64,000 nucleotides of DNA from positions 12,873 to 76,872 of the forward strand of contig CAYTTY010000012.1 of the NCBI GenBank assembly GCA_964440935.1, written 5' to 3'. Positions within the stretch are counted from its first letter, which is position 1. Every line of letters begins with the position of its first letter. This document shows positions 1-64,000 of the stretch, one piece after another. The translations under genes and the position numbers were made by a program. Source of the stretch: an uncultured Ignavibacteria bacterium (GTDB lineage Bacteria; Zixibacteria; MSB-5A5; WJJR01). Under the pieces are notes generated by a model, which ran no database searches, was not told the origin of the DNA, and was given only the letters and a program-made list of their open reading frames with translations.

Positions 1-1016
1 GATCGTCCGATCGCGTCGCCAATCGTGATTTTCCGTGAGAGATATAAGTCACACAGTGACTGATTCATGGTGCGCATGCCGAACTTCTGGCCGGCCTGAA
101 TCAAGCTGTATACCTGATGAATCTTATCGTCGCGAATGACGGCCCGGATAGCGGGCGTACAGATGAGCACTTCCAACGCCGGCGCGCGTCCGCCGCCAAT
201 CTTTGGAATCAACTGCTGGGACACGACCGCCTGCAAGACGAATGATAACGTAACCCGAACCTGCTCTTGCTGATTCACAGGGAACACGTCGACGATGCGA
301 TTGATCGACTCCGCGGCCGAGTTCGTGTGCAATGTCGCAAATGCCAGGTGACCGGTTTCGGAAATATTCAGCGCCGACTCGACCGTTTCGAGGTCGCGCA
401 TCTCACCGATCAGCACAACATCGGGATCCTCTCGTAAGGCGTATTTCAACGCTGAGGAGAACGACGGCGTGTCGGTGTAGACCTCACGCTGATTGACAAT
501 CGAACTTTCATGGCGGTGGAGATACTCGATCGGGTCTTCCACGGTGATGATGTGGCTGTACCGCTCCTTATTGATCTTATCGATCAACGCCGCCAGGGTT
601 GTCGATTTTCCCGATCCGGTTGGGCCGGTAACCAGAACAAGCCCCCGCGGCAGGTCGGCCAGTTCGGCAATGACCTTCGGGATACCGAGTTCTTCAAAGC
701 TGTTGATCTTGTACGGGATCTGCCGAATGGCGACGGCGACATTACCACGCTGGACAAACACATTACAACGGAACCGGCTCAGATTCTCAATACCGAACGA
801 GAGATCCAGCTCCCAGATTTCTTCGAATTTCTTCCGTTGCTTTTCATTCATCACGCTGTAGGCCAGCTTTTTGGTCTGATCTGGGGACAGCGGTTCCATA
901 TCGGTACGCTGCAATCGCCCATCGATGCGCAATTGCGGCGGTGAGCCGACCGTGAGATGCAAATCGGATGCACCACGTTCGTGCATCAACTCCAGTAGTT
1001 CGCGCAGTGTGACCAT
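1..1016 (-). CDS. pilT: Type IV pilus retraction ATPase PilT (twitching motility), 5' part of gene. The C-terminal end of the protein lies beyond window position 1.
   Basis: Translating the minus strand from the ATG at 1016 gives MVTLRELLELMHERGASDLHLTVGSPPQLRIDG...GLVLVTGPTGSGKSTTLAALIDKIN. The Walker A GPTGSGKST and overall PilT/PilU pattern are present. The ORF runs off the window start. Confidence 0.85.
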   Translation of the reverse strand, partial: MVTLRELLELMHERGASDLHLTVGSPPQLRIDGRLQRTDMEPLSPDQTKKLAYSVMNEKQRKKFEEIWELDLSFGIENLSRFRCNVFVQRGNVAVAIRQIPYKINSFEELGIPKVIAELADLPRGLVLVTGPTGSGKSTTLAALIDKINKERYSHIITVEDPIEYLHRHESSIVNQREVYTDTPSFSSALKYALREDPDVVLIGEMRDLETVESALNISETGHLAFATLHTNSAAESINRIVDVFPVNQQEQVRVTLSFVLQAVVSQQLIPKIGGGRAPALEVLICTPAIRAVIRDDKIHQVYSLIQAGQKFGMRTMNQSLCDLYLSRKITIGDAIGR

Positions 1017-1115
1017 AAGATGTCGTGACCGGGTGCCGTCCGCCCTCCGGGACACCCAGTATGCTCCTCTGTGAGATTATCGGTTCCGAATCCCCATGGC
1101 TTGACGGCTGGTTTT

Positions 1116-2810
1116 TTAGGACGATTCCGCCAGGACTTGCTCCAATGGGATGATCCCGTTTTTCATCTTATCGATAGCGGCCATTCGCAGGGTCATCATG
1201 CCCTCCTTGACCGCCTGTTGCCGAATTTGCTCCACCGAGGCGTCTTCCAGGATCATGCGTTCGATCGCCGTCGTCACCGGCATCACCTCGAAAATGCCGG
1301 TCCGTCCCGACATGCCGGTCTGATTGCAGTCAGAGCAACCCACCCCTTCAAAAATCTTTAAGTCGGCGATTTCCCCGGGCTCCAATGCCAGTTTCTCCAA
1401 GTGTTCATCGGTGACGCTCACTTCGTGTTTACACGACGAGCAAATCTTGCGAATCATTCGCTGGGCCATAATCAACTTCGTCGCCGATGCCACGAGATAT
1501 CCTGGAATGCCCATGTCGATGAGACGCGCGACCGTTGAGGGTGCGTCGTTCGTGTGTAATGTGGACAGCACCAAGTGGCCCGTGAGTGCCGCACGAATGG
1601 CAATCTCGGCCGTCTCGGTATCGCGGATCTCACCGACCATGATGATGTCGGGGTCCTGTCGCAAGAACGAACGCAGCGACTTGGCAAAAGTCAGACCGAT
1701 TTCGGTGCGGACGGCGACCTGATTGATTCCATCGAAGTTGAACTCGACCGGATCCTCGGCGGTCATGATGTTCACATCGCCGCTGTTCAATGTTTTCAGT
1801 GCTGAGTACAGGGTTGTCGTCTTACCCGATCCGGTTGGCCCGGTTACCAGGATCATCCCAAACGGCAGAGTGATCGCGTGCTGGAAATTCTTGAGCGCCA
1901 GGCCCGGGAAACCAAGCCGTGTCAGATCAGTCATGAGCGACTGCGGATCCAGAATTCGCATCACGACCTTCTCACCGAAGATCGTGGGCAACACCGACAC
2001 TCGCAGATCGATGGCGCGCTTGCCCATTTTGACTTTGATGCGTCCGTCCTGCGGCAGCCGGCGTTCGGAAATGTCGAGATCGGCCATGATCTTGACACGT
2101 GAGACAATGGCCGCACGGTATTTGAACGGCAGCGGCTCGGTCTCTTTCAAAACGCCGTCGACACGGTAGCGGACGCGGATGCGTTTTTCGTACGTCTCGA
2201 TATGAATGTCCGACGCGCCACTGCGAATCGCTTCCATGATGAGACCGTCCACCAGCCGCACCAGGGGTTTGTCCTGGACCTGAGATTGCAGGTCGGTTTC
2301 GTTGAAAGAGTCGTCAGTCTCGATGACTTCGAGTCCGCCCTCTTCCTCTTCCAATCCCTTGAGGAGATCGCCAATCCCACTGGCGTTTTTGTAGTACTGG
2401 TCAATGGCCTTCGTGATCGCCCGTTCAGGTGAGATAACGGGCTGAATGGTACAGCCGGTGATGAATTTCAGGGCATCGATGACATAAATATTGTGGGGAT
2501 CGCTGATCGCGACCACCAACGTCTTGTTCAGTTTGGAAATGGCGATGACGTTGAAGCGACGCGCGATGTCCTGCGGAATTAACTGAACAACTTCGGGATT
2601 GAGTTCAACGTCGGAGAGGCGCAATGCGCCGATGTTTAATTGGCGTCCGATGAAATGGGTGAGTTCATCTTCATCGCCGATGGCGCCCATCTTGAGCAGG
2701 ACATCGACGAATTTCTCGTGGGATTCCTTTTGCGTCTCAAGCGCCTGGGTGAGTTGGTCGGGCGTGATCTTGCCCGCTTTCACCAGCATATGGCCAAGTT
2801 CCTGAGACAT
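1116..2810 (-). CDS. pilB: Type IV pilus assembly ATPase PilB (GspE family)
   Basis: 564 aa. N-terminal GSPII_E_N-like region followed by a GspE ATPase core with Walker A GPTGSGKTTT and a C-terminal CxxC...CxxC zinc motif (CSSCKHE...CSDCNQTG). Confidence 0.85.
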   Translation of the reverse strand: MSQELGHMLVKAGKITPDQLTQALETQKESHEKFVDVLLKMGAIGDEDELTHFIGRQLNIGALRLSDVELNPEVVQLIPQDIARRFNVIAISKLNKTLVVAISDPHNIYVIDALKFITGCTIQPVISPERAITKAIDQYYKNASGIGDLLKGLEEEEGGLEVIETDDSFNETDLQSQVQDKPLVRLVDGLIMEAIRSGASDIHIETYEKRIRVRYRVDGVLKETEPLPFKYRAAIVSRVKIMADLDISERRLPQDGRIKVKMGKRAIDLRVSVLPTIFGEKVVMRILDPQSLMTDLTRLGFPGLALKNFQHAITLPFGMILVTGPTGSGKTTTLYSALKTLNSGDVNIMTAEDPVEFNFDGINQVAVRTEIGLTFAKSLRSFLRQDPDIIMVGEIRDTETAEIAIRAALTGHLVLSTLHTNDAPSTVARLIDMGIPGYLVASATKLIMAQRMIRKICSSCKHEVSVTDEHLEKLALEPGEIADLKIFEGVGCSDCNQTGMSGRTGIFEVMPVTTAIERMILEDASVEQIRQQAVKEGMMTLRMAAIDKMKNGIIPLEQVLAESS

Positions 2811-2878
2811 CCATCCTCACTCATTCAGCGCTACGTTGAAACACAATTCACCGTTCCCCCCGAGAAGAGAGAGCGGGA

Positions 2879-3361
2879 CTAATCTTTGAAGACGTCATCG
2901 ATCTTCGAGCCGGCCGACTCAGCAAACTGCGGATCCAACTCCGGTGCATTGTTTTCGGCCTGTGCACGCGTGAGAAGCTCTTTAAGCTTGTCGCTGGTTT
3001 CCTTGGCGTACAAACGCACCATCCCAATGGTCGTGCGATCATCGAAGACGATCGCGAGAATGCATCGTTCGCCGACCAGTGAAATGTGGATATGATCCTT
3101 GTGTCCCTGGTGAAACAGCACCGAGAATTCTGGTTCCCCGACGAGGCGGGCGATCTCCTTGGTCGACGCAAAGCTGCCCGCCAACAGGGCCGACAACGCG
3201 GTGGTATCGAGCGATTGCGTAAATCCCTGGCGTGTGATCAAGTGGCCATCCTTGTCGACCAGCAAGGCACACTTGGCTTCCGCCTTTTTGATCATCCGCA
3301 AAATGATCGCGTTGATCTGATCAATTTGTTCTTCCATCAGGACAAATGACTGAGACGACAT
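2879..3361 (-). CDS. mglB: MglB, roadblock/LC7-domain GTPase-activating partner of MglA. The ORF extends to 3391, but the ATG at 3361 (MSSQSFVLMEEQ...) avoids overlap with mglA.
   Basis: Strong similarity to Myxococcus MglB across its length (VLMEEQIDQINAI...LLVDKDGHLI...DTTALSALLAG...EFSVLFHQGHKDHIHISLVGERCILAIVFDDRTTIGMVRLYAKETSDKL). The acidic C-terminal tail is typical of MglB. Confidence 0.8.
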   Translation of the reverse strand: MSSQSFVLMEEQIDQINAIILRMIKKAEAKCALLVDKDGHLITRQGFTQSLDTTALSALLAGSFASTKEIARLVGEPEFSVLFHQGHKDHIHISLVGERCILAIVFDDRTTIGMVRLYAKETSDKLKELLTRAQAENNAPELDPQFAESAGSKIDDVFKD

Positions 3362-3372
3362 CGGCCACCTCC

Positions 3373-4365
<993 letters not shown>

Positions 4366-4398
4366 AAGTCGTCCGTTCTCCGGTTCGTCATGAACCGT

Positions 4399-4737
4399 TT
4401 AGATTCGCTGTAACTGTTCGATGGCATTGCGAATTTCGAGGCGCACCAGACCGATGTTCACGCGCGGTTCGGTGGTCACGACCAACGTTCCGATTCCCGC
4501 GTTGGACAGGAACATCTTATGATTGTCCGACTCGACCGTCACCTGAGCCAGATCGCCGCTTTTCATTCCATCGAGTGATTTGCGCACGGTGGCGGCAATC
4601 GAGGACGCCAGCGCGCCCACCGTATCGTCGTCGGTCTGACTGGTCAGATCCGCCGCAATGACGATCCCGTCATTGCCGACAACGAGGCTTCCGGTCACGC
4701 CACTCGTTTTGTTGAGCTGTGCCAATACGTCGTACAT
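4399..4737 (-). CDS. Roadblock/LC7-domain protein (second MglB/MglC-like paralog)
   Basis: 112 aa with the single-domain roadblock pattern (GSLVVGNDGIVIAADL...VGALASSIAATV...DLAQVTVESDNHKMFLSNAGIGTLVVTTEP). Its ATG overlaps the stop of the upstream gene (ATGA). Confidence 0.65.
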   Translation of the reverse strand: MYDVLAQLNKTSGVTGSLVVGNDGIVIAADLTSQTDDDTVGALASSIAATVRKSLDGMKSGDLAQVTVESDNHKMFLSNAGIGTLVVTTEPRVNIGLVRLEIRNAIEQLQRI

Positions 4738-4739
4738 CG

Positions 4740-5714
4740 TCAGACCTCCTCCAGGACCGCGTAGCTGTGGCGGCGCCGCTGGATATACTTGAGCATCATG
4801 TCGCGTGCTTGTGTCAGGCGCACACCGACCAAATCATCAACCTCGTAGTCGGTCAGCACGCCCAACCAGAAGTCATCAACCGCTTCCAGAATCACCCGTC
4901 CGGCGCTGGAGCGTATCTCGATGCGCTGCGGTTCCACTTCTCCACCGCGCGAAAGGCAGTACTGATTGAAACGGACCATCTCGATGGAGGTCGGCGCCCA
5001 ATACTCGACCGCCCCGGTGTAATCCTGGCGTTGCCAGAACGCCAATGGCAGCCCTTCGCGATCGACCATCCAGCACATCCGAATGCCGGTATATTCGCCG
5101 ACGTAGGCGACCGCCGCATCGAGATCGGGCGTATTGTCGGGGGCTGCTCCGTGTGATGCGGTTCGTCCGGCTGAATTCGCCGGTCGGGTGGCGACCAGTT
5201 TCGGCGCCGCTGTAACCGTGCCTGTGGTGCTTGATCCCGAAGGGCGGGGCGTCGAGTAGCTCGTGGACATGGCGAACCGCGGCTTTGGCGCCGGCTCGGC
5301 ATAGACGATCTTCCAAATCGCTCTGAGGACTAAGGGCGCCGAAAACACATGCAAAAGGACGGTGAACGGATACGACCACATCGCCATCGACGCCGTGTCC
5401 TGAAATCCGTAGTTGTTATTGAATGCGGCCAAACCGGCGAACAGCAGCGCGCACACCAGGCGATAAACCACCGTCATTCCTGAGGCAATGAACCGTTGCG
5501 ATCCTTTTAGCGTGGGCACCAGGAACAGAAGGGCCACGAAGTAGATCAGCCATTCGACCAAGACGATCGCCGGATGGAATTTGAAGTGGCCCAGACCAAC
5601 CGTTTTCGGATACAGCAGGAGTGGCAGGACGGCCAACACACCGGTCCACAAGATGATCTGACGGACGGCGACAGCGGTGCCGGGTCGTATGGATTGTCGT
5701 CTGGGCATAGTCAT
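4740..5714 (-). CDS. Membrane-anchored protein (about 4 predicted TM helices) with a C-terminal roadblock/LC7-like domain
   Basis: The N-terminal ~150 aa are hydrophobic (LWTGVLAVLPLLLY..., LIYFVALLFLVPTL..., LVCALLFAGLAAF..., FTVLLHVFSAPLVL). Then comes a Pro/Ser/Thr linker, followed by a roadblock-like domain of ~130 aa (GIRMCWMVDREGLPLAF...RIEIRSSAGRVILEAVDDFWLGVLTD). Confidence 0.5.
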   Translation of the reverse strand: MTMPRRQSIRPGTAVAVRQIILWTGVLAVLPLLLYPKTVGLGHFKFHPAIVLVEWLIYFVALLFLVPTLKGSQRFIASGMTVVYRLVCALLFAGLAAFNNNYGFQDTASMAMWSYPFTVLLHVFSAPLVLRAIWKIVYAEPAPKPRFAMSTSYSTPRPSGSSTTGTVTAAPKLVATRPANSAGRTASHGAAPDNTPDLDAAVAYVGEYTGIRMCWMVDREGLPLAFWQRQDYTGAVEYWAPTSIEMVRFNQYCLSRGGEVEPQRIEIRSSAGRVILEAVDDFWLGVLTDYEVDDLVGVRLTQARDMMLKYIQRRRHSYAVLEEV

Positions 5715-5728
5715 AACCTTCTATCGCA

Positions 5729-6631
5729 TCACGGTTCTGAACTCTCATCCGGGTCTGAATGGTTTGTCCTGTCGGAGCGGTCGATGCGCGCATACCAGTC
5801 GATTGCGAAGCGCCGTGCCTCGCCGTAGGACATGCCAGATTCTCCGATCAATCCGAGAATCATCGCGTCAAAACGGCCGCACCAGAGTTCACCCTGATCG
5901 GTTTCAACGCGCAGTTCACCGAGTGATCCACTGCTTATCCCTTTGAGGTGGGAGTCAATCTCACGGAACGCATCGAGAAGCGCGTTCACCGCAGGATCGC
6001 CGGTGGTTGTCGCATCGACGGGATAAATCACGTTCGCATTCTCATCCCAAGCGAACACCGATGTCACACCCCGCAACCGGCGGATCTGGTCGGCCCATTC
6101 CGCCCACGTTAGCGTTTCGTCGGGACGGGGGGTCGTGGCTGTGTCGACCATCTCGGGCTGAGTGTCGGCGGTATCGCCAATGTCGGTCGAATCGATGGTT
6201 TGCGCCGGTCGGTCACGCACTGCCTTCATTCGCGCCACGAGATCAATCACGGCCGGGTTACGCCGCTCAGCTCGCTGCAATCGTTCGATGATCGGCTGCG
6301 CCGCGGACGCGTCACCCATTTCAATGAACAGTTCCGCTTCGAGGAGATCGGTGCCCCGTGTCGAACCATCAATCTCGATCGCTTTGCGCAGCGAAGCCAT
6401 TGCATCGGGCAACATCTTTTGATGCAAAAACAATTTGGTCATTACGAGATGCGCCGGCGCATAGTCAGGATGATGTTTCAGTCCGCTTTTGCAGACGGCG
6501 AAGGCGCGTCCGAACTCACCTCGACGGCGATAGGCCTCAGCGAGGGCCGCAAAGACTTGTGAATGGGGATTGTCGGCCAGTATCGCGAGACACCGCTCGA
6601 TGCGCTCATCGAGTTCCGCTACAGTTATCAT
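5729..6631 (-). CDS. TPR-repeat protein fused to a C-terminal roadblock/LC7-like domain
   Basis: The N-terminal ~140 aa are TPR-like helical repeats (AEAYRRRGEFGRAFAVCKSGLKHHPDYAPAHLVMTKLF...). The C-terminal ~110 aa fit the roadblock fold pattern (VTSVFAWDENANVIYPVD...GELRVETDQGELWCGRFDAMILGLIGES). Confidence 0.5.
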   Translation of the reverse strand: MITVAELDERIERCLAILADNPHSQVFAALAEAYRRRGEFGRAFAVCKSGLKHHPDYAPAHLVMTKLFLHQKMLPDAMASLRKAIEIDGSTRGTDLLEAELFIEMGDASAAQPIIERLQRAERRNPAVIDLVARMKAVRDRPAQTIDSTDIGDTADTQPEMVDTATTPRPDETLTWAEWADQIRRLRGVTSVFAWDENANVIYPVDATTTGDPAVNALLDAFREIDSHLKGISSGSLGELRVETDQGELWCGRFDAMILGLIGESGMSYGEARRFAIDWYARIDRSDRTNHSDPDESSEP

Positions 6632-6822
6632 CTAGCCACCCTGGATAGACCAACCCTCTGAACAGCCCGCACCCTGCTCGCCACTTCGGGCTATCTCCTT
6701 ATGACATTTATAGGTATCGACCCTTGGGGGATTCTTCTTAACGATTGTGTGAACGGTAGAAGTGCCCTGGACAGAATCGATTGCCCGTAATTGGAAGGTG
6801 CACCACAATAGGTTAGCCGTTC

Positions 6823-7221
6823 TCACCCGGCCAGCAAGCGCCGCATCCGCGCGGCTCCCACTAAGATGATGAGCACGGCCCCCAATCGGAGGACACCAAC
6901 CCAGAAATCCGACATCGGCAGGAGCCCCGCTTCGGCTCCGAAACCGGCCATCTGTGCCAATCCGAGGACGAGAAATCCCAATGTGAACCACTGCCAGCCC
7001 TGAGCAATGCGGCCGCCGCGAACAGAATTGTACACCTTGAATGCGGTCAGCGCACAGGCCGCGGCGACCAACAACAGCGCGAGTTCAACAAGTGCGCCAC
7101 CGCTGAACATTCCGCCACCCTGCGATTCTGTTTCGGCCACGGCCATCGATGGATACAGGAGAACCACGGCTGGTCCAGCCAGTCCCAGCAGCCTATGTGT
7201 GATTCGGCTCGACATAATCAT
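6823..7221 (-). CDS. Small integral membrane protein, function unknown
   Basis: 132 aa with 3-4 hydrophobic segments. Its start overlaps the stop of the upstream PATAN gene (7218-7221), consistent with translational coupling. Confidence 0.45.
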   Translation of the reverse strand: MIMSSRITHRLLGLAGPAVVLLYPSMAVAETESQGGGMFSGGALVELALLLVAAACALTAFKVYNSVRGGRIAQGWQWFTLGFLVLGLAQMAGFGAEAGLLPMSDFWVGVLRLGAVLIILVGAARMRRLLAG

Positions 7222-8390
7222 GCTCCCATCAGCGCCCGTCGAAATTCAAGGGCGATATCGTAACGTTCGGCCAGGTCGCGCTTTTGCGCTAAGAGGAAGG
7301 TGACATCTTTTTGTATAGCAGCTCGAACCTGACCGGCGACATGAGGACTGATCAGATCGCGCAGTGCCATCACCTTGTCGGCCAGCAGGCGATTCGCCAA
7401 ATCCAACACCCGATGCAGGCGGATTGGATCGGCGATACGCTTGACGACTTCGCGGAACTCCGACTCCGAACCGCCGCTGGCGGCGGTCAGAATACCGACC
7501 AACTCGGCATGATTGTCGGTGCATTCCGGCGGTACGGTGAAGAAGATCCGGTCTCCGTGAGCACCGAGATATTCCGTAAGCACCTTGTGCACGGACCCGA
7601 GCGAGTGTGAGTACAGCCGGTACACCAAATCGTAGAGCTGGAACTCCTCCGATCGACGTGAGACACGTTCTGCAGCGTCCGGACATTCTTCCAACAAATG
7701 GTTTTGCAGCAGTTTGTGGAGCGACTTCGACGCGGCATATTCACCGTGCGAACCCGATACGAGGATGTCGTTAATACTGCGTTCCCCATTGATGGCGGAG
7801 AGCACTTCGATGTCCTCAGCGGTCAGCGTGATCTCCTCATTTTCGAGCTGAGGCGATGGTGTCAGCCGCAGCACAGTATCACCATCAGGCAATGAATGTG
7901 CGACTTCCATATACTCATCGAACCGACGCGCGCCTTCCATCATCACATTGAGTGAATTCAACTCGACCGGGATATGAGTCGCATCGGGCGCCTCACTATC
8001 GACGAACTCAAATTGGCCATCCGGGTAGCTGAAGACCGAGTAGACCATCTCCTCGACTTGCGCCCGCAGGGCGTCCACCACCTTGCTCCGGTCGCACAGT
8101 CCCAGCTCGATCAATGTGTGTCCCAGACGTTTCCCATTGGCGGATTGACGCTTCAATGCGCGGTCAAGCTCATCGGCACTCAACACACCACGGCGGATCA
8201 ACAACTGGCCGAGCCGTTCTTCTTCAATGTTCGAATCGGATGATGCGGCGACAACGTCGCCACCCTTGAAGTAGATGTACTTCGCTCCCTGAGGCCGGAA
8301 CAGACGCAAAACACCGGTCTTCTTTCCGGTAGCAATCAGTTGGAGGATATCTCCAAATGAGAGTGTGCGCAGATTCCCTGTGAATCCCAT
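7218..8390 (-). CDS. PATAN/DUF4388-domain protein, the type reported to co-occur with MglA-like GTPases and roadblock proteins
   Basis: The N-terminus LRTLSFGDILQLIATGKKTGVLRLF matches the DUF4388/PATAN signature (G.L....l.dllQ.l....ktG.L.l). The remainder is alpha-helical. No receiver domain is evident. Confidence 0.6.
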   Translation of the reverse strand: MGFTGNLRTLSFGDILQLIATGKKTGVLRLFRPQGAKYIYFKGGDVVAASSDSNIEEERLGQLLIRRGVLSADELDRALKRQSANGKRLGHTLIELGLCDRSKVVDALRAQVEEMVYSVFSYPDGQFEFVDSEAPDATHIPVELNSLNVMMEGARRFDEYMEVAHSLPDGDTVLRLTPSPQLENEEITLTAEDIEVLSAINGERSINDILVSGSHGEYAASKSLHKLLQNHLLEECPDAAERVSRRSEEFQLYDLVYRLYSHSLGSVHKVLTEYLGAHGDRIFFTVPPECTDNHAELVGILTAASGGSESEFREVVKRIADPIRLHRVLDLANRLLADKVMALRDLISPHVAGQVRAAIQKDVTFLLAQKRDLAERYDIALEFRRALMGA

Positions 8391-8466
8391 AGAGAAGTTC
8401 CCGACGCGGCCATCCTATGGGCCGCGTTTCGCCCTTTATCTTTATCGGGGGCAAGGGAATCGCGCT

Positions 8467-10782
8467 TTACTGAACGGAGGTGTCCCGCCACCGACTATTT
8501 GCGATGGTTGGCAAAATACTGATCCCGCTGGGCCGCCATTCGATGGTGATCCCACCGTGAATCGGAGTGCACCAGAAGGTGATATCGGGGAAATGCGTGC
8601 GCATGTCGTCGAACCAGTTGCGGGGATTCCGGTGAGGAATGTCGTTGCCGTAGAGCACGACATCCTGAGCCGCCGTCGGGGAGAGCAGGCGGCGCAGAAG
8701 CCGGGGCGGCGTGTTGGCCGGCAGGATGAGGACATCCGATCGTCCCGCCAGCAGGCTTCTCCAACCGACTGTCGCCGTGTCACTTGGAAGTGATCTAATG
8801 AAGGTCGCCTGATGGCCGTGCCGTGCGATCTGGTCGGCCCAGTACCGGTCACGCCGGTTAACTCCGGGAAGCTCGGAGAGATAGCGAACATGATGTGGGG
8901 TGACTCCCGGTGCCCCGTTTTCCAACGGTCTTGATGTCTCGTCAACGAGGCTGGTAAGCCACGCGTCGACATCAAGTTGGTTGGTTGACAGACCTTCATG
9001 CCGCAGGAATGGTTCTATTACCCACTCCCTCATGTTGAATGTCACCTGAGGATCATCGGTGAACAGACGGACTTCATCAGTCGGGCCGCCATTGAAGACC
9101 GCCACATGGGCACGGCCCGCATCCAGGAGTGTGAGTTTGTGGGATGGTGGTGGTGCATCGGACAGGAATGAGATTGTAACGGTGACGATAGCAGTCCCAC
9201 TGAGGTTGTAGGCGGCGGGACGAACTAAACGATACCGGTGTCGCCAGTTCAGCACAGCCATGAACACACCATACACTATCACAATTGAAACCAACGATGG
9301 ATTGGGCCAGCGGAGAACCGCTACCGGCAGCGCTGCAAATGATCCGGCGATAGTCAGAAACAGTTTCAACAGAAGCTGCAGCGGAATGCTCAGCAGCGCC
9401 GCCAACCCCGACCACACCAAGTCGCACAGAAGCAGACCAATGCTGAGGTAGACGCACACCGAGGCCAGTGGAACCAACAGGAGATTCGCTGGCAGAGTGA
9501 CGATCGGCACCTCGGCAAAGTGCCAGGCGATGATCGGGGCTGTCGAGACAGTTGCTGCCGTTGTCGACACGCACAAGATCAGCAGCCACCGTTTCCAGCG
9601 CTTTCGTGGTTGTCGCTTCCAGTAGCGCATGGAACCAACCACTGTGATAATGCTGATGACGGCCGCAAACGAGAGTTGAAACCCGGGTTGAAACAGATGC
9701 GTGGGCGAGTGGATCAGAATAATGATCGCCGCTACGCCGACGGCATTAAGCGGACGGATCGGGCGGCGCATGAGCGATCCCGTCATCAACGCTCCAACCA
9801 TCAAAGACGCCCGCACCACCGATGGTTCATTTCGTGCCAGAAAACAGAAGGCGACAACGACGGCGATTACGAGCACTGATCGCGGCGCGCGCGGCACCCC
9901 AAGCAACTTCAGCGGCAACAGCACCAACCCCACCACCAACCACACATTGGCGCCGGAGACGGCCAGCAGATGCAATGCACCGGCATCGCGGACGGTATTC
10001 AGAATCGTTGGCGGCAACTCGCCGATCTCTCCGATGAGAAACCCCAGAATCAATGTTCGCGGCATTTTGGATAGATGCTCAGCAAACACATCGCGCAGCC
10101 ACTGCCGGACCGGTTCGACCAATCGATGCATTGAGAAACCGTCGTCGGGATGGTCGAGGCGGATGATGCGTCCGGCGGGACGAATGAGCGCATCGATGCC
10201 TTTGTTAAACAGGTGATCGGCATAATCGAATCCGCCCGGATTGCGGCGCTCATGCGGAAGTACGACACGTGCGGGCAGACGCACCAAGTCGCCGTGCCGC
10301 AGGCTGTCGAGAGAGCGGCGTGAGGTAAGCAGGACGGTCGATTTTAGGGGGGCGGTCCCATGACGCGTGCGTACACTGGTAAGACCAATCGGTACGCGCG
10401 AGCCGGAGAGACGCTGCTGCGGCGATCCGGCAACCTGGCCAAACAGTTCGACCGGCCGCTTGTAATCGGCCAAATCGACCAAACCGGGATTGGGACGGTT
10501 GCTGGTAACGGATGAGTAACGGATACCGCCAAGCGTAACCGTTAGAAGAGCGACTGACAAGGTGATGAGTAGAACCGATGATCGACGAGCCAACATGATA
10601 GTCGCAACTGCGAGGACGAACGCCACGCCGCCCGCCCACAGCCCGTCGGCCGTTGTCCAGTGGCTCAACCGCGCACACAGCACACCGGCGCCAATGAGAA
10701 TGGCCAGGAGTAATGCCGGATGTCGTGTGGCCTCGACACGTGATTGCAGTGTCGCTGCGCTGGATGATAGCCGTATCGTCAA
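8467..10782 (-). CDS. comEC: DNA internalization competence channel ComEC/Rec2. The C-terminal metallo-beta-lactamase-like domain lacks the HxHxDH motif.
   Basis: 771 aa. A DUF4131-like N-terminal TM region is followed by a Competence domain with ALHLLAVSGANV (canonical HLLAISGLH-like) and 10+ TM helices. The C-terminal ~250 aa are soluble. Confidence 0.8.
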   Translation of the reverse strand: MTIRLSSSAATLQSRVEATRHPALLLAILIGAGVLCARLSHWTTADGLWAGGVAFVLAVATIMLARRSSVLLITLSVALLTVTLGGIRYSSVTSNRPNPGLVDLADYKRPVELFGQVAGSPQQRLSGSRVPIGLTSVRTRHGTAPLKSTVLLTSRRSLDSLRHGDLVRLPARVVLPHERRNPGGFDYADHLFNKGIDALIRPAGRIIRLDHPDDGFSMHRLVEPVRQWLRDVFAEHLSKMPRTLILGFLIGEIGELPPTILNTVRDAGALHLLAVSGANVWLVVGLVLLPLKLLGVPRAPRSVLVIAVVVAFCFLARNEPSVVRASLMVGALMTGSLMRRPIRPLNAVGVAAIIILIHSPTHLFQPGFQLSFAAVISIITVVGSMRYWKRQPRKRWKRWLLILCVSTTAATVSTAPIIAWHFAEVPIVTLPANLLLVPLASVCVYLSIGLLLCDLVWSGLAALLSIPLQLLLKLFLTIAGSFAALPVAVLRWPNPSLVSIVIVYGVFMAVLNWRHRYRLVRPAAYNLSGTAIVTVTISFLSDAPPPSHKLTLLDAGRAHVAVFNGGPTDEVRLFTDDPQVTFNMREWVIEPFLRHEGLSTNQLDVDAWLTSLVDETSRPLENGAPGVTPHHVRYLSELPGVNRRDRYWADQIARHGHQATFIRSLPSDTATVGWRSLLAGRSDVLILPANTPPRLLRRLLSPTAAQDVVLYGNDIPHRNPRNWFDDMRTHFPDITFWCTPIHGGITIEWRPSGISILPTIANSRWRDTSVQ

Positions 10783-10842
10783 CGCACAAATGCGCCCGAT
10801 GCCGTGGACCTCTCGCCGTTATTCAGTTGGATACTACAGGGC

Positions 10843-12171
10843 CTAAATGAGAAGATAGCGGGCAATGGCTCCGGCCGCAAGAATATACATCACCGGATGG
10901 ACATCGCGCGGCTTGCCGGCTACTAATTTGACAATCGGATACAGGATAAAGCCAAGCGACAATCCATCAGCGATCGACAGCGACAGCGGAATGCCGGTCA
11001 TGATCAAGAACGCGGGAAGCGATTCGGTGACATCATCCCAGGGGATGTCGCGCGCCATGCGCGTCATCAACGCCCCGACGATGATGAGTGCCGGTGCGGT
11101 AATGGGCTGAAGCGTGACGCCCGACGGAAGCGTAATTCCGCCGGCAATCGCTTCGACCAGTGGTGAGATGAACAACGCGAGGAGAAATCCAATGGCCACA
11201 ATAACAGCCGCAAGTCCCGTGCGGGCCCCGACAGCAATCCCGGAGGTTGATTCGACGTACGATGTCAGTGTCGAGGTGCCGAAAATCGCGCCGAGCACGG
11301 TCCCGACCGAATCGGCGGTGAAGGCGCGGCGAGCGCGGGGCAACTCCTCCCCTTTGAAGAAACAACCCTGCTTCCCTATGGCCGCAAGCGTTCCCACCGT
11401 GTCGACGACATCCATAAACAGAAACACAAAGACCGCTGCCAGGAAATCGGCGCTCAGTTCAGGGAGCCAGGTGAGCTGGCCGAACGTGGGAGCAACCGAC
11501 GGTGGCGCACCGACGATCCCGTCGATGTGGATAATCCCGGTCGCCCACGCGATGATCGCCGTGGATAACAGTCCCCAGAAGACGGCGCCGTAAATGTTGC
11601 GCACCATCAACAAGACGGTAATCAACAGTCCCGCCAACGCCAGCAATGTCGGGCCTTGTGTCAAATCCCCAATGCTGACCGGCGCACCGGTTCCTTGGAC
11701 CACGATCCCCGCATTCGTAAATCCGAGAAATGCGATCAACAGCCCGACGCCGATGCCAGTGGCGCTCTTGAGTGAGTCGGGAATCGCGCGGAGTACCGCT
11801 TCGCGCGCCCGGACCACCGACAGAATGACGAAGATGATCCCAGCGTAGAAGGCCGCACTGAGCGCGTCGGTCCAGTGCATGCCGCTGGCCAACACGACGC
11901 CGTAGACGAAGAAGAAATTCTCCCCCATGCCGGGAGCAACGGCGATCGGATAGCGCGCCAGGATGCCCATCATAAGCGTCGCAATCGCCGTCGAGATGCA
12001 GGTCGCGAACATGACGGCGCCGACGTCCATTCCCGCTTCGGCCAGGATCGCCGGTTGCAGGAAGATGATGTACGCCATCGTCAGGAAGGTCGTCGCGCCG
12101 CCGGTGATCTCCCCGCGCCAAGTGGCTCCCTGGCCGGAGAAATCAAACCATTCGGCAAGACGATTTAACAT
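10843..12171 (-). CDS. NCS2-family nucleobase permease (AzgA/PbuG-like guanine/hypoxanthine/adenine transporter)
   Basis: N-terminus MLNRLAEWFDFSGQGATWRGEITGGATTFLTMAYIIFLQPAIL is the AzgA-family hallmark. 442 aa with ~12 TM segments. Confidence 0.85.
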   Translation of the reverse strand: MLNRLAEWFDFSGQGATWRGEITGGATTFLTMAYIIFLQPAILAEAGMDVGAVMFATCISTAIATLMMGILARYPIAVAPGMGENFFFVYGVVLASGMHWTDALSAAFYAGIIFVILSVVRAREAVLRAIPDSLKSATGIGVGLLIAFLGFTNAGIVVQGTGAPVSIGDLTQGPTLLALAGLLITVLLMVRNIYGAVFWGLLSTAIIAWATGIIHIDGIVGAPPSVAPTFGQLTWLPELSADFLAAVFVFLFMDVVDTVGTLAAIGKQGCFFKGEELPRARRAFTADSVGTVLGAIFGTSTLTSYVESTSGIAVGARTGLAAVIVAIGFLLALFISPLVEAIAGGITLPSGVTLQPITAPALIIVGALMTRMARDIPWDDVTESLPAFLIMTGIPLSLSIADGLSLGFILYPIVKLVAGKPRDVHPVMYILAAGAIARYLLI

Positions 12172-12188
12172 GATGGCATAGGTGCTAT

Positions 12189-12920
12189 CTATCGAACGAT
12201 TGCGTAACGGGCTCGCACGCGTGCGCGGATCTCAATGGGCTCAGGATTGACGGTGGTGAAGTCGGACGGATCCGGGATGATGTGCTGTGGACGTTGCTGC
12301 TCAAACAGGTCATCGGAGCCTGGAATTGGATGTGTTTCTTCGGGCGTCGGCGCATTGGAGAGTTCTTCGCAACCCAATGGCGGGCCGAGTGTCACATTCA
12401 ATTCGCGTGCAACGACCTCGGCGCGGCGACGCGCGTCATCAATGGCGTCTTCGAGAGCGGATTCGTAGACCACTCTTGGTTCATCGAGTTGAAAATTCAT
12501 CGTAATCTTCGCTGCCTTGAGATTATGCGCACGATCAAGCATGTCGGTGGCGGCGGTGAAATCATCGAGACGGACACGCATCGTGATCGTCGCCCAGAAC
12601 GCGAGACGTTTCGGTTCATCGGGCAACGGTCTGCGGATCATTGCGCGGTCGAGTCGCCAGTCGCCGGGATCGAGGCCGAATTGACGGAACTCGACAACCA
12701 TTTCCTCGGCACGGGCATCGACCGCCTCGGCAGCCTCTCTCGCGGTTGGAGCAATCGACATGACGGTGATTCCGAGTTCAAGCACTGTTGGCGGTTTACT
12801 CTGCACACTCGAACCCCACACGACGATCTCGCGGTCGGATTGTTGTGCATGTGCCGCCCCGACGGTTAGACATCCGATGAGAATGACGGCAGCCGTTATG
12901 AGTAACGTTCGTTTTGTCAT
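12189..12920 (-). CDS. SIMPL/DUF541 (YggE-like) periplasmic protein with signal peptide
   Basis: The internal Met at 12920 gives MTKRTLLITAAVILIGCLTVGAAHAQ (signal peptide), then a DUF541-like body (KITMNFQLDEP...). The longer ORF upstream to 13109 has no plausible N-terminus. Confidence 0.55.
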   Translation of the reverse strand: MTKRTLLITAAVILIGCLTVGAAHAQQSDREIVVWGSSVQSKPPTVLELGITVMSIAPTAREAAEAVDARAEEMVVEFRQFGLDPGDWRLDRAMIRRPLPDEPKRLAFWATITMRVRLDDFTAATDMLDRAHNLKAAKITMNFQLDEPRVVYESALEDAIDDARRRAEVVARELNVTLGPPLGCEELSNAPTPEETHPIPGSDDLFEQQRPQHIIPDPSDFTTVNPEPIEIRARVRARYAIVR

Positions 12921-14509
12921 TGGTCCTGTCCCCCCCGTGTGGTGTTGGCTCGGCGGGCGCCACCGAGATGGCGGTACCCCAACAGCCAAGTTATCCCGAG
13001 GTAAAGGATGGCAGCAACCAAAATCCCGACGACGGCATGGAGGATTATCCCGATTCCCGATGATGAAAGCGGCATCTGGCGCATAACCCACCATCCCGCA
13101 CCGACACACATCAGCGATAAGAGAGCCAGTTTGATCAACTCCAGCACGTGACAGACAATCCCCAGTGGTCCATAGCGATGAAGCGCGAAAAACCAGAGCA
13201 AGGCTACCTGGATCACCGACGAAATCGCCACCGAAAGCGCCAATCCGGCGAACCCCATCGGACCAACCAGCAACGACATCCCGATCAGATTGGCCACCAC
13301 CGCCGCCACACCGCAGACAGCGGGCGTACGAGTATCCTGATGCGCGTAGAACAATGGCGCCGTGACACGGATCAGCGCCATGGTCGGCAGACCAAGTGAA
13401 TAATACCGGAGTGCGAGGGCCGTCGCCTCAGTGTCGGAAGGAGTGAATCGACCGCGCTGGAACAGTGCGCCGCAGATCGGTTCGGCGAGGATGATGAGGC
13501 CCACGGCAGTTGGTACGACGAGATACAGGACGGTCTGGACACTCTGGGCGTATGTGTCCCTTACGGCTGCCCCATCACCGGCCGCAACATATCCCGAAAG
13601 ACGGGGTAAACCGACCGTGGCCGCGGCGACGGCAAAGACACCGAGTGGCAAAAAGAGAATCCGAAAGGCGAAGTTGAGATACGCTACCGGGCCATCGCCG
13701 AGTGTCCACGCAAAGCGCGTGATGGCGAAGACATTGACCTGAATGGCGGCGATGCCGACAAGCGCGGGGAGCATCAGTTTGAGGATCCTGCCAACCTCGG
13801 TATCACCCCAGCCCGAGCGGATGTGGAACCGGAATCCCAATCGATGTGCCAAAGCGACTTGAATGCCCCACTGGAGAGCTCCGCCGATCAGAACACCCCA
13901 TGCCAAGGCCAGCAACGGTGGATCTGAGTATCGTGAGAGCCACGCCGCGCCCAGAATCACGCCGGCATTAAACCCGGCCGGGGCCAACGCCGGTATGCCG
14001 AAACGCCCCAGGGCATTGAGCGCACCCATGAAGGCCGCCGCCAAGGAGACCAGCAACAGGAACGGGAACATCCAGCGGGCCATGACGATGAGCAGGTCGA
14101 GCTTGCCCGGTGTCTCCTCCACTCCGCCCGAAATCAGCAGCGCCAGTTGCGGCGTGAAGATGATCCCCAAAATGCAGATCAGGCCGATAGCCGGGACGAA
14201 GACCGAGAGGACGCGGTTGAGCAGGTCGAATGCGGCTTGGCGGCCATCTTTGGTGAGGACCCGGGTGAACGATGGCACAAAGGCCGCCGAGAACGCGCCC
14301 TCGGCGAATAAGTCTCTGAGTAAGTTGGGAATACGGAAGGCGGCCACAAACACGTCGGTGAGCGCCCCTGCCCCGAACATATAGGCGATCACCTGCTCGC
14401 GAACCAAACCGAGCACCCGTGAGATCACGGTGGCCCCGGCCACCGTGCCGGTTTGACGCGCGAATCGGGAGCTGGCCTGCGTCTTCGTCGTTGTGTCGCT
14501 GGAGGTCAT
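12917..14509 (-). CDS. murJ: Lipid II flippase MurJ (MviN)
   Basis: ISRVLGLVREQVIAYMFGAGALTDVFVAAFRIPNLLRDLFAEGAFSAAFVP is the MurJ N-terminal signature, and the protein has 14 TM helices. The start is taken at the internal Met (MTSSD...) at 14509, because the ORF extension upstream to 14629 is nonsense. Confidence 0.85.
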   Translation of the reverse strand: MTSSDTTTKTQASSRFARQTGTVAGATVISRVLGLVREQVIAYMFGAGALTDVFVAAFRIPNLLRDLFAEGAFSAAFVPSFTRVLTKDGRQAAFDLLNRVLSVFVPAIGLICILGIIFTPQLALLISGGVEETPGKLDLLIVMARWMFPFLLLVSLAAAFMGALNALGRFGIPALAPAGFNAGVILGAAWLSRYSDPPLLALAWGVLIGGALQWGIQVALAHRLGFRFHIRSGWGDTEVGRILKLMLPALVGIAAIQVNVFAITRFAWTLGDGPVAYLNFAFRILFLPLGVFAVAAATVGLPRLSGYVAAGDGAAVRDTYAQSVQTVLYLVVPTAVGLIILAEPICGALFQRGRFTPSDTEATALALRYYSLGLPTMALIRVTAPLFYAHQDTRTPAVCGVAAVVANLIGMSLLVGPMGFAGLALSVAISSVIQVALLWFFALHRYGPLGIVCHVLELIKLALLSLMCVGAGWWVMRQMPLSSSGIGIILHAVVGILVAAILYLGITWLLGYRHLGGARRANTTRGGQDQ

Positions 14510-14596
14510 TTCGTATATTTCCGAATTCAACTGTAAGCCCACAGGACAGTTGGGGCCACAGTTATTTAGGATCGAAACAGAGGAGAGGATTAACCA

Positions 14597-14863
14597 GTGC
14601 CCAAGCACATATCCGTCGAAAAACGACACCGTCAGAGCCTCGTGCGGAACCGTCGCAACCGGATCGTCAAATCACGCGTCCGCACCGCGTTGAAGAATTT
14701 CGAATCGGCCAGTGAGCCGGAGGCGCGTCAGACGGCCTTGCGCCACGCAATCTCCGCGACCGACAAGGCGGTCTCCAAGCGCGTCATGCACAAGAACAAA
14801 GCCCGCCGTCTGCGCTCACAACTGATGCGCAAGGCCAACAAGGCCACGGCTGAGACGAGCTAG
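14597..14863 (+). CDS. rpsT: 30S ribosomal protein S20
   Basis: GTG start preceded by GAGGAGAGG. The 88-aa product VPKHISVEKRHRQSLVRNRRN...HKNKARRLRSQL matches the S20 pattern. Confidence 0.9.
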   Translation: MPKHISVEKRHRQSLVRNRRNRIVKSRVRTALKNFESASEPEARQTALRHAISATDKAVSKRVMHKNKARRLRSQLMRKANKATAETS

Positions 14864-14884
14864 TCGTTTTCGCAATCAGATTCG

Positions 14885-14923
14885 AGATGGCTGCCATCGA
14901 AGGATGGCGGCCATTTTGTGTTT
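14885..14923 (+). terminator. Rho-independent terminator downstream of rpsT
   Basis: Hairpin GATGGCTGCCATC-GAAG-GATGGCGGCCAT followed by TTTGTGTTT. Confidence 0.6.
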
Positions 14924-15150
14924 GGAGAATTACTAGCACCCGGCTTCAGCCGGGTGATTGCGACAACCCAACCCTCCTCCCCGAAAACCGTTGAAACGGT
15001 TCTCGGAGAAATATTCTTTCCGCCGCAACCACCGCTCTGAAGAGCGGTGTTAAAAAGCATAAAGTCTGCAATGGCGCTCACCTTGTCGGTCCTGTGGAAA
15101 ACCCTTTGACGCGCCGCCTCGCCGGGAGGCTCGCCCTTGATCGGGATCTC

Positions 15151-16353
15151 TCACCACACAATGTGCCGTGCCAATTTCAACAGCCCCGGGCTGTGGCGGA
15201 GACCTTGTTTGATGACGTGGATGGGATCGATCGCGGTGATGGTTTGGCCGTTGTAAATCGAGCCGAGGAATTCGACCACGTTGTCGAAATCTTGATTTGT
15301 CATCTTCAACATGATATTGCGTGTCCAGAGGAAGTAGCGCATTTCGCGGCCACGGGCGGCCATCCAGTTTTTCGGATACGCTTTGAGCAGGCTCAGATCG
15401 CCGTGTCCGTCTTGCATGTAATCGACCGCCGCGTTCGCCGCCAACCGTCCCGACCACAGCGCATTGGCAATCCCCGCCCCAGTGACCGAATCGAGCAGAC
15501 GCGCCGCATCGCCGGCGACCATGACATTCGATGTGAGCATAAACTTGCGCCCATGGAATTCGGGAATGCCGCCGACCGATTTCTTCAATGGTGTTGGCGT
15601 GATGTTGCCGAAACGAAAGGTGATAAACTCGCGCAGCATCTGAATCGCTTTGCGTCCCCCGGCCACCACCGGCGCGACCGCGATGCCGACATTGGCGGTG
15701 CCGTTCCCCTTAGGGAAGACCCACGCGTAACCACCGGGGGCGAGTTTGGCATCGAAGTAAAACTCCAAACAACGCGGATCGAGATCGGGGACATTGCCGA
15801 TCAGAAACTGCGCGGCCGAATCCATGTGATCAACTGAGAGCGTCGTGTCGATTCCTGACCAGCGTGCGATCATCGACTCGACACCATCGGCGGCAATGAG
15901 AATTTCACAGCCGACGGTGCGTTGGCTGCTGTTCTCTTTCAGAGTAACACTGGTGACACGTCCACCGCCATTCTTCTCGACACCAATCGCTTCGGTTTCG
16001 GTGACCACCTCCGCGCCATGTGCGGCGGCGCGGTCGGCCAAACCCTGCTCGAAACGGCGGCGTGACAAGACAAATCCGGCGTCGGGATGCAAGAAGTCGA
16101 TCATCTTGCCGCCCGCTGAGCGCAGATAGCAGCGCTCGATGTCGGCGGCAACCCAGTTGCGGTCGAGTTCAACGTTATCCGTCAGACCGCAAAACGATAT
16201 CGCTTCGGCACAACAAAGCGGTTCACCGATGGTTGGATGCTTTTCAACGAGGAGGGTGCGTAGCCCGGCTTTCGCGGCAGTGATGGCCGCCATTCCCCCG
16301 GCGGGACCGGCGCCGATGATGACGACATCGTAGTTGTGATCGGTGGCAGGCAT
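15151..16353 (-). CDS. FAD-dependent geranylgeranyl reductase family oxidoreductase (ChlP/GGR-like)
   Basis: YDVVIIGAGPAGGMAAITAAKAGLRTLLVEKHPTIGEPLCCAEAIS is the GGR N-terminal FAD motif plus the catalytic Cys region. 400 aa. Confidence 0.8.
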   Translation of the reverse strand: MPATDHNYDVVIIGAGPAGGMAAITAAKAGLRTLLVEKHPTIGEPLCCAEAISFCGLTDNVELDRNWVAADIERCYLRSAGGKMIDFLHPDAGFVLSRRRFEQGLADRAAAHGAEVVTETEAIGVEKNGGGRVTSVTLKENSSQRTVGCEILIAADGVESMIARWSGIDTTLSVDHMDSAAQFLIGNVPDLDPRCLEFYFDAKLAPGGYAWVFPKGNGTANVGIAVAPVVAGGRKAIQMLREFITFRFGNITPTPLKKSVGGIPEFHGRKFMLTSNVMVAGDAARLLDSVTGAGIANALWSGRLAANAAVDYMQDGHGDLSLLKAYPKNWMAARGREMRYFLWTRNIMLKMTNQDFDNVVEFLGSIYNGQTITAIDPIHVIKQGLRHSPGLLKLARHIVW

Positions 16354-16369
16354 GACGCATCAGGACCGG

Positions 16370-16552
16370 CTATTCAATCGCGAGCGCCTCGGTCGGGCAA
16401 GCAATCACACACAGATCACACAAAATGCACTCGTCGTGGAGAATCTCCAACACCCGCGGACGCAACACCAGCGCATCGTGCGGACAGACCGCCACGCAGA
16501 GCCCGCATTCGGAGCATTCGTCGGTGTCTAACTTCAGTTCCGCAACAGCCAT
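16370..16552 (-). CDS. 2x[4Fe-4S] dicluster ferredoxin
   Basis: 60 aa with two CxxCxxCxxxCP motifs (CSECGLCVAVCP, CILCDLCVIACP). It lies 17 nt upstream of the GGR gene on the same strand. Confidence 0.75.
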   Translation of the reverse strand: MAVAELKLDTDECSECGLCVAVCPHDALVLRPRVLEILHDECILCDLCVIACPTEALAIE

Positions 16553-16624
16553 GTCAGTTCAGCCCTCCTGGCGATTAAAACAGGATAACATGTAGTCTGT
16601 TTTAATGTCAGTGCGGAATGGGAG

Positions 16625-17782
16625 TTAGTCAATGCCCTCAATGCGAAAAGTCTGAAACCGGTCACGATTGAGGAAAAACAGCCGCTTCTCATCCTGGTCG
16701 ATCTGCACCACCGGGTAACCCGGTACCCACTTCCGGGGAGCGTTGTTTTTCGAATCGAGCAGTTCGCCGGTTCGGCTGAATATGAGACAGCGGCTACGGG
16801 TGTGCCGGTCAGACGATGACGGGCCGGGATCATAGTCCAAACCAACAGCGACCAACTCAGCTTCATCGATGAGGTCGACACTGCGGAAATTCCATTCCGG
16901 ATCGCCGGTTTCGGTTTCCCACACCACCTCGGCGCTCGCCACCTGAATGACCGCCGCGTGATCGGCCGAGATCACGGCGGCATGAAGGCCATCGGGCGAG
17001 ACCGCCATGTCGCGGATCGGCTCGACCTCGGTCCGCCAACCGAGGATTTGATTCAATTCACCGTTGTGATGAAAATAAAGACGATCACCGCGCTGGAGCA
17101 TCACCACGGATCCGTCGCGTGACGCCGCCCAATCGTCGGTTGCACCGTATTGGCGAACGACACGCCCCGTGGGCGCATGGGCGGTCAGTCCCGATTGTGA
17201 CGATTCTACGAACACCAGCGATCCATCACGGGAGAACTCGGCACCCTTGTAGCGTTTGACAACCACCGTATCGTGACGCCGTCCGCTGCGATCATAGAAA
17301 CGCAGTACACTCTGGGGCAATCCCTCCGCCCCATCGACACCGACAAACGCACTGCCGGTCGGTGCGATGATGGCCGAGGCAAATGGCGGATCATCGATGC
17401 GTTTAATCTGCTCGCCGTCTTCAGCAAAGAGATCGAATGTCACCGCGCTCAATGTCTTCGGCTGACGGTCGGCAAAGGCGATTACGCCAAGCACGCTCGA
17501 TCCCGGCTCGGCGAAGAGATATTCGTTGCCCCGCAGATTCAGACGACGCTGGCGGCTCCCCTTGGCCGAGTAGAATTCCAGCCGTCCGCCCTTGACATAG
17601 ACCCAGCCGCCATTTTGCAGAACCGTCCAGCGACGGCTCTTGGTGAGATCCGCATGGGAATCAAGTTTAAGCGATTGAGCCTTTGACAGCGCGCCAGTGG
17701 CCAGCACAACGGCGAGCGCAATGAATGTACGAAGAAGGAATGTCCGCAATGTGGTCAACATCGATTCGAAATGATGATACAC
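16625..17782 (-). CDS. Secreted hypothetical protein, probably a beta-propeller. Alternative start at 17761 (MLTTLRTFLL...).
   Basis: Signal peptide LRTFIALAVVLATGALSKAQ. Repeated beta-strand-rich segments. No recognisable catalytic motif. Confidence 0.5.
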   Translation of the reverse strand: MYHHFESMLTTLRTFLLRTFIALAVVLATGALSKAQSLKLDSHADLTKSRRWTVLQNGGWVYVKGGRLEFYSAKGSRQRRLNLRGNEYLFAEPGSSVLGVIAFADRQPKTLSAVTFDLFAEDGEQIKRIDDPPFASAIIAPTGSAFVGVDGAEGLPQSVLRFYDRSGRRHDTVVVKRYKGAEFSRDGSLVFVESSQSGLTAHAPTGRVVRQYGATDDWAASRDGSVVMLQRGDRLYFHHNGELNQILGWRTEVEPIRDMAVSPDGLHAAVISADHAAVIQVASAEVVWETETGDPEWNFRSVDLIDEAELVAVGLDYDPGPSSSDRHTRSRCLIFSRTGELLDSKNNAPRKWVPGYPVVQIDQDEKRLFFLNRDRFQTFRIEGID

Positions 17783-17787
17783 GTATT

Positions 17788-18219
17788 CTACTCTAAAGAT
17801 TCAAGCAGCCGATCGCGCGCTTGGCCGGTGGCCTCAAGATATTTCCCGGTCGCGGTGGCAAATAGCGTTCCGTCGGAACCGGTCAGTTCACCCGATGTTT
17901 CCAGCAGCCGTCCCTTTTGGCCGGTTACGCGTCCCCTCAGATGGAGTTTATCGCCCACCGTAACCGCCTTCTTGAATCGTACCGACATTTCGACCGTGAG
18001 GGCATACTTCCTTTTCGCCAGCACGGCCTTGGCCATGATTTCATCAAGCAGCGTGGACACCAATCCACCGTGGTAAATGCCGCGATATCCTTGGAATTTC
18101 GGTTCGGCTACGCATTCGGATACGGCCTCATCGCCGTCGGTCAAGAAGACCAGTTGCATCCCATCGGGGTTTTCATCACCGCATACGAAGCAGCCACTGT
18201 ATCGAACAATCTCGCTCAT
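17788..18219 (-). CDS. PaaI-family hotdog-fold thioesterase
   Basis: 143 aa. The pattern YHGGLVSTLLDEIMA...VEMSVRFKKAV is typical of PaaI/YbgC-like thioesterases. Confidence 0.75.
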   Translation of the reverse strand: MSEIVRYSGCFVCGDENPDGMQLVFLTDGDEAVSECVAEPKFQGYRGIYHGGLVSTLLDEIMAKAVLAKRKYALTVEMSVRFKKAVTVGDKLHLRGRVTGQKGRLLETSGELTGSDGTLFATATGKYLEATGQARDRLLESLE

Positions 18220-18490
18220 GATCAGTTCCCCCTTCGGCGGAGAGGCAATATAGGAACGCGCCGCTGCGGAGGAAACCCCGCAGCGGGGAAATCGGAGTGG
18301 ACAGAGTGGATGGTAGCCTCACAATAGAGCGATTATCAGATGTCCGTCCGATTGAGAAAGAGCGAGACTTGTTTCACTTGGTATTCAGAATGAAGCGAAT
18401 CTACCTCTGAATGGTTGAATGTGGGCACGAGAATCTCATCCCACCGCAAGCGGTGGGGCACCCCGCTCCGAAATGTGGCACCGGGACAGG

Positions 18491-18518
18491 AAAACGCCCG
18501 CCCCGATGGGGCGGGCGT
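18491..18518 (-). terminator. Rho-independent terminator 3' of lipoprotein gene 18542-19465
   Basis: Plus-strand AAAACGCCCGCCCC-GATG-GGGCGGGCG. On the minus strand the GC-rich stem is followed by TTTT. Confidence 0.55.
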
Positions 18519-18541
18519 GGACATATGGTGGGTGTGGGTTG

Positions 18542-19465
18542 CTAGTCGCAGATATCGCCGGTGGCGCTGTGGCTGAAATCGCCCGATTCGACGGTGATCG
18601 TACCGCGGCCGGCGCCAAGGAACTGGACATTGGCATCCCAGACGCCACTGGCCGACTCGTGGTTACTGCCCTCGTACACGTCGATGCTCACACTGAAGCT
18701 GGCCGATGCGCTGCCGCCATTCGGACAGGCTTCCAAGCCCGGATTCGGCCCCGGCACCGTCACGTTGTTGTTCTGTGCATCAAATTCGAAATCCATGAAC
18801 ACACTGGTGTCCGGGCTGACAACGTCAAAGTCGAACAGGCCGGATGATCCCCCGGCCACCGTGACCACACTGGTGTTCAAACCGGTCACGTCCAAATCCA
18901 CATCGGTATCCATGACGATGCTGAACGATCCCTCATCGTCAGAGAGGGTCCAATTCATCCCCACCGATCCGCGCTCAGTGACACGGTAGGTTGATGCATC
19001 GGGGTCCCGTTGCGGTGTGCCATCGAGAGTTTCGAAACGCACCGAATCGCTTAAATCAATCGCAATGCCGAAGAAATCATCCTGGGCGTTGTATGTAATC
19101 GACCACCACCCTGACTGATCGTCATAGGCCATTACCAATGTATCGTTCTGCAACTGTCCGATCTTTCCCAATCCCTGTACAGCAGGCGACACAAATGCAC
19201 CACCCATCACATCAGCGCTATCGACGCCGTCCCAATACGGACTCGCGGCTTGTTCGGTGACGATATCATTGATATCGAACAAAGCGTCATCGGATTCGAA
19301 ATCCATGTTGACAAACTGATCGAGTGATTCAAACTGGTCGTCCTTTGATAGAGTGCCCGAACCGGGACCGGTGGTGTCATCGTCGCTGCCGCCGCAACCG
19401 ATGATCAGCAGCACAACTGTGGTCACGACCAGAAAGGTCGCCGAAATTCCCAAGAACCGTCGCAT
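18542..19465 (-). CDS. Acidic lipoprotein, function unknown. Paralog of 19708-20637.
   Basis: Lipobox LLIIGC followed by a GGSDDD acidic linker. Shares the ...DSVRFET.GG.PQ... core and a C-terminal ...TGDICD end with the downstream paralog. Confidence 0.6.
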   Translation of the reverse strand: MRRFLGISATFLVVTTVVLLIIGCGGSDDDTTGPGSGTLSKDDQFESLDQFVNMDFESDDALFDINDIVTEQAASPYWDGVDSADVMGGAFVSPAVQGLGKIGQLQNDTLVMAYDDQSGWWSITYNAQDDFFGIAIDLSDSVRFETLDGTPQRDPDASTYRVTERGSVGMNWTLSDDEGSFSIVMDTDVDLDVTGLNTSVVTVAGGSSGLFDFDVVSPDTSVFMDFEFDAQNNNVTVPGPNPGLEACPNGGSASASFSVSIDVYEGSNHESASGVWDANVQFLGAGRGTITVESGDFSHSATGDICD

Positions 19466-19649
19466 CTCCCCTCCGAATGTCTGAAGTCCGTGCCAACGTA
19501 ATCTGATTCAGCGACATGCCAAGCCGCTTATCAGGAATATCGGCGTGAGAGTCGGCGCATTTTGTGATAGAATAGCCAGTGTGCAGAGATTGGGCAGAGT
19601 ATGGGAGAATCTCGACAGTTGATACGTGTACAGCAAGCGTGTCCACATA

Positions 19650-19682
19650 AGAATCGACGCCCACCCCGATTCGGGATGGGCG
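19650..19682 (-). terminator. Possible weak intrinsic terminator 3' of lipoprotein gene 19708-20637
   Basis: Imperfect 11-bp stem CGCCCACCCCG-ATT-CGGGATGGGCG. The T-rich tract on the minus strand is weak (TTCTTAT). Confidence 0.3.
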
Positions 19683-19707
19683 CCATAATCAAGCGCTGAT
19701 CTTATAC

Positions 19708-20637
19708 CTACTCGTCGTCTTCTTCACACAAGTCGGCTGTCTCTGTCAGGGTAACGTCACCCGATTCGTAGGTAATCGTGGCGATGCCATTCACAATCGT
19801 CACATTAACGTCCCATGTGCCCTGAGCCGATGCCGAACCGCTTGGCGTAGTGACATTGGCGTCGAGTCCCAGTCCGATCTCCATTGATCCGCTGGCTACG
19901 CAACCACCCTCTTCGAAGTTCGGCACGACACCATTGGTGGTAGAACCATCGACCGTCAGGGCAAAGGTGGCCGTGGTGTCATTGCTTTGATAGCCGCCGC
20001 TGAACGTTCCCGAGGTTCCCCCATTGATCGTCGCTGTCGCCGTTGTCAACCCGGAGATATCGACACCGGTCGCGAAGTCCATATCCAGGTTGAACGTCTG
20101 CCCTCCGAACACACCCGACATTTCCAAATCATAATTGGTGCGTTCGATAAACGTCTCGGTGTCATCGCCCGGGATCTGCTGCGGCTCACCTCCGGCCGTC
20201 TCAAAACGGACGGAGTCAATCAAACTCAGGTCGTAGATGAGACCAAATGCACTGAAGGCACTGTCGATTTGGATTTCCCACCATCCGTTGCTGTAGCCGT
20301 AGGAAACCGATGCCCTTACGAGGTTCGATGGTACGGCCTTGTTCAATCCCGGCAAGAAGAAGCCTTCAAAATCCTGCTCGTCGATTCCATCCAGAAACGC
20401 CCCACTGATTTCGCCGATTCCAAGGGTTAGAATGCTGAAGCCCAGAGCACCTTCTTCCGTGGTATCGGGGTCGAGATCAATGAACTGATCAATCAGCTCG
20501 AATTGTTCTTCCGCCGAGATCGTATTGACCGGCCCGGTTCCCCCGTTGCCATTATCATCATCACTGCACCCAACAAGCACTAGGGACAGCAGGCTGACCG
20601 CCGCGATCAGGTGTACCATCCGTGACATCTTGCTCAT
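19708..20637 (-). CDS. Acidic lipoprotein, function unknown. Paralog of 18542-19465.
   Basis: The start at 20637 (MSKMSRMVHLIAAVSLLSLVLVGCSDDD) gives a signal peptide plus lipobox. The longer ORF to 20685 overlaps argF. C-terminal ...TETADLCEEDDE. Confidence 0.6.
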   Translation of the reverse strand: MSKMSRMVHLIAAVSLLSLVLVGCSDDDNGNGGTGPVNTISAEEQFELIDQFIDLDPDTTEEGALGFSILTLGIGEISGAFLDGIDEQDFEGFFLPGLNKAVPSNLVRASVSYGYSNGWWEIQIDSAFSAFGLIYDLSLIDSVRFETAGGEPQQIPGDDTETFIERTNYDLEMSGVFGGQTFNLDMDFATGVDISGLTTATATINGGTSGTFSGGYQSNDTTATFALTVDGSTTNGVVPNFEEGGCVASGSMEIGLGLDANVTTPSGSASAQGTWDVNVTIVNGIATITYESGDVTLTETADLCEEDDE

Positions 20638-20662
20638 GACATTTCCCCCCGTGTACGTCATA

Positions 20663-21694
20663 TCACCGCGCCAGCAGCTGCGCAATGATCGCTCCCTGAA
20701 TCCAAAGACGGTTTTCCGCTTCGTCGAATACGACCGACTGGGAACCGTCCATCACATCGTCGGTAATCTCCCGTCCGCGTTCGGCGGGCAGGCAATGCAT
20801 GACAATAGCGCTCTCTTTTGCACCGCGCAAGAGATCATTATTCACTTGAAACCTCTCCAGCAATTGCGCACGCTGATCGGCCATCTCCTTTTGGCCCATC
20901 GAGGCCCAGACGTCGGTGTAGACGACATCGGCATCGGCCACCGCCTCGGCTGGATCGTGCATGATTGTGATTTTGCTCACACCCGTTTCTTGTGCGGCGC
21001 CAACCACGGTGAGATCGGGCATCGTTTGTTCCGATGTTGCCAAGCGCAGGTCCATCGGTATGCGCGATGCGAGATTGGCCCAGGAGTGAAAAACGTTGTT
21101 GCCGTCCCCCAGGAATGCCACGGTCAAATCATCGATCGTGTCAAGGTGTTCATCGGCGGTCATGATATCGCCGAGCACCTGGCAGGGATGGTACATGTCG
21201 GTGAGTGCGTTAATGACGGGGACGGTGGCGTGCTCAGCCAGTTCATCGACATGCGACTGCTCGAACGTGCGGATCACGATCAATCCCAAATACCGTGACA
21301 TGACTTTAGCCACATCATGGATCGATTCGCGCACACCCAGTTTAATCTCGGCATCGGTGATGAACATCGGGTGACCGCCCAAACGGAACACTCCGGTTTC
21401 GAAGCTCTGGCGTGTCCGTAGCGACGGTTTGTGAAAGACCAGTCCGGCAGCGTGTCCTTCGAGCGGGCGAGGGTTGACTTTGCCGGCTTTCCATTTGCGC
21501 GCCCAGGCGATGGTCGTACGGATCTCGTCGGCAGTCCAATCGCTGATGCGCAGGAAGTCCTTGGTCGATACTCCCGGCGGCATCCCCTTCTTGCCTTTGG
21601 CCTTTGTCGTCGTGGGTTTGCGCGCGGGGTTTTTAGCAGCCGATTGGGCGCTGGTGTCTTTCTTTTTCTTTTTGGGCATGGTCGTCCTCAACAA
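20663..21694 (-). CDS. argF: Ornithine carbamoyltransferase. The true start may be the internal Met at 21583 (MPPGVSTKDFL...); the longer form carries a Lys-rich N-terminal extension.
   Basis: Transcarbamylase motifs are present: SLRTRQSFE (STRTR-like), HPCQ, HCLP, DVWASMGQ. Confidence 0.85.
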   Translation of the reverse strand: MLRTTMPKKKKKDTSAQSAAKNPARKPTTTKAKGKKGMPPGVSTKDFLRISDWTADEIRTTIAWARKWKAGKVNPRPLEGHAAGLVFHKPSLRTRQSFETGVFRLGGHPMFITDAEIKLGVRESIHDVAKVMSRYLGLIVIRTFEQSHVDELAEHATVPVINALTDMYHPCQVLGDIMTADEHLDTIDDLTVAFLGDGNNVFHSWANLASRIPMDLRLATSEQTMPDLTVVGAAQETGVSKITIMHDPAEAVADADVVYTDVWASMGQKEMADQRAQLLERFQVNNDLLRGAKESAIVMHCLPAERGREITDDVMDGSQSVVFDEAENRLWIQGAIIAQLLAR

Positions 21695-21724
21695 GGCGTG
21701 GGCCTTTCTGCGGTTGGTAGGGAA

Positions 21725-23149
21725 TTAGAGGATATAACGGCTGAGGTCTTCGTCCTCGACAATGTCTTTAAGCGTTTTGCGCACATCGCGACGATCAAAC
21801 ACGACTTTCTTCGTGCGCACGTTTGGCGCGCGGAACATCAGATCTTCCAGCAGTGTCGTCATGATGGTGTGCAAACGACGCGCCCCAATGTTCTCGGTGC
21901 GTTCGTTCACTTTGCTGGCGGTTTGCGCAATTTCGTCGATCGCGTCTTCGGTGAATTCGATTTCGATCCCGTCGGTCGCAAGCAACGCATGATACTGCCG
22001 CATCAACGCGTTTTGCGGTTCGGTGAGAATGCGGACGAAATCCTCGGCGGTAAGGCTGTCGAGTTCAACACGAATCGGGAATCGCCCCTGCAGCTCGGGA
22101 ATCAAATCCGACGGTTTGCTGATGTGAAAGGCGCCGGCGGCGATGAACAGCACGTGGTCGGTACGCACCATACCGTACTTGGTCATAACCGTGGTGCCTT
22201 CGACAATCGGGAGAATGTCGCGCTGTACGCCTTCGCGGGACACGTCGGGATTACCCGACTTTGACCGTTCTCCGGCGACTTTGTCCAGTTCATCAATGAA
22301 GATGATCCCGGCATTCTCCACCCGCTCAATGGCGAGGCCGTAGACGTCTTCCATATCAATCAGTTTGTTGGTTTCTTCGGCGGCGAGGATACGTCGCGCC
22401 TCCGAGACCGGAACTTTGCGCATTTTGGTGCGTTTGGGCATCATACCCGAGAACATGTCCTGGAAATTCACACCCAGCTCTTCCATTCCCTGCGGTGAAA
22501 AGACTTCGATCATCGGCATGCGGGAGTCGGGCGTTTGGATTTCGACTTCCTTGTTGTCGAGTAATCCGGCCTTGAGCTGGCCTTTGAGTTTCTCACGTGT
22601 CCGTTCCCACTTCGTCATCGTCTCCGGCTCGGATACTGGCTCGTCGGATTGACGCTGACGGTGGGGTGGCGGAGGCAGCAGAATATCAAGCAAACGCTCG
22701 TCGGCTTGTTCGGCGGCCAGTTCAGCCAACTGGCCCGACTTCTCGCGTTTGACCATCGCGACGGCCAGATCGGTGAGATCGCGAACCATTGATTCGACAT
22801 CGCGGCCCACGTAGCCGACTTCGGTGTATTTCGACGCCTCGACTTTCAAAAAGGGTGCGCCGGCCAGAGCGGCCAGTCGTCGGGCGATTTCCGTTTTGCC
22901 GACACCGGTCGGGCCGATCATGATAATGTTGTTGGGCGCAATCTCCTCCCGGAGAGCATCGTCCACATGCTGGCGCCGCCAGCGATTACGCAATGCGATT
23001 GCCACCGACTTCTTGGCCCGATCCTGGCCAATGATGTAGCGATCCAGTTCGGCCACGATGTCCTTCGGCGTCAGCTCCTGCCGCGGCGCACTGCCGCCCT
23101 GCGGTGTCGTGCTGGTTGATGAAACGGTAACAAGGGATGTATCAGCCAT
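21725..23149 (-). CDS. hslU: ATP-dependent protease ATPase subunit HslU
   Basis: [29 protein letters not shown], Walker [16 protein letters not shown], an I-domain insertion, and C-terminal ...EDLSRYIL. Confidence 0.9.
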
Positions 23150-23160
23150 GTGTCACTATC

Positions 23161-23706
23161 CTACAGAATCTCGACGGTAATGTCTTTGTTGGTGTAAATG
23201 CAAATGTCGGCCGCGATTTCCAGTGATGCCTGGACAATCTTCTCCGCGCTCAACTTGGTATGCCCCATCAGTGCGCGCGCCGCGGCCAGGGCGTACGGGG
23301 AACCGGAACCGATCGCGACGATCCCGTCATCGGGTTCAATGACGTCGCCGTTGCCGGAAATCACCAATGCATGTTTGTGATCGACAACCGCGAGTAATGC
23401 TTCGAGCCGGCGCAGATACTTATCCATGCGCCAGTCTTTGGCCAATTCAACGGCGGCTCGGTACAGGTTGCCGTTGTAATCTTCGAGTTTCATCTCAAAG
23501 CGTTCAAACAGGGTGAAGGCATCGGCCGATGCCCCGGCGAATCCCGCCAACACATCACCGCCGGTCAGTCGCCTGACCTTCTGCGCCGTGTGCTTCATGA
23601 CCGTATCGTCGAAGGTCACCTGGCCGTCGCCGCCCATCGCCGTGCGTCCACGGGAACTGAGGCCGAGGATTGTCGTGCTGTGATACCTATGAACTATTTG
23701 CGTCAT
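23161..23706 (-). CDS. hslV: ATP-dependent protease subunit HslV (ClpQ), with a ~10-aa N-terminal extension before the catalytic Thr-Thr
   Basis: [32 protein letters not shown]...[14 protein letters not shown] is the HslV pattern. Confidence 0.9.
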
Positions 23707-23734
23707 GTGTTCTCACTGGTAACGGTACGCGTGT

Positions 23735-24625
23735 TTATCCGGGAAATGAATTGTGATATACGTCGGCCAATCGACCGGGTGTGACATGCGTGTAAATTTG
23801 CGTCGTCGCAACGTTCTCGTGTCCGAGGAGTTCTTTTAATGCCATCAGATCAGCGCCGTGTTCGAGCATGTGTGTGGCGAATGAGTGCCGCAACCGATGC
23901 GGTGTCACATGCCCGCCCCCTGACTGCGCAAACGTCCGTGACAGGATGCGGCCCACCGAACGCGCGGTCAAGCGTGTGCCCTTGCGATTGACGAAAATCG
24001 GCTTGTCGGCGCCAATAGCGGTAATCGGCGACTGTGCTCGCAAGGCATTGAGCGACTCAACCAGAAACCGTCCGGCCGGTGCCATCCGTTCACGCTGACG
24101 TTTGCCAAACAACCGAATGGTCGCGGAACTCATATCGACATCACCCCAATTCAATCCGACGATTTCGGCCAACCGGGCACCGGTCGCATACGGAAGGACA
24201 ACCAAACACCGGTTGCGCAACTCCCACCGATCGCCGCCGGGCAGCGATTCGAGCCACCGCTGCATCTGCCGCTCGCTGAGAAACTGGGGCAGCGTCGGCG
24301 AAAACTTGATCGATGGCACCCGTTCAGACAACTCATTTTTCAGTGCACCCCGGCGATGAAGAAATTGAAGAAAGGAACGAATCGAGGCGGCGCTACGGGC
24401 AATGGACCGGTTGCTCAACCCCTGAGCGGCCTGTCCCGCGAGATGATGCTGGAAACAGCGGGCGGTCAGCAGGCGCTCAGATGGGGTCTTGCTGCCCAAT
24501 CGTTGGGAGTCGATAAAAGACTGTAAATCATATCGATACGCCATCACCGTATGGGATGAATAGCGACGCGTCTCAGTGAGATCATCCAAAAATCGCGCCA
24601 CCCACGAGGACATTGTTCGATCCAT
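23735..24625 (-). CDS. xerC: Tyrosine recombinase XerC (CodV-like, in a xerC-hslV-hslU arrangement)
   Basis: Start at the internal Met ([34 protein letters not shown]...). C-terminal catalytic [15 protein letters not shown]...[14 protein letters not shown] (R-H-R-Y tyrosine recombinase motifs). Confidence 0.8.
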
Positions 24626-24754
24626 TCCGTCCCCCCGACTACTGCCGAACGGACAGCCCACACGGCCGTCACTTGAATTCCGGCAAACTGTTAAACTACA
24701 AAAAGACCCCCATTGGCACAATGGGGGTCTTTCAAGTTCAAACAGCAGAGCAAC

Positions 24755-27052
24755 TTAGGAATTGCTCGCCTCCGTCTCTGCTTCGATTTCGGCGATGTTA
24801 CCGCAAGCGGGACACTTGAGATGGTCGCCCCTGGCCTTGGTTGACTTTTGCAGCATGAACTCCGAGCCGCAATGCGGACAGGGGGTCGGGACCGGACGGT
24901 TCCAGACCGCGTACTTGCACTCCGGATAACGCGAGCAGGAATAGAATGTCCGGCCGGTGCGTGTGCGACGCGGCACCAATTCGCCGGTGCACCGTTCTTC
25001 CGGACACTTAACGCCCGTTGGAATCGGCTTGGTGTTTTTACATTTCGGATAAGCGGAGCAAGCAAGGAACTGACCAAACCGTCCGCTCTTGATCACCATT
25101 GGCGATCCGCACTTCTCGCAGACCTGGTCGGTTTCCTGATTGGTTTGCGTACCGTTGTCGCCCCCGACATCGGAGGTGTACCGGCATTCGGGATATCCGG
25201 TGCAGGCGATGAATTTGCCCGACCGCGACCACTTAATGATCAGATCCGAGCCACACTCCGGGCATTTCTCATCAAGCACTTCGCGGTGCGACTCTTTGAT
25301 TACCTTAGTGCGCGATGATGCCTCGTCGAGCGATTCGGCGAAGGAGCCGTAGAATGACTTCATGACATCGGTCCACGGATCGATGCCCTCTTCGACGCGG
25401 TCCAGCTCGTTTTCCATTTCCGCCGTGAACTCAACGTTGAACAGCTCGGGGAAGGCTTCGACGAGAATCGAGTTGACCACTTCACCCAATTCGGTCGGCA
25501 TCAACCGGCGTTCGTCAAGCCGAACATAATTACGACTGAGAATGGTCGAAATGATTTGTGCATAGGTCGACGGACGGCCAATACCATTCGCTTCGAGTTC
25601 TTTTACCAGCGACGCTTCGCTGAAGCGCGCCGGCGGTTTGGTGAAATGCTGCTGTGAATCGATATCGTCGAGTCCCAATGCATCGCCCTGTTCCAGTGGC
25701 GGCAGCGGATTCTCTTTCTTGCCGTTTCCGTTTTCCTCGGGCGTGTCTTCGTAGATCTTCAGGAATCCCGGGAAGGTGACTTTTTCGGCGCCGGTCTTCA
25801 GTGTGTACTCTCGCGTTCCTTTGCCTTTGCCCTTCTTGGTTTCCGCCTCGGCCCGGATGTCCACTGATGTTCTTTCAATGACCGCCGGGCTCATCTGGGA
25901 CGCCAGGAAACGATTCCAGATCAGCGTGTACAGCCTCAACTGATCGCGCGAGAGGTATTTCTTGATCTTGTCGGGCGACAAATCAAAATATGTCGGACGG
26001 ATCGCTTCGTGCGCGTCCTGGGTCCGTCCCTTCGACTTGTGCGTCGGCGCCTTATCGGGATGGTATTCCTTGCCGTATTCCTGTGCGATCACTTCGCGTG
26101 CATGGGCAATCGCTTCATTGGCAACACGCGTGGAGTCGGTACGCATGTAGGTGATCAGTCCGGTTGAACCCTGCTTGCCGATTTCCACACCTTCGTACAG
26201 ATGCTGCGCCACGGTCATCGTCTTCTTCGGTGAGAAGTACAACCGGCGGGCGGCGTCCTGCTGGAGCGTGGACGTAATGTAGGGCTGCGGCGGATTGCGT
26301 CGTTTGTTTTGCACCTTCACCGCGGCGACGGCGATGTCGGCTTTGTTCAGATCGGCTTCAATGGTGCGGGCCGCTTCTTCATTCTGTATTTCGATCTTGT
26401 CGCCATCAACCTCGGCGACCATCGCCGTGAACTTCGGCGCTTTTTTCTTGCCCTCTTTATGGAGGGTCACTTCAACGGTCCAGTATTCCTGCGGTGTAAA
26501 CGCACGGATCGATTCCTCGCGCTCACAGATCAAACGCAACGCCACAGATTGGACACGTCCGGCAGAAAGGCCGCGGCAAACGGTCTTCCAGAGAAATGGG
26601 CTGACTTTGTAGCCGACAATACGATCGAGGACACGCCGGGCCTGCTGGGCATCGACCTTGCGCATGTCGATTTTGCCGGCGTTCTCGAGCGCTTCCAGCA
26701 CCGCGCTCTTGGTGATCTCGTTGAATGATGCGCGCCGCACTTCGGCTTTGGTCCGATTGAGAATGTGGGCCACATGCCAGGCAATCGCCTCCCCTTCACG
26801 ATCCGGGTCGGGAGCGAGGTAGATAACGTCGGCCTGCTTCGCCGCTTTCTTCAACTCCTTGACAACGTTGTCTTTGGAATCGATCGGGACATACTCGGGT
26901 TCGAAGTTGTTCTCAATGTCCACACCGAGAGACTTGGTCGGCAGATCGCGGACATGCCCGCGCGTGGCCATAATGTCAAACCCATTGCCCAGAAACTTCT
27001 GCAACGTCTTGGTCTTGGTCGGTGACTCAACGATGACTAATTGATGTGGCAT
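24755..27052 (-). CDS. topA: DNA topoisomerase I
   Basis: MPHQLVIVESPTKTKTLQKFLG (TOPRIM) followed by the Topo IA core. The C-terminus has multiple C4 zinc-ribbon repeats (CPECGS...C, CEKCGSPM..., CPHCGSEF...). Confidence 0.9.
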   Translation of the reverse strand: MPHQLVIVESPTKTKTLQKFLGNGFDIMATRGHVRDLPTKSLGVDIENNFEPEYVPIDSKDNVVKELKKAAKQADVIYLAPDPDREGEAIAWHVAHILNRTKAEVRRASFNEITKSAVLEALENAGKIDMRKVDAQQARRVLDRIVGYKVSPFLWKTVCRGLSAGRVQSVALRLICEREESIRAFTPQEYWTVEVTLHKEGKKKAPKFTAMVAEVDGDKIEIQNEEAARTIEADLNKADIAVAAVKVQNKRRNPPQPYITSTLQQDAARRLYFSPKKTMTVAQHLYEGVEIGKQGSTGLITYMRTDSTRVANEAIAHAREVIAQEYGKEYHPDKAPTHKSKGRTQDAHEAIRPTYFDLSPDKIKKYLSRDQLRLYTLIWNRFLASQMSPAVIERTSVDIRAEAETKKGKGKGTREYTLKTGAEKVTFPGFLKIYEDTPEENGNGKKENPLPPLEQGDALGLDDIDSQQHFTKPPARFSEASLVKELEANGIGRPSTYAQIISTILSRNYVRLDERRLMPTELGEVVNSILVEAFPELFNVEFTAEMENELDRVEEGIDPWTDVMKSFYGSFAESLDEASSRTKVIKESHREVLDEKCPECGSDLIIKWSRSGKFIACTGYPECRYTSDVGGDNGTQTNQETDQVCEKCGSPMVIKSGRFGQFLACSAYPKCKNTKPIPTGVKCPEERCTGELVPRRTRTGRTFYSCSRYPECKYAVWNRPVPTPCPHCGSEFMLQKSTKARGDHLKCPACGNIAEIEAETEASNS

Positions 27053-27257
27053 GCAATCAGGACCTCTGTGTTGTCGTCGTTTCGAAGTACATGGCGATCG
27101 GTTCTACTCGCCACCCCTTGGCTCCATGCCATCGGTCACAACAAATCCCTGTTCCCATGAGCGCTGAGCGATCATCGACTTGGTATGATCTATCGGGTCG
27201 GTGGCCGGTCCATTTAGCCGTCCGGAGCCGGTAACGGCCCGCAGACGCTACAACCGT

Positions 27258-27617
27258 TTACGATTCAAGGCCTTCCTCTAGACGCGTTACCTCGATCTTC
27301 CCGTCAAGCAGCTCATCCAATGCAAACGAGGTCATTTTCAGACGCTTCAGTTCCGCCGCGTCGTCCTCCAAGCCCCGCTCTTCCAATGCGATCTTTTTGG
27401 CATTGAGTTGCCGCGCGCGGGCGGCGGAGATCAGCACGGCTTCATACCGGTTTTTCGCGTACTGTTCGAGCCCCTCCAGCGAACGTAAGGCGCGGCGCCG
27501 CAGCCGCATCGGTACCTCCGACGGCTCGGGGAGCTTCGGCATGAAGGTCTGACCGCTCAGCCCCTCATCATCACCGTCACCAAATGACTGGGCGAAGTTC
27601 TTGGCATCCATTTGCAT
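27258..27617 (-). CDS. rpoZ: DNA-directed RNA polymerase subunit omega. The start is uncertain; the Met at 27509 (MRLRRRALRSLEGLEQYAKNRYEAV...) gives a canonical length.
   Basis: NRYEAVLISAARARQL matches the RpoZ core motif NRF.LVL.AA.RARQ. It lies immediately downstream of gmk, as in the conserved gmk-rpoZ pair. Confidence 0.6.
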   Translation of the reverse strand: MQMDAKNFAQSFGDGDDEGLSGQTFMPKLPEPSEVPMRLRRRALRSLEGLEQYAKNRYEAVLISAARARQLNAKKIALEERGLEDDAAELKRLKMTSFALDELLDGKIEVTRLEEGLES

Positions 27618-27658
27618 CGTTGATCCTCTCTATGATCGTCTGCCCTTTCGGGCTGTCT

Positions 27659-28315
27659 CTAATTGTCGGTCAACAGGCGTTTGTCTATACGCCCGAAGTC
27701 ACGCTGTCGTTCCCGTTTCAGAAGTTCAGCGCGTATCACCGTCTCGCAGTCCGTAACGCAAGCCGACAACTGATCGTTTGTGATCCAATAGTCGTACTCT
27801 GATACCCGGGTGAGTTCCCGGTGGGCGGTTTCGAGTCTTTTCTTCAGTCTGGCTTTGGTTTCTGACCCCCGCATCTCGAGCCGCCTTTTGAGCTCGGCCC
27901 ATGATGGTGGCAGCAAAAAGATCGACACGGCTGATGGTTCACTGCGTTTCAGGCTCGCTGCCCCTTGCACATCGATGTCAAAGAGCAGTATGCGCTTGCG
28001 GCGATGCGCATCGGCGACATTGGCGCGGGGTGTACCGTACCGTTCGCCGTGGACTTCCGCCCATTCGAGCAGTTCATCACGATCGATCAGTTCTTGAAAT
28101 TCGTCGGATGCGACAAAGTGATAGTGAATACCATCACGTTCGCCTTTGCGCCGTTCACGCGTTGTCACCGAGAGTGAGTACAGGAACTCGGGATGCCTGC
28201 GGCACAATCGTCGAATGACGGTCGACTTCCCACCACCAGACGGCGAGGAGATAATGACATTCAACGGGATGCCAACCCACTCGCGTGTCGTTTTCTTGGT
28301 CGCTTGGGGCGTCAC
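27659..28315 (-). CDS. gmk: Guanylate kinase
   Basis: SSPSGGGKSTV P-loop plus the guanylate kinase pattern ...SVTTRERRKGERDGIHYHFV... Confidence 0.9.
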   Translation of the reverse strand: MTPQATKKTTREWVGIPLNVIISSPSGGGKSTVIRRLCRRHPEFLYSLSVTTRERRKGERDGIHYHFVASDEFQELIDRDELLEWAEVHGERYGTPRANVADAHRRKRILLFDIDVQGAASLKRSEPSAVSIFLLPPSWAELKRRLEMRGSETKARLKKRLETAHRELTRVSEYDYWITNDQLSACVTDCETVIRAELLKRERQRDFGRIDKRLLTDN

Positions 28316-29193
28316 TCGATGTTTTGCACCTGTTCGCGGATCTTCTCGAGTTCGTCTTTGAGACCGACCACAATACGTGAGATGTCAATGTCGACCGACT
28401 TCGAACCGATCGTGTTAATTTCGCGGTTCAGCTCCTGTACAAGAAAGTTCATGCGCCGGCCAACCGGATCCGCACTGTCGATGGTTTCCAGGAAGTGCTT
28501 ACAGTGGATATCTAATCGCACACACTCTTCGGTGATGTCGGAGCGTTCGGCCATGAACGCGACTTCCTGTGTCAGCCGTTGCTCGTCATAATTGGCCTGG
28601 CCGAGAATCTCATCCAACCGTTGTGTCAGCCGCTCGCGGTATTGTTCGACCTGGCGTCCGGCGAGTGATCTGATTTCCTCGTTGCCGCTTTGTATTCGTC
28701 CGACTTGTTCGCGGAACGACTCGGAGAGCTTGGCCCCCTCGGCCGCCCGCGTCTCTTCCAATTGATCGAGGGCGGCGTTGATCGCTTCCTTCACGATCGA
28801 ATCGATCACCTCGTCTTTGTGCGGATCACGTGTCGTGACCCAGACATCGGGAAGTGACAGAACGTCGCCAATCGTCAGCGAATCGGACAGATGGCTCTTG
28901 CTGGCCACGCGCCGGATGTTTTCCACATACCAGTCGACCAGTTCTTCATTAATAGAGACCGATGATTCGACGGCCGTGCGCTCCCAGTTGAGTTGTGCCA
29001 CAACTTTGCCACGACTGAACCGCGAAGAAATGATCGCGCGCAACTCCGACTCAATGCTCATCATCCATCGCGGTGTGCGAATGGATATGTCCAAGTACCG
29101 ACTGTTGAGAGACGACACCTCAAATGAGGCACGATACCCGTCCCGCTCCACTTCTCCCCGGCCGAAGCCAGTCATGCTTGATATCATCGTCAC
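28312..29193 (-). CDS. yicC: YicC-family stress-induced protein (DUF1732)
   Basis: MISSMTGFGRGE...SLNSRYLDISIRTP... and C-terminal ...LVQELNREINTIGSK are the YicC N- and C-terminal signatures. Sits upstream of gmk-rpoZ, as in many bacteria. Confidence 0.8.
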   Translation of the reverse strand: MTMISSMTGFGRGEVERDGYRASFEVSSLNSRYLDISIRTPRWMMSIESELRAIISSRFSRGKVVAQLNWERTAVESSVSINEELVDWYVENIRRVASKSHLSDSLTIGDVLSLPDVWVTTRDPHKDEVIDSIVKEAINAALDQLEETRAAEGAKLSESFREQVGRIQSGNEEIRSLAGRQVEQYRERLTQRLDEILGQANYDEQRLTQEVAFMAERSDITEECVRLDIHCKHFLETIDSADPVGRRMNFLVQELNREINTIGSKSVDIDISRIVVGLKDELEKIREQVQNIE

Positions 29194-29358
29194 CTGCCGT
29201 GAAATGCCAAAAAGGCGAACATAATATTCGTCGGGATGTCAGGTGTCAAACGCAATGTGATGAGTGCGCCTTCATCGTGTCGGCACTAAAACCTGGCCAA
29301 ACAACAACTTAATGATATTTTGCGAATAAATGCGCATCCGACGTATACTTGCCACGAT
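29194..29358 (+). promoter_or_regulatory. Divergent intergenic region, relatively AT-rich, presumably holding promoters for yicC and rqcH
   Basis: It is the only AT-richer stretch between two divergently oriented genes. No confident -35/-10 hexamers are assignable. Confidence 0.3.
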
Positions 29359-31047
29359 ATGATTGGCTGGCAACTTGTTCGATTGACAAACGAAGCAGCC
29401 ACCCATCTGAGAGGCGGAATCGTCGAATCGTTGCGTTTCGACCAATCGAGTGGGCGGCTATTGCTGCAGCTCGGTTCGCGTCATGGCAAGCGTTTCGTGG
29501 TGGTCGGAGTCCGTCCACCGAAGCCCACATTATATTGGGTAACCCGTCGGACCGATCTGCCTTCGGCATCCGCCTATGACCCCACCGAACGATTTAATCG
29601 ATTGAGGGATAGCAGGTTAACGGATATTGCCCTGCCTCGGGCGGACCGCCTGCTACGGCTGGATTTCGATAAACAGAAGGATGACACAACCCAGGCGTTC
29701 AGTCTGTGGCTGGGTTGGATGGGGGGATCGGGGAACATTTGGCTGACCGACCGCCGGGAAAACACAGTCCTCGAAATGCTGTGGAAGACATCGGCGCAGT
29801 CAATCGGCCAACCGTTCGAGTTACCGAAGCCTCCGCCACTGGTGAATTGGCAGAAAATGACCTTTCCCGACTACTCAAAGGAGCGAGAGGAAAACAGCGA
29901 TCTACCGTTGGGGCGGTTCCTCAGGAAACGTCTCTGGGGAATCGATGACGAGTTGTCTGAATACATCGAATCCGAATCAGTGAGCGATGACTTGTGGGAG
30001 GAATTCTCCGGTGTCATCAGTCGACTCCGTGAGATAGTCGATCCGCAAACGCCGCTACGGATCAAGCGAGACGAACGAAAAGCGCCGAAGATCGTCCCAA
30101 ATCCGGATGCTGCGTCGAGCACTGATTCCACCACCTCCCTCGCGCATATTCTCTCAAAGCTGGATCGCGAAGAGGTTCAAGTGGCGCGACACGAAGAGCG
30201 CATTCACAAGGCGCGATCTCAAGTCCAGAGCCGTGTGAAGCAATTGCGACGACGGCTTCGGTCATTGGACCAAGCGATTTCAGAGGGAGAGCGGGCTGAA
30301 CCCACCAAAAGACTAGGTGATTTGCTCAACGCCAATCGGCATCTCATCAAACGTGGACAAGCCTCGGTTGAGGTAACCGATTGGGAGCAGGGGGGAACAC
30401 AGGTCGTCTCCCTCGATCCGAAGTTGAGTCCGCAGGAGAATATCGAATCCTACTACAAGCGCGCCCGCAAACTGGCGCGTGGTGCCGAGCAGGCCACAAA
30501 CGCCAAGCCTCAGATTGAGCATGATTTGTACGAGGCCGAAGAGCAATTGGACCGACTCGATGACGAGGATTTAGGTCCGGACGAACTTGAGTCGCTAACG
30601 GCGGCTTCGAACCAGCGTTCCGAACGCACCGGTCGTTCGTCGCAAGCACAGGCTCCACGCGTACCCTACCGCGAATTCGCCGTTGGCAAGTTCACCATCC
30701 TGGTTGGCAAGTCACGACGTGACAACGATGAGCTGACTCTCCATGTCGCGCGGCCCCATGATCTCTTCTTGCATGCGGACAAGGTGGGCGGATCGCATGT
30801 GATTATCCGGGTGCCGGAGAAGGGACGGGGCGTCCCCCGCGACGTGCTGACGGTGGCCGCCCAGGCGGCCGCCTATTTCTCGAAGGCCAAGCATTCAAGC
30901 GTCGTCCCGGTGATCTACACCGAGGTGCGTCATGTGAGCAAATCCCGCAAGGCCCCGCCGGGGCTGGTGCGGGTGTCGCGCGAGCAGTCGGTCATGGTGG
31001 AACCGGCGCCGCCACCCGGGTATCACGATGACGATCGGGACTCGTGA
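29359..31047 (+). CDS. rqcH: NFACT-family RqcH/FbpA homologue (ribosome quality control, Rqc2/NEMF-like)
   Basis: Start at the Met at 29359 (MIGWQLVRLTN...). N-terminal NFACT-N-like region, central coiled coil, and a C-terminal NFACT-R/DUF814 block ...LHADKVGGSHVIIRVPEKG.... Confidence 0.7.
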   Translation: MIGWQLVRLTNEAATHLRGGIVESLRFDQSSGRLLLQLGSRHGKRFVVVGVRPPKPTLYWVTRRTDLPSASAYDPTERFNRLRDSRLTDIALPRADRLLRLDFDKQKDDTTQAFSLWLGWMGGSGNIWLTDRRENTVLEMLWKTSAQSIGQPFELPKPPPLVNWQKMTFPDYSKEREENSDLPLGRFLRKRLWGIDDELSEYIESESVSDDLWEEFSGVISRLREIVDPQTPLRIKRDERKAPKIVPNPDAASSTDSTTSLAHILSKLDREEVQVARHEERIHKARSQVQSRVKQLRRRLRSLDQAISEGERAEPTKRLGDLLNANRHLIKRGQASVEVTDWEQGGTQVVSLDPKLSPQENIESYYKRARKLARGAEQATNAKPQIEHDLYEAEEQLDRLDDEDLGPDELESLTAASNQRSERTGRSSQAQAPRVPYREFAVGKFTILVGKSRRDNDELTLHVARPHDLFLHADKVGGSHVIIRVPEKGRGVPRDVLTVAAQAAAYFSKAKHSSVVPVIYTEVRHVSKSRKAPPGLVRVSREQSVMVEPAPPPGYHDDDRDS

Positions 31048-31476
31048 ATGGTCTTGGTAAAGCGGCATTTGGCCACTATATTCAGGAAATCTGAGGATGA
31101 GCCAATGGGTGCGAAAATTGTCATAATTGTGGTCTTAGTCGGCGTGTTTGTCGCCGGCTATTTCCTCTTTTTCCAGGACAGTTCGGGCGGTCCGCAAATG
31201 TTGGAACAGGACAAGTTTGTGGACGCCTATGTCGAACTGGCGGCGTTGGCGGAACGGATGCCGATCGGGACCCCAGAATATGATCGCGAGAAGAGGCGGG
31301 TCTTAGAATCGATGGGGCTGACACCCGAACAGGTCGAAAAGGCACTGGCGGCATACAATGAACATCCCGAACAGTGGCAGCCGGTTTGGGAACGGATTCA
31401 AGCGGAATTGGAGGAACGGCAACAGGAATTGGAACCGGCGTCGGCCCCCCCCCCCACTCCAGCGGATACAACCTGA
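31048..31476 (+). CDS. Small membrane-anchored hypothetical protein. Alternative start at 31105 (MGAKIVIIVVLVGVFVAGYF...) is preceded by GAGGATGAG.
   Basis: The ATG overlaps the rqcH stop (TGAATG). The single TM helix is followed by an acidic Glu/Gln-rich C-terminal region. Confidence 0.4.
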   Translation: MVLVKRHLATIFRKSEDEPMGAKIVIIVVLVGVFVAGYFLFFQDSSGGPQMLEQDKFVDAYVELAALAERMPIGTPEYDREKRRVLESMGLTPEQVEKALAAYNEHPEQWQPVWERIQAELEERQQELEPASAPPPTPADTT

Positions 31477-31571
31477 CACATTCCATATCGCATCTCGTCT
31501 TACAGCCGCGCAGGGTTGGTCACGATCAGCAGAAGCGCGGCAATTCTTTTTGAAGCACGTCGATATTCGTC

Positions 31572-32723
31572 ATGAGCACGACACCACCGAACCGTCCCCA
31601 TTGTCCCCATTTCTCATCGGGTCCGTGCGCCAAGCGCCCGGAGTGGACGCCACTGTCTCTGGCGACGGCTCTGGTTGGACGGTCGCACCGCTCGGATGCC
31701 GGCAAGAAGCGAATTGCCGATGCAATCAACCGCACCAGAAAGCTTCTCGAAATACCCGATTCCTTCCGGCTTGGTGTCGTTCCCGGCTCTGATACGGGCG
31801 CATTTGAACTAGCGATGTGGACACTTCTGGGTGCACGGGCGGTTGATGTACTCGTGTGGGAGAGTTTCTCCGCCGGATGGGCAACTGATGTTACCAAGCA
31901 GTTGCCGCTCGACGATGTACGGGTGCTGAAGGCCGACTACGGGACATTGCCGGATCTCGGTTCTGTCTCATTTGATCGAGACGTTGTCTTCGTCTGGAAT
32001 GGCACGACCAGCGGTGTGAAGCTGCCCGACGGTTCATGGATTGATGAGAACCGCGAGGGACTGACTCTCTGTGATGCCACATCGGCGGCGTTTGCCATGG
32101 AATTGCCGTGGGACCATTTGGACGTGGTGACATTTTCGTGGCAGAAGTGTCTGGGCGGTGAGGCCGGGCACGGGATGATTGCGCTCGGTCCGCGTGCGGT
32201 TGAACGGCTCGAAAACTACACACCACCGTGGCCGCTACCGAAAGTCTTCCGACTGACAAAGAATGGGAAATTGATTGAGGGGATTTTCAAGGGCGTAACG
32301 ATTAACACGCCGTCGATGTTGTGCGTCGAGGACTGGCTTGATGCACTCTTGTGGGGTGAGTCGCAAGGTGGACTGAGAGGTCTCATCAAGAAGTCGGAAG
32401 GCAACCTGGCGCTGATTGCGGAGTGGGTTGAGAACTCCGATGACTTCGCATTTCTCGCATCCGACCCACGTACGCGGTCGAATACATCGGTCTGTCTTAA
32501 GATCATTGCGCCGTGGTTTGGGGCGCTGCCAGATGACGAGCAGAAGAAACGTGTCAACAAGATCGCATCACTGTTGGCCCATGACGGTGTCGCATTCGAC
32601 ATCGCCGGCTACCGTGATGCGCCCCCGGGAATTCGCATCTGGGCGGGGCCGACTGTTGAACGAGACGATATCGCCGCGGTGTTGCCCTGGCTTGATTGGG
32701 CGCTGGCCGAAGTGGCGAAGTGA
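31572..32723 (+). CDS. serC: Phosphoserine aminotransferase (archaeal/actinobacterial-type SerC)
   Basis: N-terminal HFSSGPCAKRPEWT and a PLP-fold body (WQKCLGGEAGHGMIALGP..., TINTPSMLCVED). It is directly followed by serA and serB. Confidence 0.8.
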   Translation: MSTTPPNRPHCPHFSSGPCAKRPEWTPLSLATALVGRSHRSDAGKKRIADAINRTRKLLEIPDSFRLGVVPGSDTGAFELAMWTLLGARAVDVLVWESFSAGWATDVTKQLPLDDVRVLKADYGTLPDLGSVSFDRDVVFVWNGTTSGVKLPDGSWIDENREGLTLCDATSAAFAMELPWDHLDVVTFSWQKCLGGEAGHGMIALGPRAVERLENYTPPWPLPKVFRLTKNGKLIEGIFKGVTINTPSMLCVEDWLDALLWGESQGGLRGLIKKSEGNLALIAEWVENSDDFAFLASDPRTRSNTSVCLKIIAPWFGALPDDEQKKRVNKIASLLAHDGVAFDIAGYRDAPPGIRIWAGPTVERDDIAAVLPWLDWALAEVAK

Positions 32724-32747
32724 TCGATAACAAGAAGGACATAGTGC

Positions 32748-34334
32748 ATGCCAAGACAGATTTTGATTGCTGATAAGATTGCCGACGATGGGATCAATTT
32801 CCTGAGATCGAAACCCGAGTATGATGTCACGGTGACAACCGGACTCGCCGAAGATGAACTGTGCCGGGTCATCGAGCCGTGTCATGCCGTGGTTGTGCGC
32901 AGTGCCACGAGCATCAGTGAACGTGTCATATCATCAGCACCCCAACTGGCCGTGATCGGACGCGCGGGCATTGGTATCGATAACATTGACATTGAAGCGG
33001 CAACGGCGCGCGGCGTCGTGGTGCTGAATACACCCGATGCCAACGCGACGACAACAGCAGAGCTGACGATCGCGCATTTGCTGTCGTTGAGTCGCAACCT
33101 GCCCACCGCCGATCAGTCGGTACGCAACGGCCAGTGGGAACGCAGTGCCCTCACCGGGATTGAAGTGGCTGGGAAGATTCTGGGCATCGTGGGGTATGGT
33201 ACGATCGGCCGGTTGGTTGCCAAGCGTGCTAAGGCGCTGGAGATGTCATTGCTGGTGCATGATCCCTACGTCACCGATGACGTCATTGCGGAGACCGGCG
33301 GTACCGCCGTGGATTTAAACACTCTTTTGTCGCAGTCGGACTATGTCACATTACATGCCCCCGTGACGGCGCAAACGCGTTCGATGATCGGCGCAAAGCA
33401 GTTATCCCTGATGAAGCCGAGCGCACGGCTGATTAACTGCGCGCGCGGGGCCTTGGTCGACGAAGAAGCGCTAATCCAGGCGTTGGAAGCCGGGACAATT
33501 GCCGGCGCCGCGCTCGACGTGTACGCCAATGAACCGCCTGAGGGTTCGCGTCTGTTGACATTTCCCAATGTTGTCTTCACACCGCATTTGGGCGCATCGA
33601 CGCGTGAAGCACAGGTCGCTGCCGGAATGCAAATTGCAACACAGATCGATACGTTTCTGCGTTCGGGTGAAGCGATTAATGCCGTTAATCTCTCCCCCGT
33701 CTCGCGTGAGCAACTGGCCAAACTCAAACCGTTTCAGAATCTGGCGCGCGCGCTGGGACGGTTGCTGTCGACACTGGCGCCTGAAGCGCTCAAGCGTGTT
33801 GAGATTACACTGGCAGGCGGACCATCCGGTGTCAATGTCAGTCATGTCGCCACCGAGACGCTGATTGGAATTCTCGCCGATCATCATCGCGGGCCGGTCA
33901 ACCAGGTCAACGCGGCGCATCTCGCTAGGCGCCAGGGATTGAGTGTTGTCGAATCACGCGCGGCGGAATCCTCTGAGTATCACACGCTCCTCCAAGTCGT
34001 CGGCAAGACCACCAACCATGAGCTGTCGGTTGCCGGAACGTTGTTTGATGAACGGCATCCGCGACTGGTGCGCATTGATGATTTGAAGATCGAAGCGATT
34101 CTCGAAGGGCAACTACTGATTACACGCCATAGCGATCGCCCCGGTGTCGTGGCCGCCATCAGCGGTGCGATTGCCGAGGCCGGTGTGAACATCACGCGTA
34201 TGCACCTGGGGCCTGTTGGTGATCAGGGATTGGCAGTGGCCGTCATTGGTCTCGACCAGCCGTTACCGACCAGCGCGCGCGATGCGATCCTCTCCATCGA
34301 TACCATTCTGAACATTCACGAGCTGGCGCTGTGA
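32748..34334 (+). CDS. serA: D-3-phosphoglycerate dehydrogenase with ASB and ACT regulatory domains
   Basis: 528 aa. 2-hydroxyacid dehydrogenase NAD motif GIVGYGTIGRLVAKRA, catalytic ...CARGALVDEEAL...DVYANEP..., and a C-terminal ACT domain (LLITRHSDRPGVVAAISGAIAEAGVNI). Confidence 0.9.
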   Translation: MPRQILIADKIADDGINFLRSKPEYDVTVTTGLAEDELCRVIEPCHAVVVRSATSISERVISSAPQLAVIGRAGIGIDNIDIEAATARGVVVLNTPDANATTTAELTIAHLLSLSRNLPTADQSVRNGQWERSALTGIEVAGKILGIVGYGTIGRLVAKRAKALEMSLLVHDPYVTDDVIAETGGTAVDLNTLLSQSDYVTLHAPVTAQTRSMIGAKQLSLMKPSARLINCARGALVDEEALIQALEAGTIAGAALDVYANEPPEGSRLLTFPNVVFTPHLGASTREAQVAAGMQIATQIDTFLRSGEAINAVNLSPVSREQLAKLKPFQNLARALGRLLSTLAPEALKRVEITLAGGPSGVNVSHVATETLIGILADHHRGPVNQVNAAHLARRQGLSVVESRAAESSEYHTLLQVVGKTTNHELSVAGTLFDERHPRLVRIDDLKIEAILEGQLLITRHSDRPGVVAAISGAIAEAGVNITRMHLGPVGDQGLAVAVIGLDQPLPTSARDAILSIDTILNIHELAL

Positions 34335-35014
34335 CATCCGATAGTCCACAAACACAGCGCATCGACACCGTCATCTTCGACTGCGACAGCACGTTGTCGT
34401 CGATTGAAGGCATCGACGAATTGGCCGAACGTGCGGGCGTTGGCGAGCAGATTCGTGAACTGACCAAGGCGGCGATGGCAGGTGACATTAAACTCGAAGA
34501 CGTGTATGGTAAGCGTCTCGATTTGATTCGTCCCAATGCAGATGATCTGGCGTGGCTGGGCCGGCGATACTGCGAGATGATCGTTGATGGTGCACACCAC
34601 GTGATTGCCACACTTCAAGTGACGGGACGGGCAGTGCATATTGTCAGCGGTGGGGTATTACAGGCGCTTCACGTGCTCGCGGAGGAATTGAAGATAACTC
34701 GATCACATGTCGTGGGTGTCCCGGTGACTCTGTCTGACGACGGCACATATATCGGCTATGACGCGACGGCTCCCACGTCACGCTCAGGCGGCAAGACCGA
34801 AGTCATTCGCGGCATTACTGCGAATGGACGACGCGCGGTAATGATCGGTGATGGAGTCACTGATTTGGAGGCGCAGAGTCTGGGGATACCGGTGATCGGG
34901 TTTGGTGGTGTTGTGATACGTGAGGCCGTCAAGGCACAGGCCGATGCGTGGGTCAATGGGCCATCGTTGTTGGGTGTGTTAGCGACAATTGAGAGGTTGG
35001 AGATGGAGTTCTAG
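34331..35014 (+). CDS. serB: Phosphoserine phosphatase (HAD superfamily)
   Basis: HAD motif I VIFDCDSTL and a C-terminal GDGVTD motif. Translationally coupled to serA (start overlaps the serA stop). Confidence 0.75.
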   Translation: MTSDSPQTQRIDTVIFDCDSTLSSIEGIDELAERAGVGEQIRELTKAAMAGDIKLEDVYGKRLDLIRPNADDLAWLGRRYCEMIVDGAHHVIATLQVTGRAVHIVSGGVLQALHVLAEELKITRSHVVGVPVTLSDDGTYIGYDATAPTSRSGGKTEVIRGITANGRRAVMIGDGVTDLEAQSLGIPVIGFGGVVIREAVKAQADAWVNGPSLLGVLATIERLEMEF

Positions 35015-35025
35015 TGTACCTTGTG

Positions 35026-35054
35026 GCCCTGATGGCGCTTTTTGCCATCAGGGC
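35026..35054. repeat. 29-bp hairpin GCCCTGATGGC-GCTTTTT-GCCATCAGGGC. It is an inverted partner of 35466-35494.
   Basis: Perfect 11-bp stem. The same stem with a reverse-complemented loop recurs at 35466-35494, and the flanking 5 bp on each side are also similar. Not followed by a U-tract. Confidence 0.6.
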
Positions 35055-35086
35055 TTGCGTAACTCACATTGGCTGTCACTGCGATT

Positions 35087-35397
35087 TAGAGTGAATGTCA
35101 GAAGTATTTTCCGTTTGGGATTGCGATCCGTACTGTCACCAGGGTTCCCCGCTGTCATCCCCTCGAAAGAGGGGATCCATTTTGCTTTTGGCCACCACTC
35201 ACCGTCTGAACTTGGATTCACGCTTTCGCCCTTCGGCTCGCTCAGGACAAGCGGGAATGACAACGAGTTATAGCAATTATCAAAATTCCGTTCCGGTGTT
35301 CGGGGCCGTCGCATGGCCGTCCAGGCCAGAGGGTACGGGCGAGGCGCCCGTACTGCATCGCCTTCTCAATCGGAAGATAGTTCTGAGAATCGCTCTA
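35087..35397. mobile_element. Degenerate tandem MITE-like remnants carrying IS630-type terminal repeats (about 35089-35267 and 35271-35395)
   Basis: TA+GAGTGAATGTCAGAAGTATTTTCCGTTTGGG at 35087-35119 resembles the IS left end GAGCGATTGTCA... and the RC of the MITE end at 43642-43653. TA+TAGCAATTATCAAAATTCCGTTCCGG at 35269-35300 resembles the MITE left end at 43398. TGAGAATCGCTC+TA at 35384-35397 resembles the right end TGACAATCGCTC+TA. Confidence 0.45.
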
Positions 35398-35465
35398 CAA
35401 AGCCGTTCTAGCGGTTTCTTGTGTTTTTGATATGTCTCAGTAAAGACGAAGCGTGAGTCAAGCGA

Positions 35466-35494
35466 GCCCTGATGGCAAAGAACGCCATCAGGGC
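35466..35494. repeat. 29-bp hairpin GCCCTGATGGC-AAAGAAC-GCCATCAGGGC. Inverted partner of 35026-35054.
   Basis: See 35026-35054. Together they form ~39-bp imperfect inverted repeats flanking a ~411-bp non-coding segment. Confidence 0.6.
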
Positions 35495-35520
35495 CATAAA
35501 TCTGCTCGGTGTTCCGTTTA

Positions 35521-36633
35521 GAGCGATTGTCAGATTAAATTTCCGATTGCGGCGGTTTGGCTGGTGCGTTGTGGGTTGTCGATCACATCGAGAATGGCGT
35601 GATCCAAGCGTTCGAGTAATTGGTCGAGATGGCGACAGATATAGTTGTTGAACCAGGTGGCCTTCATCACCAGCCAGATGCGTTCAATCGGGTTGAGATC
35701 GGGGGAGTAGGGCGGCAGATACATCACCTCCCACCCGTGCCAATTCAACGATTTGCGTTTGTGCCAGGAGGCATTGTCGACAATGAGGATGTTGCGTCGT
35801 CGCTGGACGGTCACCGATCGGTCTGCTTCATTGAGGAACGCTTGGAAGGTGTCCGAGTCCGAATGAGACGCTTCGATGGCAAAGAACTCGCCGGTGCGGG
35901 GACAGACCATCCCCATGACATTCATCCGCAGGTGATCGCCGTTTTTGGTGCTGCGGGTCTTGTGACCCTTTTTGTCCCAGCGCCGTCGGGGTCGCGGATC
36001 CCCCTCGAATCCCGACTCGTCGGCAAACCATAACTCGACGTCGGGATCCTGGCTAAGTTCCTGTAGCTGTTGCCGAAACGCCTCCCGCAGAACCTCATCC
36101 TGACGATCCGGCCACGGTTGTGGCACCTTGAGGGCAAAGCCCTGCCGATGGAAGAATCGCACCACCGTTTCATAGCTGCACTCCACCTGATAGGTCTCAG
36201 AGAGGTAGCCGTGGAACGCCTTGGCGGTCCAAAACGTGCGGTCCGCCTGTTCGGGGTCGCTGATCAGACGGGCGAACTGCGTGGCTTGTTCGCCTCGAAG
36301 AATCGCTGTCCGACCGGGACGTTTCTGCACAATCAACCCATCCACACCGCGGTCGTTGAATGCTTTAACCCAACTGCGCAGCGACCGCTCCGTCACCACC
36401 AACGCCGCGCACACGGTGTCACGCGGTGTGCCGGCCAGCAGAAACTGAATCGCGGTACAGCGGACCGACGTTTCGGGTGAACCCACACGCCCCGCCCCCT
36501 TCAACTCCTGGATACTCGCGTTCTCCGGATTCGGCTCGAGTGCGCGGCGTGCCATGAACACACCATGCCGTAATCACTTACAAAAGTCTAGAATTTTCTG
36601 GCCCCAAACGGAAAATATTTATGACAATCGCTC
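35521..36633 (-). mobile_element. IS630-family (Tc1/mariner-like) insertion sequence, 1113 bp, with terminal inverted repeats GAGCGATTGTCA...TGACAATCGCTC and a TA target-site duplication (35519-35520, 36634-36635)
   Basis: The left end TA|GAGCGATTGTCAGATTAAATTTCCG and right end CGGAAAATATTTATGACAATCGCTC|TA are inverted repeats. A TA duplication is the IS630 hallmark. The element contains a single DDE transposase ORF. Confidence 0.8.
35530..36561 (-). CDS. IS630-family DDE transposase
   Basis: 343 aa. N-terminal HTH region, then D..D..E: ...LWFADESGF..., ...NILIVDNASWHK..., ...YLPPYSPDLNPIERIW.... The stop codon lies inside the left TIR. Confidence 0.85.
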   Translation of the reverse strand: MFMARRALEPNPENASIQELKGAGRVGSPETSVRCTAIQFLLAGTPRDTVCAALVVTERSLRSWVKAFNDRGVDGLIVQKRPGRTAILRGEQATQFARLISDPEQADRTFWTAKAFHGYLSETYQVECSYETVVRFFHRQGFALKVPQPWPDRQDEVLREAFRQQLQELSQDPDVELWFADESGFEGDPRPRRRWDKKGHKTRSTKNGDHLRMNVMGMVCPRTGEFFAIEASHSDSDTFQAFLNEADRSVTVQRRRNILIVDNASWHKRKSLNWHGWEVMYLPPYSPDLNPIERIWLVMKATWFNNYICRHLDQLLERLDHAILDVIDNPQRTSQTAAIGNLI

Positions 36634-37037
36634 TATTCCTCGTCAAGGACGTCATCAGCGGTGAATGCGCCGCGTACGTGCGTGATGGCACGATGACCCG
36701 AGGAGTCCTGTGGGGCAACGGTGACGACATCGAAGCGGTAGCCGCCGGGCATGTCGGGGGCGTTTTCGATATAGGCGCCGGCGGCGCGGATGATGGCCGA
36801 TTGCTTTTGGGGTGTGATCCATTCCAGTGGATCACCAAAAGAGACCGTGCGCGCGGATTTGACTTCGACAAACACAATCGTTTCACCATCGCGAACGATC
36901 AGATCGATTTCGTTACGGGTATACGGTGAACGCCAGTTACGGGACAGAATCAGACAGCCATTCGATTCGAGATAGCGCGCGGCTTGCTCCTCTCCATCGC
37001 GTCCGGTGTGCTGGTGATGGTCGGGAGACGGGGTCAT
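36633..37037 (-). CDS. yraN: YraN-family (UPF0102) endonuclease
   Basis: GEEQAARYLESNGCLILSRNWRS...EIDLIVRDGETIVFVEVKSR matches the YraN signature. It lies downstream of rnhB, as in the conserved rplS-rnhB-yraN arrangement. The stop codon (RC of 36633-36635) is built from the IS end base plus the TA duplication. Confidence 0.75.
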   Translation of the reverse strand: MTPSPDHHQHTGRDGEEQAARYLESNGCLILSRNWRSPYTRNEIDLIVRDGETIVFVEVKSARTVSFGDPLEWITPQKQSAIIRAAGAYIENAPDMPGGYRFDVVTVAPQDSSGHRAITHVRGAFTADDVLDEE

Positions 37038-37048
37038 TGTTGTGGCTC

Positions 37049-37705
37049 TTAGATTTCCAGACGATTCTGTTGCCAGTCGCGCACAGGTGTGAATGACTTA
37101 CGGTGTATCGGAGACGGACCCAATCGCGATAACGCGGTGAGGTGTTCCGGCGTCGCGTACCCTTTATGACGCACAAACCCGTATCCGGGAAACTGCCGCT
37201 CGTAATCTTCCATGATGCGGTCGCGGATTTCTTTGGCAATGATCGATGCAGCGCCAATGGAGATGCACAACTTGTCACCGTCGACAATGGCGCGTTGGGG
37301 TATGTCCAGATTGGGAATGCGGAACTTACCGTCAACCAAAACCGCTTCGGCTTTCACCGGCAGCTCATCGAGTGCGAGACGCATTGCCGTGTAGCTGGCC
37401 TGCAGGATGTTCTGGGAATCGATCCCGGCCGGATCGACCAGACCGACTCCCCATGAGAGCGCTTTCTCACAGATATTAGGATACAGAGCAATGCGTTGGG
37501 CTGCACTGAGGAGCTTGGAATCGGTGATGCCGGTCCCGTCGAAATCCTGCGGCAAGATCACGGCGACTGCAACAACCGGACCGGCTAACGGACCGCGTCC
37601 GACTTCATCGACGCCGGCCACACAGCGCCAGCCGCGATCCCAGAATTGGCGTTCGTACTCCCAGCGATCGGATTGGACATTCTGCCTGGGGACCCTCTGC
37701 GCCAT
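37049..37705 (-). CDS. rnhB: Ribonuclease HII
   Basis: VAGVDEVGRGPLAGPVVAVAVIL...DSKLLSAAQR... shows the RNase HII catalytic motifs. Confidence 0.85.
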   Translation of the reverse strand: MAQRVPRQNVQSDRWEYERQFWDRGWRCVAGVDEVGRGPLAGPVVAVAVILPQDFDGTGITDSKLLSAAQRIALYPNICEKALSWGVGLVDPAGIDSQNILQASYTAMRLALDELPVKAEAVLVDGKFRIPNLDIPQRAIVDGDKLCISIGAASIIAKEIRDRIMEDYERQFPGYGFVRHKGYATPEHLTALSRLGPSPIHRKSFTPVRDWQQNRLEI

Positions 37706-37727
37706 GCCAATGTCCAGCGTCCCGTGA

Positions 37728-38084
37728 TCAGGCTCCGGTGTCGGCTTTCTTTTCTTTCACCCGCGCGGCCCGTCCACGCCGCTGACGCAGATAGTAGAGT
37801 TTGGAGCGACGGACCTTGCCTCTGCGCATGGTTTCCACCTTGGCAACATTTGGCGAGTGAAATGGAAAGACACGTTCCACGCCGATGCCCTGGGAGACTT
37901 TGCGCACGGTAAACGTGGCGCCCGCGCCGGTGCCGCGCTTTTGGATGACGGTCCCCTGGAACACCTGGATACGTTCCTTGTCGCCCTCTTTGATGCGGAC
38001 GTGGACCTTGACCATATCCCCCGGGGCGAAATCCATTGTCCGGTCGGCCGGTGTGTTCAGTCCGACAGTTGTCAGATCAACCAT
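37728..38084 (-). CDS. rplS: 50S ribosomal protein L19. The start is taken at MVDLTTV (38084), overlapping the trmD stop; the longer ORF to 38183 is unlikely.
   Basis: ...[84 protein letters not shown] matches L19 throughout. Confidence 0.85.
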
Positions 38085-38871
38085 GGTCATTCTCCTTACG
38101 TGTGTCTTGATCATGCGACCGACCGGTCGCGGGTGAATCGGACATCGCGGCGGGAGCCGACTGGCTCCCGCCGCTCTTATCATCGGCCTCTGAACTCAGC
38201 AGTTCAGGCCGGAATCGTTCGGTCGTCAGACGTGCCTGCTGCCGTCGCCACGCGCGCACATTGGCGTGATGCCCCGAGACCAGAACCGACGGTACTTCTA
38301 ACCCCCGCCAACTCTGCGGACGCGTGTAATGCGGTGCACCGAGACCGTTGATGACAAACGAGTCTTCGCGTCCGGAATCATCGTTGCCTAAGAATCCGGG
38401 CAGGCGACGCGCGACGGCATCGACGATCACCATCGCCGGCAATTCGCCTCCGGTGAGCACATAGTCGCCAATACAGAGACGCAGGGGCTTGAAGTACTCA
38501 AAGATGCGTTCATCAATTGCTGTGTAATGCCCGCACACAAAGATCAAACGGTTGCTCGTGGTTAACGAGTTGGCCTTGTCTTGATCGAACAGCTCACCGC
38601 GCGCGGCGGGGATGATGATCGTCGCATCGTCATCGCCGCGGATCGCCTCAATGGCACGCGCAATCGGCTCGGCCATCAGGATCATCCCGCCACCGCCGCC
38701 AAAGGGTGTGTCGTCGACCGAACGATGCGGATCATCGGTGAAATCGCGCAAGTCGTGCACATTGACCGACAACACACCACGCTCCAATGCGCGCGCCATC
38801 ATCGACTCGCGCAAAAAGCCGGTAAACATACCGGGAAATGTGGTGATGACGTCAATCTGCATCGTGCTCAA
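38077..38871 (-). CDS. trmD: tRNA (guanine37-N1)-methyltransferase TrmD, with a ~40-aa low-complexity C-terminal tail
   Basis: [13 protein letters not shown]...[17 protein letters not shown]...[14 protein letters not shown] is the SPOUT/TrmD pattern. Confidence 0.9.
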
Positions 38872-38880
38872 CCTGCTGCC

Positions 38881-39393
38881 TTACTCTTCCTCGATCATTC
38901 CCGGAATCGGAGCTATCGTCATGATGCCGGATTCGAGGTCGATGTTGGTGATGAATTCCGTGACCGCCGGAATCATGAACTCCCGATCGTTGTGTTGACA
39001 GACATAGACGTCGTTGGCCGCATTTTCAATAATCTCGATAATCTCGCCGACGTCTTCACCTTCGGTCGTCTGCACCCGCAAGCCGATGATCTGATCGTGA
39101 AAGAACTGCCCTTCCGGCAGTGTGACCCGCTCGGATTCGTCGATAACCAGTTCGCCATTGATCCACGGACGGATATCTTCGGGTGATTCGAACTCCTCGG
39201 TTTCAATCAGCACAAAGCCCTTGCCGGATCGCACGCCGGTGATGTGCACGGTCATCGACTTGTTGCGCGCCGTGAGAGTCACCTCGTCGAGTTCTTCGAA
39301 GCGCTCCCAGTTGTCCGCGTATGGCCAGAGGCGAAACACCCCTTCGACCCCGTGGGCCTTGCCGATGCGTCCCAACGCGACGGGGTCATTCAT
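38881..39393 (-). CDS. rimM: 16S rRNA processing protein RimM
   Basis: LGRIGKAHGVEGVFRL (RimM N-terminal) plus a PRC-barrel C-terminus. Lies between rpsP and trmD. Confidence 0.8.
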   Translation of the reverse strand: MNDPVALGRIGKAHGVEGVFRLWPYADNWERFEELDEVTLTARNKSMTVHITGVRSGKGFVLIETEEFESPEDIRPWINGELVIDESERVTLPEGQFFHDQIIGLRVQTTEGEDVGEIIEIIENAANDVYVCQHNDREFMIPAVTEFITNIDLESGIMTIAPIPGMIEEE

Positions 39394-39423
39394 GATCGTG
39401 CGGTCCCGGGTGTGGGTCCGACC

Positions 39424-39942
39424 TTACGACTCAGATTTCTCCTCGGTGGGCGCCTCGGTGGGCGCCTCCGTGGCTTCCTCACCGCCCTCGGCCGGCTTTT
39501 CTGCCTCAGCGGCCTTGGCTTTCTCAGCGGCTTTGGCTTCTTCAGCCTTCTTGGTTTCGTCAGCCGCTTTCTTGTCGGCCTCTTCCTGGGCGACCATCTT
39601 GGCCCGCTCTTTCTTCTTGGCTTTGTGCGGGCGCTCGGTAATGGCGTCTTTGACGTCCATCCCCGTGATGTCCTCGCCGTTCTGCGCCTTTTCCCAAATC
39701 TGCGTCATGCCGCACTGGCGAAAGAGCGTGTTGACCGTATTCGACGGGGTCGCGCCTTTGCGCAACCAGTCGAGTGTACGCTCGACATTGACCTTCAATT
39801 TTGCCGGACGTTCGAGCGGACGGTACCAGCCGAGCACTTCGAGAAACCGGCCGTCTCGCGGCATGCGCGAGTCGGTCGCCACAAAGCGGTACATCGGCTG
39901 TTTCTTCTTGCCCATGCGGCGCAGACGAATCTTAACGGACAA
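39424..39942 (-). CDS. rpsP: 30S ribosomal protein S16 with a ~85-aa Lys/Ala/Glu-rich C-terminal extension
   Basis: MSVKIRLRRMGKKKQPMYRFVATDSRMPRDGRFLEVLGWYRP is the S16 core. The tail ...KKAADETKKAEEAKAAEKAKAAEAEKPAEGGEEATEAPTEAPTEEKSES is in the same ORF. Confidence 0.85.
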   Translation of the reverse strand: MSVKIRLRRMGKKKQPMYRFVATDSRMPRDGRFLEVLGWYRPLERPAKLKVNVERTLDWLRKGATPSNTVNTLFRQCGMTQIWEKAQNGEDITGMDVKDAITERPHKAKKKERAKMVAQEEADKKAADETKKAEEAKAAEKAKAAEAEKPAEGGEEATEAPTEAPTEEKSES

Positions 39943-40066
39943 TGTGTTACCTCCCTACTAATGACCTATGATGTCTACAAACTGAATTCGCGTTTGCTCA
40001 CCGTTCTTTGTAGCGCGGCCGCCTCGGCCGCTCTGAGCAGGCGAGGCGCCTGCACTACAATAATCG

Positions 40067-41389
40067 CTATAACGGAAACGGCATCTTCGGCATGCCCTTC
40101 ATACCGCCCTTGCTCATCTGTTTGATCATCTTCTTCATCATCTGGAACTGCTTGAGCAGCCGGTTGACGTCCTGAATCGTGTTGCCGCTGCCCTTGGCGA
40201 TGCGCATGCGGCGCGAACCGTTGAGCACCTCCGGATGACGGCGCTCGTACGGTGTCATCGAGAGGATCATCGCTTCCATGCGGGCCTGCGCGCGTTCGTC
40301 GACCTGCATCCCCTTCAACTGCTTGCCGACACCGGGGATCATGCCGAGGACCGATTCGAGCGGACCCATCTTCTTCAACTGCTGCAACTGCTCATAGAAG
40401 TCTTCGAAATCAAACTGGGCTTTGCGCAGTTTGTCTTCGAGCGCGGCGGCATTGTCCTCATCAAAGTTCTCTTGTGCCTTTTCGACGAGCGAGACAACGT
40501 CGCCCATGCCCAGGATGCGCGAGACCATACGGTCGGGATGGAACGGTTCGAGCCCGTCGAGCTTCTCCCCCGTCCCGACAAACAGGATCGGCACGCCGGT
40601 CGCTTTGACAACGGATAGCGCCGCGCCCCCACGGGCGTCGCCATCGATCTTGGTGAAAATGACACCGTCAATGCCGATGCGTTCGGCGAATGATGACGCC
40701 GATGTAACCGCGTCCTGACCGGTGAGTGCATCAGCGACGAAGAACGTTTCGGTCGGCTCGACCTTCTCTTTAATCAACGAGACTTCACCCATCAATTGGT
40801 CGTCGATATGCAACCGTCCGGCGGTGTCGAGGATAATCAAGTCGGCGCCGGCGTCGGTTGCGGTCTGTACACCCTTGACAGCCACGTCGACCGGGTTGCC
40901 ACTGCCGGTGTGCACGTCGACACCGACCTGCTTACCGAGTGTTTTGAGCTGTTCGATGGCGGCGGGACGTTGCAGGTCGGCGGCAATCATGTGCGGTTTG
41001 CGTCCGGCTTTCTTGAAATGCATCGCGAGTTTGCCGCACGTGGTCGTTTTACCCGATCCCTGCAAACCGACAAGCATCCAGATCGTTGGCTGCGGTGACT
41101 TGGCGAAGTGCACCGGACGGTGCTGGCCGCCGAGCAGATCGACCATCTTGTCGTAGATGATCTTGATCATCTGCTGGCCAGGGGTGACCGACTGCAGGAC
41201 CTTGTCGCCCATGCTCTCGGTCTGCACGTCGTCGAGGAACGACTTGACGACCTTATAGTTGACGTCCGCCTCGAGCAGGGCGCGACGCACCTGCTTGAGC
41301 GCATCTTTGACGTTGGCCTCGGTGATCTTACCGTGGCCCCGGAGCGTCTTAAAGACACTGTCGAGTCGGTCGCTCAGATTCGAAAACAT
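40067..41389 (-). CDS. ffh: Signal recognition particle protein Ffh
   Basis: NG domain with GLQGSGKTTT, DTAGR and the SRP54 pattern. The C-terminal M domain is Met-rich (...KKMIKQMSKGGMKGMPKMPFPL). Confidence 0.9.
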   Translation of the reverse strand: MFSNLSDRLDSVFKTLRGHGKITEANVKDALKQVRRALLEADVNYKVVKSFLDDVQTESMGDKVLQSVTPGQQMIKIIYDKMVDLLGGQHRPVHFAKSPQPTIWMLVGLQGSGKTTTCGKLAMHFKKAGRKPHMIAADLQRPAAIEQLKTLGKQVGVDVHTGSGNPVDVAVKGVQTATDAGADLIILDTAGRLHIDDQLMGEVSLIKEKVEPTETFFVADALTGQDAVTSASSFAERIGIDGVIFTKIDGDARGGAALSVVKATGVPILFVGTGEKLDGLEPFHPDRMVSRILGMGDVVSLVEKAQENFDEDNAAALEDKLRKAQFDFEDFYEQLQQLKKMGPLESVLGMIPGVGKQLKGMQVDERAQARMEAMILSMTPYERRHPEVLNGSRRMRIAKGSGNTIQDVNRLLKQFQMMKKMIKQMSKGGMKGMPKMPFPL

Positions 41390-41773
41390 GCTACTTCACC
41401 CTCAAGGACATCCGTACGGGGACGCCTTCGACTACAAACGTTAAAACAGCGCCGACCGATGGACCTGGATCGGCGCAAATGGCTAAGGTACAAAAGATTT
41501 GGAGGAAATCAATTGGGATTGTGGGGGGTGAAGAAGGGCCAAGTGTCAGCCACCCAAACGGCTCCGACAGCAATCCATTGTATCACAACATCTTAGATGC
41601 CATCGATACTGTCATCCCCGCGAGTATCTCGTCCAGCGAAGTGGACGAGATGCGAAAGCGGGGATCCAGTGGCATTGGGGGAGAGGCGACCCCTCATCTC
41701 CCGGGTTTCACCCTGCAACGATTCGGCCGCTTCCGCTGTAGAATATTGCCCTGCGGGATATTGAAACTGGAAG

Positions 41774-41780
41774 AGGAGGA
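41774..41780 (+). promoter_or_regulatory. Shine-Dalgarno AGGAGGA, 8 nt upstream of the degP ATG
   Basis: AAGAGGAGGATTTCAGGATG. Confidence 0.5.
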
Positions 41781-41787
41781 TTTCAGG

Positions 41788-43263
41788 ATGATACAGACTC
41801 GTGACCGATTCGGTGGACGGTTGGCGGCGGTGCCGGCTCTGTTGGTGGTGGTGGTAGTTATCTCGTTGATGGCGTTACCGTCGCCGGCGCAGGACACCGA
41901 CCGGCCGACACCATTGGTCGGCGAATACGAAATTCGCACGCTGCGCGACCTGAGCGATGCGTTTATTCACATTTCCGAGACGGTGCGGCCGACAGTGGTG
42001 ACCGTGTCGACCGAACGCATTGTTACGCGCCAAATGGTCAACCCGTTCGGCAACCATCCGTTTTTCGAACGCTTCTTCGGGCCGCAACCCGATCAGCCGG
42101 AACAGCGCGAGTTTCGTCAGCGCGGATTGGGCTCCGGTGTGATTGTCAGTCAAGACGGTCTCGTGCTGACCAACAACCACGTGGTCGCGAATACCGACAG
42201 CATCTTCATCCGCACCTACAATGAACGCCGCTTCACCGCAACGATTGTTGGCCGCGACGAAAAGACCGACATCGCGGTCCTGCGCATCGATGCCGATGAT
42301 CTGACACCGATTGCCATCGGCGACAGCGAAACATTGAAAGTCGGCGAAATCGTGATGGCGATCGGCAGCCCGATGAGCGAGAATTTGGCGTACACGGTGA
42401 CACAGGGCATTGTCAGCGCCACCGGGCGGTCGAATGTCGGGCTGGCTGATTACGAGGACTTTATCCAAACCGACGCGGCAATCAACCCCGGCAACTCGGG
42501 CGGACCGTTGGTGAATCTCGACGGTGAGCTGGTCGGCATCAATACCGCCATCGCTTCGCGCACCGGCGGTTTCATGGGCATCGGCTTCGCCGTCCCGGTG
42601 AATATGGCGATGAACATTATGACATCGCTGGTTGAAGAAGGACGCGTCGTGCGCGGCTGGCTGGGCGTCGTGATTCAGGACGTCAACGAACAGCTCGCGT
42701 CGGCGATGGGACTCGATGAAATCACCGGTGTGCTGGTCGGCGACGTGACACCCGACAGCCCGTCGGACAAAGCGGGAGTCGAAGCGGGCGATGTCATCAC
42801 CGAACTGAACGGACGCGAGGTCGAATCGGTGCAGGACCTGCGCAATTCGATTGCGGCGACACGTCCCGGAACCGACGTCACACTCACGGTCATTCGCGAT
42901 GACCAAACGCAAAACATCACGGTGACACTCGGCGAGCTGCCGGGCGACGGTGCAATCGCCGCGGCCACTGGTTCGCTCGAAGAACTGCTGGGGTTTTCGT
43001 ACAACACGCTCACCAATGCGCTGGCTGAACGGTACGGGATTGATGAGACGTATCGCGGTGTCGTGGTCACGTCGATCGATCCGGTGAGTGCGGCGTATCG
43101 CGCGGGCGTGCGCGAAGGCGACTTGATTCATGCGGCCGAACGTATTCGTGTCGAAACCGAAGAGGAATTCAACAACGCGCTCAGCGGCAAAGACAAAGGT
43201 GACAATGTGCTGTTGCACATCAATCGCGGCGGGCAGAGTTTCTTTGTGGCGTTTGCGCTGTAG
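41788..43263 (+). CDS. degP: Periplasmic serine endoprotease DegP/HtrA with two PDZ domains
   Basis: The start at 41788 gives a signal peptide (LAAVPALLVVVVVISLMALPSPAQ). Trypsin-like catalytic triad context (...TNNHVVAN..., ...DIAVLRID..., GNSGGPLVN), then 2 PDZ domains. The upstream ORF extension from 41479 is not protein-like. Confidence 0.85.
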   Translation: MIQTRDRFGGRLAAVPALLVVVVVISLMALPSPAQDTDRPTPLVGEYEIRTLRDLSDAFIHISETVRPTVVTVSTERIVTRQMVNPFGNHPFFERFFGPQPDQPEQREFRQRGLGSGVIVSQDGLVLTNNHVVANTDSIFIRTYNERRFTATIVGRDEKTDIAVLRIDADDLTPIAIGDSETLKVGEIVMAIGSPMSENLAYTVTQGIVSATGRSNVGLADYEDFIQTDAAINPGNSGGPLVNLDGELVGINTAIASRTGGFMGIGFAVPVNMAMNIMTSLVEEGRVVRGWLGVVIQDVNEQLASAMGLDEITGVLVGDVTPDSPSDKAGVEAGDVITELNGREVESVQDLRNSIAATRPGTDVTLTVIRDDQTQNITVTLGELPGDGAIAAATGSLEELLGFSYNTLTNALAERYGIDETYRGVVVTSIDPVSAAYRAGVREGDLIHAAERIRVETEEEFNNALSGKDKGDNVLLHINRGGQSFFVAFAL

Positions 43264-43397
43264 TTGTTCACCGGCATTGTCATTCTGAACGGAGTGAGGA
43301 AACTGCTGCTTGCGCGTGGCGGGGGTATCAAGAGCAGATCCCTCGCTTCGCTCGGGATGACACATTGATCTTGGTACACCGGGCATCGGTTGTTGTA

Positions 43398-43653
43398 TAG
43401 CAATTGTCATAAATCCTTTCCGTTTGGATCAGGGTGCCACGGGCCTTTAGGGGTGTGTCGCACCCCCCCCGAGAATCAGAGCCTTCGGGAGGGCGAGCCT
43501 CCCGGCGAGCCGCAACGGCATGTTCCACACGGCGGCTCGGCGGGAGCCTCGCCCTCCCCAGTCTGAGGTGATGATAGACAGCAGGTTTTTCAACACGCCC
43601 CTTTAGGCCCGTGGTATTCAAATACAAACGGACAATACTTCTGACAATAGCTC
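43398..43653. mobile_element. Non-autonomous MITE (256 bp) with IS630-type ends TAGCAATTGTCA...TGACAATAGCTC, flanked by a TA duplication (43396-43397, 43654-43655)
   Basis: The left end TATAGCAATTGTCATAAATCCTTTCCGTTTGG closely matches the RC of the IS630 right end (36604-36635). The right end CAAACGGACAATACTTCTGACAATAGCTCTA matches the IS right end. The interior has no ORF and forms long hairpins, for example GGGAGGGCGAGCCTCCCGGCGAGCCGC...GCGGCTCGGCGGGAGCCTCGCCCTCCC. Confidence 0.6.
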
Positions 43654-43829
43654 TAGTGTCGTGTCCCGGAAATAGCTTAAAGAAGTCGCTTCCACGCCGC
43701 GTGCCGTCATGCGCCCTCGCATGACGGCTATCTTCTTTCCGGACAAGGCGTCACCCGAGGGCGGGTGACGCCACGGGGTACAATTTCGTATAGAAACTGA
43801 TGAACCGTATTTCTGGGACACGACACTAG
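43652..43829. repeat. 15-bp inverted repeat CTAGTGTCGTGTCCC...GGGACACGACACTAG enclosing two perfect 11-bp-stem hairpins (43703-43728 and 43747-43772)
   Basis: GCCGTCATGCG-CCCT-CGCATGACGGC and GGCGTCACCCG-AGGG-CGGGTGACGCC lie between the 15-bp inverted repeats, immediately abutting the MITE's right end. Confidence 0.5.
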
Positions 43830-43835
43830 AACGGT

Positions 43836-43864
43836 CGCCTCGGCCGTTTGGTCCGGCCGAGGCG
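43836..43864. repeat. Perfect 11-bp-stem hairpin CGCCTCGGCCG-TTTGGTC-CGGCCGAGGCG, containing the CGGCCGAGGCGGCCGC motif also found at 40015-40031
   Basis: Lies 3' of the PASTA gene (minus strand) but has no T-tract. It shares a 16-nt GC-rich core with a hairpin between rpsP and ffh. Confidence 0.45.
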
Positions 43865-43927
43865 GCCGCTCTACATGTTGTCGAGATCTGCGTGCGGACA
43901 GGAATGACCGCACCGCTTACGATCGAG

Positions 43928-44704
43928 CTACTGATCCCGCGAAATGACCAGATCGATTTCGATACCGGAATCGAGTTCTTCGCCGGGGGCGTGCGACTGG
44001 GCAATGATGGTGCCAGGAAGGAGAGTGGTATCATAGCGGCGGTCGACGGAGCCGATGAGCAGTGCACGGTCGCGGAGGATCTGGCGGGCTTCTTCGATAT
44101 TGAGACCGACGAGATTGGGACACCAGGTGCTGCGCCGATCGGTCTGTTCATTGACGAGGAGATTGACCACCCCGCCGCGCGGCAGACTGCTGCCGGCGCC
44201 GGGGATGGTGCGTACCACGGTGCCGACCGGAACCGGATTCGACGTCGTATCGCGTTCACCAGCGCGTCCGCCGACGTGCAAACCCGCCTGCGTCAGAATC
44301 AGCTCGGCCTGGCGTGGTGTGTAGCCGCGCACATGCGGAACGTCAATTAATTCCGATCCACGTGAGACGACCAAACTGAACACACGTCCGTCTTTGATCG
44401 GTGCACCGGCCGGTGGACGTTGTTCGAGAATGGTGCCGTCGGGACTGTCGGGTGAGAACCGTCGCTCGGCAATCTTCATCGACGATCCAATGGCTTCGAG
44501 CCGCTCTTGTGCGGCGTGTATCGACTGATTGACCAGGTCGGGCGCGGGAAATTCATCGCCGTGACGGGTGTACCACGGCATGACAATTTCATCGACAATC
44601 AACAGCAACGCGAACGCGGCGATGATCGGTACAACGATCCACGTGACGGGAATGCGAACCCACCGCGGCTGCCGTGTCCAGATGTCGCGGAGTGTGCCCA
44701 TCAT
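43928..44704 (-). CDS. Membrane-anchored PASTA-domain protein (3 PASTA repeats, no kinase or transpeptidase domain)
   Basis: N-terminal TM (WIVVPIIAAFALLLIV), then three ~65-aa repeats with the PASTA pattern (PDLVNQSIHAAQERLEAIG..., IDVPHVRGYTPRQAELILTQAGLHVG..., PNLVGLNIEEARQILRDRALLIG...). Confidence 0.65.
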   Translation of the reverse strand: MMGTLRDIWTRQPRWVRIPVTWIVVPIIAAFALLLIVDEIVMPWYTRHGDEFPAPDLVNQSIHAAQERLEAIGSSMKIAERRFSPDSPDGTILEQRPPAGAPIKDGRVFSLVVSRGSELIDVPHVRGYTPRQAELILTQAGLHVGGRAGERDTTSNPVPVGTVVRTIPGAGSSLPRGGVVNLLVNEQTDRRSTWCPNLVGLNIEEARQILRDRALLIGSVDRRYDTTLLPGTIIAQSHAPGEELDSGIEIDLVISRDQ

Positions 44705-46098
44705 CAGTCGGCGGACTTCCGTCGCAGCCGGGCGGCAAAGACACCGTCGAGACCATCGAATGGCGGCCGTGACGCCACGTACCCTTCCTTGGTTACAAAC
44801 TGCCCGGGGACATACGGCGCCGCCGATTCCAATTCGAACTCGTCGTTGGCTTCGAGGAAGGAACGAACGGTGAATTCGTTCTCTTCGGATGTGATTGTGC
44901 AGGTGGCGTACACAAGGACACCGCCGGGCGTGACGTGATTACTGGCCACACTCAGCCAGATGCGTTGCGAACGGGCGAGACGCTCAATATCCGACTGTGT
45001 CTTCACCCAGCGGACTTCGGGATTCTTCGGCAATGTGCCCAGCGCCGAGCAGGGCACATCGGCGAGCACCCGTGGCGCGGTGCGATCCCCGAGTGAGGAG
45101 ACATCGGCCTGAATCGGCAGCATGTTATCGGCGCCAAACCGCTGTTTATTCTCTTCGAGCCGTTTCAACCGTTCGGCACTGCGGTCAACGGCGAACACTT
45201 GGCCCTCGGGTCCGATCATCTCAGAAATCAACAACGACTTGCCGCCGGGCGCAGCAAACAAATCGATCACTTGATCGCCTGGTTGAGGGTCGAGTAATCG
45301 GACGACCAATCCTGACGCCGGATTCTGCACCCAGCCGATCGGTTCAGAATAGAGTGGAGAGTCCGACGTCAGCGCCGCCGTCTCCACTTCCACGTATTCA
45401 TCGAACACCGGATGGGATTTGCCGGAGAGCAGATTCGCGCCGGCCAACAGTTCATTCAGACGCGCGAGACCGGGACCGTCCCTGGCAAGCCGGACATAGT
45501 GATGCGGCGGCGCGTTCGCCCAGCGGGCAATACGATCGATGTGCTCTTCACCGTACTTGGAGATCAGCATTTTGATCAGCCAGTCGGGCATGGAGAGCTT
45601 CTCGGCCGGCGGTGCGCTATCGAGTTGCTCGTGCAGTTGATCGCGTTCACGTGCCGCGCGGCGCAACACCGCGTTGACCAATCCGGCAATCCCCTGGTGC
45701 GAGACGGCCTTGGCCGCTTCGACGGCGGTCGACACAGCCGCATGGGGCGGTATACGATCGCAATCGACCACCTGGAATAGTCCCATCCGCAGAACCCACT
45801 GCACCGGTTCTTTCAACCCTTCGAATTTACCGTCAGTGAGATAATTGGCGCGGTGATCGAGCACGCGCAAACGGCGCAGCACCCCGGCGGCCAAATGAAC
45901 GGCCAGCGCGCGATCGCGTGCGGAGAGCCCGGCCAGCCCGGCGCTATGATCCCACATTTGTTCCAGACGTTCGCCCCCCTTCATGGCGTTGACTGTCAGA
46001 TCATACGCCACCGCACGCGCATTGTTCGCACCGAAGGGGTTAATATTCTTCGTTTCGGGGCGTCGGTTTCGGCGTCCCTGCCGCGAGTTCCTTACCAT
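44704..46098 (-). CDS. rsmB: 16S rRNA (cytosine967-C5)-methyltransferase RsmB (Sun), with an N-terminal NusB-like domain
   Basis: The NusB-like N-terminus is followed by a SAM methyltransferase core with FAAPGGKS and DVPCSALGT (RsmB/Nop2 motifs). Confidence 0.8.
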   Translation of the reverse strand: MVRNSRQGRRNRRPETKNINPFGANNARAVAYDLTVNAMKGGERLEQMWDHSAGLAGLSARDRALAVHLAAGVLRRLRVLDHRANYLTDGKFEGLKEPVQWVLRMGLFQVVDCDRIPPHAAVSTAVEAAKAVSHQGIAGLVNAVLRRAARERDQLHEQLDSAPPAEKLSMPDWLIKMLISKYGEEHIDRIARWANAPPHHYVRLARDGPGLARLNELLAGANLLSGKSHPVFDEYVEVETAALTSDSPLYSEPIGWVQNPASGLVVRLLDPQPGDQVIDLFAAPGGKSLLISEMIGPEGQVFAVDRSAERLKRLEENKQRFGADNMLPIQADVSSLGDRTAPRVLADVPCSALGTLPKNPEVRWVKTQSDIERLARSQRIWLSVASNHVTPGGVLVYATCTITSEENEFTVRSFLEANDEFELESAAPYVPGQFVTKEGYVASRPPFDGLDGVFAARLRRKSAD

Positions 46099-46185
46099 GA
46101 GTCACCTTCCAGTTGCGAGCACCGGAAACCCCAATAGATGTGCGTCTGTCGCCGGTCCCAAGCGAGCACGCACTGTATCTAGTTG

Positions 46186-47907
46186 TTACGGCAGGCCGGG
46201 GAGGTTCATCCCCCGGTCTTTGGCAAATCCGACTGCTTCATCGTACCCGGCGTCGACGTGGCGCATCACCCCGGTCCCGGGATCGTTGACCAAAACGCGC
46301 GACAGGCGGCCGTCGGCGTCCTCCGATCCATCGGCGACGATCACCATGCCGGCGTGGATCGACTGGCCCATGCCGACCCCTCCCCCATGGTGAATCGATA
46401 CCCATCCGGCGCCGGAAACGGCATTGAGCAACCCATTGAGTAGAGGCCAGTCGGCCACAGCGTCGGACGTATCTTTCATGCCCTCCGTCTCGCGATTCGG
46501 TGAAGCGACCGAACCGCAGTCGAGATGATCCCGACCGATGACAATCGGCGCCGAGATCTTTCCGTCGCGCACCAGCTTATTGATGATCAAACCGAACTTG
46601 TCGCGTTCGCCATACCCGAGCCAGCAGATGCGTGCCGGCAATCCCTGGAACTTGACTTTCTCGGAGGCGAGACGAATCCAGCGACACAAGGGTTCATTAT
46701 AGGAGAATTCACGAAGGATTACGTCATCGGTGACGGCAATATCCTTGGGGTCGCCGGAGAGCGCCACCCAGCGGAACGGTCCTTTGCCATAGCAGAATAA
46801 CGGACGGATATATGCCGGCACAAATCCGGGATACTCGAACGCGTTTTCGTAGCCTGCTTTCTGTGCCTGTCCGCGCAGATTATTGCCGTAGTCGAATGCA
46901 ATGGCGCCGGCTTTCTGCATCGCCACAATCGCCTGGCAATGCCACGCCATCGAATCGAACGAACGACGGATGTACTCGTCGGGATCCTCGACGCGCATTT
47001 GTGCGGCCTCGGAGACAGACAGTCCCGACGGCACATAACCGTAGAGTTCGTCATGCGCCGACGTCTGATCGGTGACGACATCCGGAATGACATTGCGCTT
47101 GACCATTTCAGGAAGAACGTCAGCGCAGTTGCCGACCAACCCGATCGACAACGGTTGCTTCTTTGCAACGGCGTCGTTCACCCAGTTTAGTGCTTCATCG
47201 AGAGATGATGTCTTGCGATCACAATACGCGGTCTTGATGCGGCGGTCGATACGCGCTTCATCGACCTCGACAACCAACGCGATGCCGCCGTTGAGAGTCA
47301 CCGCCAACGGTTGCGCACCACCCATGCCGCCCATCCCGCCGGTGAGCACCCATCGACCGGCAAGGCTGCCGTCGAAGTGACGGGTGGCCAGCGATGCGAG
47401 TGTCTCGTAGGTGCCCTGCAGGATGCCCTGTGTGCCGATGTAAATCCAGGATCCGGCGGTCATCTGGCCGAACATCATCAGTCCAAGAGCATCGAGCCGG
47501 CGGAACTCCTCCCAGTTGGCCCAATTGCCAACGAGGTTGGAGTTGGCAATCAGAACACGCGGCGCCGACGGCTGTGTCTTGAATATGCCGACCGGCTTGC
47601 CCGATTGGACCAGCAGTGTTTCGTCGTTTTCCAAATCCTTCAGCGACGCGATAATCGTGTGAAAACAGTCCCAGTTGCGTGCGGCCTTGCCGGAGCCGCC
47701 GTAGACAATCAACTCGTCGGGCTTCTCGGCCACATCCGGGTCGAGATTGTTCTGGATCATGCGGAACGCGGCTTCCTGAATCCATCCCTTGCACGTACGT
47801 TCACTGCCCCGTGGCGCGCGGACGGCAGTGGCCGGCGCGCCGGCTGCCGTTGTCATTGCATCTGGTGTTGTGGCCATGGCTGTACTCCTCAATTGCAGAA
47901 CCGTCAT
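46186..47907 (-). CDS. hutU: Urocanate hydratase
   Basis: 573 aa. Matches urocanase along its full length (...[22 protein letters not shown]...[13 protein letters not shown]...[13 protein letters not shown]...). Confidence 0.9.
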
Positions 47908-50198
47908 GCGACTCGCGACGCGGTCACACGTTCATCCATGAGCGTGGGAATACAATCGCGATGCAGAGCGCGCAGTTCTTCGATCGATTCGTCGATGAAC
48001 GGTTTGATGACGAATCGTCCGCCCTCGGCGACCCGGCCAATAATGGTGAGCGGGATGTACGCGTCCTGTGTGGCTTGTTCGATCACATGACGATTGGCAT
48101 CGTCAAACGATATAACGACACGTGACTGAGATTCACCGAAGAGGTAGGCGTCGGGACGAATATCACCTACATCCACCTCGCAGTCAAGACCCCAGAGATG
48201 ATCGTCGCGGCCGATGCACGATTCAAACAATGCGACCGCCAGACCACCGTCAGAACAGTCGTGCGCCGAGGCGATCCACTGATTCTGAATCGCGCGCAAG
48301 AGGAACTGTTGGACGGCCTTTTCCCGCGCGAGATCGAGGGCGGGGACCTTACCGGTCGTCAATCCGTAGATCGTCTTCAGGTATTCCGAAGCGCCAAGTT
48401 CATTCCGCGTTTCCCCGATGACCGCGATGTAGTCGGTCGATGATTTGAAGTCGTTGGTGGTGATATGGCGAACATCGGTGATCTTGCCAATCATGCCGAT
48501 GGTCGGCGTCGGGTAGACGGCGCGCGGCCCCTCTTCGTTGTAGAAACTGACATTGCCGCCGGTGACGGGTGTCCCAAAAAAGCGGCAGGCCTCGCCCATA
48601 CCACGCACACATTCAGCGAACTGGTAGTAGACGTCGGGCTTGTACGGATTGCCAAAGTTGAGGCAATTGGTAATGGCCAACGGTTGCGCCCCGACACACA
48701 CAAGATTGCGTGCGGCTTCGGCGACGGCGATTTGCGCACCGCGTCGGGGATTGAGATAGCAATAACGGCCATTGCCGTCGGTTGCAGCGGCCAGGGCGGT
48801 GTTGGTCTTGCGGATTCTCAAGACGGCGGCATCCATACCTGGGCCGATGGCGGTATTGGTTCGAACGCTGGTATCGTATTGGTGATACACCCAGCTCTTG
48901 TCGGCCAGATTGGGTGACCCCACCAGACGTTTCAGTATGTCCCCGTAATTGTCCGGTTGTGATATGCTATCCTGATCCCAGGACTGTGCGGTGTCGATGT
49001 AATCCGGTTTCTTTTCGGCACGTTTGTATTGTGGAGTCCGACCACCAAGTGCCAGCGCATCGGCGGGAACGTCGACTTTGCGTTCACCGTTATGATCGAC
49101 GATGAAGCGGCCGCCTTCAATCACCTGCCCGATTCGCTCCGCCTCCAATTGCCACTTTTTGAAAATGGCGATGACATCATCCTCCCGTCCCGGGCGAACG
49201 ATTACGAGCATGCGCTCTTGCGATTCGGACAGAAGAATCTCGTATGGCGTCATCCCCTCTTCGCGCACCGGGACCCGTCCCGTGTCGATATGCATCCCCT
49301 GTCCGCCACGGAAAGCGGTTTCGGAACACGAGCAGGTAATGCCGGCCGCGCCCATATCCTGGATGCCGACGAGCAAGTCGGCGTCGATCATTTCGAGCGT
49401 CGCTTCGAGTAGGAGCTTTTCGGTGAAGGGATCGCCGATTTGCACCGACGGGCGGCGCGATTCAGATTCCTCGGAGAGTTCCTCCGATGCGAAGGTGGCG
49501 CCATGGATGCCGTCGCGTCCGGTCTTCGAACCAACGATGTAGACCGGCGCGCCCACTTCGGATGCCGACCCGCGGGCGATCTTGTCGGTCTTGACCATAC
49601 CGATCGCCATCGCGTTAACGAGCGGGTTGCCGGTGTACGAATCCTCAAAGATCATCTCACCGCCGATGGTGGGGACACCAAAGCAATTCCCGTAACCGCC
49701 GATACCTCGCACCACGCCATCAACCAAAAACCGCACACGCGGGTTGTCGAGACTGCCGAAACGCAAAGAATCGAGGCTCGCAATAGGACGCGCACCCATC
49801 GTGAATATGTCACGCAAAATGCCGCCGACACCGGTCGCGGCGCCCTGATACGGCTCGACCGCCGAGGGATGATTGTGCGATTCGATCTTGAAGACGACCG
49901 CGAGACCGTCATCCCAATCGACCACACCAGCATTCTCCTCCCCGGCCTTGGCCAGCATCATTGGTCCTTCTTTGGGAAGCGTCTTGAGGAGAACAATCGA
50001 ATTTTTGTAGGAACAGTGTTCCGACCACATGACCGAAAAGACGCCGAGTTCGGTGTAATTCGGTTCTCGCCCAAGGATCGACTTGATCATCTCGTATTCG
50101 TCGGGTGTGATCCCGTGCTGGGCGACAAGCTCTGGTGTGACAGTGGGTTCGTGCATCGGCTCTTCCTGAGAGTCAAACTCTAAATCTATGCACCCCAC
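47904..50198 (-). CDS. purL: Phosphoribosylformylglycinamidine synthase subunit PurL (FGAM synthase II)
   Basis: 764 aa. Duplicated AIRS/AIRS_C (PurM-like) domain architecture and length typical of small PurL. Its start overlaps the hutU stop. Confidence 0.9.
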
Positions 50199-50306
50199 CG
50201 GGAATAGACAATCCCGTTATGGGCATTCTGACAGGAAATAGAAGCCGGGCTGTGAGTGCCCCCCACTCCCGGCTTCTCAGACAATAAATGTATCGATTTC
50301 AGGATA

Positions 50307-53300
50307 TCAGAAATCGGCGCCCAGTGAGAAGTAGTACTTCGGATGGGCAGCCACCACGTCGAGATCCGTCCGCCACGCCTGATCGAACCGTAACAGTACA
50401 AACCCCAGGTTGGCCCGCAATCCGTAGCCGAAGGCCATCTTGATGTCTTCGAGGTGGAATCCGTTGGCGCTGCTGGTTCCGCGGAACTTATCGTTGTCGC
50501 TCCACGCCGAGCCAACATCGGTAAAAAGCACACCGCCGATCTGGCTGAGCACTAACGGTAGTGGAAAGCGCATGGCGAAGTAGTCGACGAATGGAAAGCG
50601 GAATTCGGCATTGAGCAAGCCGAATCGCGATCCGTCGATTTCGTAGTAGTCATACCCTCGGAACGGGGTAATCAACTGGCTGAAATACAATCCCTCCACG
50701 TCGTACACACTCGACCGGCTAATCGTTGATCCGATCCAGTTGCTCATGCCGCCCAGATAGAATCGTTTCGGATTGCTGCCTCCGGACACACCGCCGGCCA
50801 GACGCAGGGCCACGCTGTAGCGGCCACCGAGACGGGCGTACTGACGGAAGTCGAAGGTCATCGCCCGGTAGCTGATCCCGTCGGAGAACCCGTCGGGAGC
50901 GGCCTCCAGCGACACGCGATAACGCCGGCCGCTTTTCGGGGCGGTCATCCCCCAGGTCGAATTGTCGTGAACCATTGACAATACGCCGACGGCAACGCGA
51001 TCCGACCGGTCGCGTTCGGGCGGTTCCGGCCGATCCACGAACCGCCGGTCGATAAACACCATCATACCGTCGAGTTGCAGCCGTGTGAACTTGGAGAACG
51101 GTCGGGCAACATTCGCCTGGAAACCGTACGTGCGGTCACTGAACAGCTTATTGTTGAAATTCAAATAGAAGTACTTTGAGTGGAACAAACCGATGCCGTA
51201 GTCGATCCGCTTCGGCGTGTACCGGTAATACACTTGAATGTTCGACTGATCGATTGTGTTGATGAGATCAGTGGCAACGAAGACCTGGTGATCGCCCAGG
51301 TAGTCGGAGATGACAAAGAACGACTGTCCACGCAACCCGAAGAAGGTGTCATAGCCAAGGCCACCGGTTACCAGATCGGGCGTGAATTTCGGTGAGTAGT
51401 CGTGGACCTCGTATTCGGTCAGCACGGTGTCGGCTTGGGCAACCATTGTGGCCGATGTGGTGTCGTCCTCCGCCACTGCCATCTCATCAAGGTCTTCCGG
51501 CGTCGGCGGACCGAGCGGCTGGCGGGCCGCGGTCGTGTCCCCTGACGTTGCCGAGGTGTCGTCCTTGATCGGCCGGTGCTCGTACGGAGTACTCGCCGGC
51601 TGGACGAACGACGTGAACTCCAAGTCTTCCGAGAGCAGCTTGGGCGCGCGTTCTTCCAATTCGACCTCACGACGAATGACGAACGCACTGGAATCCTCAC
51701 CGGATAGCCGTCGTACAAATGCCGTGGGCGCGAGATTCTTGCCCGGCTCCGCCTTGGGTCGAATGTCTGTCATCAAAAACACATCGAAACCACCGCGGTA
51801 GAATGCGGAGAATGCGATCTGCTGTCCATCGGGAGACCAGGACGGGCTGAAGCAACCGGAAATGGCATCGGTGACCGGAAACGGCTCCGCACCGAGCGAG
51901 TCGATGATGTACAGATTATAGATACCGTTCTTGTTGGAGACGAAGCAGATTCGGTTCCCGTCGGGCGCATACACCGGTGTTTTGTCTTCGGCATCGTCGT
52001 TTGTCAACGGATGCACCGTCCGCGTTACCAAATTCGCTTCGAAGACGTTGTAGCGGCCGAATGCGAACGTGGCCGGATTCTGATCGTCAGGCAGCATCAA
52101 TGGCGTGGTGGCGTCGGACGGCCGGTCGGCGGCGAAGATGATGCGATCACCGTCGGGATGGAAATGAGCATCCTGCTCATCGTAACGGTCGTTTGTGAGC
52201 CGAGTCACCGATTCGGTCGCGAGATCGACGAGATAGAGATCGTTTTGATCGTGGCGGTTCGCGGTTACGACAATCGACTTGCCGTCGGGAGAAAACGACG
52301 GCGACCGCATTGATTGAAAGCCGAAGCGCAACGTTTGATCGTCACCGCTGCCATCGACATCGAGCAACATCAAGGCGTCGTGGCCGCCCGACTTGGCAAT
52401 CAGGGCGAGCGTGGAACCGTCGGGAGAGAAGTCCATACCTGACACAAAAGAATGCAGTGATTCAAAGCGATCGGTCCGTCCGCCTTTGATCACTGTGCCC
52501 AAGTGTTCGCCGTCAACGGTCGAGATGATTTGCACTTCCGTATTGTCGGCTTTCTCAGTAAGAATGGCGATGCGATTACCGCGGGGCGAGAACACCGGTT
52601 TCTCATTGAAATACGAACCGTCTTCTTCGTGGTCGGTAAGCTGGCGCGCGAACAACTCCGGTTCTTCGCGAATCGAGATTTCGGGCCAGTACTCCTTGCG
52701 CAGGCGCTTTTGCCACTCCTCATTGAACTCTTCGATACCCTTCCCGATCGTCTTTTTCAAGGAGTTGTCCATAGTGAGTTCAAACCGCCCCTTGGACAAC
52801 ACCTCTGCGATTTTCTCTTCACCGTAACGTTCGGCGAGATACAGGACCGCGGACTGCCCTTGCTTGTAGGCGAGGTAGCCGCCGACGTAATTCAGCGGGA
52901 TGAGATAGTTGTGCACGGTGGCGTCGCGGATGACCATATCGGCGAACGTGTCCCATCCGTGGCGAGAGGAATACTCCGCAAATCCCTCGGCAAACCAGAG
53001 CGGAACATTGAAAAGCGCCTGCCGTGAGAAGATCGAGCCGACGCCGCTGAACAGCATGTCGAAGGTCACGGCATGCGTGAGTTCATGGTGCAACACATGG
53101 CGGAAGTCCTCGTACGATCCGGTGAACGGCATCACCATGCGGTTCTTAAACGATTCGGTGAACCCCCCGACCCCCTCTTCCAGCAGGCTGCTGGTGACGT
53201 TGGTCTGTTGGAATTCGTTGTGCGATTGGTAGATGATCGCCGGGACGCGATTTTGCAGCGAGTAGTTCAATTCCTCGGAGACTTGCACGTACGCCGATTC

Positions 53301-53510
53301 GAGCACGGTTGCCGTAAACACGGCGAGGCCGTAGCCACCGTCATAGAAGTAGACGTCAAAGTGCTCGGAGGATATGTACTGCCAGTCGAAATCGCGATAC
53401 TGGACTTTGTTCTTGCCGAACTGGGCGACGGCCTCGGATCCGTCGAGGGCTCCGGAAAGGAGAATGCCCAACGCAATGAGAGCCAGCGTAAGGAACCGTA
53501 ACGTCATCAA
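50307..53510 (-). CDS. Large secreted outer-membrane protein: signal peptide, then a HExxH zincin-like domain, a TolB/PD40-type beta-propeller, and a C-terminal Omp85 (BamA/surface antigen D15)-type beta-barrel
   Basis: Signal peptide MMTLRFLTLALIALGILLSGA. VLHHELTHAV is a HExxH motif. PD40-like repeats are present (PSFSPDGKSIV, PVYAPDGNRICFVSNKNG). The C-terminus ...KMAFGYGLRANLGFVLLRFDQAWRTDL...KYYFSLGADF matches the Omp85 barrel terminal signature ending in Phe. Confidence 0.5.
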   Translation of the reverse strand: MMTLRFLTLALIALGILLSGALDGSEAVAQFGKNKVQYRDFDWQYISSEHFDVYFYDGGYGLAVFTATVLESAYVQVSEELNYSLQNRVPAIIYQSHNEFQQTNVTSSLLEEGVGGFTESFKNRMVMPFTGSYEDFRHVLHHELTHAVTFDMLFSGVGSIFSRQALFNVPLWFAEGFAEYSSRHGWDTFADMVIRDATVHNYLIPLNYVGGYLAYKQGQSAVLYLAERYGEEKIAEVLSKGRFELTMDNSLKKTIGKGIEEFNEEWQKRLRKEYWPEISIREEPELFARQLTDHEEDGSYFNEKPVFSPRGNRIAILTEKADNTEVQIISTVDGEHLGTVIKGGRTDRFESLHSFVSGMDFSPDGSTLALIAKSGGHDALMLLDVDGSGDDQTLRFGFQSMRSPSFSPDGKSIVVTANRHDQNDLYLVDLATESVTRLTNDRYDEQDAHFHPDGDRIIFAADRPSDATTPLMLPDDQNPATFAFGRYNVFEANLVTRTVHPLTNDDAEDKTPVYAPDGNRICFVSNKNGIYNLYIIDSLGAEPFPVTDAISGCFSPSWSPDGQQIAFSAFYRGGFDVFLMTDIRPKAEPGKNLAPTAFVRRLSGEDSSAFVIRREVELEERAPKLLSEDLEFTSFVQPASTPYEHRPIKDDTSATSGDTTAARQPLGPPTPEDLDEMAVAEDDTTSATMVAQADTVLTEYEVHDYSPKFTPDLVTGGLGYDTFFGLRGQSFFVISDYLGDHQVFVATDLINTIDQSNIQVYYRYTPKRIDYGIGLFHSKYFYLNFNNKLFSDRTYGFQANVARPFSKFTRLQLDGMMVFIDRRFVDRPEPPERDRSDRVAVGVLSMVHDNSTWGMTAPKSGRRYRVSLEAAPDGFSDGISYRAMTFDFRQYARLGGRYSVALRLAGGVSGGSNPKRFYLGGMSNWIGSTISRSSVYDVEGLYFSQLITPFRGYDYYEIDGSRFGLLNAEFRFPFVDYFAMRFPLPLVLSQIGGVLFTDVGSAWSDNDKFRGTSSANGFHLEDIKMAFGYGLRANLGFVLLRFDQAWRTDLDVVAAHPKYYFSLGADF

Positions 53511-53644
53511 TCACTCCTCATGTGGTCAGGTACGAACGCCCGGCGAGGAAGGTCGATCCGCAACCCCGAATCTGCCATATTGAACCAGCCAAGTGGTGGA
53601 TTGTTCCGCCTCCATTGATCCATAGGGACTACACCTGAGGCGGA

Positions 53645-54910
53645 TTAATCATCCTCTACACGAGAGATATCGGCTCCCAATTGGGCCAGCTTCGTCTCTA
53701 GATTCTGATAGCCGCGATCAATGTGATACACACGGCGGATCGTCGACTCGCCTTCGGCCGCCAATGCCGCCAGGACAAGTCCTGCGCCGGCACGGATATC
53801 GGAGGCCATGACGGCGGCTCCACGTAGGGCGGGGACGCCGGCGATGCGCACTTCATTGCCGGTGACGTTGATGTCGGCACCCATGCGGACCAACTCCATC
53901 GAGTGGGAGTATCGGTTAGGAAACACGGTATCAACGACTTGCGACGGTCCATCGGCAATCGTAAGGGCCGACAGGATCGCCGGCTGCAAATCAGTGGGAA
54001 AGCCGGGATACGGAAAGGTGGCGACTTGGGCCGGATAGAGCCGGGCCGGGCCCTTGATTGTCATGCGCTTCTTCGTCGTAGTGATCTTGGCGCCCATTTC
54101 GACCAGCTTGGCGGTGACGGCTTCGAGATGTCCCGATTCGACACTACGCGTTTCGACGGTGCCTTTGGTCATGGCTCCGGCGAGCAAGAATGTACCCGCC
54201 TCGAGTCGGTCAGGAATGGCGCGGTGCTCCACACCTTTGAGCTTCTTGACGCCGGTGATACGGATGGTGGCGGTCCCTGCTCCCTGAATCTTGGCTCCCA
54301 TCTTGGTGAGCATGTCGGCCAGGTCGGCAATCTCCGGGTCACAACCGGCGTTCACCAGGACAGTCTCCCCCGGGGTGGTGGCGGCCGCGAGCATGAGATT
54401 CTCGGTACCGGTATGAGTCGGCCGGTCGAAGACAAATGTCGTAGACTTCATTCGGGAGCCATCGCACTTGATGTACCCGTGATCATCGGTACACTTCGCC
54501 CCCATTGTGGTGAAGCCTTTGATATGCAAATCGACCGGACGCGGCCCGAAAGCGCATCCGCCAGGCAGGGACACACGTGCTTTCCGCATCCGTCCCAGCA
54601 AGGCTCCCAAGACGAGAAACGACGCACGCATGCGGCGCATCAAGTCGTACGGGACTTCGTGGGTCGTCAAGTGCGTGGCATCAATGATCAATGTCCGCTG
54701 GCCGGCATCGTAGCTGGTATGGGCTCCGAGGTGAGTGACCACATCGATCGACGTGCGGACATCGGCCAGGTCGGGGACATCAAGGAGTGTGGTGCGGCCG
54801 TTTTCGGCCAGCAGTGCGGCGCAAATTTGTGGCAGAATCGCATTCTTGGCCGGAGCGACCGTCACCGAGCCGGAGAGGCGACGGCCACCGTTTATGATGA
54901 ATTTATCCAA
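53645..54910 (-). CDS. murA: UDP-N-acetylglucosamine 1-carboxyvinyltransferase
   Basis: MDKFIINGGRRLSGSVTVAPAKNAILPQICAALLA... and a catalytic Cys context ...PGGCAFGPRPVDLH...; length 421 aa. Confidence 0.9.
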   Translation of the reverse strand: MDKFIINGGRRLSGSVTVAPAKNAILPQICAALLAENGRTTLLDVPDLADVRTSIDVVTHLGAHTSYDAGQRTLIIDATHLTTHEVPYDLMRRMRASFLVLGALLGRMRKARVSLPGGCAFGPRPVDLHIKGFTTMGAKCTDDHGYIKCDGSRMKSTTFVFDRPTHTGTENLMLAAATTPGETVLVNAGCDPEIADLADMLTKMGAKIQGAGTATIRITGVKKLKGVEHRAIPDRLEAGTFLLAGAMTKGTVETRSVESGHLEAVTAKLVEMGAKITTTKKRMTIKGPARLYPAQVATFPYPGFPTDLQPAILSALTIADGPSQVVDTVFPNRYSHSMELVRMGADINVTGNEVRIAGVPALRGAAVMASDIRAGAGLVLAALAAEGESTIRRVYHIDRGYQNLETKLAQLGADISRVEDD

Positions 54911-55072
54911 ATATCCCTACCCCCGGAATCGAAGATCGTCTGTTCGCGCGAGCGGCTCCTGTTGCATTTTACACAGCGACACCGAACCCGCTCCCATATA
55001 TGCACGATGCTGGAATTGATCGGAACTAATTTCTGACTCACGCGGAGCGATCATTCTCACCTATATTACTCG

Positions 55073-55822
55073 TTGAATTGGCTCATGAACAATCCCACGC
55101 CTGTCATCTTCTTTTCTGACGCCCATTTCGGCGCTCACGACCCTAAGCAAGAGTCGGTGAAGGTCGAACGATTCGTCTCGCTGTTGGATCATGCCGGAAT
55201 GATGAGTGCGGAGGTGTTCTTCCTCGGCGATCTCTTCGATTTCTGGTTTGAATACAAGCACTGGATTCCCAAGGTGCCATTGGAGGTATTGACTGCCATT
55301 CAGCGGTTTAGCCGCGCGGGCAATGCGTTCCACCTCGTGCTGGGGAATCATGACACCTGGGCGACTGATTACTTTGCCGAAGACTTAGGAGTTGTTGTGC
55401 ATCGTGGCGATGTCGAGGAGACGCGCCATGGCTTGCGTCTGCTGATCTCACACGGTGACGGGAAGGCGCGGTCTGATCGTGGGTATCGTGTTCTGAGACG
55501 GATCCTGCGATTTCGTCCGAATATCGCCCTGTACCGCCTCCTGCCTGCCGACCTGGCTTTTGGGCTCGCCAATTTCTTTTCGGGCCAATCGCGCGAATTG
55601 ACATCGGGACGGCCGCCGAAATTCCTGCAGGAGTACGATGCCATCGCCGAGCAGTTGCTCGCAGACAGCTACGATGCGGTGTTGATGGGGCACCTGCACC
55701 AGGGGTGGGTGCGGAAAGTCGAGAACGGGTGGTGGATCAATACCGGTGAGTTCTTCGAAGCGTTTCATTATGTGGTTTTGGAGAATGGGTCGTTTGAGTT
55801 GCGGACGTGGGACCAAGGGTAA
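55073..55822 (+). CDS. Metallophosphoesterase of the LpxH (UDP-2,3-diacylglucosamine hydrolase) family
   Basis: Calcineurin-like motifs in LpxH-type spacing: FFSDAHFGAHD, FLGDLFDFW, VLGNHDTW, SHGDG, GHLH. Divergent from murA. Confidence 0.6.
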   Translation: MNWLMNNPTPVIFFSDAHFGAHDPKQESVKVERFVSLLDHAGMMSAEVFFLGDLFDFWFEYKHWIPKVPLEVLTAIQRFSRAGNAFHLVLGNHDTWATDYFAEDLGVVVHRGDVEETRHGLRLLISHGDGKARSDRGYRVLRRILRFRPNIALYRLLPADLAFGLANFFSGQSRELTSGRPPKFLQEYDAIAEQLLADSYDAVLMGHLHQGWVRKVENGWWINTGEFFEAFHYVVLENGSFELRTWDQG

Positions 55823-56068
55823 AACAGATCAGGACCACGGCGTATCTCGAGCATTGGCGTTCCCCCAAGCGGTTGTGCGCCGGGGTCCTGATAAACCCGC
55901 TATGCATGTCCAAACGCAGGTCAGGTGTCCCGTGCGCTGATATGACGTTCAATTGTGGAGGCTGTGGCCGCGCCGTGCATCTGACCTGCGGGCTCAAGGG
56001 CCCGCGGCGTCCCAATGTTCATAGCATGGCTGTCCCGGCGAGGCGCCCGAGCTACGGGAAGAATGCCG

Positions 56069-57613
56069 CTACACAAAACGCAGCAAATCACCCGCTGTCC
56101 GAGCACTGGTGGTACTGATCGCAACGCCATCGAGAGAACAACAGACGGGACGTGTGCAACAGACCTGACCGGATGATCCGGCTGTAAGGTTTAACACACC
56201 ATTCAACCCCAATCGGCGCGAGAGCCCGACATCAAGGAGCGAGCCACCGGCAGACGCAATGACCTCCATCCACCCTCGCTTTTGCGCCTGGCGCAGCACG
56301 CCGGGCGTTGCGGGGCACACCAGCAGCGCCTGATCACCGGCAACACGACGCCCACGAACGGTTGCAGCAATCTGCTCGATTTCATAGGGCAAAGCCGCAG
56401 GGCCGATGATAATTCCTCCGGAGTAAGACGATTCCGGCTGAGCCACTTTGGTGCCCGAGTTCGCGACGAACGGGGCCAGTCCGCTTCCCTCGATGAAGTG
56501 TTCACCATCGTAGACGGCCGTCCGGTCGGGATGGCTCTGCGGGAACCGGCCCCGCAATTGACGGCCGAAGTGGCGGCGGATGACATCATCGAATGGTGTC
56601 AGTGCGGCGGCGGCGCCGTAATGAACAATCAATGAGGCCAGCTTTGCCTTGCGGTCGATGGAGAGACGTTCGACCGCAGCGCCGAGGAGCTCGACAATGG
56701 CCCCGTTCCAATCCTCCTGCACACCGCGTGCAAGAAGTGCCAACGCCAGATCCTCCACTTCGATTTTGGATCCCAGTTTGCGTGTCACTTCAATCTTGAG
56801 AACGCGAGTGTTCTGATTGCGGGCGTGTTCGTCAGACAGCACCAGTATCCCTGCCCCACCGAGTCCAGTGATGCGGGAGTCGTTATCAATCACCAGTTGC
56901 CCCGGCAGGATGGCCCCCGCTTCGATGAGCTGCCATTCGATTTGTCCGAATTCCTCGGATAGCCAGACCGGCTCCTCGAGTTCGCCGGATGGGATCGCAT
57001 CGGGCACAAAGCGGCTGCGTGGCGCAATCGGCTGCGGACCGGGACTGAGGACCGTGTGCCGCGCACCGTCATCGCCGACATCATGGAGTCGCCAGTCGGC
57101 CGCAAGCTGAGAGTCGGGCCACTCGGCATGACAACGCTCGCGAATCTTGTGTGAACCGGTTTTGGGCGTCGTGACGGTGGGAGTGGCGGATGTCGCTGCG
57201 GTGGCACCCAAGCGTAGTTCCAATTGCTCGAGTTTCAACACTGCCGGGCGCTCGAGGATGTTGTACTTCCGGCGCCAACTGTAGAATGCGGCTTTCGAGA
57301 TATTCAGTTCACGGCCACAGCGGAAATCGTCGCCGTACCGCGACCAGAGTTCATCGATTTGCTCGTAGCTGAATTTCGGCGCACTGTACCGCGGCAGACC
57401 TTTCTTCCGTCGCCAGTACGCCACGAGGTATTCCTCGACGGCCAACACCTCGGCGATGCGGGCATCGGTCTTGTATAGCGATTGGAGTCGTAGCAGCTCG
57501 CTTTTCTTTGGACACTTCATCGCTAAATCAATTCCCTGTGCTGCCGGTCCGGCAGCGCTCAACGCTACTGAAGCCAAGAGGACGAAGATAGACGAGTCCA
57601 AGGCCAAATTCAA
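56069..57613 (-). CDS. Hypothetical protein: an N-terminal transposase-type helix-turn-helix pair fused to a ~380-aa domain of unknown function with a C-terminal Cys cluster
   Basis: Residues ~30-130 (KKSELLRLQSLYKTDARIAEVLAVEEYLVAYWRRKKG...NISKAAFYSWRRKYNIL) resemble IS3/IS630 OrfA HTH. The C-terminus has GSSGQVCCTRPVCCSLDG. No confident family assignment is possible from sequence alone. Confidence 0.35.
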   Translation of the reverse strand: MNLALDSSIFVLLASVALSAAGPAAQGIDLAMKCPKKSELLRLQSLYKTDARIAEVLAVEEYLVAYWRRKKGLPRYSAPKFSYEQIDELWSRYGDDFRCGRELNISKAAFYSWRRKYNILERPAVLKLEQLELRLGATAATSATPTVTTPKTGSHKIRERCHAEWPDSQLAADWRLHDVGDDGARHTVLSPGPQPIAPRSRFVPDAIPSGELEEPVWLSEEFGQIEWQLIEAGAILPGQLVIDNDSRITGLGGAGILVLSDEHARNQNTRVLKIEVTRKLGSKIEVEDLALALLARGVQEDWNGAIVELLGAAVERLSIDRKAKLASLIVHYGAAAALTPFDDVIRRHFGRQLRGRFPQSHPDRTAVYDGEHFIEGSGLAPFVANSGTKVAQPESSYSGGIIIGPAALPYEIEQIAATVRGRRVAGDQALLVCPATPGVLRQAQKRGWMEVIASAGGSLLDVGLSRRLGLNGVLNLTAGSSGQVCCTRPVCCSLDGVAISTTSARTAGDLLRFV

Positions 57614-57743
57614 GCGCGGCCATCAGATGTCAAATCCGTAACCGAATTTAACGTTAGTCATGAAAAAGGCTTACACGTCCGATGGAGGGTGATTTCGCGG
57701 TCGCTACAAGCCGATGGCGGAGAGTTTGTTACTGATTGCTTTC

Positions 57744-58241
57744 TTATCGTTGCGGACAGGCGCGTGCGAATGCCGGCCTCAGTTTTGCCAGAATTGTCTC
57801 AAAACCAACCGAGGTGACACGCGTCCCGGAGAGGACCGGCATGAAGTTATTGTCACCAACCCAGCGCGGGACGAGATGCACATGCAGATGCCCCTCAATG
57901 CCGGCGCCCCCGGCGCGTCCCAGATTCATCCCGACATTCAAACCCGCCGGATTTATTTCTTCGTTCATGATCCGTGACGTCAAACTCACCATTTCAATCA
58001 AGTCGGCGCGTTCTTCACGGTCGAGTTCTTCGAGCAACGCCACGTGACGGTATGGGATAACCATGAGGTGCCCGGAGTTGTAGGGATAGCGATTGAGGAC
58101 GACAAACAGACGACTGTCCTCGTGTACGATCAACTCACTGACCTCGGGACGATCCTGCGGTTCGCAGAAGATGCAGCCTTCCGGTTTCGGTCCCAGAATG
58201 AACTCCTCCCTCCAGGGTGCATACAGCAGATCACGTTTCAT
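57744..58241 (-). CDS. HIT-family (histidine triad) nucleotide hydrolase
   Basis: GHLHVHLVPR histidine triad, plus CIFC near the N-terminus. Confidence 0.75.
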   Translation of the reverse strand: MKRDLLYAPWREEFILGPKPEGCIFCEPQDRPEVSELIVHEDSRLFVVLNRYPYNSGHLMVIPYRHVALLEELDREERADLIEMVSLTSRIMNEEINPAGLNVGMNLGRAGGAGIEGHLHVHLVPRWVGDNNFMPVLSGTRVTSVGFETILAKLRPAFARACPQR

Positions 58242-59670
58242 CGCGGCTCTCGGTTCGGATCAGGTACGCGACCGCCTCGATATGCGGCGTGTGGGGAAAC
58301 ATATCGACCGCGGCCAGACGATTCAAGCCGTACACACCCTTCATCAAGTCGAGATCGCGCGCAAGATTGCCCGGATTGCATGAGACATAGGTGATCGTCG
58401 GCGGCCCGCAGCGGCACAGTGTTTTGACCGCTTTCGGGTGGAGGCCGGCGCGCGGCGGATCGACCACGACATTGGGCAATGTCCTGTCGTCGGCGGCCCG
58501 CTCACGCAGGTAATCGAGCGCATCGGCGGCGATGAATTCGCAGTTGGTGACATTGTTGCGCTCCGCGTTGCGTTTGGCGGCCGCCACCGACTCCTCGTGG
58601 AGTTCGACGCCGACGACGTGACGGGCGCGTTGCGACAAAAACAACGATATTGAACCGACACCGCAATACAGGTCGAGTATTTCCTCATCTCCCGCCGGCG
58701 CGGCCCATTGAACCGCCTTCTCAAACAGGTGTTCGGCTTGCCGTGTGTTGGTCTGGAAAAAGCCGGTCGGTGCGATCTCAAACTCGTATGGACCGAGACG
58801 GTCGTGAAATACGCCAGGTCCAAACCAAATCGTGCGCTGTTCGCCGGTGGCGATATTCGCACGGCTGTCGTTCACCGTCCACAGTGCCGTTGTCACGAAC
58901 GGACAAGCGAACTTCAGCGCCGTACCGAATTCGTCGGCACGGAGCCACGGACGATCCGACGTCACGAGATTGACCAACACGTCACCAGTGTGCACACCCA
59001 CCCGTACCACCACAAACCGCAGGAAGCCGGTGTGTTCGACCGGGTCATACGGTTCCTCAGCACCTGCAGCGAAAAACGACTGTACTGCCTGTACCACTTG
59101 TGCCGCGCGTTCATCGGCAATCCAGCACTCTTCGAGGGCAAACGCATCCCGATAGTTGTTGCGCGGGTGCAATCCTAAAACCAAGCCGGAGCCGGCTTCG
59201 CCGCCAAAAGAGAATTCCATTTTGTTGCGGTACCGGTATGGTGGTTCGTAGGGGATCACGTCGATGTCGGGTATGGCATCGATTTTGCCGATACGACGAA
59301 TCTGCTGGCGGATATGTTCGACCTTCGTTTCGACCTGTTTGCTGTAGTCCAAATCCTGCAACCGGCAACCACCGCAAAGACCGAAGTGCCGGCAGCGTGC
59401 CTCCACGCGATCAGGCGACGGTCGGAGGATTTCTTCGATCTCTGCAACCAGGTGCCGGCGCCGACGGTCGACGATACGCGCGCGGACCGTATCACCCGGC
59501 AGACCGCGATCAGTGAGCACCACCATGCGCCCGTAGCGGGCAATGCCTTTGCCCTTGTCGCCCCAATCGTCGATGTGCAATTCGACGATGTCGCCGCGGC
59601 GGGGTGGGCGCTTGCGTTCGCTGCCGGTGAGCTTGGCCTGGCTCGTGTGGTTGGCTGAATCCGTCATCAA
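58231..59670 (-). CDS. rlmD: 23S rRNA (uracil-C5)-methyltransferase RlmD/RumA family (TRAM domain, 4Cys cluster, SAM methyltransferase)
   Basis: N-terminal TRAM (ELHIDDWGDKGKGIARYGRMVVLTDRGLPGDTV). Cys cluster CRHFGLCGGCRLQD. C-terminal methyltransferase with ...DLYCGVGSISL... and catalytic ...YVSCNP.... Confidence 0.8.
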   Translation of the reverse strand: MMTDSANHTSQAKLTGSERKRPPRRGDIVELHIDDWGDKGKGIARYGRMVVLTDRGLPGDTVRARIVDRRRRHLVAEIEEILRPSPDRVEARCRHFGLCGGCRLQDLDYSKQVETKVEHIRQQIRRIGKIDAIPDIDVIPYEPPYRYRNKMEFSFGGEAGSGLVLGLHPRNNYRDAFALEECWIADERAAQVVQAVQSFFAAGAEEPYDPVEHTGFLRFVVVRVGVHTGDVLVNLVTSDRPWLRADEFGTALKFACPFVTTALWTVNDSRANIATGEQRTIWFGPGVFHDRLGPYEFEIAPTGFFQTNTRQAEHLFEKAVQWAAPAGDEEILDLYCGVGSISLFLSQRARHVVGVELHEESVAAAKRNAERNNVTNCEFIAADALDYLRERAADDRTLPNVVVDPPRAGLHPKAVKTLCRCGPPTITYVSCNPGNLARDLDLMKGVYGLNRLAAVDMFPHTPHIEAVAYLIRTESRDET

Positions 59671-60033
59671 AGATATTATACGGAGAAAACGTGTGGTGGT
59701 AAACCGTGCTGAGCGGAGATGATGTAAGAGAATGAGGGACTCACAACCTCGTGTAGGTGCGGCGAAGAGCCGGACCTACGCGATGCACCTATGGGTTTTT
59801 CAACACGCCGCAAGGGGTGCGTTGAAAAAGGTGCTTGATTGCTGAGAACATGCATTTGTAGGGGCGTATTGAATACGCTCCCTTCACGTAACGGTAACAG
59901 TGACAGGGCGCACTCTCAGTACGTCCCTACGAATGATCGTCCCGTCAACATGCGTTAGGATTGCGCCTCAGGCCTTTTCAACACGCCCCAAGGTCAGTGG
60001 TACCCCGCAAAAGAAAATCACATCGATTTGAAC
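59671..60033. repeat. Hairpin-rich intergenic region containing two copies of the dispersed motif TTTTCAACACGCC (59797-59809, 59975-59987). A third copy lies at 43587-43599.
   Basis: Hairpins include GGTTTTTCAACACGCC-GCAAGG-GGTGCGTTGAAAAAGG (59796-59829) and GGGGCGTATTGAATACGCTCCC (59861-59882). No ORF is present. Confidence 0.5.
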
Positions 60034-60438
60034 TTACGCTTCCGGAACCCGCTTGGCGATGGTTTCGATCAGGTTCTCCACCTGATCAACCATCTCACCC
60101 ATATCATTGCGCCCAGTGGCGGCAAATTGCGTTCGCGGCGACAGGAATGACACGGTGGCCGTTTTGTCATCGTTTTCGTAGACAATCACATTGCAGGGCA
60201 TCAGCAGACCGATTTCGGTCTCGGCCTGCAACGCCTGCGCGGCAAAATGCGGATTGCAGGCACCGAGGATTTTGTAGCGGCGAAAGTCGAGGTTGATCTT
60301 TTCTTTCAGTGTCTTGGACACATCGATCTCGGTCAACACGCCGAACCCATCCTTCTTGAGTTCATCGGTCGCGACCTTGATGGCATCGTCGTACGAGAGA
60401 TTGGTCTTCACTGAGTAGCCATAATTCGATTTTTGCAT
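60034..60438 (-). CDS. DUF302-domain protein
   Basis: GFGVLTEIDVSKTLKEKINLDFRRYKILGACNPHFAAQAL is the DUF302 signature. 134 aa. Confidence 0.7.
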   Translation of the reverse strand: MQKSNYGYSVKTNLSYDDAIKVATDELKKDGFGVLTEIDVSKTLKEKINLDFRRYKILGACNPHFAAQALQAETEIGLLMPCNVIVYENDDKTATVSFLSPRTQFAATGRNDMGEMVDQVENLIETIAKRVPEA

Positions 60439-60573
60439 CGGTTCCTCCGTTGGTTGATCAGAGTCATACGAACGGACACGTCATTCCGCTGCCGGTGAAA
60501 GCGCCATTGTGACACTTTGAGGACTATCGCTCGCCGGGAGGACCACGGCGGGGACGGCCACGCCACCCAAGGG

Positions 60574-61716
60574 CTAGTACGACGCCAGTGCCTGATCCAA
60601 GTCGGCAATCAGATCGTCGGCGTGTTCGATGCCGACCGAGAGGCGGATCAGACTGTCGCCCAGGCCGCGGCTTTCGCGAATCTCGCGGGGGATCGACGCA
60701 TGTGTCATCAACGCCGGATGCTCGATGAGAGACTCGACCCCGCCGAGCGATTCGGCCAGACGAAACACCTTGGTCGATTTGCAGATCGACCGCGCCTCGG
60801 CTTCCCCCCCGTCGATGTAGAACGAAATCAACGATCCAAAACCCGACATCTGTTTCTTGGCAACGTCGTGATTGGGAAACTCCGGGAGACCGGGATATAA
60901 AACGGTTTTGACGCGCCCATGTGAATTCAGATAATCGACCACGGCTTTGGCATTGGCTTCATGCTGGCGCATGCGGATGCCGAGTGTTTTCATACCCCGT
61001 AGAATCAGCCATGAATCAAACGGCCCCGGGATTGTCCCCATCGCATTCTGAGAGAATGCCAGTCGTTCGTGTAACTGATCATCGGACGTCACCAGCGCCC
61101 CACCGACCACGTCGGCGTGGCCATTGAGAAACTTGCTGGTTGAATGCAGCACGATGTCAGCACCGTGCTCAAGGGGACGCTGGAAATATGGCGATGCAAA
61201 GGTATTGTCGACAACACTGATGAGGTTGTGCTTCTTGGCCAGATCGGCAGCGCCTTTCAGATCGGTGATCTTCAGCAGTGGATTGGTCGGCGTTTCGATC
61301 CACAGCATCTTTGTCGTCGGCTTGATCGCCGCTTCGATTTGCGACAAATCCGATGTGTTGACAAACGTGTAATCGAAACCCCATTCACGGAAAACCGTTT
61401 CGAAGACGCGGAAGATGCCACCGTACACGTCATCGGAACTGATAATGTGATCGCCTTGCTTCAGCAGCGTCATCGTCGTGCTGGCGGCCGCCATGCCGGA
61501 GGCAAAGGCGAGACCGTACTTGCCGCCTTCGAGTGCGGCAAGGCATTGCTGCATGGCGGTGCGGGTCGGATTGTGCGTGCGCGAGTATTCATAACCCTTG
61601 TGTTCACCAATCGCGGGTTGGGCGTACGTCGCGGTTTGGAAAATCGGAACGACAATCGCCCCGGTGACTTCCTCGGGCTCCTGTCCAACATGAATGGCGG
61701 CGGTTTCGAACTTCAT
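60574..61716 (-). CDS. PLP-dependent trans-sulfuration enzyme (cystathionine gamma-lyase / gamma-synthase family)
   Basis: MKFETAAIHVGQEPEEVTGAIVVPIFQTATYA..., then a PLP-lysine region ...HSTSKFLNGHADVVGG.... 380 aa. Confidence 0.8.
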   Translation of the reverse strand: MKFETAAIHVGQEPEEVTGAIVVPIFQTATYAQPAIGEHKGYEYSRTHNPTRTAMQQCLAALEGGKYGLAFASGMAAASTTMTLLKQGDHIISSDDVYGGIFRVFETVFREWGFDYTFVNTSDLSQIEAAIKPTTKMLWIETPTNPLLKITDLKGAADLAKKHNLISVVDNTFASPYFQRPLEHGADIVLHSTSKFLNGHADVVGGALVTSDDQLHERLAFSQNAMGTIPGPFDSWLILRGMKTLGIRMRQHEANAKAVVDYLNSHGRVKTVLYPGLPEFPNHDVAKKQMSGFGSLISFYIDGGEAEARSICKSTKVFRLAESLGGVESLIEHPALMTHASIPREIRESRGLGDSLIRLSVGIEHADDLIADLDQALASY

Positions 61717-61802
61717 GATGGTGGTGTCTCCTTATACTGAGCGGGGCGCTAACCGTGCGCCCCGCGCGAATCATTGTGTATTCAGAATGGAAATCGTTGG
61801 GC

Positions 61803-63197
61803 CTACTCTTTGAATGTCTTCGCCAGGTAATCGATTAAGTCGATACGGGTGACGATGCCGGCGATCTGGTCGTTGTCCACCACCAACGCCATGTTACGTC
61901 CATTGGCAAATGCTTCTGACACGTCGGCCAATGTTGTCGAACGCGACACTTTGTGCACGTCGCGGATGACCACCTGGCGGATGGGATCGACCAGACGGTG
62001 ACTGCCGGTCACCATGTAGTTCAGCAGATCGGATTCGTTAATCACTCCGATGACGTTACCGTTGTCAATTACGGGCAACTGCGAAATGTCTTTGGTCTTC
62101 ATCAATTCGATGACTTTAAACACCTTGTCATCGGCATCGGCCGTGATCACGTCGGGGTGACGGTCGGTCAATATATCGTCGACCGTGCCAAGTGACGGCT
62201 GTTCATCCAGAAATCCACAATCGCGCATCCACTCATCGGAAAAAATCTTTGACAGGTAACGCGTGCCCGAATCAGGCAGGACGGTCACGACACACTTGAA
62301 ATGGTCATTACGCGACAGGTATTTGACCAAACCGGCCACAGCGCCACCTGATGAGCCACCGCCGAAGAGACCTTCCTCTGTCGTCAGACGGCGCGCCATA
62401 TTGAAGCATTCCTTATCGTCGACCTGCACCATGTCATCGACGACCGAGAAATCCATCGCCTCGACGACCATATCCTCGCCGATACCTTCGACTTTGTACG
62501 CGCGCGGTTCGAGCTGGTCCTTGGTCTTGCCCCGGTACCAATCGTAGAAGACCGAACCTTCGGGATCGACGGCGATCACCTTGATCTGCGGATTCTTTTC
62601 TTTTAGGTACCGTCCGGCACCACTGAGAGTGCCGCCGGTGCCGATCCCGGCGATGAAGCAGTCGACCTGTCCTTTGGTTTGCTCCCAGATTTCGGGACCG
62701 GTCGTCACGTAGTGCGCTTCGATGTTGTCGGGATTGTGATACTGATTGAGGTAGAATGACCCGGGTGTTTCGCGGTGAATCCGCTTCGCGGTTTCGTAAT
62801 ACGACTCCGGCGAATCGGCCGGGACATTCGTCGGTGTGATGACGACCTTGGCGCCATACGCCTTGAGCAGATTGATCTTCTCGGTCGACATCTTGTCGGG
62901 CATCGTAAAGATCGCACGGTACCCGCGGACGGCGGCGACCATCGCGACGCCGACCCCGGTATTGCCCGAGGTGTTTTCGACGATCGTTCCGCCGGGTTTC
63001 AGCTTTCCGTCTTTTTCCGCTTTGTCGATGATATGAATCGCCATGCGGTCTTTGATCGACCCACCGGGATTGAGAAATTCCACCTTAGCCCAGACGGGCG
63101 ATTTAATCGACCCGATCACGCGATGGAGCGACACCAGCGGTGTCTGCCCGATCGCCTGCAATACATTGTCAACTCGTCCTTTAATCACAATTCCCAC
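61803..63197 (-). CDS. Cystathionine beta-synthase (CysK-like PLP domain plus C-terminal tandem CBS domains)
   Basis: PLP domain ...LNPGGSIKDRMAIHIIDKAEKDGKLKPGGTIVENTSGNTGVGVA... followed by two CBS domains (...VDDILTDRHPDVITADADDKVFKVIELMK..., ...RDVHKVSRSTTLADVSEAFANGRNMALVVDNDQIAGIVTRIDLIDYL). Confidence 0.8.
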   Translation of the reverse strand: MGIVIKGRVDNVLQAIGQTPLVSLHRVIGSIKSPVWAKVEFLNPGGSIKDRMAIHIIDKAEKDGKLKPGGTIVENTSGNTGVGVAMVAAVRGYRAIFTMPDKMSTEKINLLKAYGAKVVITPTNVPADSPESYYETAKRIHRETPGSFYLNQYHNPDNIEAHYVTTGPEIWEQTKGQVDCFIAGIGTGGTLSGAGRYLKEKNPQIKVIAVDPEGSVFYDWYRGKTKDQLEPRAYKVEGIGEDMVVEAMDFSVVDDMVQVDDKECFNMARRLTTEEGLFGGGSSGGAVAGLVKYLSRNDHFKCVVTVLPDSGTRYLSKIFSDEWMRDCGFLDEQPSLGTVDDILTDRHPDVITADADDKVFKVIELMKTKDISQLPVIDNGNVIGVINESDLLNYMVTGSHRLVDPIRQVVIRDVHKVSRSTTLADVSEAFANGRNMALVVDNDQIAGIVTRIDLIDYLAKTFKE

Positions 63198-63345
63198 CTA
63201 CATCTAAAGTCTCAGTCATTTCGGACAGATTCCCAATCTACTTCCATCTGCACCCCTATGTCAAATGCGCTGATTGGATGGTCCCGATCCGTCTTGACCG
63301 GTCGGGTCGTCGTCCTTAGGGTATGCGTGTGGCGAAGGAGGATGG

Positions 63346-63627
63346 ATGGCCACCTGCTGGAGTTGCCAAAAGCGATACGACGTGCCGGATTTGGTCACCC
63401 GAGAGAGCGAATGCCCGCACTGTGCGGCCTATTTGCGTTGCTGCCGGGGGTGCCAGTTTTACGATCCCAACGCGCACAATCAGTGCCGGGAACCGCAGGC
63501 GGAGTTGGTGTCCGACAAAGAGGTGGCCAACACCTGCGACTATTTTCGGCTGGCGGAGGAGCCGAGCGCAGCCGGCGGCACACCGCAGAAGACCAAAAAG
63601 GATCTCGATGATCTGTTCAAAGATTGA
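63346..63627 (+). CDS. Small Cys-rich zinc-ribbon protein, function unknown
   Basis: 93 aa with 8 Cys in CxxC-type pairs (CWSCQK..., CPHCAAY..., CCRGCQF..., CREP...C). Preceded by GAAGGAGGATGG. Confidence 0.5.
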   Translation: MATCWSCQKRYDVPDLVTRESECPHCAAYLRCCRGCQFYDPNAHNQCREPQAELVSDKEVANTCDYFRLAEEPSAAGGTPQKTKKDLDDLFKD

Positions 63628-63973
63628 ACATGAACGAATGGCACAATTCTTCGTATGACTCACTGTGAACGCTCGGTAGGTCTCAATTCTGACGAAACCG
63701 GTGACGACGAACTAGAGTGGAATGAGTGAGTGATTGCAGGAACAGAGTTTGGTTGTATATTGCGAGAGCATGATTTTGGCTGGAGGAGGAGAGTCGATTT
63801 GAAAGACCTTTAACACGTAGCCAATGAAGGCCGCTCCGAGTGGCTTGCGTTTTTCGCCGTGACCGCCGGTGAACCCGGCGCAGCGAGGACAAAATGGCCG
63901 CAGTAGCTGTAAAACGCCTTTACCGTATACGACGAAAAGTGTTGTTCTTTCAAATCACTCTCGACAGCCACAA

Positions 63974-64000
63974 CCGCCCCGTGCAAGCGGGGCGGTTTTC
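63974..64000 (+). terminator. Rho-independent terminator at the window edge (plus strand)
   Basis: CCGCCCCG-TGCAA-GCGGGGCGG followed by TTTTC. No annotated ORF ends immediately upstream. Confidence 0.5.

Follow-up and report, generated by a model that had tools for sequence, protein, structure and literature searches.

RUP of Streptococcus pneumoniae is a short non-coding element that has terminal repeats resembling those of IS630-Spn1 and a TA target, and its mobilization in trans has been proposed (PMC2229807). Its insertions show a tendency to lie within or beside other mobile elements (PMC2229807). In the related case of ISY100, the transposase binds the terminal repeats through its N-terminal HTH, is the only protein needed, and inserts the element at TA with duplication of that dinucleotide (PMC2170065).

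We analyzed a stretch of 64,000 nucleotides from a Zixibacteria genome (hereafter the window), in which the gap downstream of a degP/degQ-type gene contains a 256-bp element, MITE_A. RUP together with IS630-Spn1 is the closest described case, being like MITE_A in its terminal repeats, its TA target and its mobile-element neighbours. We regard it as very likely that MITE_A is a non-autonomous element (MITE) of the IS630/Tc1-mariner type, probably composite in structure and presumably moved in trans by an IS630-family transposase. The element is of a known kind, an IS630-related MITE like RUP; what is mildly interesting is its probable nested composite structure, together with a recurrent junction of an IS630-type end, TA, and an end of the type found in the adjoining element MITE_C.

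Termini shared with a resident IS630-family element

MITE_A starts 132 bp after the degP/degQ stop, within a cluster of small elements in the 664-bp gap that separates the convergent degP and PASTA-domain genes (Table 1). The first-pass annotation had described a 256-bp element downstream of degP with TA on both sides, and these features could be read directly from the coordinates and flanks. The two end sequences quoted there were found in one exact occurrence each, at 43398–43427 on the plus strand and at 43625–43653 on the minus strand. The same annotation held that no transposase is present; accordingly, the only ORFs in the element were one of 99 aa on the minus strand and one of 58 aa on the plus strand, and a Pfam search of both returned no family match.

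Table 1 Positions of MITE_A, its parts, its relatives and the flanking genes. Positions refer to the window unless a contig is named.
Feature	Position	Strand	Remarks
MITE_A	43398-43653	.	256-bp non-autonomous IS630-type element without transposase
Left TA	43396-43397	.	Presumed target-site duplication; same as TA at 43654-43655
Right TA	43654-43655	.	Presumed target-site duplication; common to MITE_A and adjoining MITE_C
MITE_A left terminal inverted repeat	43398-43427	+	TAGCAATTGTCATAAATCCTTTCCGTTTGG
MITE_A right terminal inverted repeat	43624-43653	-	GAGCTATTGTCAGAAGTATTGTCCGTTTGT (read on - strand)
Left shell-hairpin arm and first TTTA copy	43437-43449	+	Arm CCACGGGCC; TTTA at 43446-43449
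Inner element, F2 family	43450-43601	.	152 bp; ends GGGGTGTGTCG... and ...CAACACGCCCC; contains the 27-nt inverted repeat
Near-perfect inverted repeat, 27 nt	43487-43513 / 43532-43558		18-nt loop; 93% complementary
Second TTTA copy and right shell-hairpin arm	43602-43614	+	TTTA at 43602-43605; arm GGCCCGTGG
MITE_A empty-site junction, as predicted			...GGTTGTTG-TA-GTGTCG...
MITE_C, different family	43656-43826	.	171 bp; terminal repeat GTGTCGTGTCCCGGAAATA; TA at 43654-43655 and 43827-43828
degP/degQ-type serine protease ORF	41479-43263	+	Trypsin_2 and two PDZ; stop ends at 43263
PASTA-domain gene	43928-44704	-	Convergent; closes the intergenic region
IS630-family insertion sequence, full length	35521-36633	-	1113 bp; TA at 35519-35520 and 36634-36635
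Transposase gene	35530-36555	-	341 aa; HTH and DDE_3 (Pfam)
MITE_B	35271-35395	.	125 bp; same-family termini; TA at 35269-35270 and 35396-35397
Solo IS630-type terminus	35089-35118	+	GAGTGAATGTCAGAAGTATTTTCCGTTTGG; TA before; 26/30 to IS end
One-ended IS630-type terminus	18327-18356	+	TA before; subterminal sequence like one Z1 end
Z1	L009 1765-1942		178 bp; TA-flanked; 139 bp after degP stop

The window also carries a full-length IS630-family insertion sequence (IS), and its transposase gene, located approximately 7 kb from MITE_A, is apparently intact and of full length relative to its homologues. The 341-aa product matched the Pfam family DDE_3 at 8.6e-37 over profile positions 2–145 of 146, as well as HTH_33, HTH_32, HTH_29 and HTH_23. 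More than 2000 homologues were retrieved at E ≤ 1e-60; among the matches listed, the majority likewise had 341 aa and the majority were on contigs of 1.1–1.5 kb, as is expected of a collapsed repeat. The IS exhibited 92% nucleotide identity with an IS copy from another sample (contig L013).

Comparison of the termini, scored as ungapped identity over 30 nt, revealed that the left end of MITE_A matched the IS end upstream of the transposase gene (36604–36633) at 26/30 positions and that the right end matched the same IS end at 25/30, whereas identities with the other IS end were 20/30 and 22/30. The two ends of the IS itself shared only 23/30 with one another, and the right end of MITE_A shared 25/30 with the solo end at 35089–35118. 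As a control for chance similarity, every 30-mer on either strand of the window (approximately 128,000 in total) was scored against the IS ends; values of 20/30 or higher were obtained only for members of the terminus family, and all other 30-mers scored 19/30 or lower. Beyond MITE_A and the IS, four further family termini in the window exceeded 19/30. The resemblance of the MITE_A ends to the TIRs of the resident IS630 copy over ~30 bp, as initially annotated, was thus upheld by alignment scoring (26/30 and 25/30 against a chance maximum of 19/30). A BLAST search of the left end against the window gave E = 8e-4, and the left end together with its TA agreed at 30 of 32 positions with the upstream terminus of a sister IS (contig L014). 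Because both ends of this sister IS begin with TAGCG, the T-for-G difference at the outermost base of the MITE_A left end represents normal variation of the family. TA flanks were common to MITE_A, MITE_B, the IS, the sister MITE Z1, and the IS copies in L013 and L014.

The sequence shared with the IS stopped approximately 30–37 bp in, at one end, and the interior of MITE_A showed no similarity to the IS. The proposed derivation from the IS630 element consequently stood for the termini (~30–37 bp), but not for the interior, and these comparisons supported a non-autonomous IS630-family MITE that shares its terminal repeats with the resident IS. An origin as a simple in-place internal-deletion derivative of the IS was rejected, since the interior has nothing in common with it.

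By analogy with ISY100, the 341-aa DDE transposase would use its N-terminal HTH domain to bind the ~30-bp terminal inverted repeats of MITE_A, with the protein presumably supplied in trans by full-length copies such as that at 35521–36633. The transposase would then excise the element by double-strand cuts at its ends, and the element would reinsert at a TA dinucleotide and duplicate it; duplication of a TA target upon insertion would account for the TA on each side of MITE_A. The order of nesting events in the composite is a step that we infer in addition. MITE_A sits in a convergent intergenic gap, where insertions would do little harm and may be neutral, and no effect of the element on degP or the PASTA-domain gene is indicated. 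The significance of the locus is modest: Zixibacteria are an uncultured phylum represented largely by metagenome bins, and the locus documents an IS630-family IS there along with MITEs that match it.

Fold and probable nested structure of MITE_A

The whole of MITE_A folds as one near-perfect stem-loop. The RNA fold reached −140.6 kcal/mol, compared with −85.3 ± 4.9 for shuffled sequences (z −11.3), and the DNA fold reached −76.8 kcal/mol (z −10.0); the long stable stem-loop with a 27-bp near-perfect inverted repeat reported in the first-pass annotation was therefore confirmed. Separately, 20 nt of one arm of this inverted repeat (CTCGCCGGGAGGCTCGCCCT) recur exactly at 15118–15137 (BLAST E = 1e-5 within the window). 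This copy is intergenic and distant from any IS630-type end, which hints that the hairpin itself may be a dispersed motif.

A fold of such stability (z −11), located directly downstream of a gene, would also fit an RNA or DNA structure under selection for a role in the host, either as a 3'-end stabilizer or terminator of degP or as a REP/BIME-like hairpin cluster, with its IS630-like ends being incidental; REP-like hairpins do recur between genes in this genome and its relatives. However, any element made of inverted repeats folds as a stem-loop automatically, and the terminal repeats of MITE_A, with TA beside them, match the IS far better than expected by chance. A terminator consensus scan of positions 43100–44000 detected no hairpin-plus-T-run inside 43398–43653 on either strand, so the earlier suggestion that the MITE acts as a terminator downstream of degP found no support; the nearest terminator-like matches were a weak one at 43378–43390 and another at 43703–43728, inside MITE_C. 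Similarly, an Rfam search of the whole window at the gathering threshold gave no family match, and the permissive threshold added only sub-threshold microRNA-precursor matches, as any long hairpin gives. Selection for a host function thus appears very unlikely.

From the outside inwards, each long arm of MITE_A (63 nt, 75% complementary) comprises the IS630-type terminus and a 10-nt spacer, then CCACGGGCC (left arm) or GGCCCGTGG (right arm), TTTA, and the inner end. The TTTA copies (TTTAGG) flanking 43450–43601 form a direct repeat, not an inverted one. When 43450–43605 was removed, the 100 bp left over formed a perfect stem-loop in which TTTA is the loop (z −7.4), and the same hairpin is present uninterrupted twice in the sister MITE Z1, as CCACGGGCCTTCAGGCCCGTGG (L009 1804–1825; L009 is the contig carrying Z1) and as CACGGGCCTCAAGGCCCGTG. 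The consensus terminus of the F2 family, to which the inner element belongs, is GGGGYGYGTTGAAAAAGG, and F2-type termini without IS630 ends were found at 59814–59989 of the window (a 176-bp element), at L009 2122–2249, and at approximately 11725–11742 of L010, a contig from a distant relative. The direct TTTA repeats, the hairpin restored on deletion, its uninterrupted counterpart in Z1, and the F2 termini elsewhere together make it fairly probable that MITE_A consists of a 100-bp IS630-type shell with a 152-bp F2 element inserted in the TTTA loop of the shell hairpin. In L009 2102–2273, the hairpin arms and F2 ends constitute one continuous 33-nt inverted repeat; accordingly, the arms could instead be part of a long F2 terminus captured between IS630 ends, rather than a target hairpin. 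Read as a shell with a nested F2 element, the MITE_A composite illustrates neatly, on a small scale, how nested insertion can supply the interior of a MITE.

Members of the F2 family were observed at 59740–59989 in the window, at L009 2102–2273 and at L010 11680–11745, with variable internal hairpins such as GTAGGTGCGGCGAAGAGCCGGACCTAC. The copy at 59814–59989 is a complete one of 176 bp, and a partial copy lies directly before it.

A probable further copy, the sister locus and neighbouring repeats

Within the 64-kb window, the exact family of MITE_A was represented by one copy. A search of its open minus-strand frame against 5.8 billion protein clusters returned one match, P0245 (95 aa), a predicted ORF from another NCBI contig (8,013 bp), with 45 of 46 core residues identical. 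The match runs across the junction of the inner element and the shell (PLKARGT). The end peptide of P0245, QIQTENTSDNRSKA, back-translates to ...CAAACGGAAAATACTTCTGACAATCGCTC-TA, that is, an IS630-type end followed by TA. Back-translation of NRTGILTIAI-K, in the N-terminal part of P0245, gives one more IS630-type end directly beside the TA of GGGCC-TA-AAGGGG, and judged from the predicted protein this looks like a further nested insertion. The composite appears to exist in at least two places and may have moved as a unit at least once, the second copy being deduced from the predicted protein P0245. For genome annotation, the 99-aa and 58-aa ORFs of MITE_A and entries like P0245 represent translated repeat, not genes. 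The plus-strand ORF matched only an unrelated repetitive 1011-aa protein among 1.84 billion representative proteins.

A scan with a 21-base degenerate terminus pattern of a collection of species-representative genomes, which evidently does not include the source genome, yielded a single match, Z1. A metagenome scan with the terminus plus CCACGGGCC revealed no copies of the family; all six matches were chance occurrences inside coding sequence. With regard to the ongoing element activity proposed at first, the extra composite copy (P0245, a predicted ORF) and the related MITEs in the window and in the sister genome support it weakly, and the loci in L009 and L010 yielded no empty site.

The one-ended terminus at 18327–18356 had no recognizable partner end within ~250 bp, and next to it lies a subterminal sequence, TTGAGAAAGAGCGAGACT, that is similar to one of the Z1 ends; a truncated MITE is the probable explanation.

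The contig with Z1, WJJR01000496.1, belongs to a Zixibacteria bin, and its degP is 88% identical to that of the window in nucleotides and 94% in protein. The gene order is as in the window: degP, gap, PASTA gene, rsmB. Z1 and MITE_A share CTTTCCGTTTGnATnnGGGTGCCACGGGCCTT, their orientation is the same, and their distances from the degP stop are similar (139 bp for Z1, 132 bp for MITE_A); moreover, the degP-proximal 53 bp of the two are 83% identical, close to the 88% of degP itself. These similarities would be expected if an IS630-type insertion downstream of degP in the common ancestor with the WJJR01 genome had decayed in place, leaving MITE_A and Z1 as orthologues and immobile fossils, with nothing currently mobile. 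Other features argue against such a fossil: the spacers between degP and the element are unrelated, the flanks of Z1 being unalignable with the window (z 0.3), the interiors of the two elements are unlike, and their distal ends are of different sub-types (20/30), that of Z1 being of the MITE_B type. In addition, a near-identical core lies on a separate contig beside different sequence (P0245). We therefore consider the fossil reading unlikely and retain a mobile MITE_A, although Z1 could be an old shared insertion rather than an independent event. A search of the orthologous loci for an empty site found none: the spacer in L009 is unalignable and contains a MITE of its own, and L010 has a different downstream gene. 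The orthologous intergenic DNA was alignable only at a short hairpin beside the PASTA gene.

An independent Logan assembly of SRR7048227 was 100% identical to the window over 36160–43365 and 43815–54704. It breaks inside the IS, at 43365 (after an inverted repeat), and at 43815 (inside MITE_C), and repeats account for these short-read assembly breaks of the organism. The break at 43365 was considered as a sign of a repeated MITE_A and rejected, since it falls where a different inverted repeat (43285–43361) ends, 31 bp short of the MITE. The two breaks at 43365 and 43815 leave exactly 43366–43814 unconfirmed, and this tandem of repeats could in principle be a mis-join of collapsed repeat copies in a metagenome-assembled contig. 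A mis-join does not produce matched TA-flanked ends, however, and MITE_A is internally coherent in that its termini pair, its flanks are TA, and both shell and insert are symmetric. In the syntenic sister locus, too, the gap separating degP from the PASTA gene contains a MITE. An assembly artefact is thus extremely improbable.

The flanking gene deserves a note of its own. Homologues of the degP/degQ gene in Zixibacteria are named DegQ/Do. The ORF as called encodes 594 aa; homologues among the matches listed have 430–516 aa, the two closest having 490 aa, and these homologues cover ~72–84% of the ORF. Because the homologues are shorter (490 aa) than the called ORF, the true degP start is probably ~100 codons downstream, near 41791.

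Several other repeats were noted in the window. MITE_C has termini that match at 18/19 positions and contains two internal hairpins; it is unrelated to the adjoining MITE_A, and the TA between them is common to both. The same kind of junction, an IS630-type end, TA, and GTGTCGTGTCCCAGATATAGC (a MITE_C-type end), was also found at L013 1186–1211, beside the full-length IS copy from SRR29324593. The abutting IS630-type/MITE_C-type TA junction is consequently present in two unrelated samples, which suggests that one family may prefer inserting at the TA-G boundary of the other. The MITE_C hairpin GGCGTCACCCGAGGGCGGGTGACGCC (43747–43772) recurs almost unchanged in intergenic DNA of the distant relative (L010 4578–4603) and, judged from this recurrence, is another putative REP-like unit common to these genomes.

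The interval from the degP stop to MITE_A contains an inverted repeat at 43285–43361 (GTCATTCTGAACGGAGTGAGGAA ... TCCCTCGCTTCGCTCGGGATGAC), and a similar motif is located at 35225–35265, beside MITE_B. The Logan assembly breaks directly after the former (43365), so it is probably another dispersed repeat. Near the IS, 47-nt arms at 35021–35067 and 35453–35499 (87% complementary) are built around the hairpin GGCCCTGATGGC...GCCATCAGGGCC; they enclose the solo IS630-type end and MITE_B, and the full IS adjoins. The corresponding L010 gap, between the HAD-hydrolase and UPF0102 genes, is 211 bp long and lacks the arms, the solo end, MITE_B and the IS. The hairpin of these arms also occurs directly after degP in L010 (11506–11535).

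As a tentative and rather speculative generalization, the small elements of these Zixibacteria genomes might grow into composites by inserting into one another at common TA sites, with F2 (GGGGYGYGTTGAAAAAGG) inserting specifically into the TTNA loop of the REP-like hairpin CCACGGGCC/GGCCCGTGG and the composites being moved as units by an IS630-family transposase. If this were true, it would be one way in which MITE interiors arise out of other repeats and not as remnants of a parent IS.

Comparison with known elements

RUP differs from MITE_A in size and copy number: it is 107 bp long and has 108 copies in one genome, whereas MITE_A is 256 bp long and one further copy was found. The host phylum, Zixibacteria, is also different, and the interior of MITE_A is apparently a second, nested repeat element. 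With IS630, ISY100 and Tc1/mariner elements, MITE_A has in common its TA flanks and the termini of an IS with an HTH and DDE_3 transposase; in contrast to the IS630-family IS, it encodes no transposase and shares no sequence beyond ~37 bp at one end.

Stowaway-type MITEs of eukaryotes are mobilized by mariner-like transposases, and all that they have in common with the autonomous element is the terminal repeats and the TA target. Their interiors are unrelated to that element, as in MITE_A; however, they are eukaryotic and present in thousands of copies, whereas a single further copy was found for MITE_A. Some IS elements insert into REP sequences, and the hairpin CCACGGGCC-TTNA-GGCCCGTGG, which is REP-like and holds the inner element in its loop, recalls these insertions. 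REP/BIME sequences are short palindromes scattered over a genome and linked to a RAYT (Y1) transposase; the hairpins described here differ from them in being carried inside TA-flanked MITEs.

Follow-up and report, generated by a model that had tools for sequence, protein, structure and literature searches.

What does a single polypeptide do that joins a putative zinc peptidase and a β-propeller to an outer-membrane barrel, and on which side of the membrane does its enzymatic part lie? The question is raised by a gene of the 64-kb window analysed here (the whole stretch of 64,000 nucleotides, from a Zixibacteria genome), where it lies on the minus strand between aroA and purL. This WD40/PD40-Omp85 gene is complete with its stop codon (50307..53507, minus strand), and re-translation of these coordinates yields a 1066-aa product. 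The frame is open without interruption across 50307-53510 of the minus strand, and the start is likely the ATG at 53507 rather than the TTG at 53510 that the ORF finder lists one codon upstream, because GGAG precedes the ATG and a database protein (P0001) of exactly 1066 aa, matching the gene product at 100% identity and coverage, agrees with it. An artefactual fusion through mis-assembly or a missed stop codon was rejected on the evidence of more than 100 full-length homologues with the same layout in independent assemblies. Elsewhere in the window there is no second copy (paralogue) of the gene, and neither a tRNA nor an Rfam family was found in it.

The product is a genuine and widely conserved protein of the outer membrane, combining a zinc-protease domain, a TolB-like propeller and a BamA-type barrel. 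The earlier note had recognized an N-terminal signal peptide, a HExxH domain and a PD40/TolB propeller, all of which are upheld by sequence reading and by Pfam matches above the cut-offs; the three domains it named (PF01103, PF07676 and the peptidase MA clan) each exceed the curated Pfam thresholds, and every string it quoted is present (VLHHELTHAV at residues 138-147; FGYGLRANLGFVLLRFD and YYFSLGADF at the C-terminus). The AlphaFold2 model (pLDDT 77.9, pTM 0.73) gives the same succession of zincin, propeller, disordered linker and 16-strand barrel. The protein corresponds to no NCBIfam equivalog, its matches to TolB, BamA, TamL, flagellinolysin and lasso peptidase models all lying far below the cut-offs, and sequence search returned no solved structure of a family member, with TolB matching the propeller and one BamA matching the C-terminus weakly.

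The N-terminus carries a Sec-type signal peptide (residues 1-28; 53424..53507, minus strand; MTLRFLTLALIALGILLSGALDGSEAVA, then QF), read from the sequence with its cleavage site placed by the -3/-1 Ala rule. Residues 1-28 contain no lipobox cysteine, and the AlphaFold2 model shows a helix at residues 2-21. A gluzincin (clan MA) metallopeptidase domain follows (residues 40-290; 52638..53390, minus strand), with Pfam Peptidase_MA_2 at residues 72-269 (46.2 bits against a cut-off of 32.4, E 6e-12). Its zinc-binding/catalytic motif HELTH (residues 141-145; 53073..53087, minus strand) is invariant in 67 Zixibacteria homologues, and HExxH is retained in 17 sequences from five phyla. Invariant in the same 67 homologues are W171, E174, G175 and A177 of a WFAEGFA motif (residues 171-177; 52977..52997, minus strand), whose E-G pair is kept across phyla. 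On account of its position relative to HExxH, E174, 28 residues after H145, is presumed to be the third zinc ligand. The HExxH-to-Glu spacing resembles that of M9 collagenases, and WFAEGFA resembles the WLNEGFA of M1 peptidases. Taken together, H141, E142, H145, E174 and E178 are invariant in the 67 homologues (47-86% identity) and kept in homologues from Marinimicrobia, WOR-3, Gemmatimonadota and Acidobacteriota at 26-34% identity. Upstream of HExxH, a GGFTE loop (residues 114-118; 53154..53168, minus strand) is invariant in Zixibacteria, its last E giving way to S or T in Acidobacteriota homologues; speculatively, it may form a substrate-binding edge segment, in a place that recalls the GxMEN of M1 peptidases. 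AlphaFold2 confidence is low in the loops by the active site, at residues 102-119 (which include GGFTE) and 157-164.

The earlier note had allowed that the HExxH segment might be part of a non-catalytic helical domain. A Peptidase_MA_2 profile match, a thermolysin-like catalytic fold and the conservation of both HExxH and E174 speak for a peptidase instead. Its nearest folds are M30 lugdulysin and the M9 collagenases, with M1 and M61 aminopeptidases also similar, and the fold searches recover 4ar1, 4ar9, 1z1w/1z5h (F3), 3qnf and 4fgm. The likeness to M9 collagenases and M1 aminopeptidases is at the level of fold only; in Pfam, the Peptidase_M9 profile remains below threshold (16.8 vs 26 bits) and Peptidase_M1 gives no match. 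Judged from the sequence, the N-terminal ~550 residues can be assigned firmly to a gluzincin that should be catalytically competent (HExxH and Glu ligand), followed by a TolB-type propeller.

This PD40/TolB-type β-propeller (residues 298-580; 51768..52616, minus strand) has about six blades by strand count in the AlphaFold2 model. Pfam PD40 repeats score 85.4 bits against a cut-off of 20.9 (E 2e-24), DPPIV_N reaches 32.8 bits, and TolB is recovered both in a profile search of solved structures (E 5e-23) and by Foldseek. The TolB equivalog (TIGR02800) was not reached (128.7 vs 343.15 bits), and its best match covers propeller positions only (profile 198-300). With TolB proteins as the propeller's nearest relatives, the protein could be read as a non-proteolytic envelope scaffold, either a fused BamA-BamB-like platform or a TolB-like tether to Pal/peptidoglycan-associated partners, in which the zincin serves for binding only; a TPR protein encoded directly upstream on the same strand in Thermoanaerobaculia loci would suit such a role. 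We regard the scaffold as very unlikely. HExxH, the Glu ligand and their surroundings show no variation within the phylum and persist in five phyla even at 26-34% identity, and because the catalytic residues are conserved so strictly the domain should be an active enzyme rather than a degenerate binding module. The score far under the TolB equivalog cut-off and the unmatched N-terminal domain of TolB argue in the same direction.

Between propeller and barrel lies an acidic low-complexity linker (residues 581-704; 51396..51767, minus strand) with a net charge of -14, rich in A, E, T, D and P, for which the AlphaFold2 model has a pLDDT of about 30 at residues 610-694. This flexible acidic linker stands where POTRA domains would be. 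Their absence, claimed in the earlier note, is confirmed by Pfam, which finds no POTRA family at E<=1, and by the AlphaFold2 model, which shows only a disordered stretch before the barrel. The linker spans ~120 aa here and ~30 to 125 aa across phyla, a length that suffices for a periplasmic or a surface topology and so does not discriminate between them. That a linker of 30-125 aa could thread the barrel lumen, making surface display possible, was counted against the periplasmic model.

The C-terminus forms a 16-stranded Omp85-type barrel (residues 705-1066; 50310..51395, minus strand), recognized by Pfam, AlphaFold2, Foldseek and phmmer. It was first put at ~380 aa and comes to 362 aa, with Pfam Omp85 (PF01103) at residues 772-1066 well above its cut-off (49.5 vs 24 bits, E 5.7e-13). 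AlphaFold2 predicts 16 strands over residues 708-1062 and a long loop 6 at 910-960, between strands 11 and 12. A possible assignment to an unrelated barrel family was not borne out, as the best barrel matches in Foldseek are BamA and TamA (E about 1e-11), and in phmmer the C-terminus aligns with Fusobacterium BamA. Of the three members of the proposed BamA/TamA/TpsB superfamily, BamA and TamA are the best matches and TpsB is not among them. The BamA equivalog (TIGR03303) was not reached (35.3 vs 297.15 bits), nor was TamL (25.9 vs 400).

The sequence signatures of such barrels are in place. The loop-6 signature (V/I)RG(Y/F) appears as RGY (residues 950-952; 50652..50660, minus strand), preceded here by F949; R950 and G951 are invariant in Zixibacteria, and RG[YF] persists for the most part in other phyla. 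The FxDxG motif, the loop-6 partner of BamA-type barrels, appears as FTDVG (residues 995-999; 50511..50525, minus strand), with F995, D997 and G999 invariant and kept across phyla. Also conserved, within and across phyla, are G1063, three residues from the C-terminus, and the terminal aromatic F1066. The distribution across phyla, a check proposed in the earlier note, shows catalytic residues and barrel signatures kept together in homologues from five phyla. We conclude firmly that the protein is exported by its Sec signal peptide and anchored in the outer membrane by the C-terminal 16-strand BamA-type barrel.

Because these functional motifs are retained, the barrel may do more than anchor. 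The opposite view takes it as a mere anchor for an enzyme that trims peptides in the periplasm for nutrition, or turns over peptidoglycan peptides, with no link to outer-membrane protein biogenesis. It draws on the resemblance of the peptidase fold to M1 and M61 aminopeptidases, on the loose and speculative echo of GxMEN in GGFTE, and on the absence of conserved BAM-related partner genes at the loci examined. Bacteria normally anchor periplasmic enzymes with lipid, not with a 16-strand barrel, and the strict conservation across phyla of RGY, FxDxG and the C-terminal Gly and aromatic points to selection on what the barrel does, although such motifs may just serve folding; on balance we find the mere anchor doubtful.

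The earlier note had presented the architecture as unusual, a claim of novelty that does not survive. Heinz & Lithgow 2014 (Front Microbiol 5:370, PMC4104836) defined a "WD40-like Omp85" subfamily by the profiles PF01103 and PF07676, and their Table S3 catalogues about 100 members with BamA, TolB and aminopeptidase/collagenase fold matches. The Phyre2 templates in that table are 4k3b and 4c00 for the barrel and 2w8b and 2ivz for TolB, with a column of best aminopeptidase hits listing 1z5h, 4kxd, 3qnf and the collagenases 4ar1 and 4ar9; the main text takes up just the propeller, which it interprets as a BamA-BamB-like fusion, and the peptidase figures only in that supplementary column (PMC4104836). 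The present protein has an Omp85 barrel, a PD40/WD40 TolB-like propeller and a zincin ahead of the propeller; the three-part architecture is identical to that of the subfamily, POTRA domains are absent from both, and the fold searches reported here return the same structures, while the 2014 UniProt set (PMC4104836) is without Zixibacteria members. We assign the protein to the WD40/PD40-Omp85 subfamily with high confidence: it is a Zixibacteria orthologue of a catalogued family, and its architecture is not new. What we add is the conservation of catalytic residues, the barrel motifs, the variability of the linker and the synteny. In the searchable literature we found the 2014 classification and papers that cite it, but no experimental work on such proteins.

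The family extends over many diderm phyla, with carriers in Zixibacteria, Marinimicrobia, WOR-3, Gemmatimonadota, Acidobacteriota and other lineages. A search with the N-terminal domain returned 3914 clusters at 50% identity, and because the best 150 of these are nearly all of full-length size (900-1170 aa, the domain beginning at residue 20-45), the domain, judged from those 150, appears to be dedicated to the barrel architecture. Ten mid-length relatives (635-845 aa) were inspected for a different C-terminal extension of the peptidase-propeller unit, a secretion tag for instance. Peptidase_MA_2 and PD40 were the sole domains in them, and they are probably sequences cut off at contig ends.

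Directly upstream of the gene, across a 137-nt gap, lies aroA (EPSP synthase; 53645..54910, minus strand; Pfam EPSP_synthase E 8e-92), which adjoins it in every Zixibacteria locus examined, in the same order in L024, L025 and L026; purL lies downstream. No terminator-like site was found in the 137-nt gap, and a promoter/terminator scan of 49900-55300 gave no excess over shuffled controls and no site in intergenic gaps. The two genes may be co-transcribed; we take aroA for a conserved neighbour rather than a functional partner. A divergent LpxH-like metallophosphoesterase (55073..55822, plus strand; Pfam Metallophos) scores 68.8 bits with NCBIfam LpxH, under the cut-off of 134. Neighbour clustering places such a gene near the WD40-Omp85 gene in 8 loci from several phyla, and at locus L001 aroA sits between the two genes. 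Among the neighbours no specific functional partner was found, the context being mostly housekeeping metabolism. This housekeeping-type context, with aroA upstream, purL downstream and the LpxH-like gene nearby in several phyla, was counted for the periplasmic model.

We read the protein, with moderate confidence, as an outer-membrane-anchored and active zinc peptidase that probably lies on the periplasmic side and is directed at the envelope. To our knowledge, every Omp85 structure solved to date has the segment preceding strand 1 in the periplasm, and because of this the peptidase-propeller unit would be expected to hang there, just below the outer membrane. If tricorn, DPP-IV and prolyl oligopeptidase are a guide, the propeller would act as a filter that admits nothing but peptides or unfolded chains to the zinc site. 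Likely substrates would be envelope polypeptides, such as mis-assembled outer-membrane proteins or lipoproteins, and the working mode would resemble that of the soluble zinc protease BepA with BAM. It is possible to go further and see a self-sufficient disposal machine for outer-membrane proteins, a one-polypeptide equivalent of BAM and BepA, in which the lateral seam of the barrel, with its conserved C-terminal glycine and loop-6 motifs, captures the β-signal of mis-assembled barrels and the propeller passes them to the peptidase, an extension we think improbable. Several paralogues presumably exist in some organisms, as the UniProt accessions of Table S3 seem to indicate; if real, they fit diversified substrates no worse than a single role in quality control.

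The earlier note had envisaged a surface-exposed peptidase anchored by its own barrel, and its interpretation as a whole is partly supported. Surface exposure would call for a self-exported, type-V-like enzyme, whose barrel translocates its own passenger while the linker threads the lumen, and which breaks down proteins or peptides outside the cell as nutrients. In all homologues the linker reaches at least 30 aa, enough to span a barrel; M30 lugdulysin and M9 collagenases, the nearest folds, are extracellular enzymes; and the phyla carrying the family include many polymer and protein degraders. PlpD offers a precedent for an N-terminal enzyme delivered through an Omp85-type barrel (PMC4104836), but PlpD and the TpsB translocators possess a POTRA domain, which is missing here. 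Moreover, the barrel resembles BamA/TamA, with a lumen closed on the outside (PMC4104836), the passenger would be a globular two-domain unit of 550 aa, the mid-length homologues examined carry no alternative secretion tag, and the stable housekeeping synteny in Zixibacteria is not that of a nutrient-uptake locus. We keep self-export as a serious rival, though the less likely one, and retain the periplasm-facing, envelope-directed peptidase as the best reading.

For the window itself the result is mainly one of annotation. Its wider interest lies in a large family, spread over many diderm phyla, in which an intact catalytic site and the Omp85 barrel signature occur together. Knowing the location and substrate of the peptidase would give a function to one of ten Omp85/TpsB subfamilies and show whether an Omp85 barrel can couple directly to proteolysis. 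If the disposal-machine reading were true, all lineages carrying the family, among them Zixibacteria, Marinimicrobia, WOR-3, Gemmatimonadota and Acidobacteriota, would employ such a device.

Among known systems, BamA and TamA share with this protein the 16 strands, the loop-6 RG(Y/F), FxDxG, the Gly three residues from the C-terminus and the terminal aromatic, but they alone have POTRA domains, where the N-terminal region here is an enzyme and a propeller. TolB has the same six-bladed PD40 propeller and provides the best sequence and structure matches to residues 298-580, whereas its N-terminal α/β domain is unmatched here and the propeller of the present protein is fused to a barrel and a peptidase. 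In tricorn, DPP-IV and prolyl oligopeptidase a PD40-type propeller likewise adjoins a peptidase, and precomputed Pfam matches of the homologues include Tricorn_N, Tricorn_2nd and DPPIV_N. Catalysis in those enzymes is of the serine type, in contrast to the zincin found here. PlpD, the type Vd patatin-Omp85 protein, also sets an N-terminal enzyme domain on an Omp85-type 16-strand barrel (PMC4104836), but its patatin lipase passenger and POTRA are both absent from this protein in Pfam. BepA is reported to be an M48 zinc protease of the periplasm, which docks on BAM and degrades outer-membrane proteins that have stalled (PMC8423444, PMC13478230). The proposed likeness, an analogy only, is that of a zinc metallopeptidase working from the periplasm at a BamA-type barrel; BepA is a soluble M48 protease with TPRs on a separate polypeptide, whereas here a Peptidase_MA_2 gluzincin and a propeller are fused to the barrel itself.

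The gene is a single uninterrupted open reading frame on the minus strand (50307-53510), to which the ORF finder assigns a TTG start. We set the start at 53507, because the codon right after the TTG is an ATG preceded by GGAG and the product matches P0001, a database entry that is exactly 1066 aa long, with 100% identity and coverage. All sequence strings quoted in the earlier note were found in this translated protein. Pfam matches above curated cut-offs were obtained for Peptidase_MA_2 (residues 72-269; 46.2 bits versus 32.4), PD40 repeats (85.4 versus 20.9) and Omp85 (PF01103, residues 772-1066; 49.5 versus 24), and together with an AlphaFold2 model they confirm the HExxH peptidase, propeller and Omp85 barrel proposed in that note. 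Its description of a barrel lacking POTRA domains (which precede the barrel in BamA and TamA) also stood, as Pfam returned no POTRA family for the protein even at E≤1. NCBIfam matches to TolB, BamA, TamL and flagellinolysin are all sub-threshold, and the protein is therefore none of these equivalogs.

The AlphaFold2 model, for which 67 aligned full-length homologues served as input (pLDDT 77.9, pTM 0.73), contains a signal-peptide helix (residues 2-21), a mixed beta/helical domain (40-290), a propeller of about six four-stranded blades (298-580), a segment with pLDDT around 30 (610-694) and a 16-strand barrel (708-1062) whose strands 11 and 12 are joined by a long loop, as they are in BamA. 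Foldseek against PDB relates the propeller to TolB and the barrel to BamA and TamA, upholding with PF01103 the C-terminal assignment; a profile search of solved-structure sequences recovers TolB (E 5e-23) and yields no structure from the WD40-Omp85 subfamily. The linker (residues 581-704) is acidic and of low complexity, with a net charge of -14, and spans from about 30 to 125 residues among homologues. Segments 102-119 and 157-164 (about 53151-53204 and 53016-53039) border the active site with pLDDT below 50, and at least the former holds many invariant residues (QQTN, GGFTE) despite its low pLDDT; both may be flexible loops, acting as lids or in substrate binding, that take on a defined structure only when zinc or substrate is bound.

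Among 67 Zixibacteria homologues (47-86% identity), invariant positions include H141, E142 and H145, the downstream W171, E174, G175, A177 and E178, the loop G114-G-F-T-E118, R950-G951 of the loop-6 RGY motif, F995, D997 and G999 of the FxDxG motif, and G1063, three residues before the C-terminal Phe. A cross-phylum alignment of full-length relatives from Marinimicrobia, WOR-3, Gemmatimonadota and Acidobacteriota genomes (26-34% identity) retains HExxH, the downstream E-G pair, FxDxG, the C-terminal aromatic residue and, mostly, RG[YF], with E118 replaced by Ser or Thr in Acidobacteriota. Such conservation is in keeping with an enzyme that is active and an Omp85 barrel that is functional. That the catalytic residues are so strictly kept conflicts with a purely structural scaffold, resembling BamA-BamB or TolB, which we consider very improbable; a nutritional or peptide-trimming enzyme using the barrel as a mere anchor appears unlikely, if slightly less so.

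The nearest relatives carry the label Candidatus Zixiibacteriota, the one at locus L001 being 95% identical. The architecture, which the earlier note had deemed unusual, proved to have been catalogued in 2014 with about 100 members (PMC4104836), and the peptidase domain alone, queried against 1.84 billion representative proteins, matches 3914 clusters (710 at E≤1e-30). Almost all of the best 150 of these are 900-1170 aa long with the peptidase domain beginning at residue 20-45, so this Peptidase_MA_2-type domain is essentially dedicated to the peptidase-propeller-barrel architecture. Ten shorter relatives contain peptidase and propeller alone; none has a different C-terminal domain, and they are probably fragments.

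Housekeeping genes surround the gene in the window, with aroA directly upstream on the same strand (53645-54910, minus), purL directly downstream (47904-50198, minus) and hutU and rsmB further along. The directly upstream aroA recurs in the other Zixibacteria loci compared, the distant homologues L024, L025 and L026 (46-48% identity; same strand), and L001 also carries aroA, between the two genes there; purL is likewise directly downstream in L001. In Thermoanaerobaculia a purQ-purL-purF block follows the homologue on its downstream side at a distance of 2-5 kb (L011, L013, L017 and L021, about 12.8-18.3 kb), placing purine-gene linkage in two phyla. Within 10 kb on either side of the L024 homologue, unlike in the window, the neighbourhood is outer-membrane-rich (1154-2686 and 17265-23411: LptE, two PorV-like barrels, a TonB-dependent receptor and a Lon-like protease). 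Also in the window, a 377-aa ORF antisense to aroA (53903-55036, plus), without Pfam match, is almost certainly a shadow ORF of this roughly 57% GC genome, and a 514-aa ORF (56069-57613, minus) has a partial Aconitase-family match (residues 233-372, 51 bits), the full aconitase architecture being absent. Promoter and terminator scans near the gene were uninformative, and the whole window contains no second copy, tRNA or Rfam match.

Divergent from the gene lies an LpxH-like calcineurin-type metallophosphoesterase (55073-55822, plus). Such genes are immediately divergent in L002 (7110-7841), L003 (2935-3681) and L016 (2261-2968) and 3-6 kb away in three Gemmatimonadota loci (L006 1107-1964; L015 4691-5206; L019 1034-1822), spanning Zixibacteria, Marinimicrobia, one unclassified MAG and Gemmatimonadota, and score 68.8-104 bits, under the LpxH equivalog cut-off of 134. 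Their recurrence weakly suggests a long-standing neighbourhood of envelope-related genes; it may reflect old synteny of envelope genes or chance. In Thermoanaerobaculia (Acidobacteriota), a 164-aa TPR protein and a 262-aa protein, whose sole match is FlgT_M-like, weak and under cut-off (E 7e-4), are encoded directly upstream on the same strand (L007 6621-7115 and 7112-7900; equivalents in L008, L009, L011, L013, L014, L017, L018, L020 and L021) and could be operon partners of the homologue. TPR proteins also accompany BAM (as BamD) and BepA, a soluble periplasmic M48 zinc protease. No neighbouring gene points to a partner or substrate.

Computation thus assigns to the protein Sec export, an Omp85-type barrel with signature motifs, a propeller of TolB type, a flexible tether where POTRA would otherwise stand, and a zincin fold whose catalytic residues are conserved. 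It is very probably an outer-membrane-anchored, propeller-associated zinc peptidase of the WD40-Omp85 subfamily, itself probably active. In solved Omp85 proteins (BamA, TamA, FhaC) the chain ahead of strand 1 is periplasmic, so the most parsimonious placement of the peptidase-propeller unit would be in the periplasm, just beneath the outer membrane. Alternatively the unit might be self-exported to the cell surface, where the earlier note had tentatively placed it, as in the patatin-Omp85 protein PlpD: in every homologue the linker is long enough to cross the barrel, and the peptidase folds most similar to this one belong to extracellular enzymes. The lack of POTRA, a barrel of BamA/TamA type and the conserved housekeeping context make this doubtful. 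Propellers in tricorn, DPP-IV and prolyl-oligopeptidase limit access to unfolded chains or peptides; with Tricorn_N, Tricorn_2nd and DPPIV_N among the precomputed Pfam matches of homologues, the propeller may restrict the zinc site similarly. For a peptidase fixed to a BamA-like barrel, the most natural substrates would be envelope polypeptides; to this periplasmic, envelope-directed reading as a whole we give roughly even chances.

Heinz and Lithgow recognised ten subfamilies in the Omp85/TpsB superfamily, among them WD40-Omp85 (PF01103 and PF07676 in their Table S2) and Metallo-Omp85, in which PF00149, the Pfam family of the LpxH-like neighbour, is fused to the barrel (PMC4104836). Their Table S3 lists Phyre2 matches to BamA or TamA, TolB and a "best aminopeptidase hit" (F3, 1z5h; aminopeptidases 4kxd and 3qnf; collagenases 4ar1 and 4ar9), the same structures recovered independently here. 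The name WD40-Omp85 recurs in a 2016 list (PMC5582053), and a 2024 paper describes the subfamily as having "divergent WD40 and peptidase domains" (PMC11358297). As no functional study was found in the literature, the architecture is catalogued yet functionally uncharacterised, and the Zixibacteria protein is a further member; the family as a whole is a worthwhile target for the experiments called for in PMC4104836. The parallel for a barrel-fixed peptidase directed at envelope polypeptides is BepA acting at BAM (PMC8423444).
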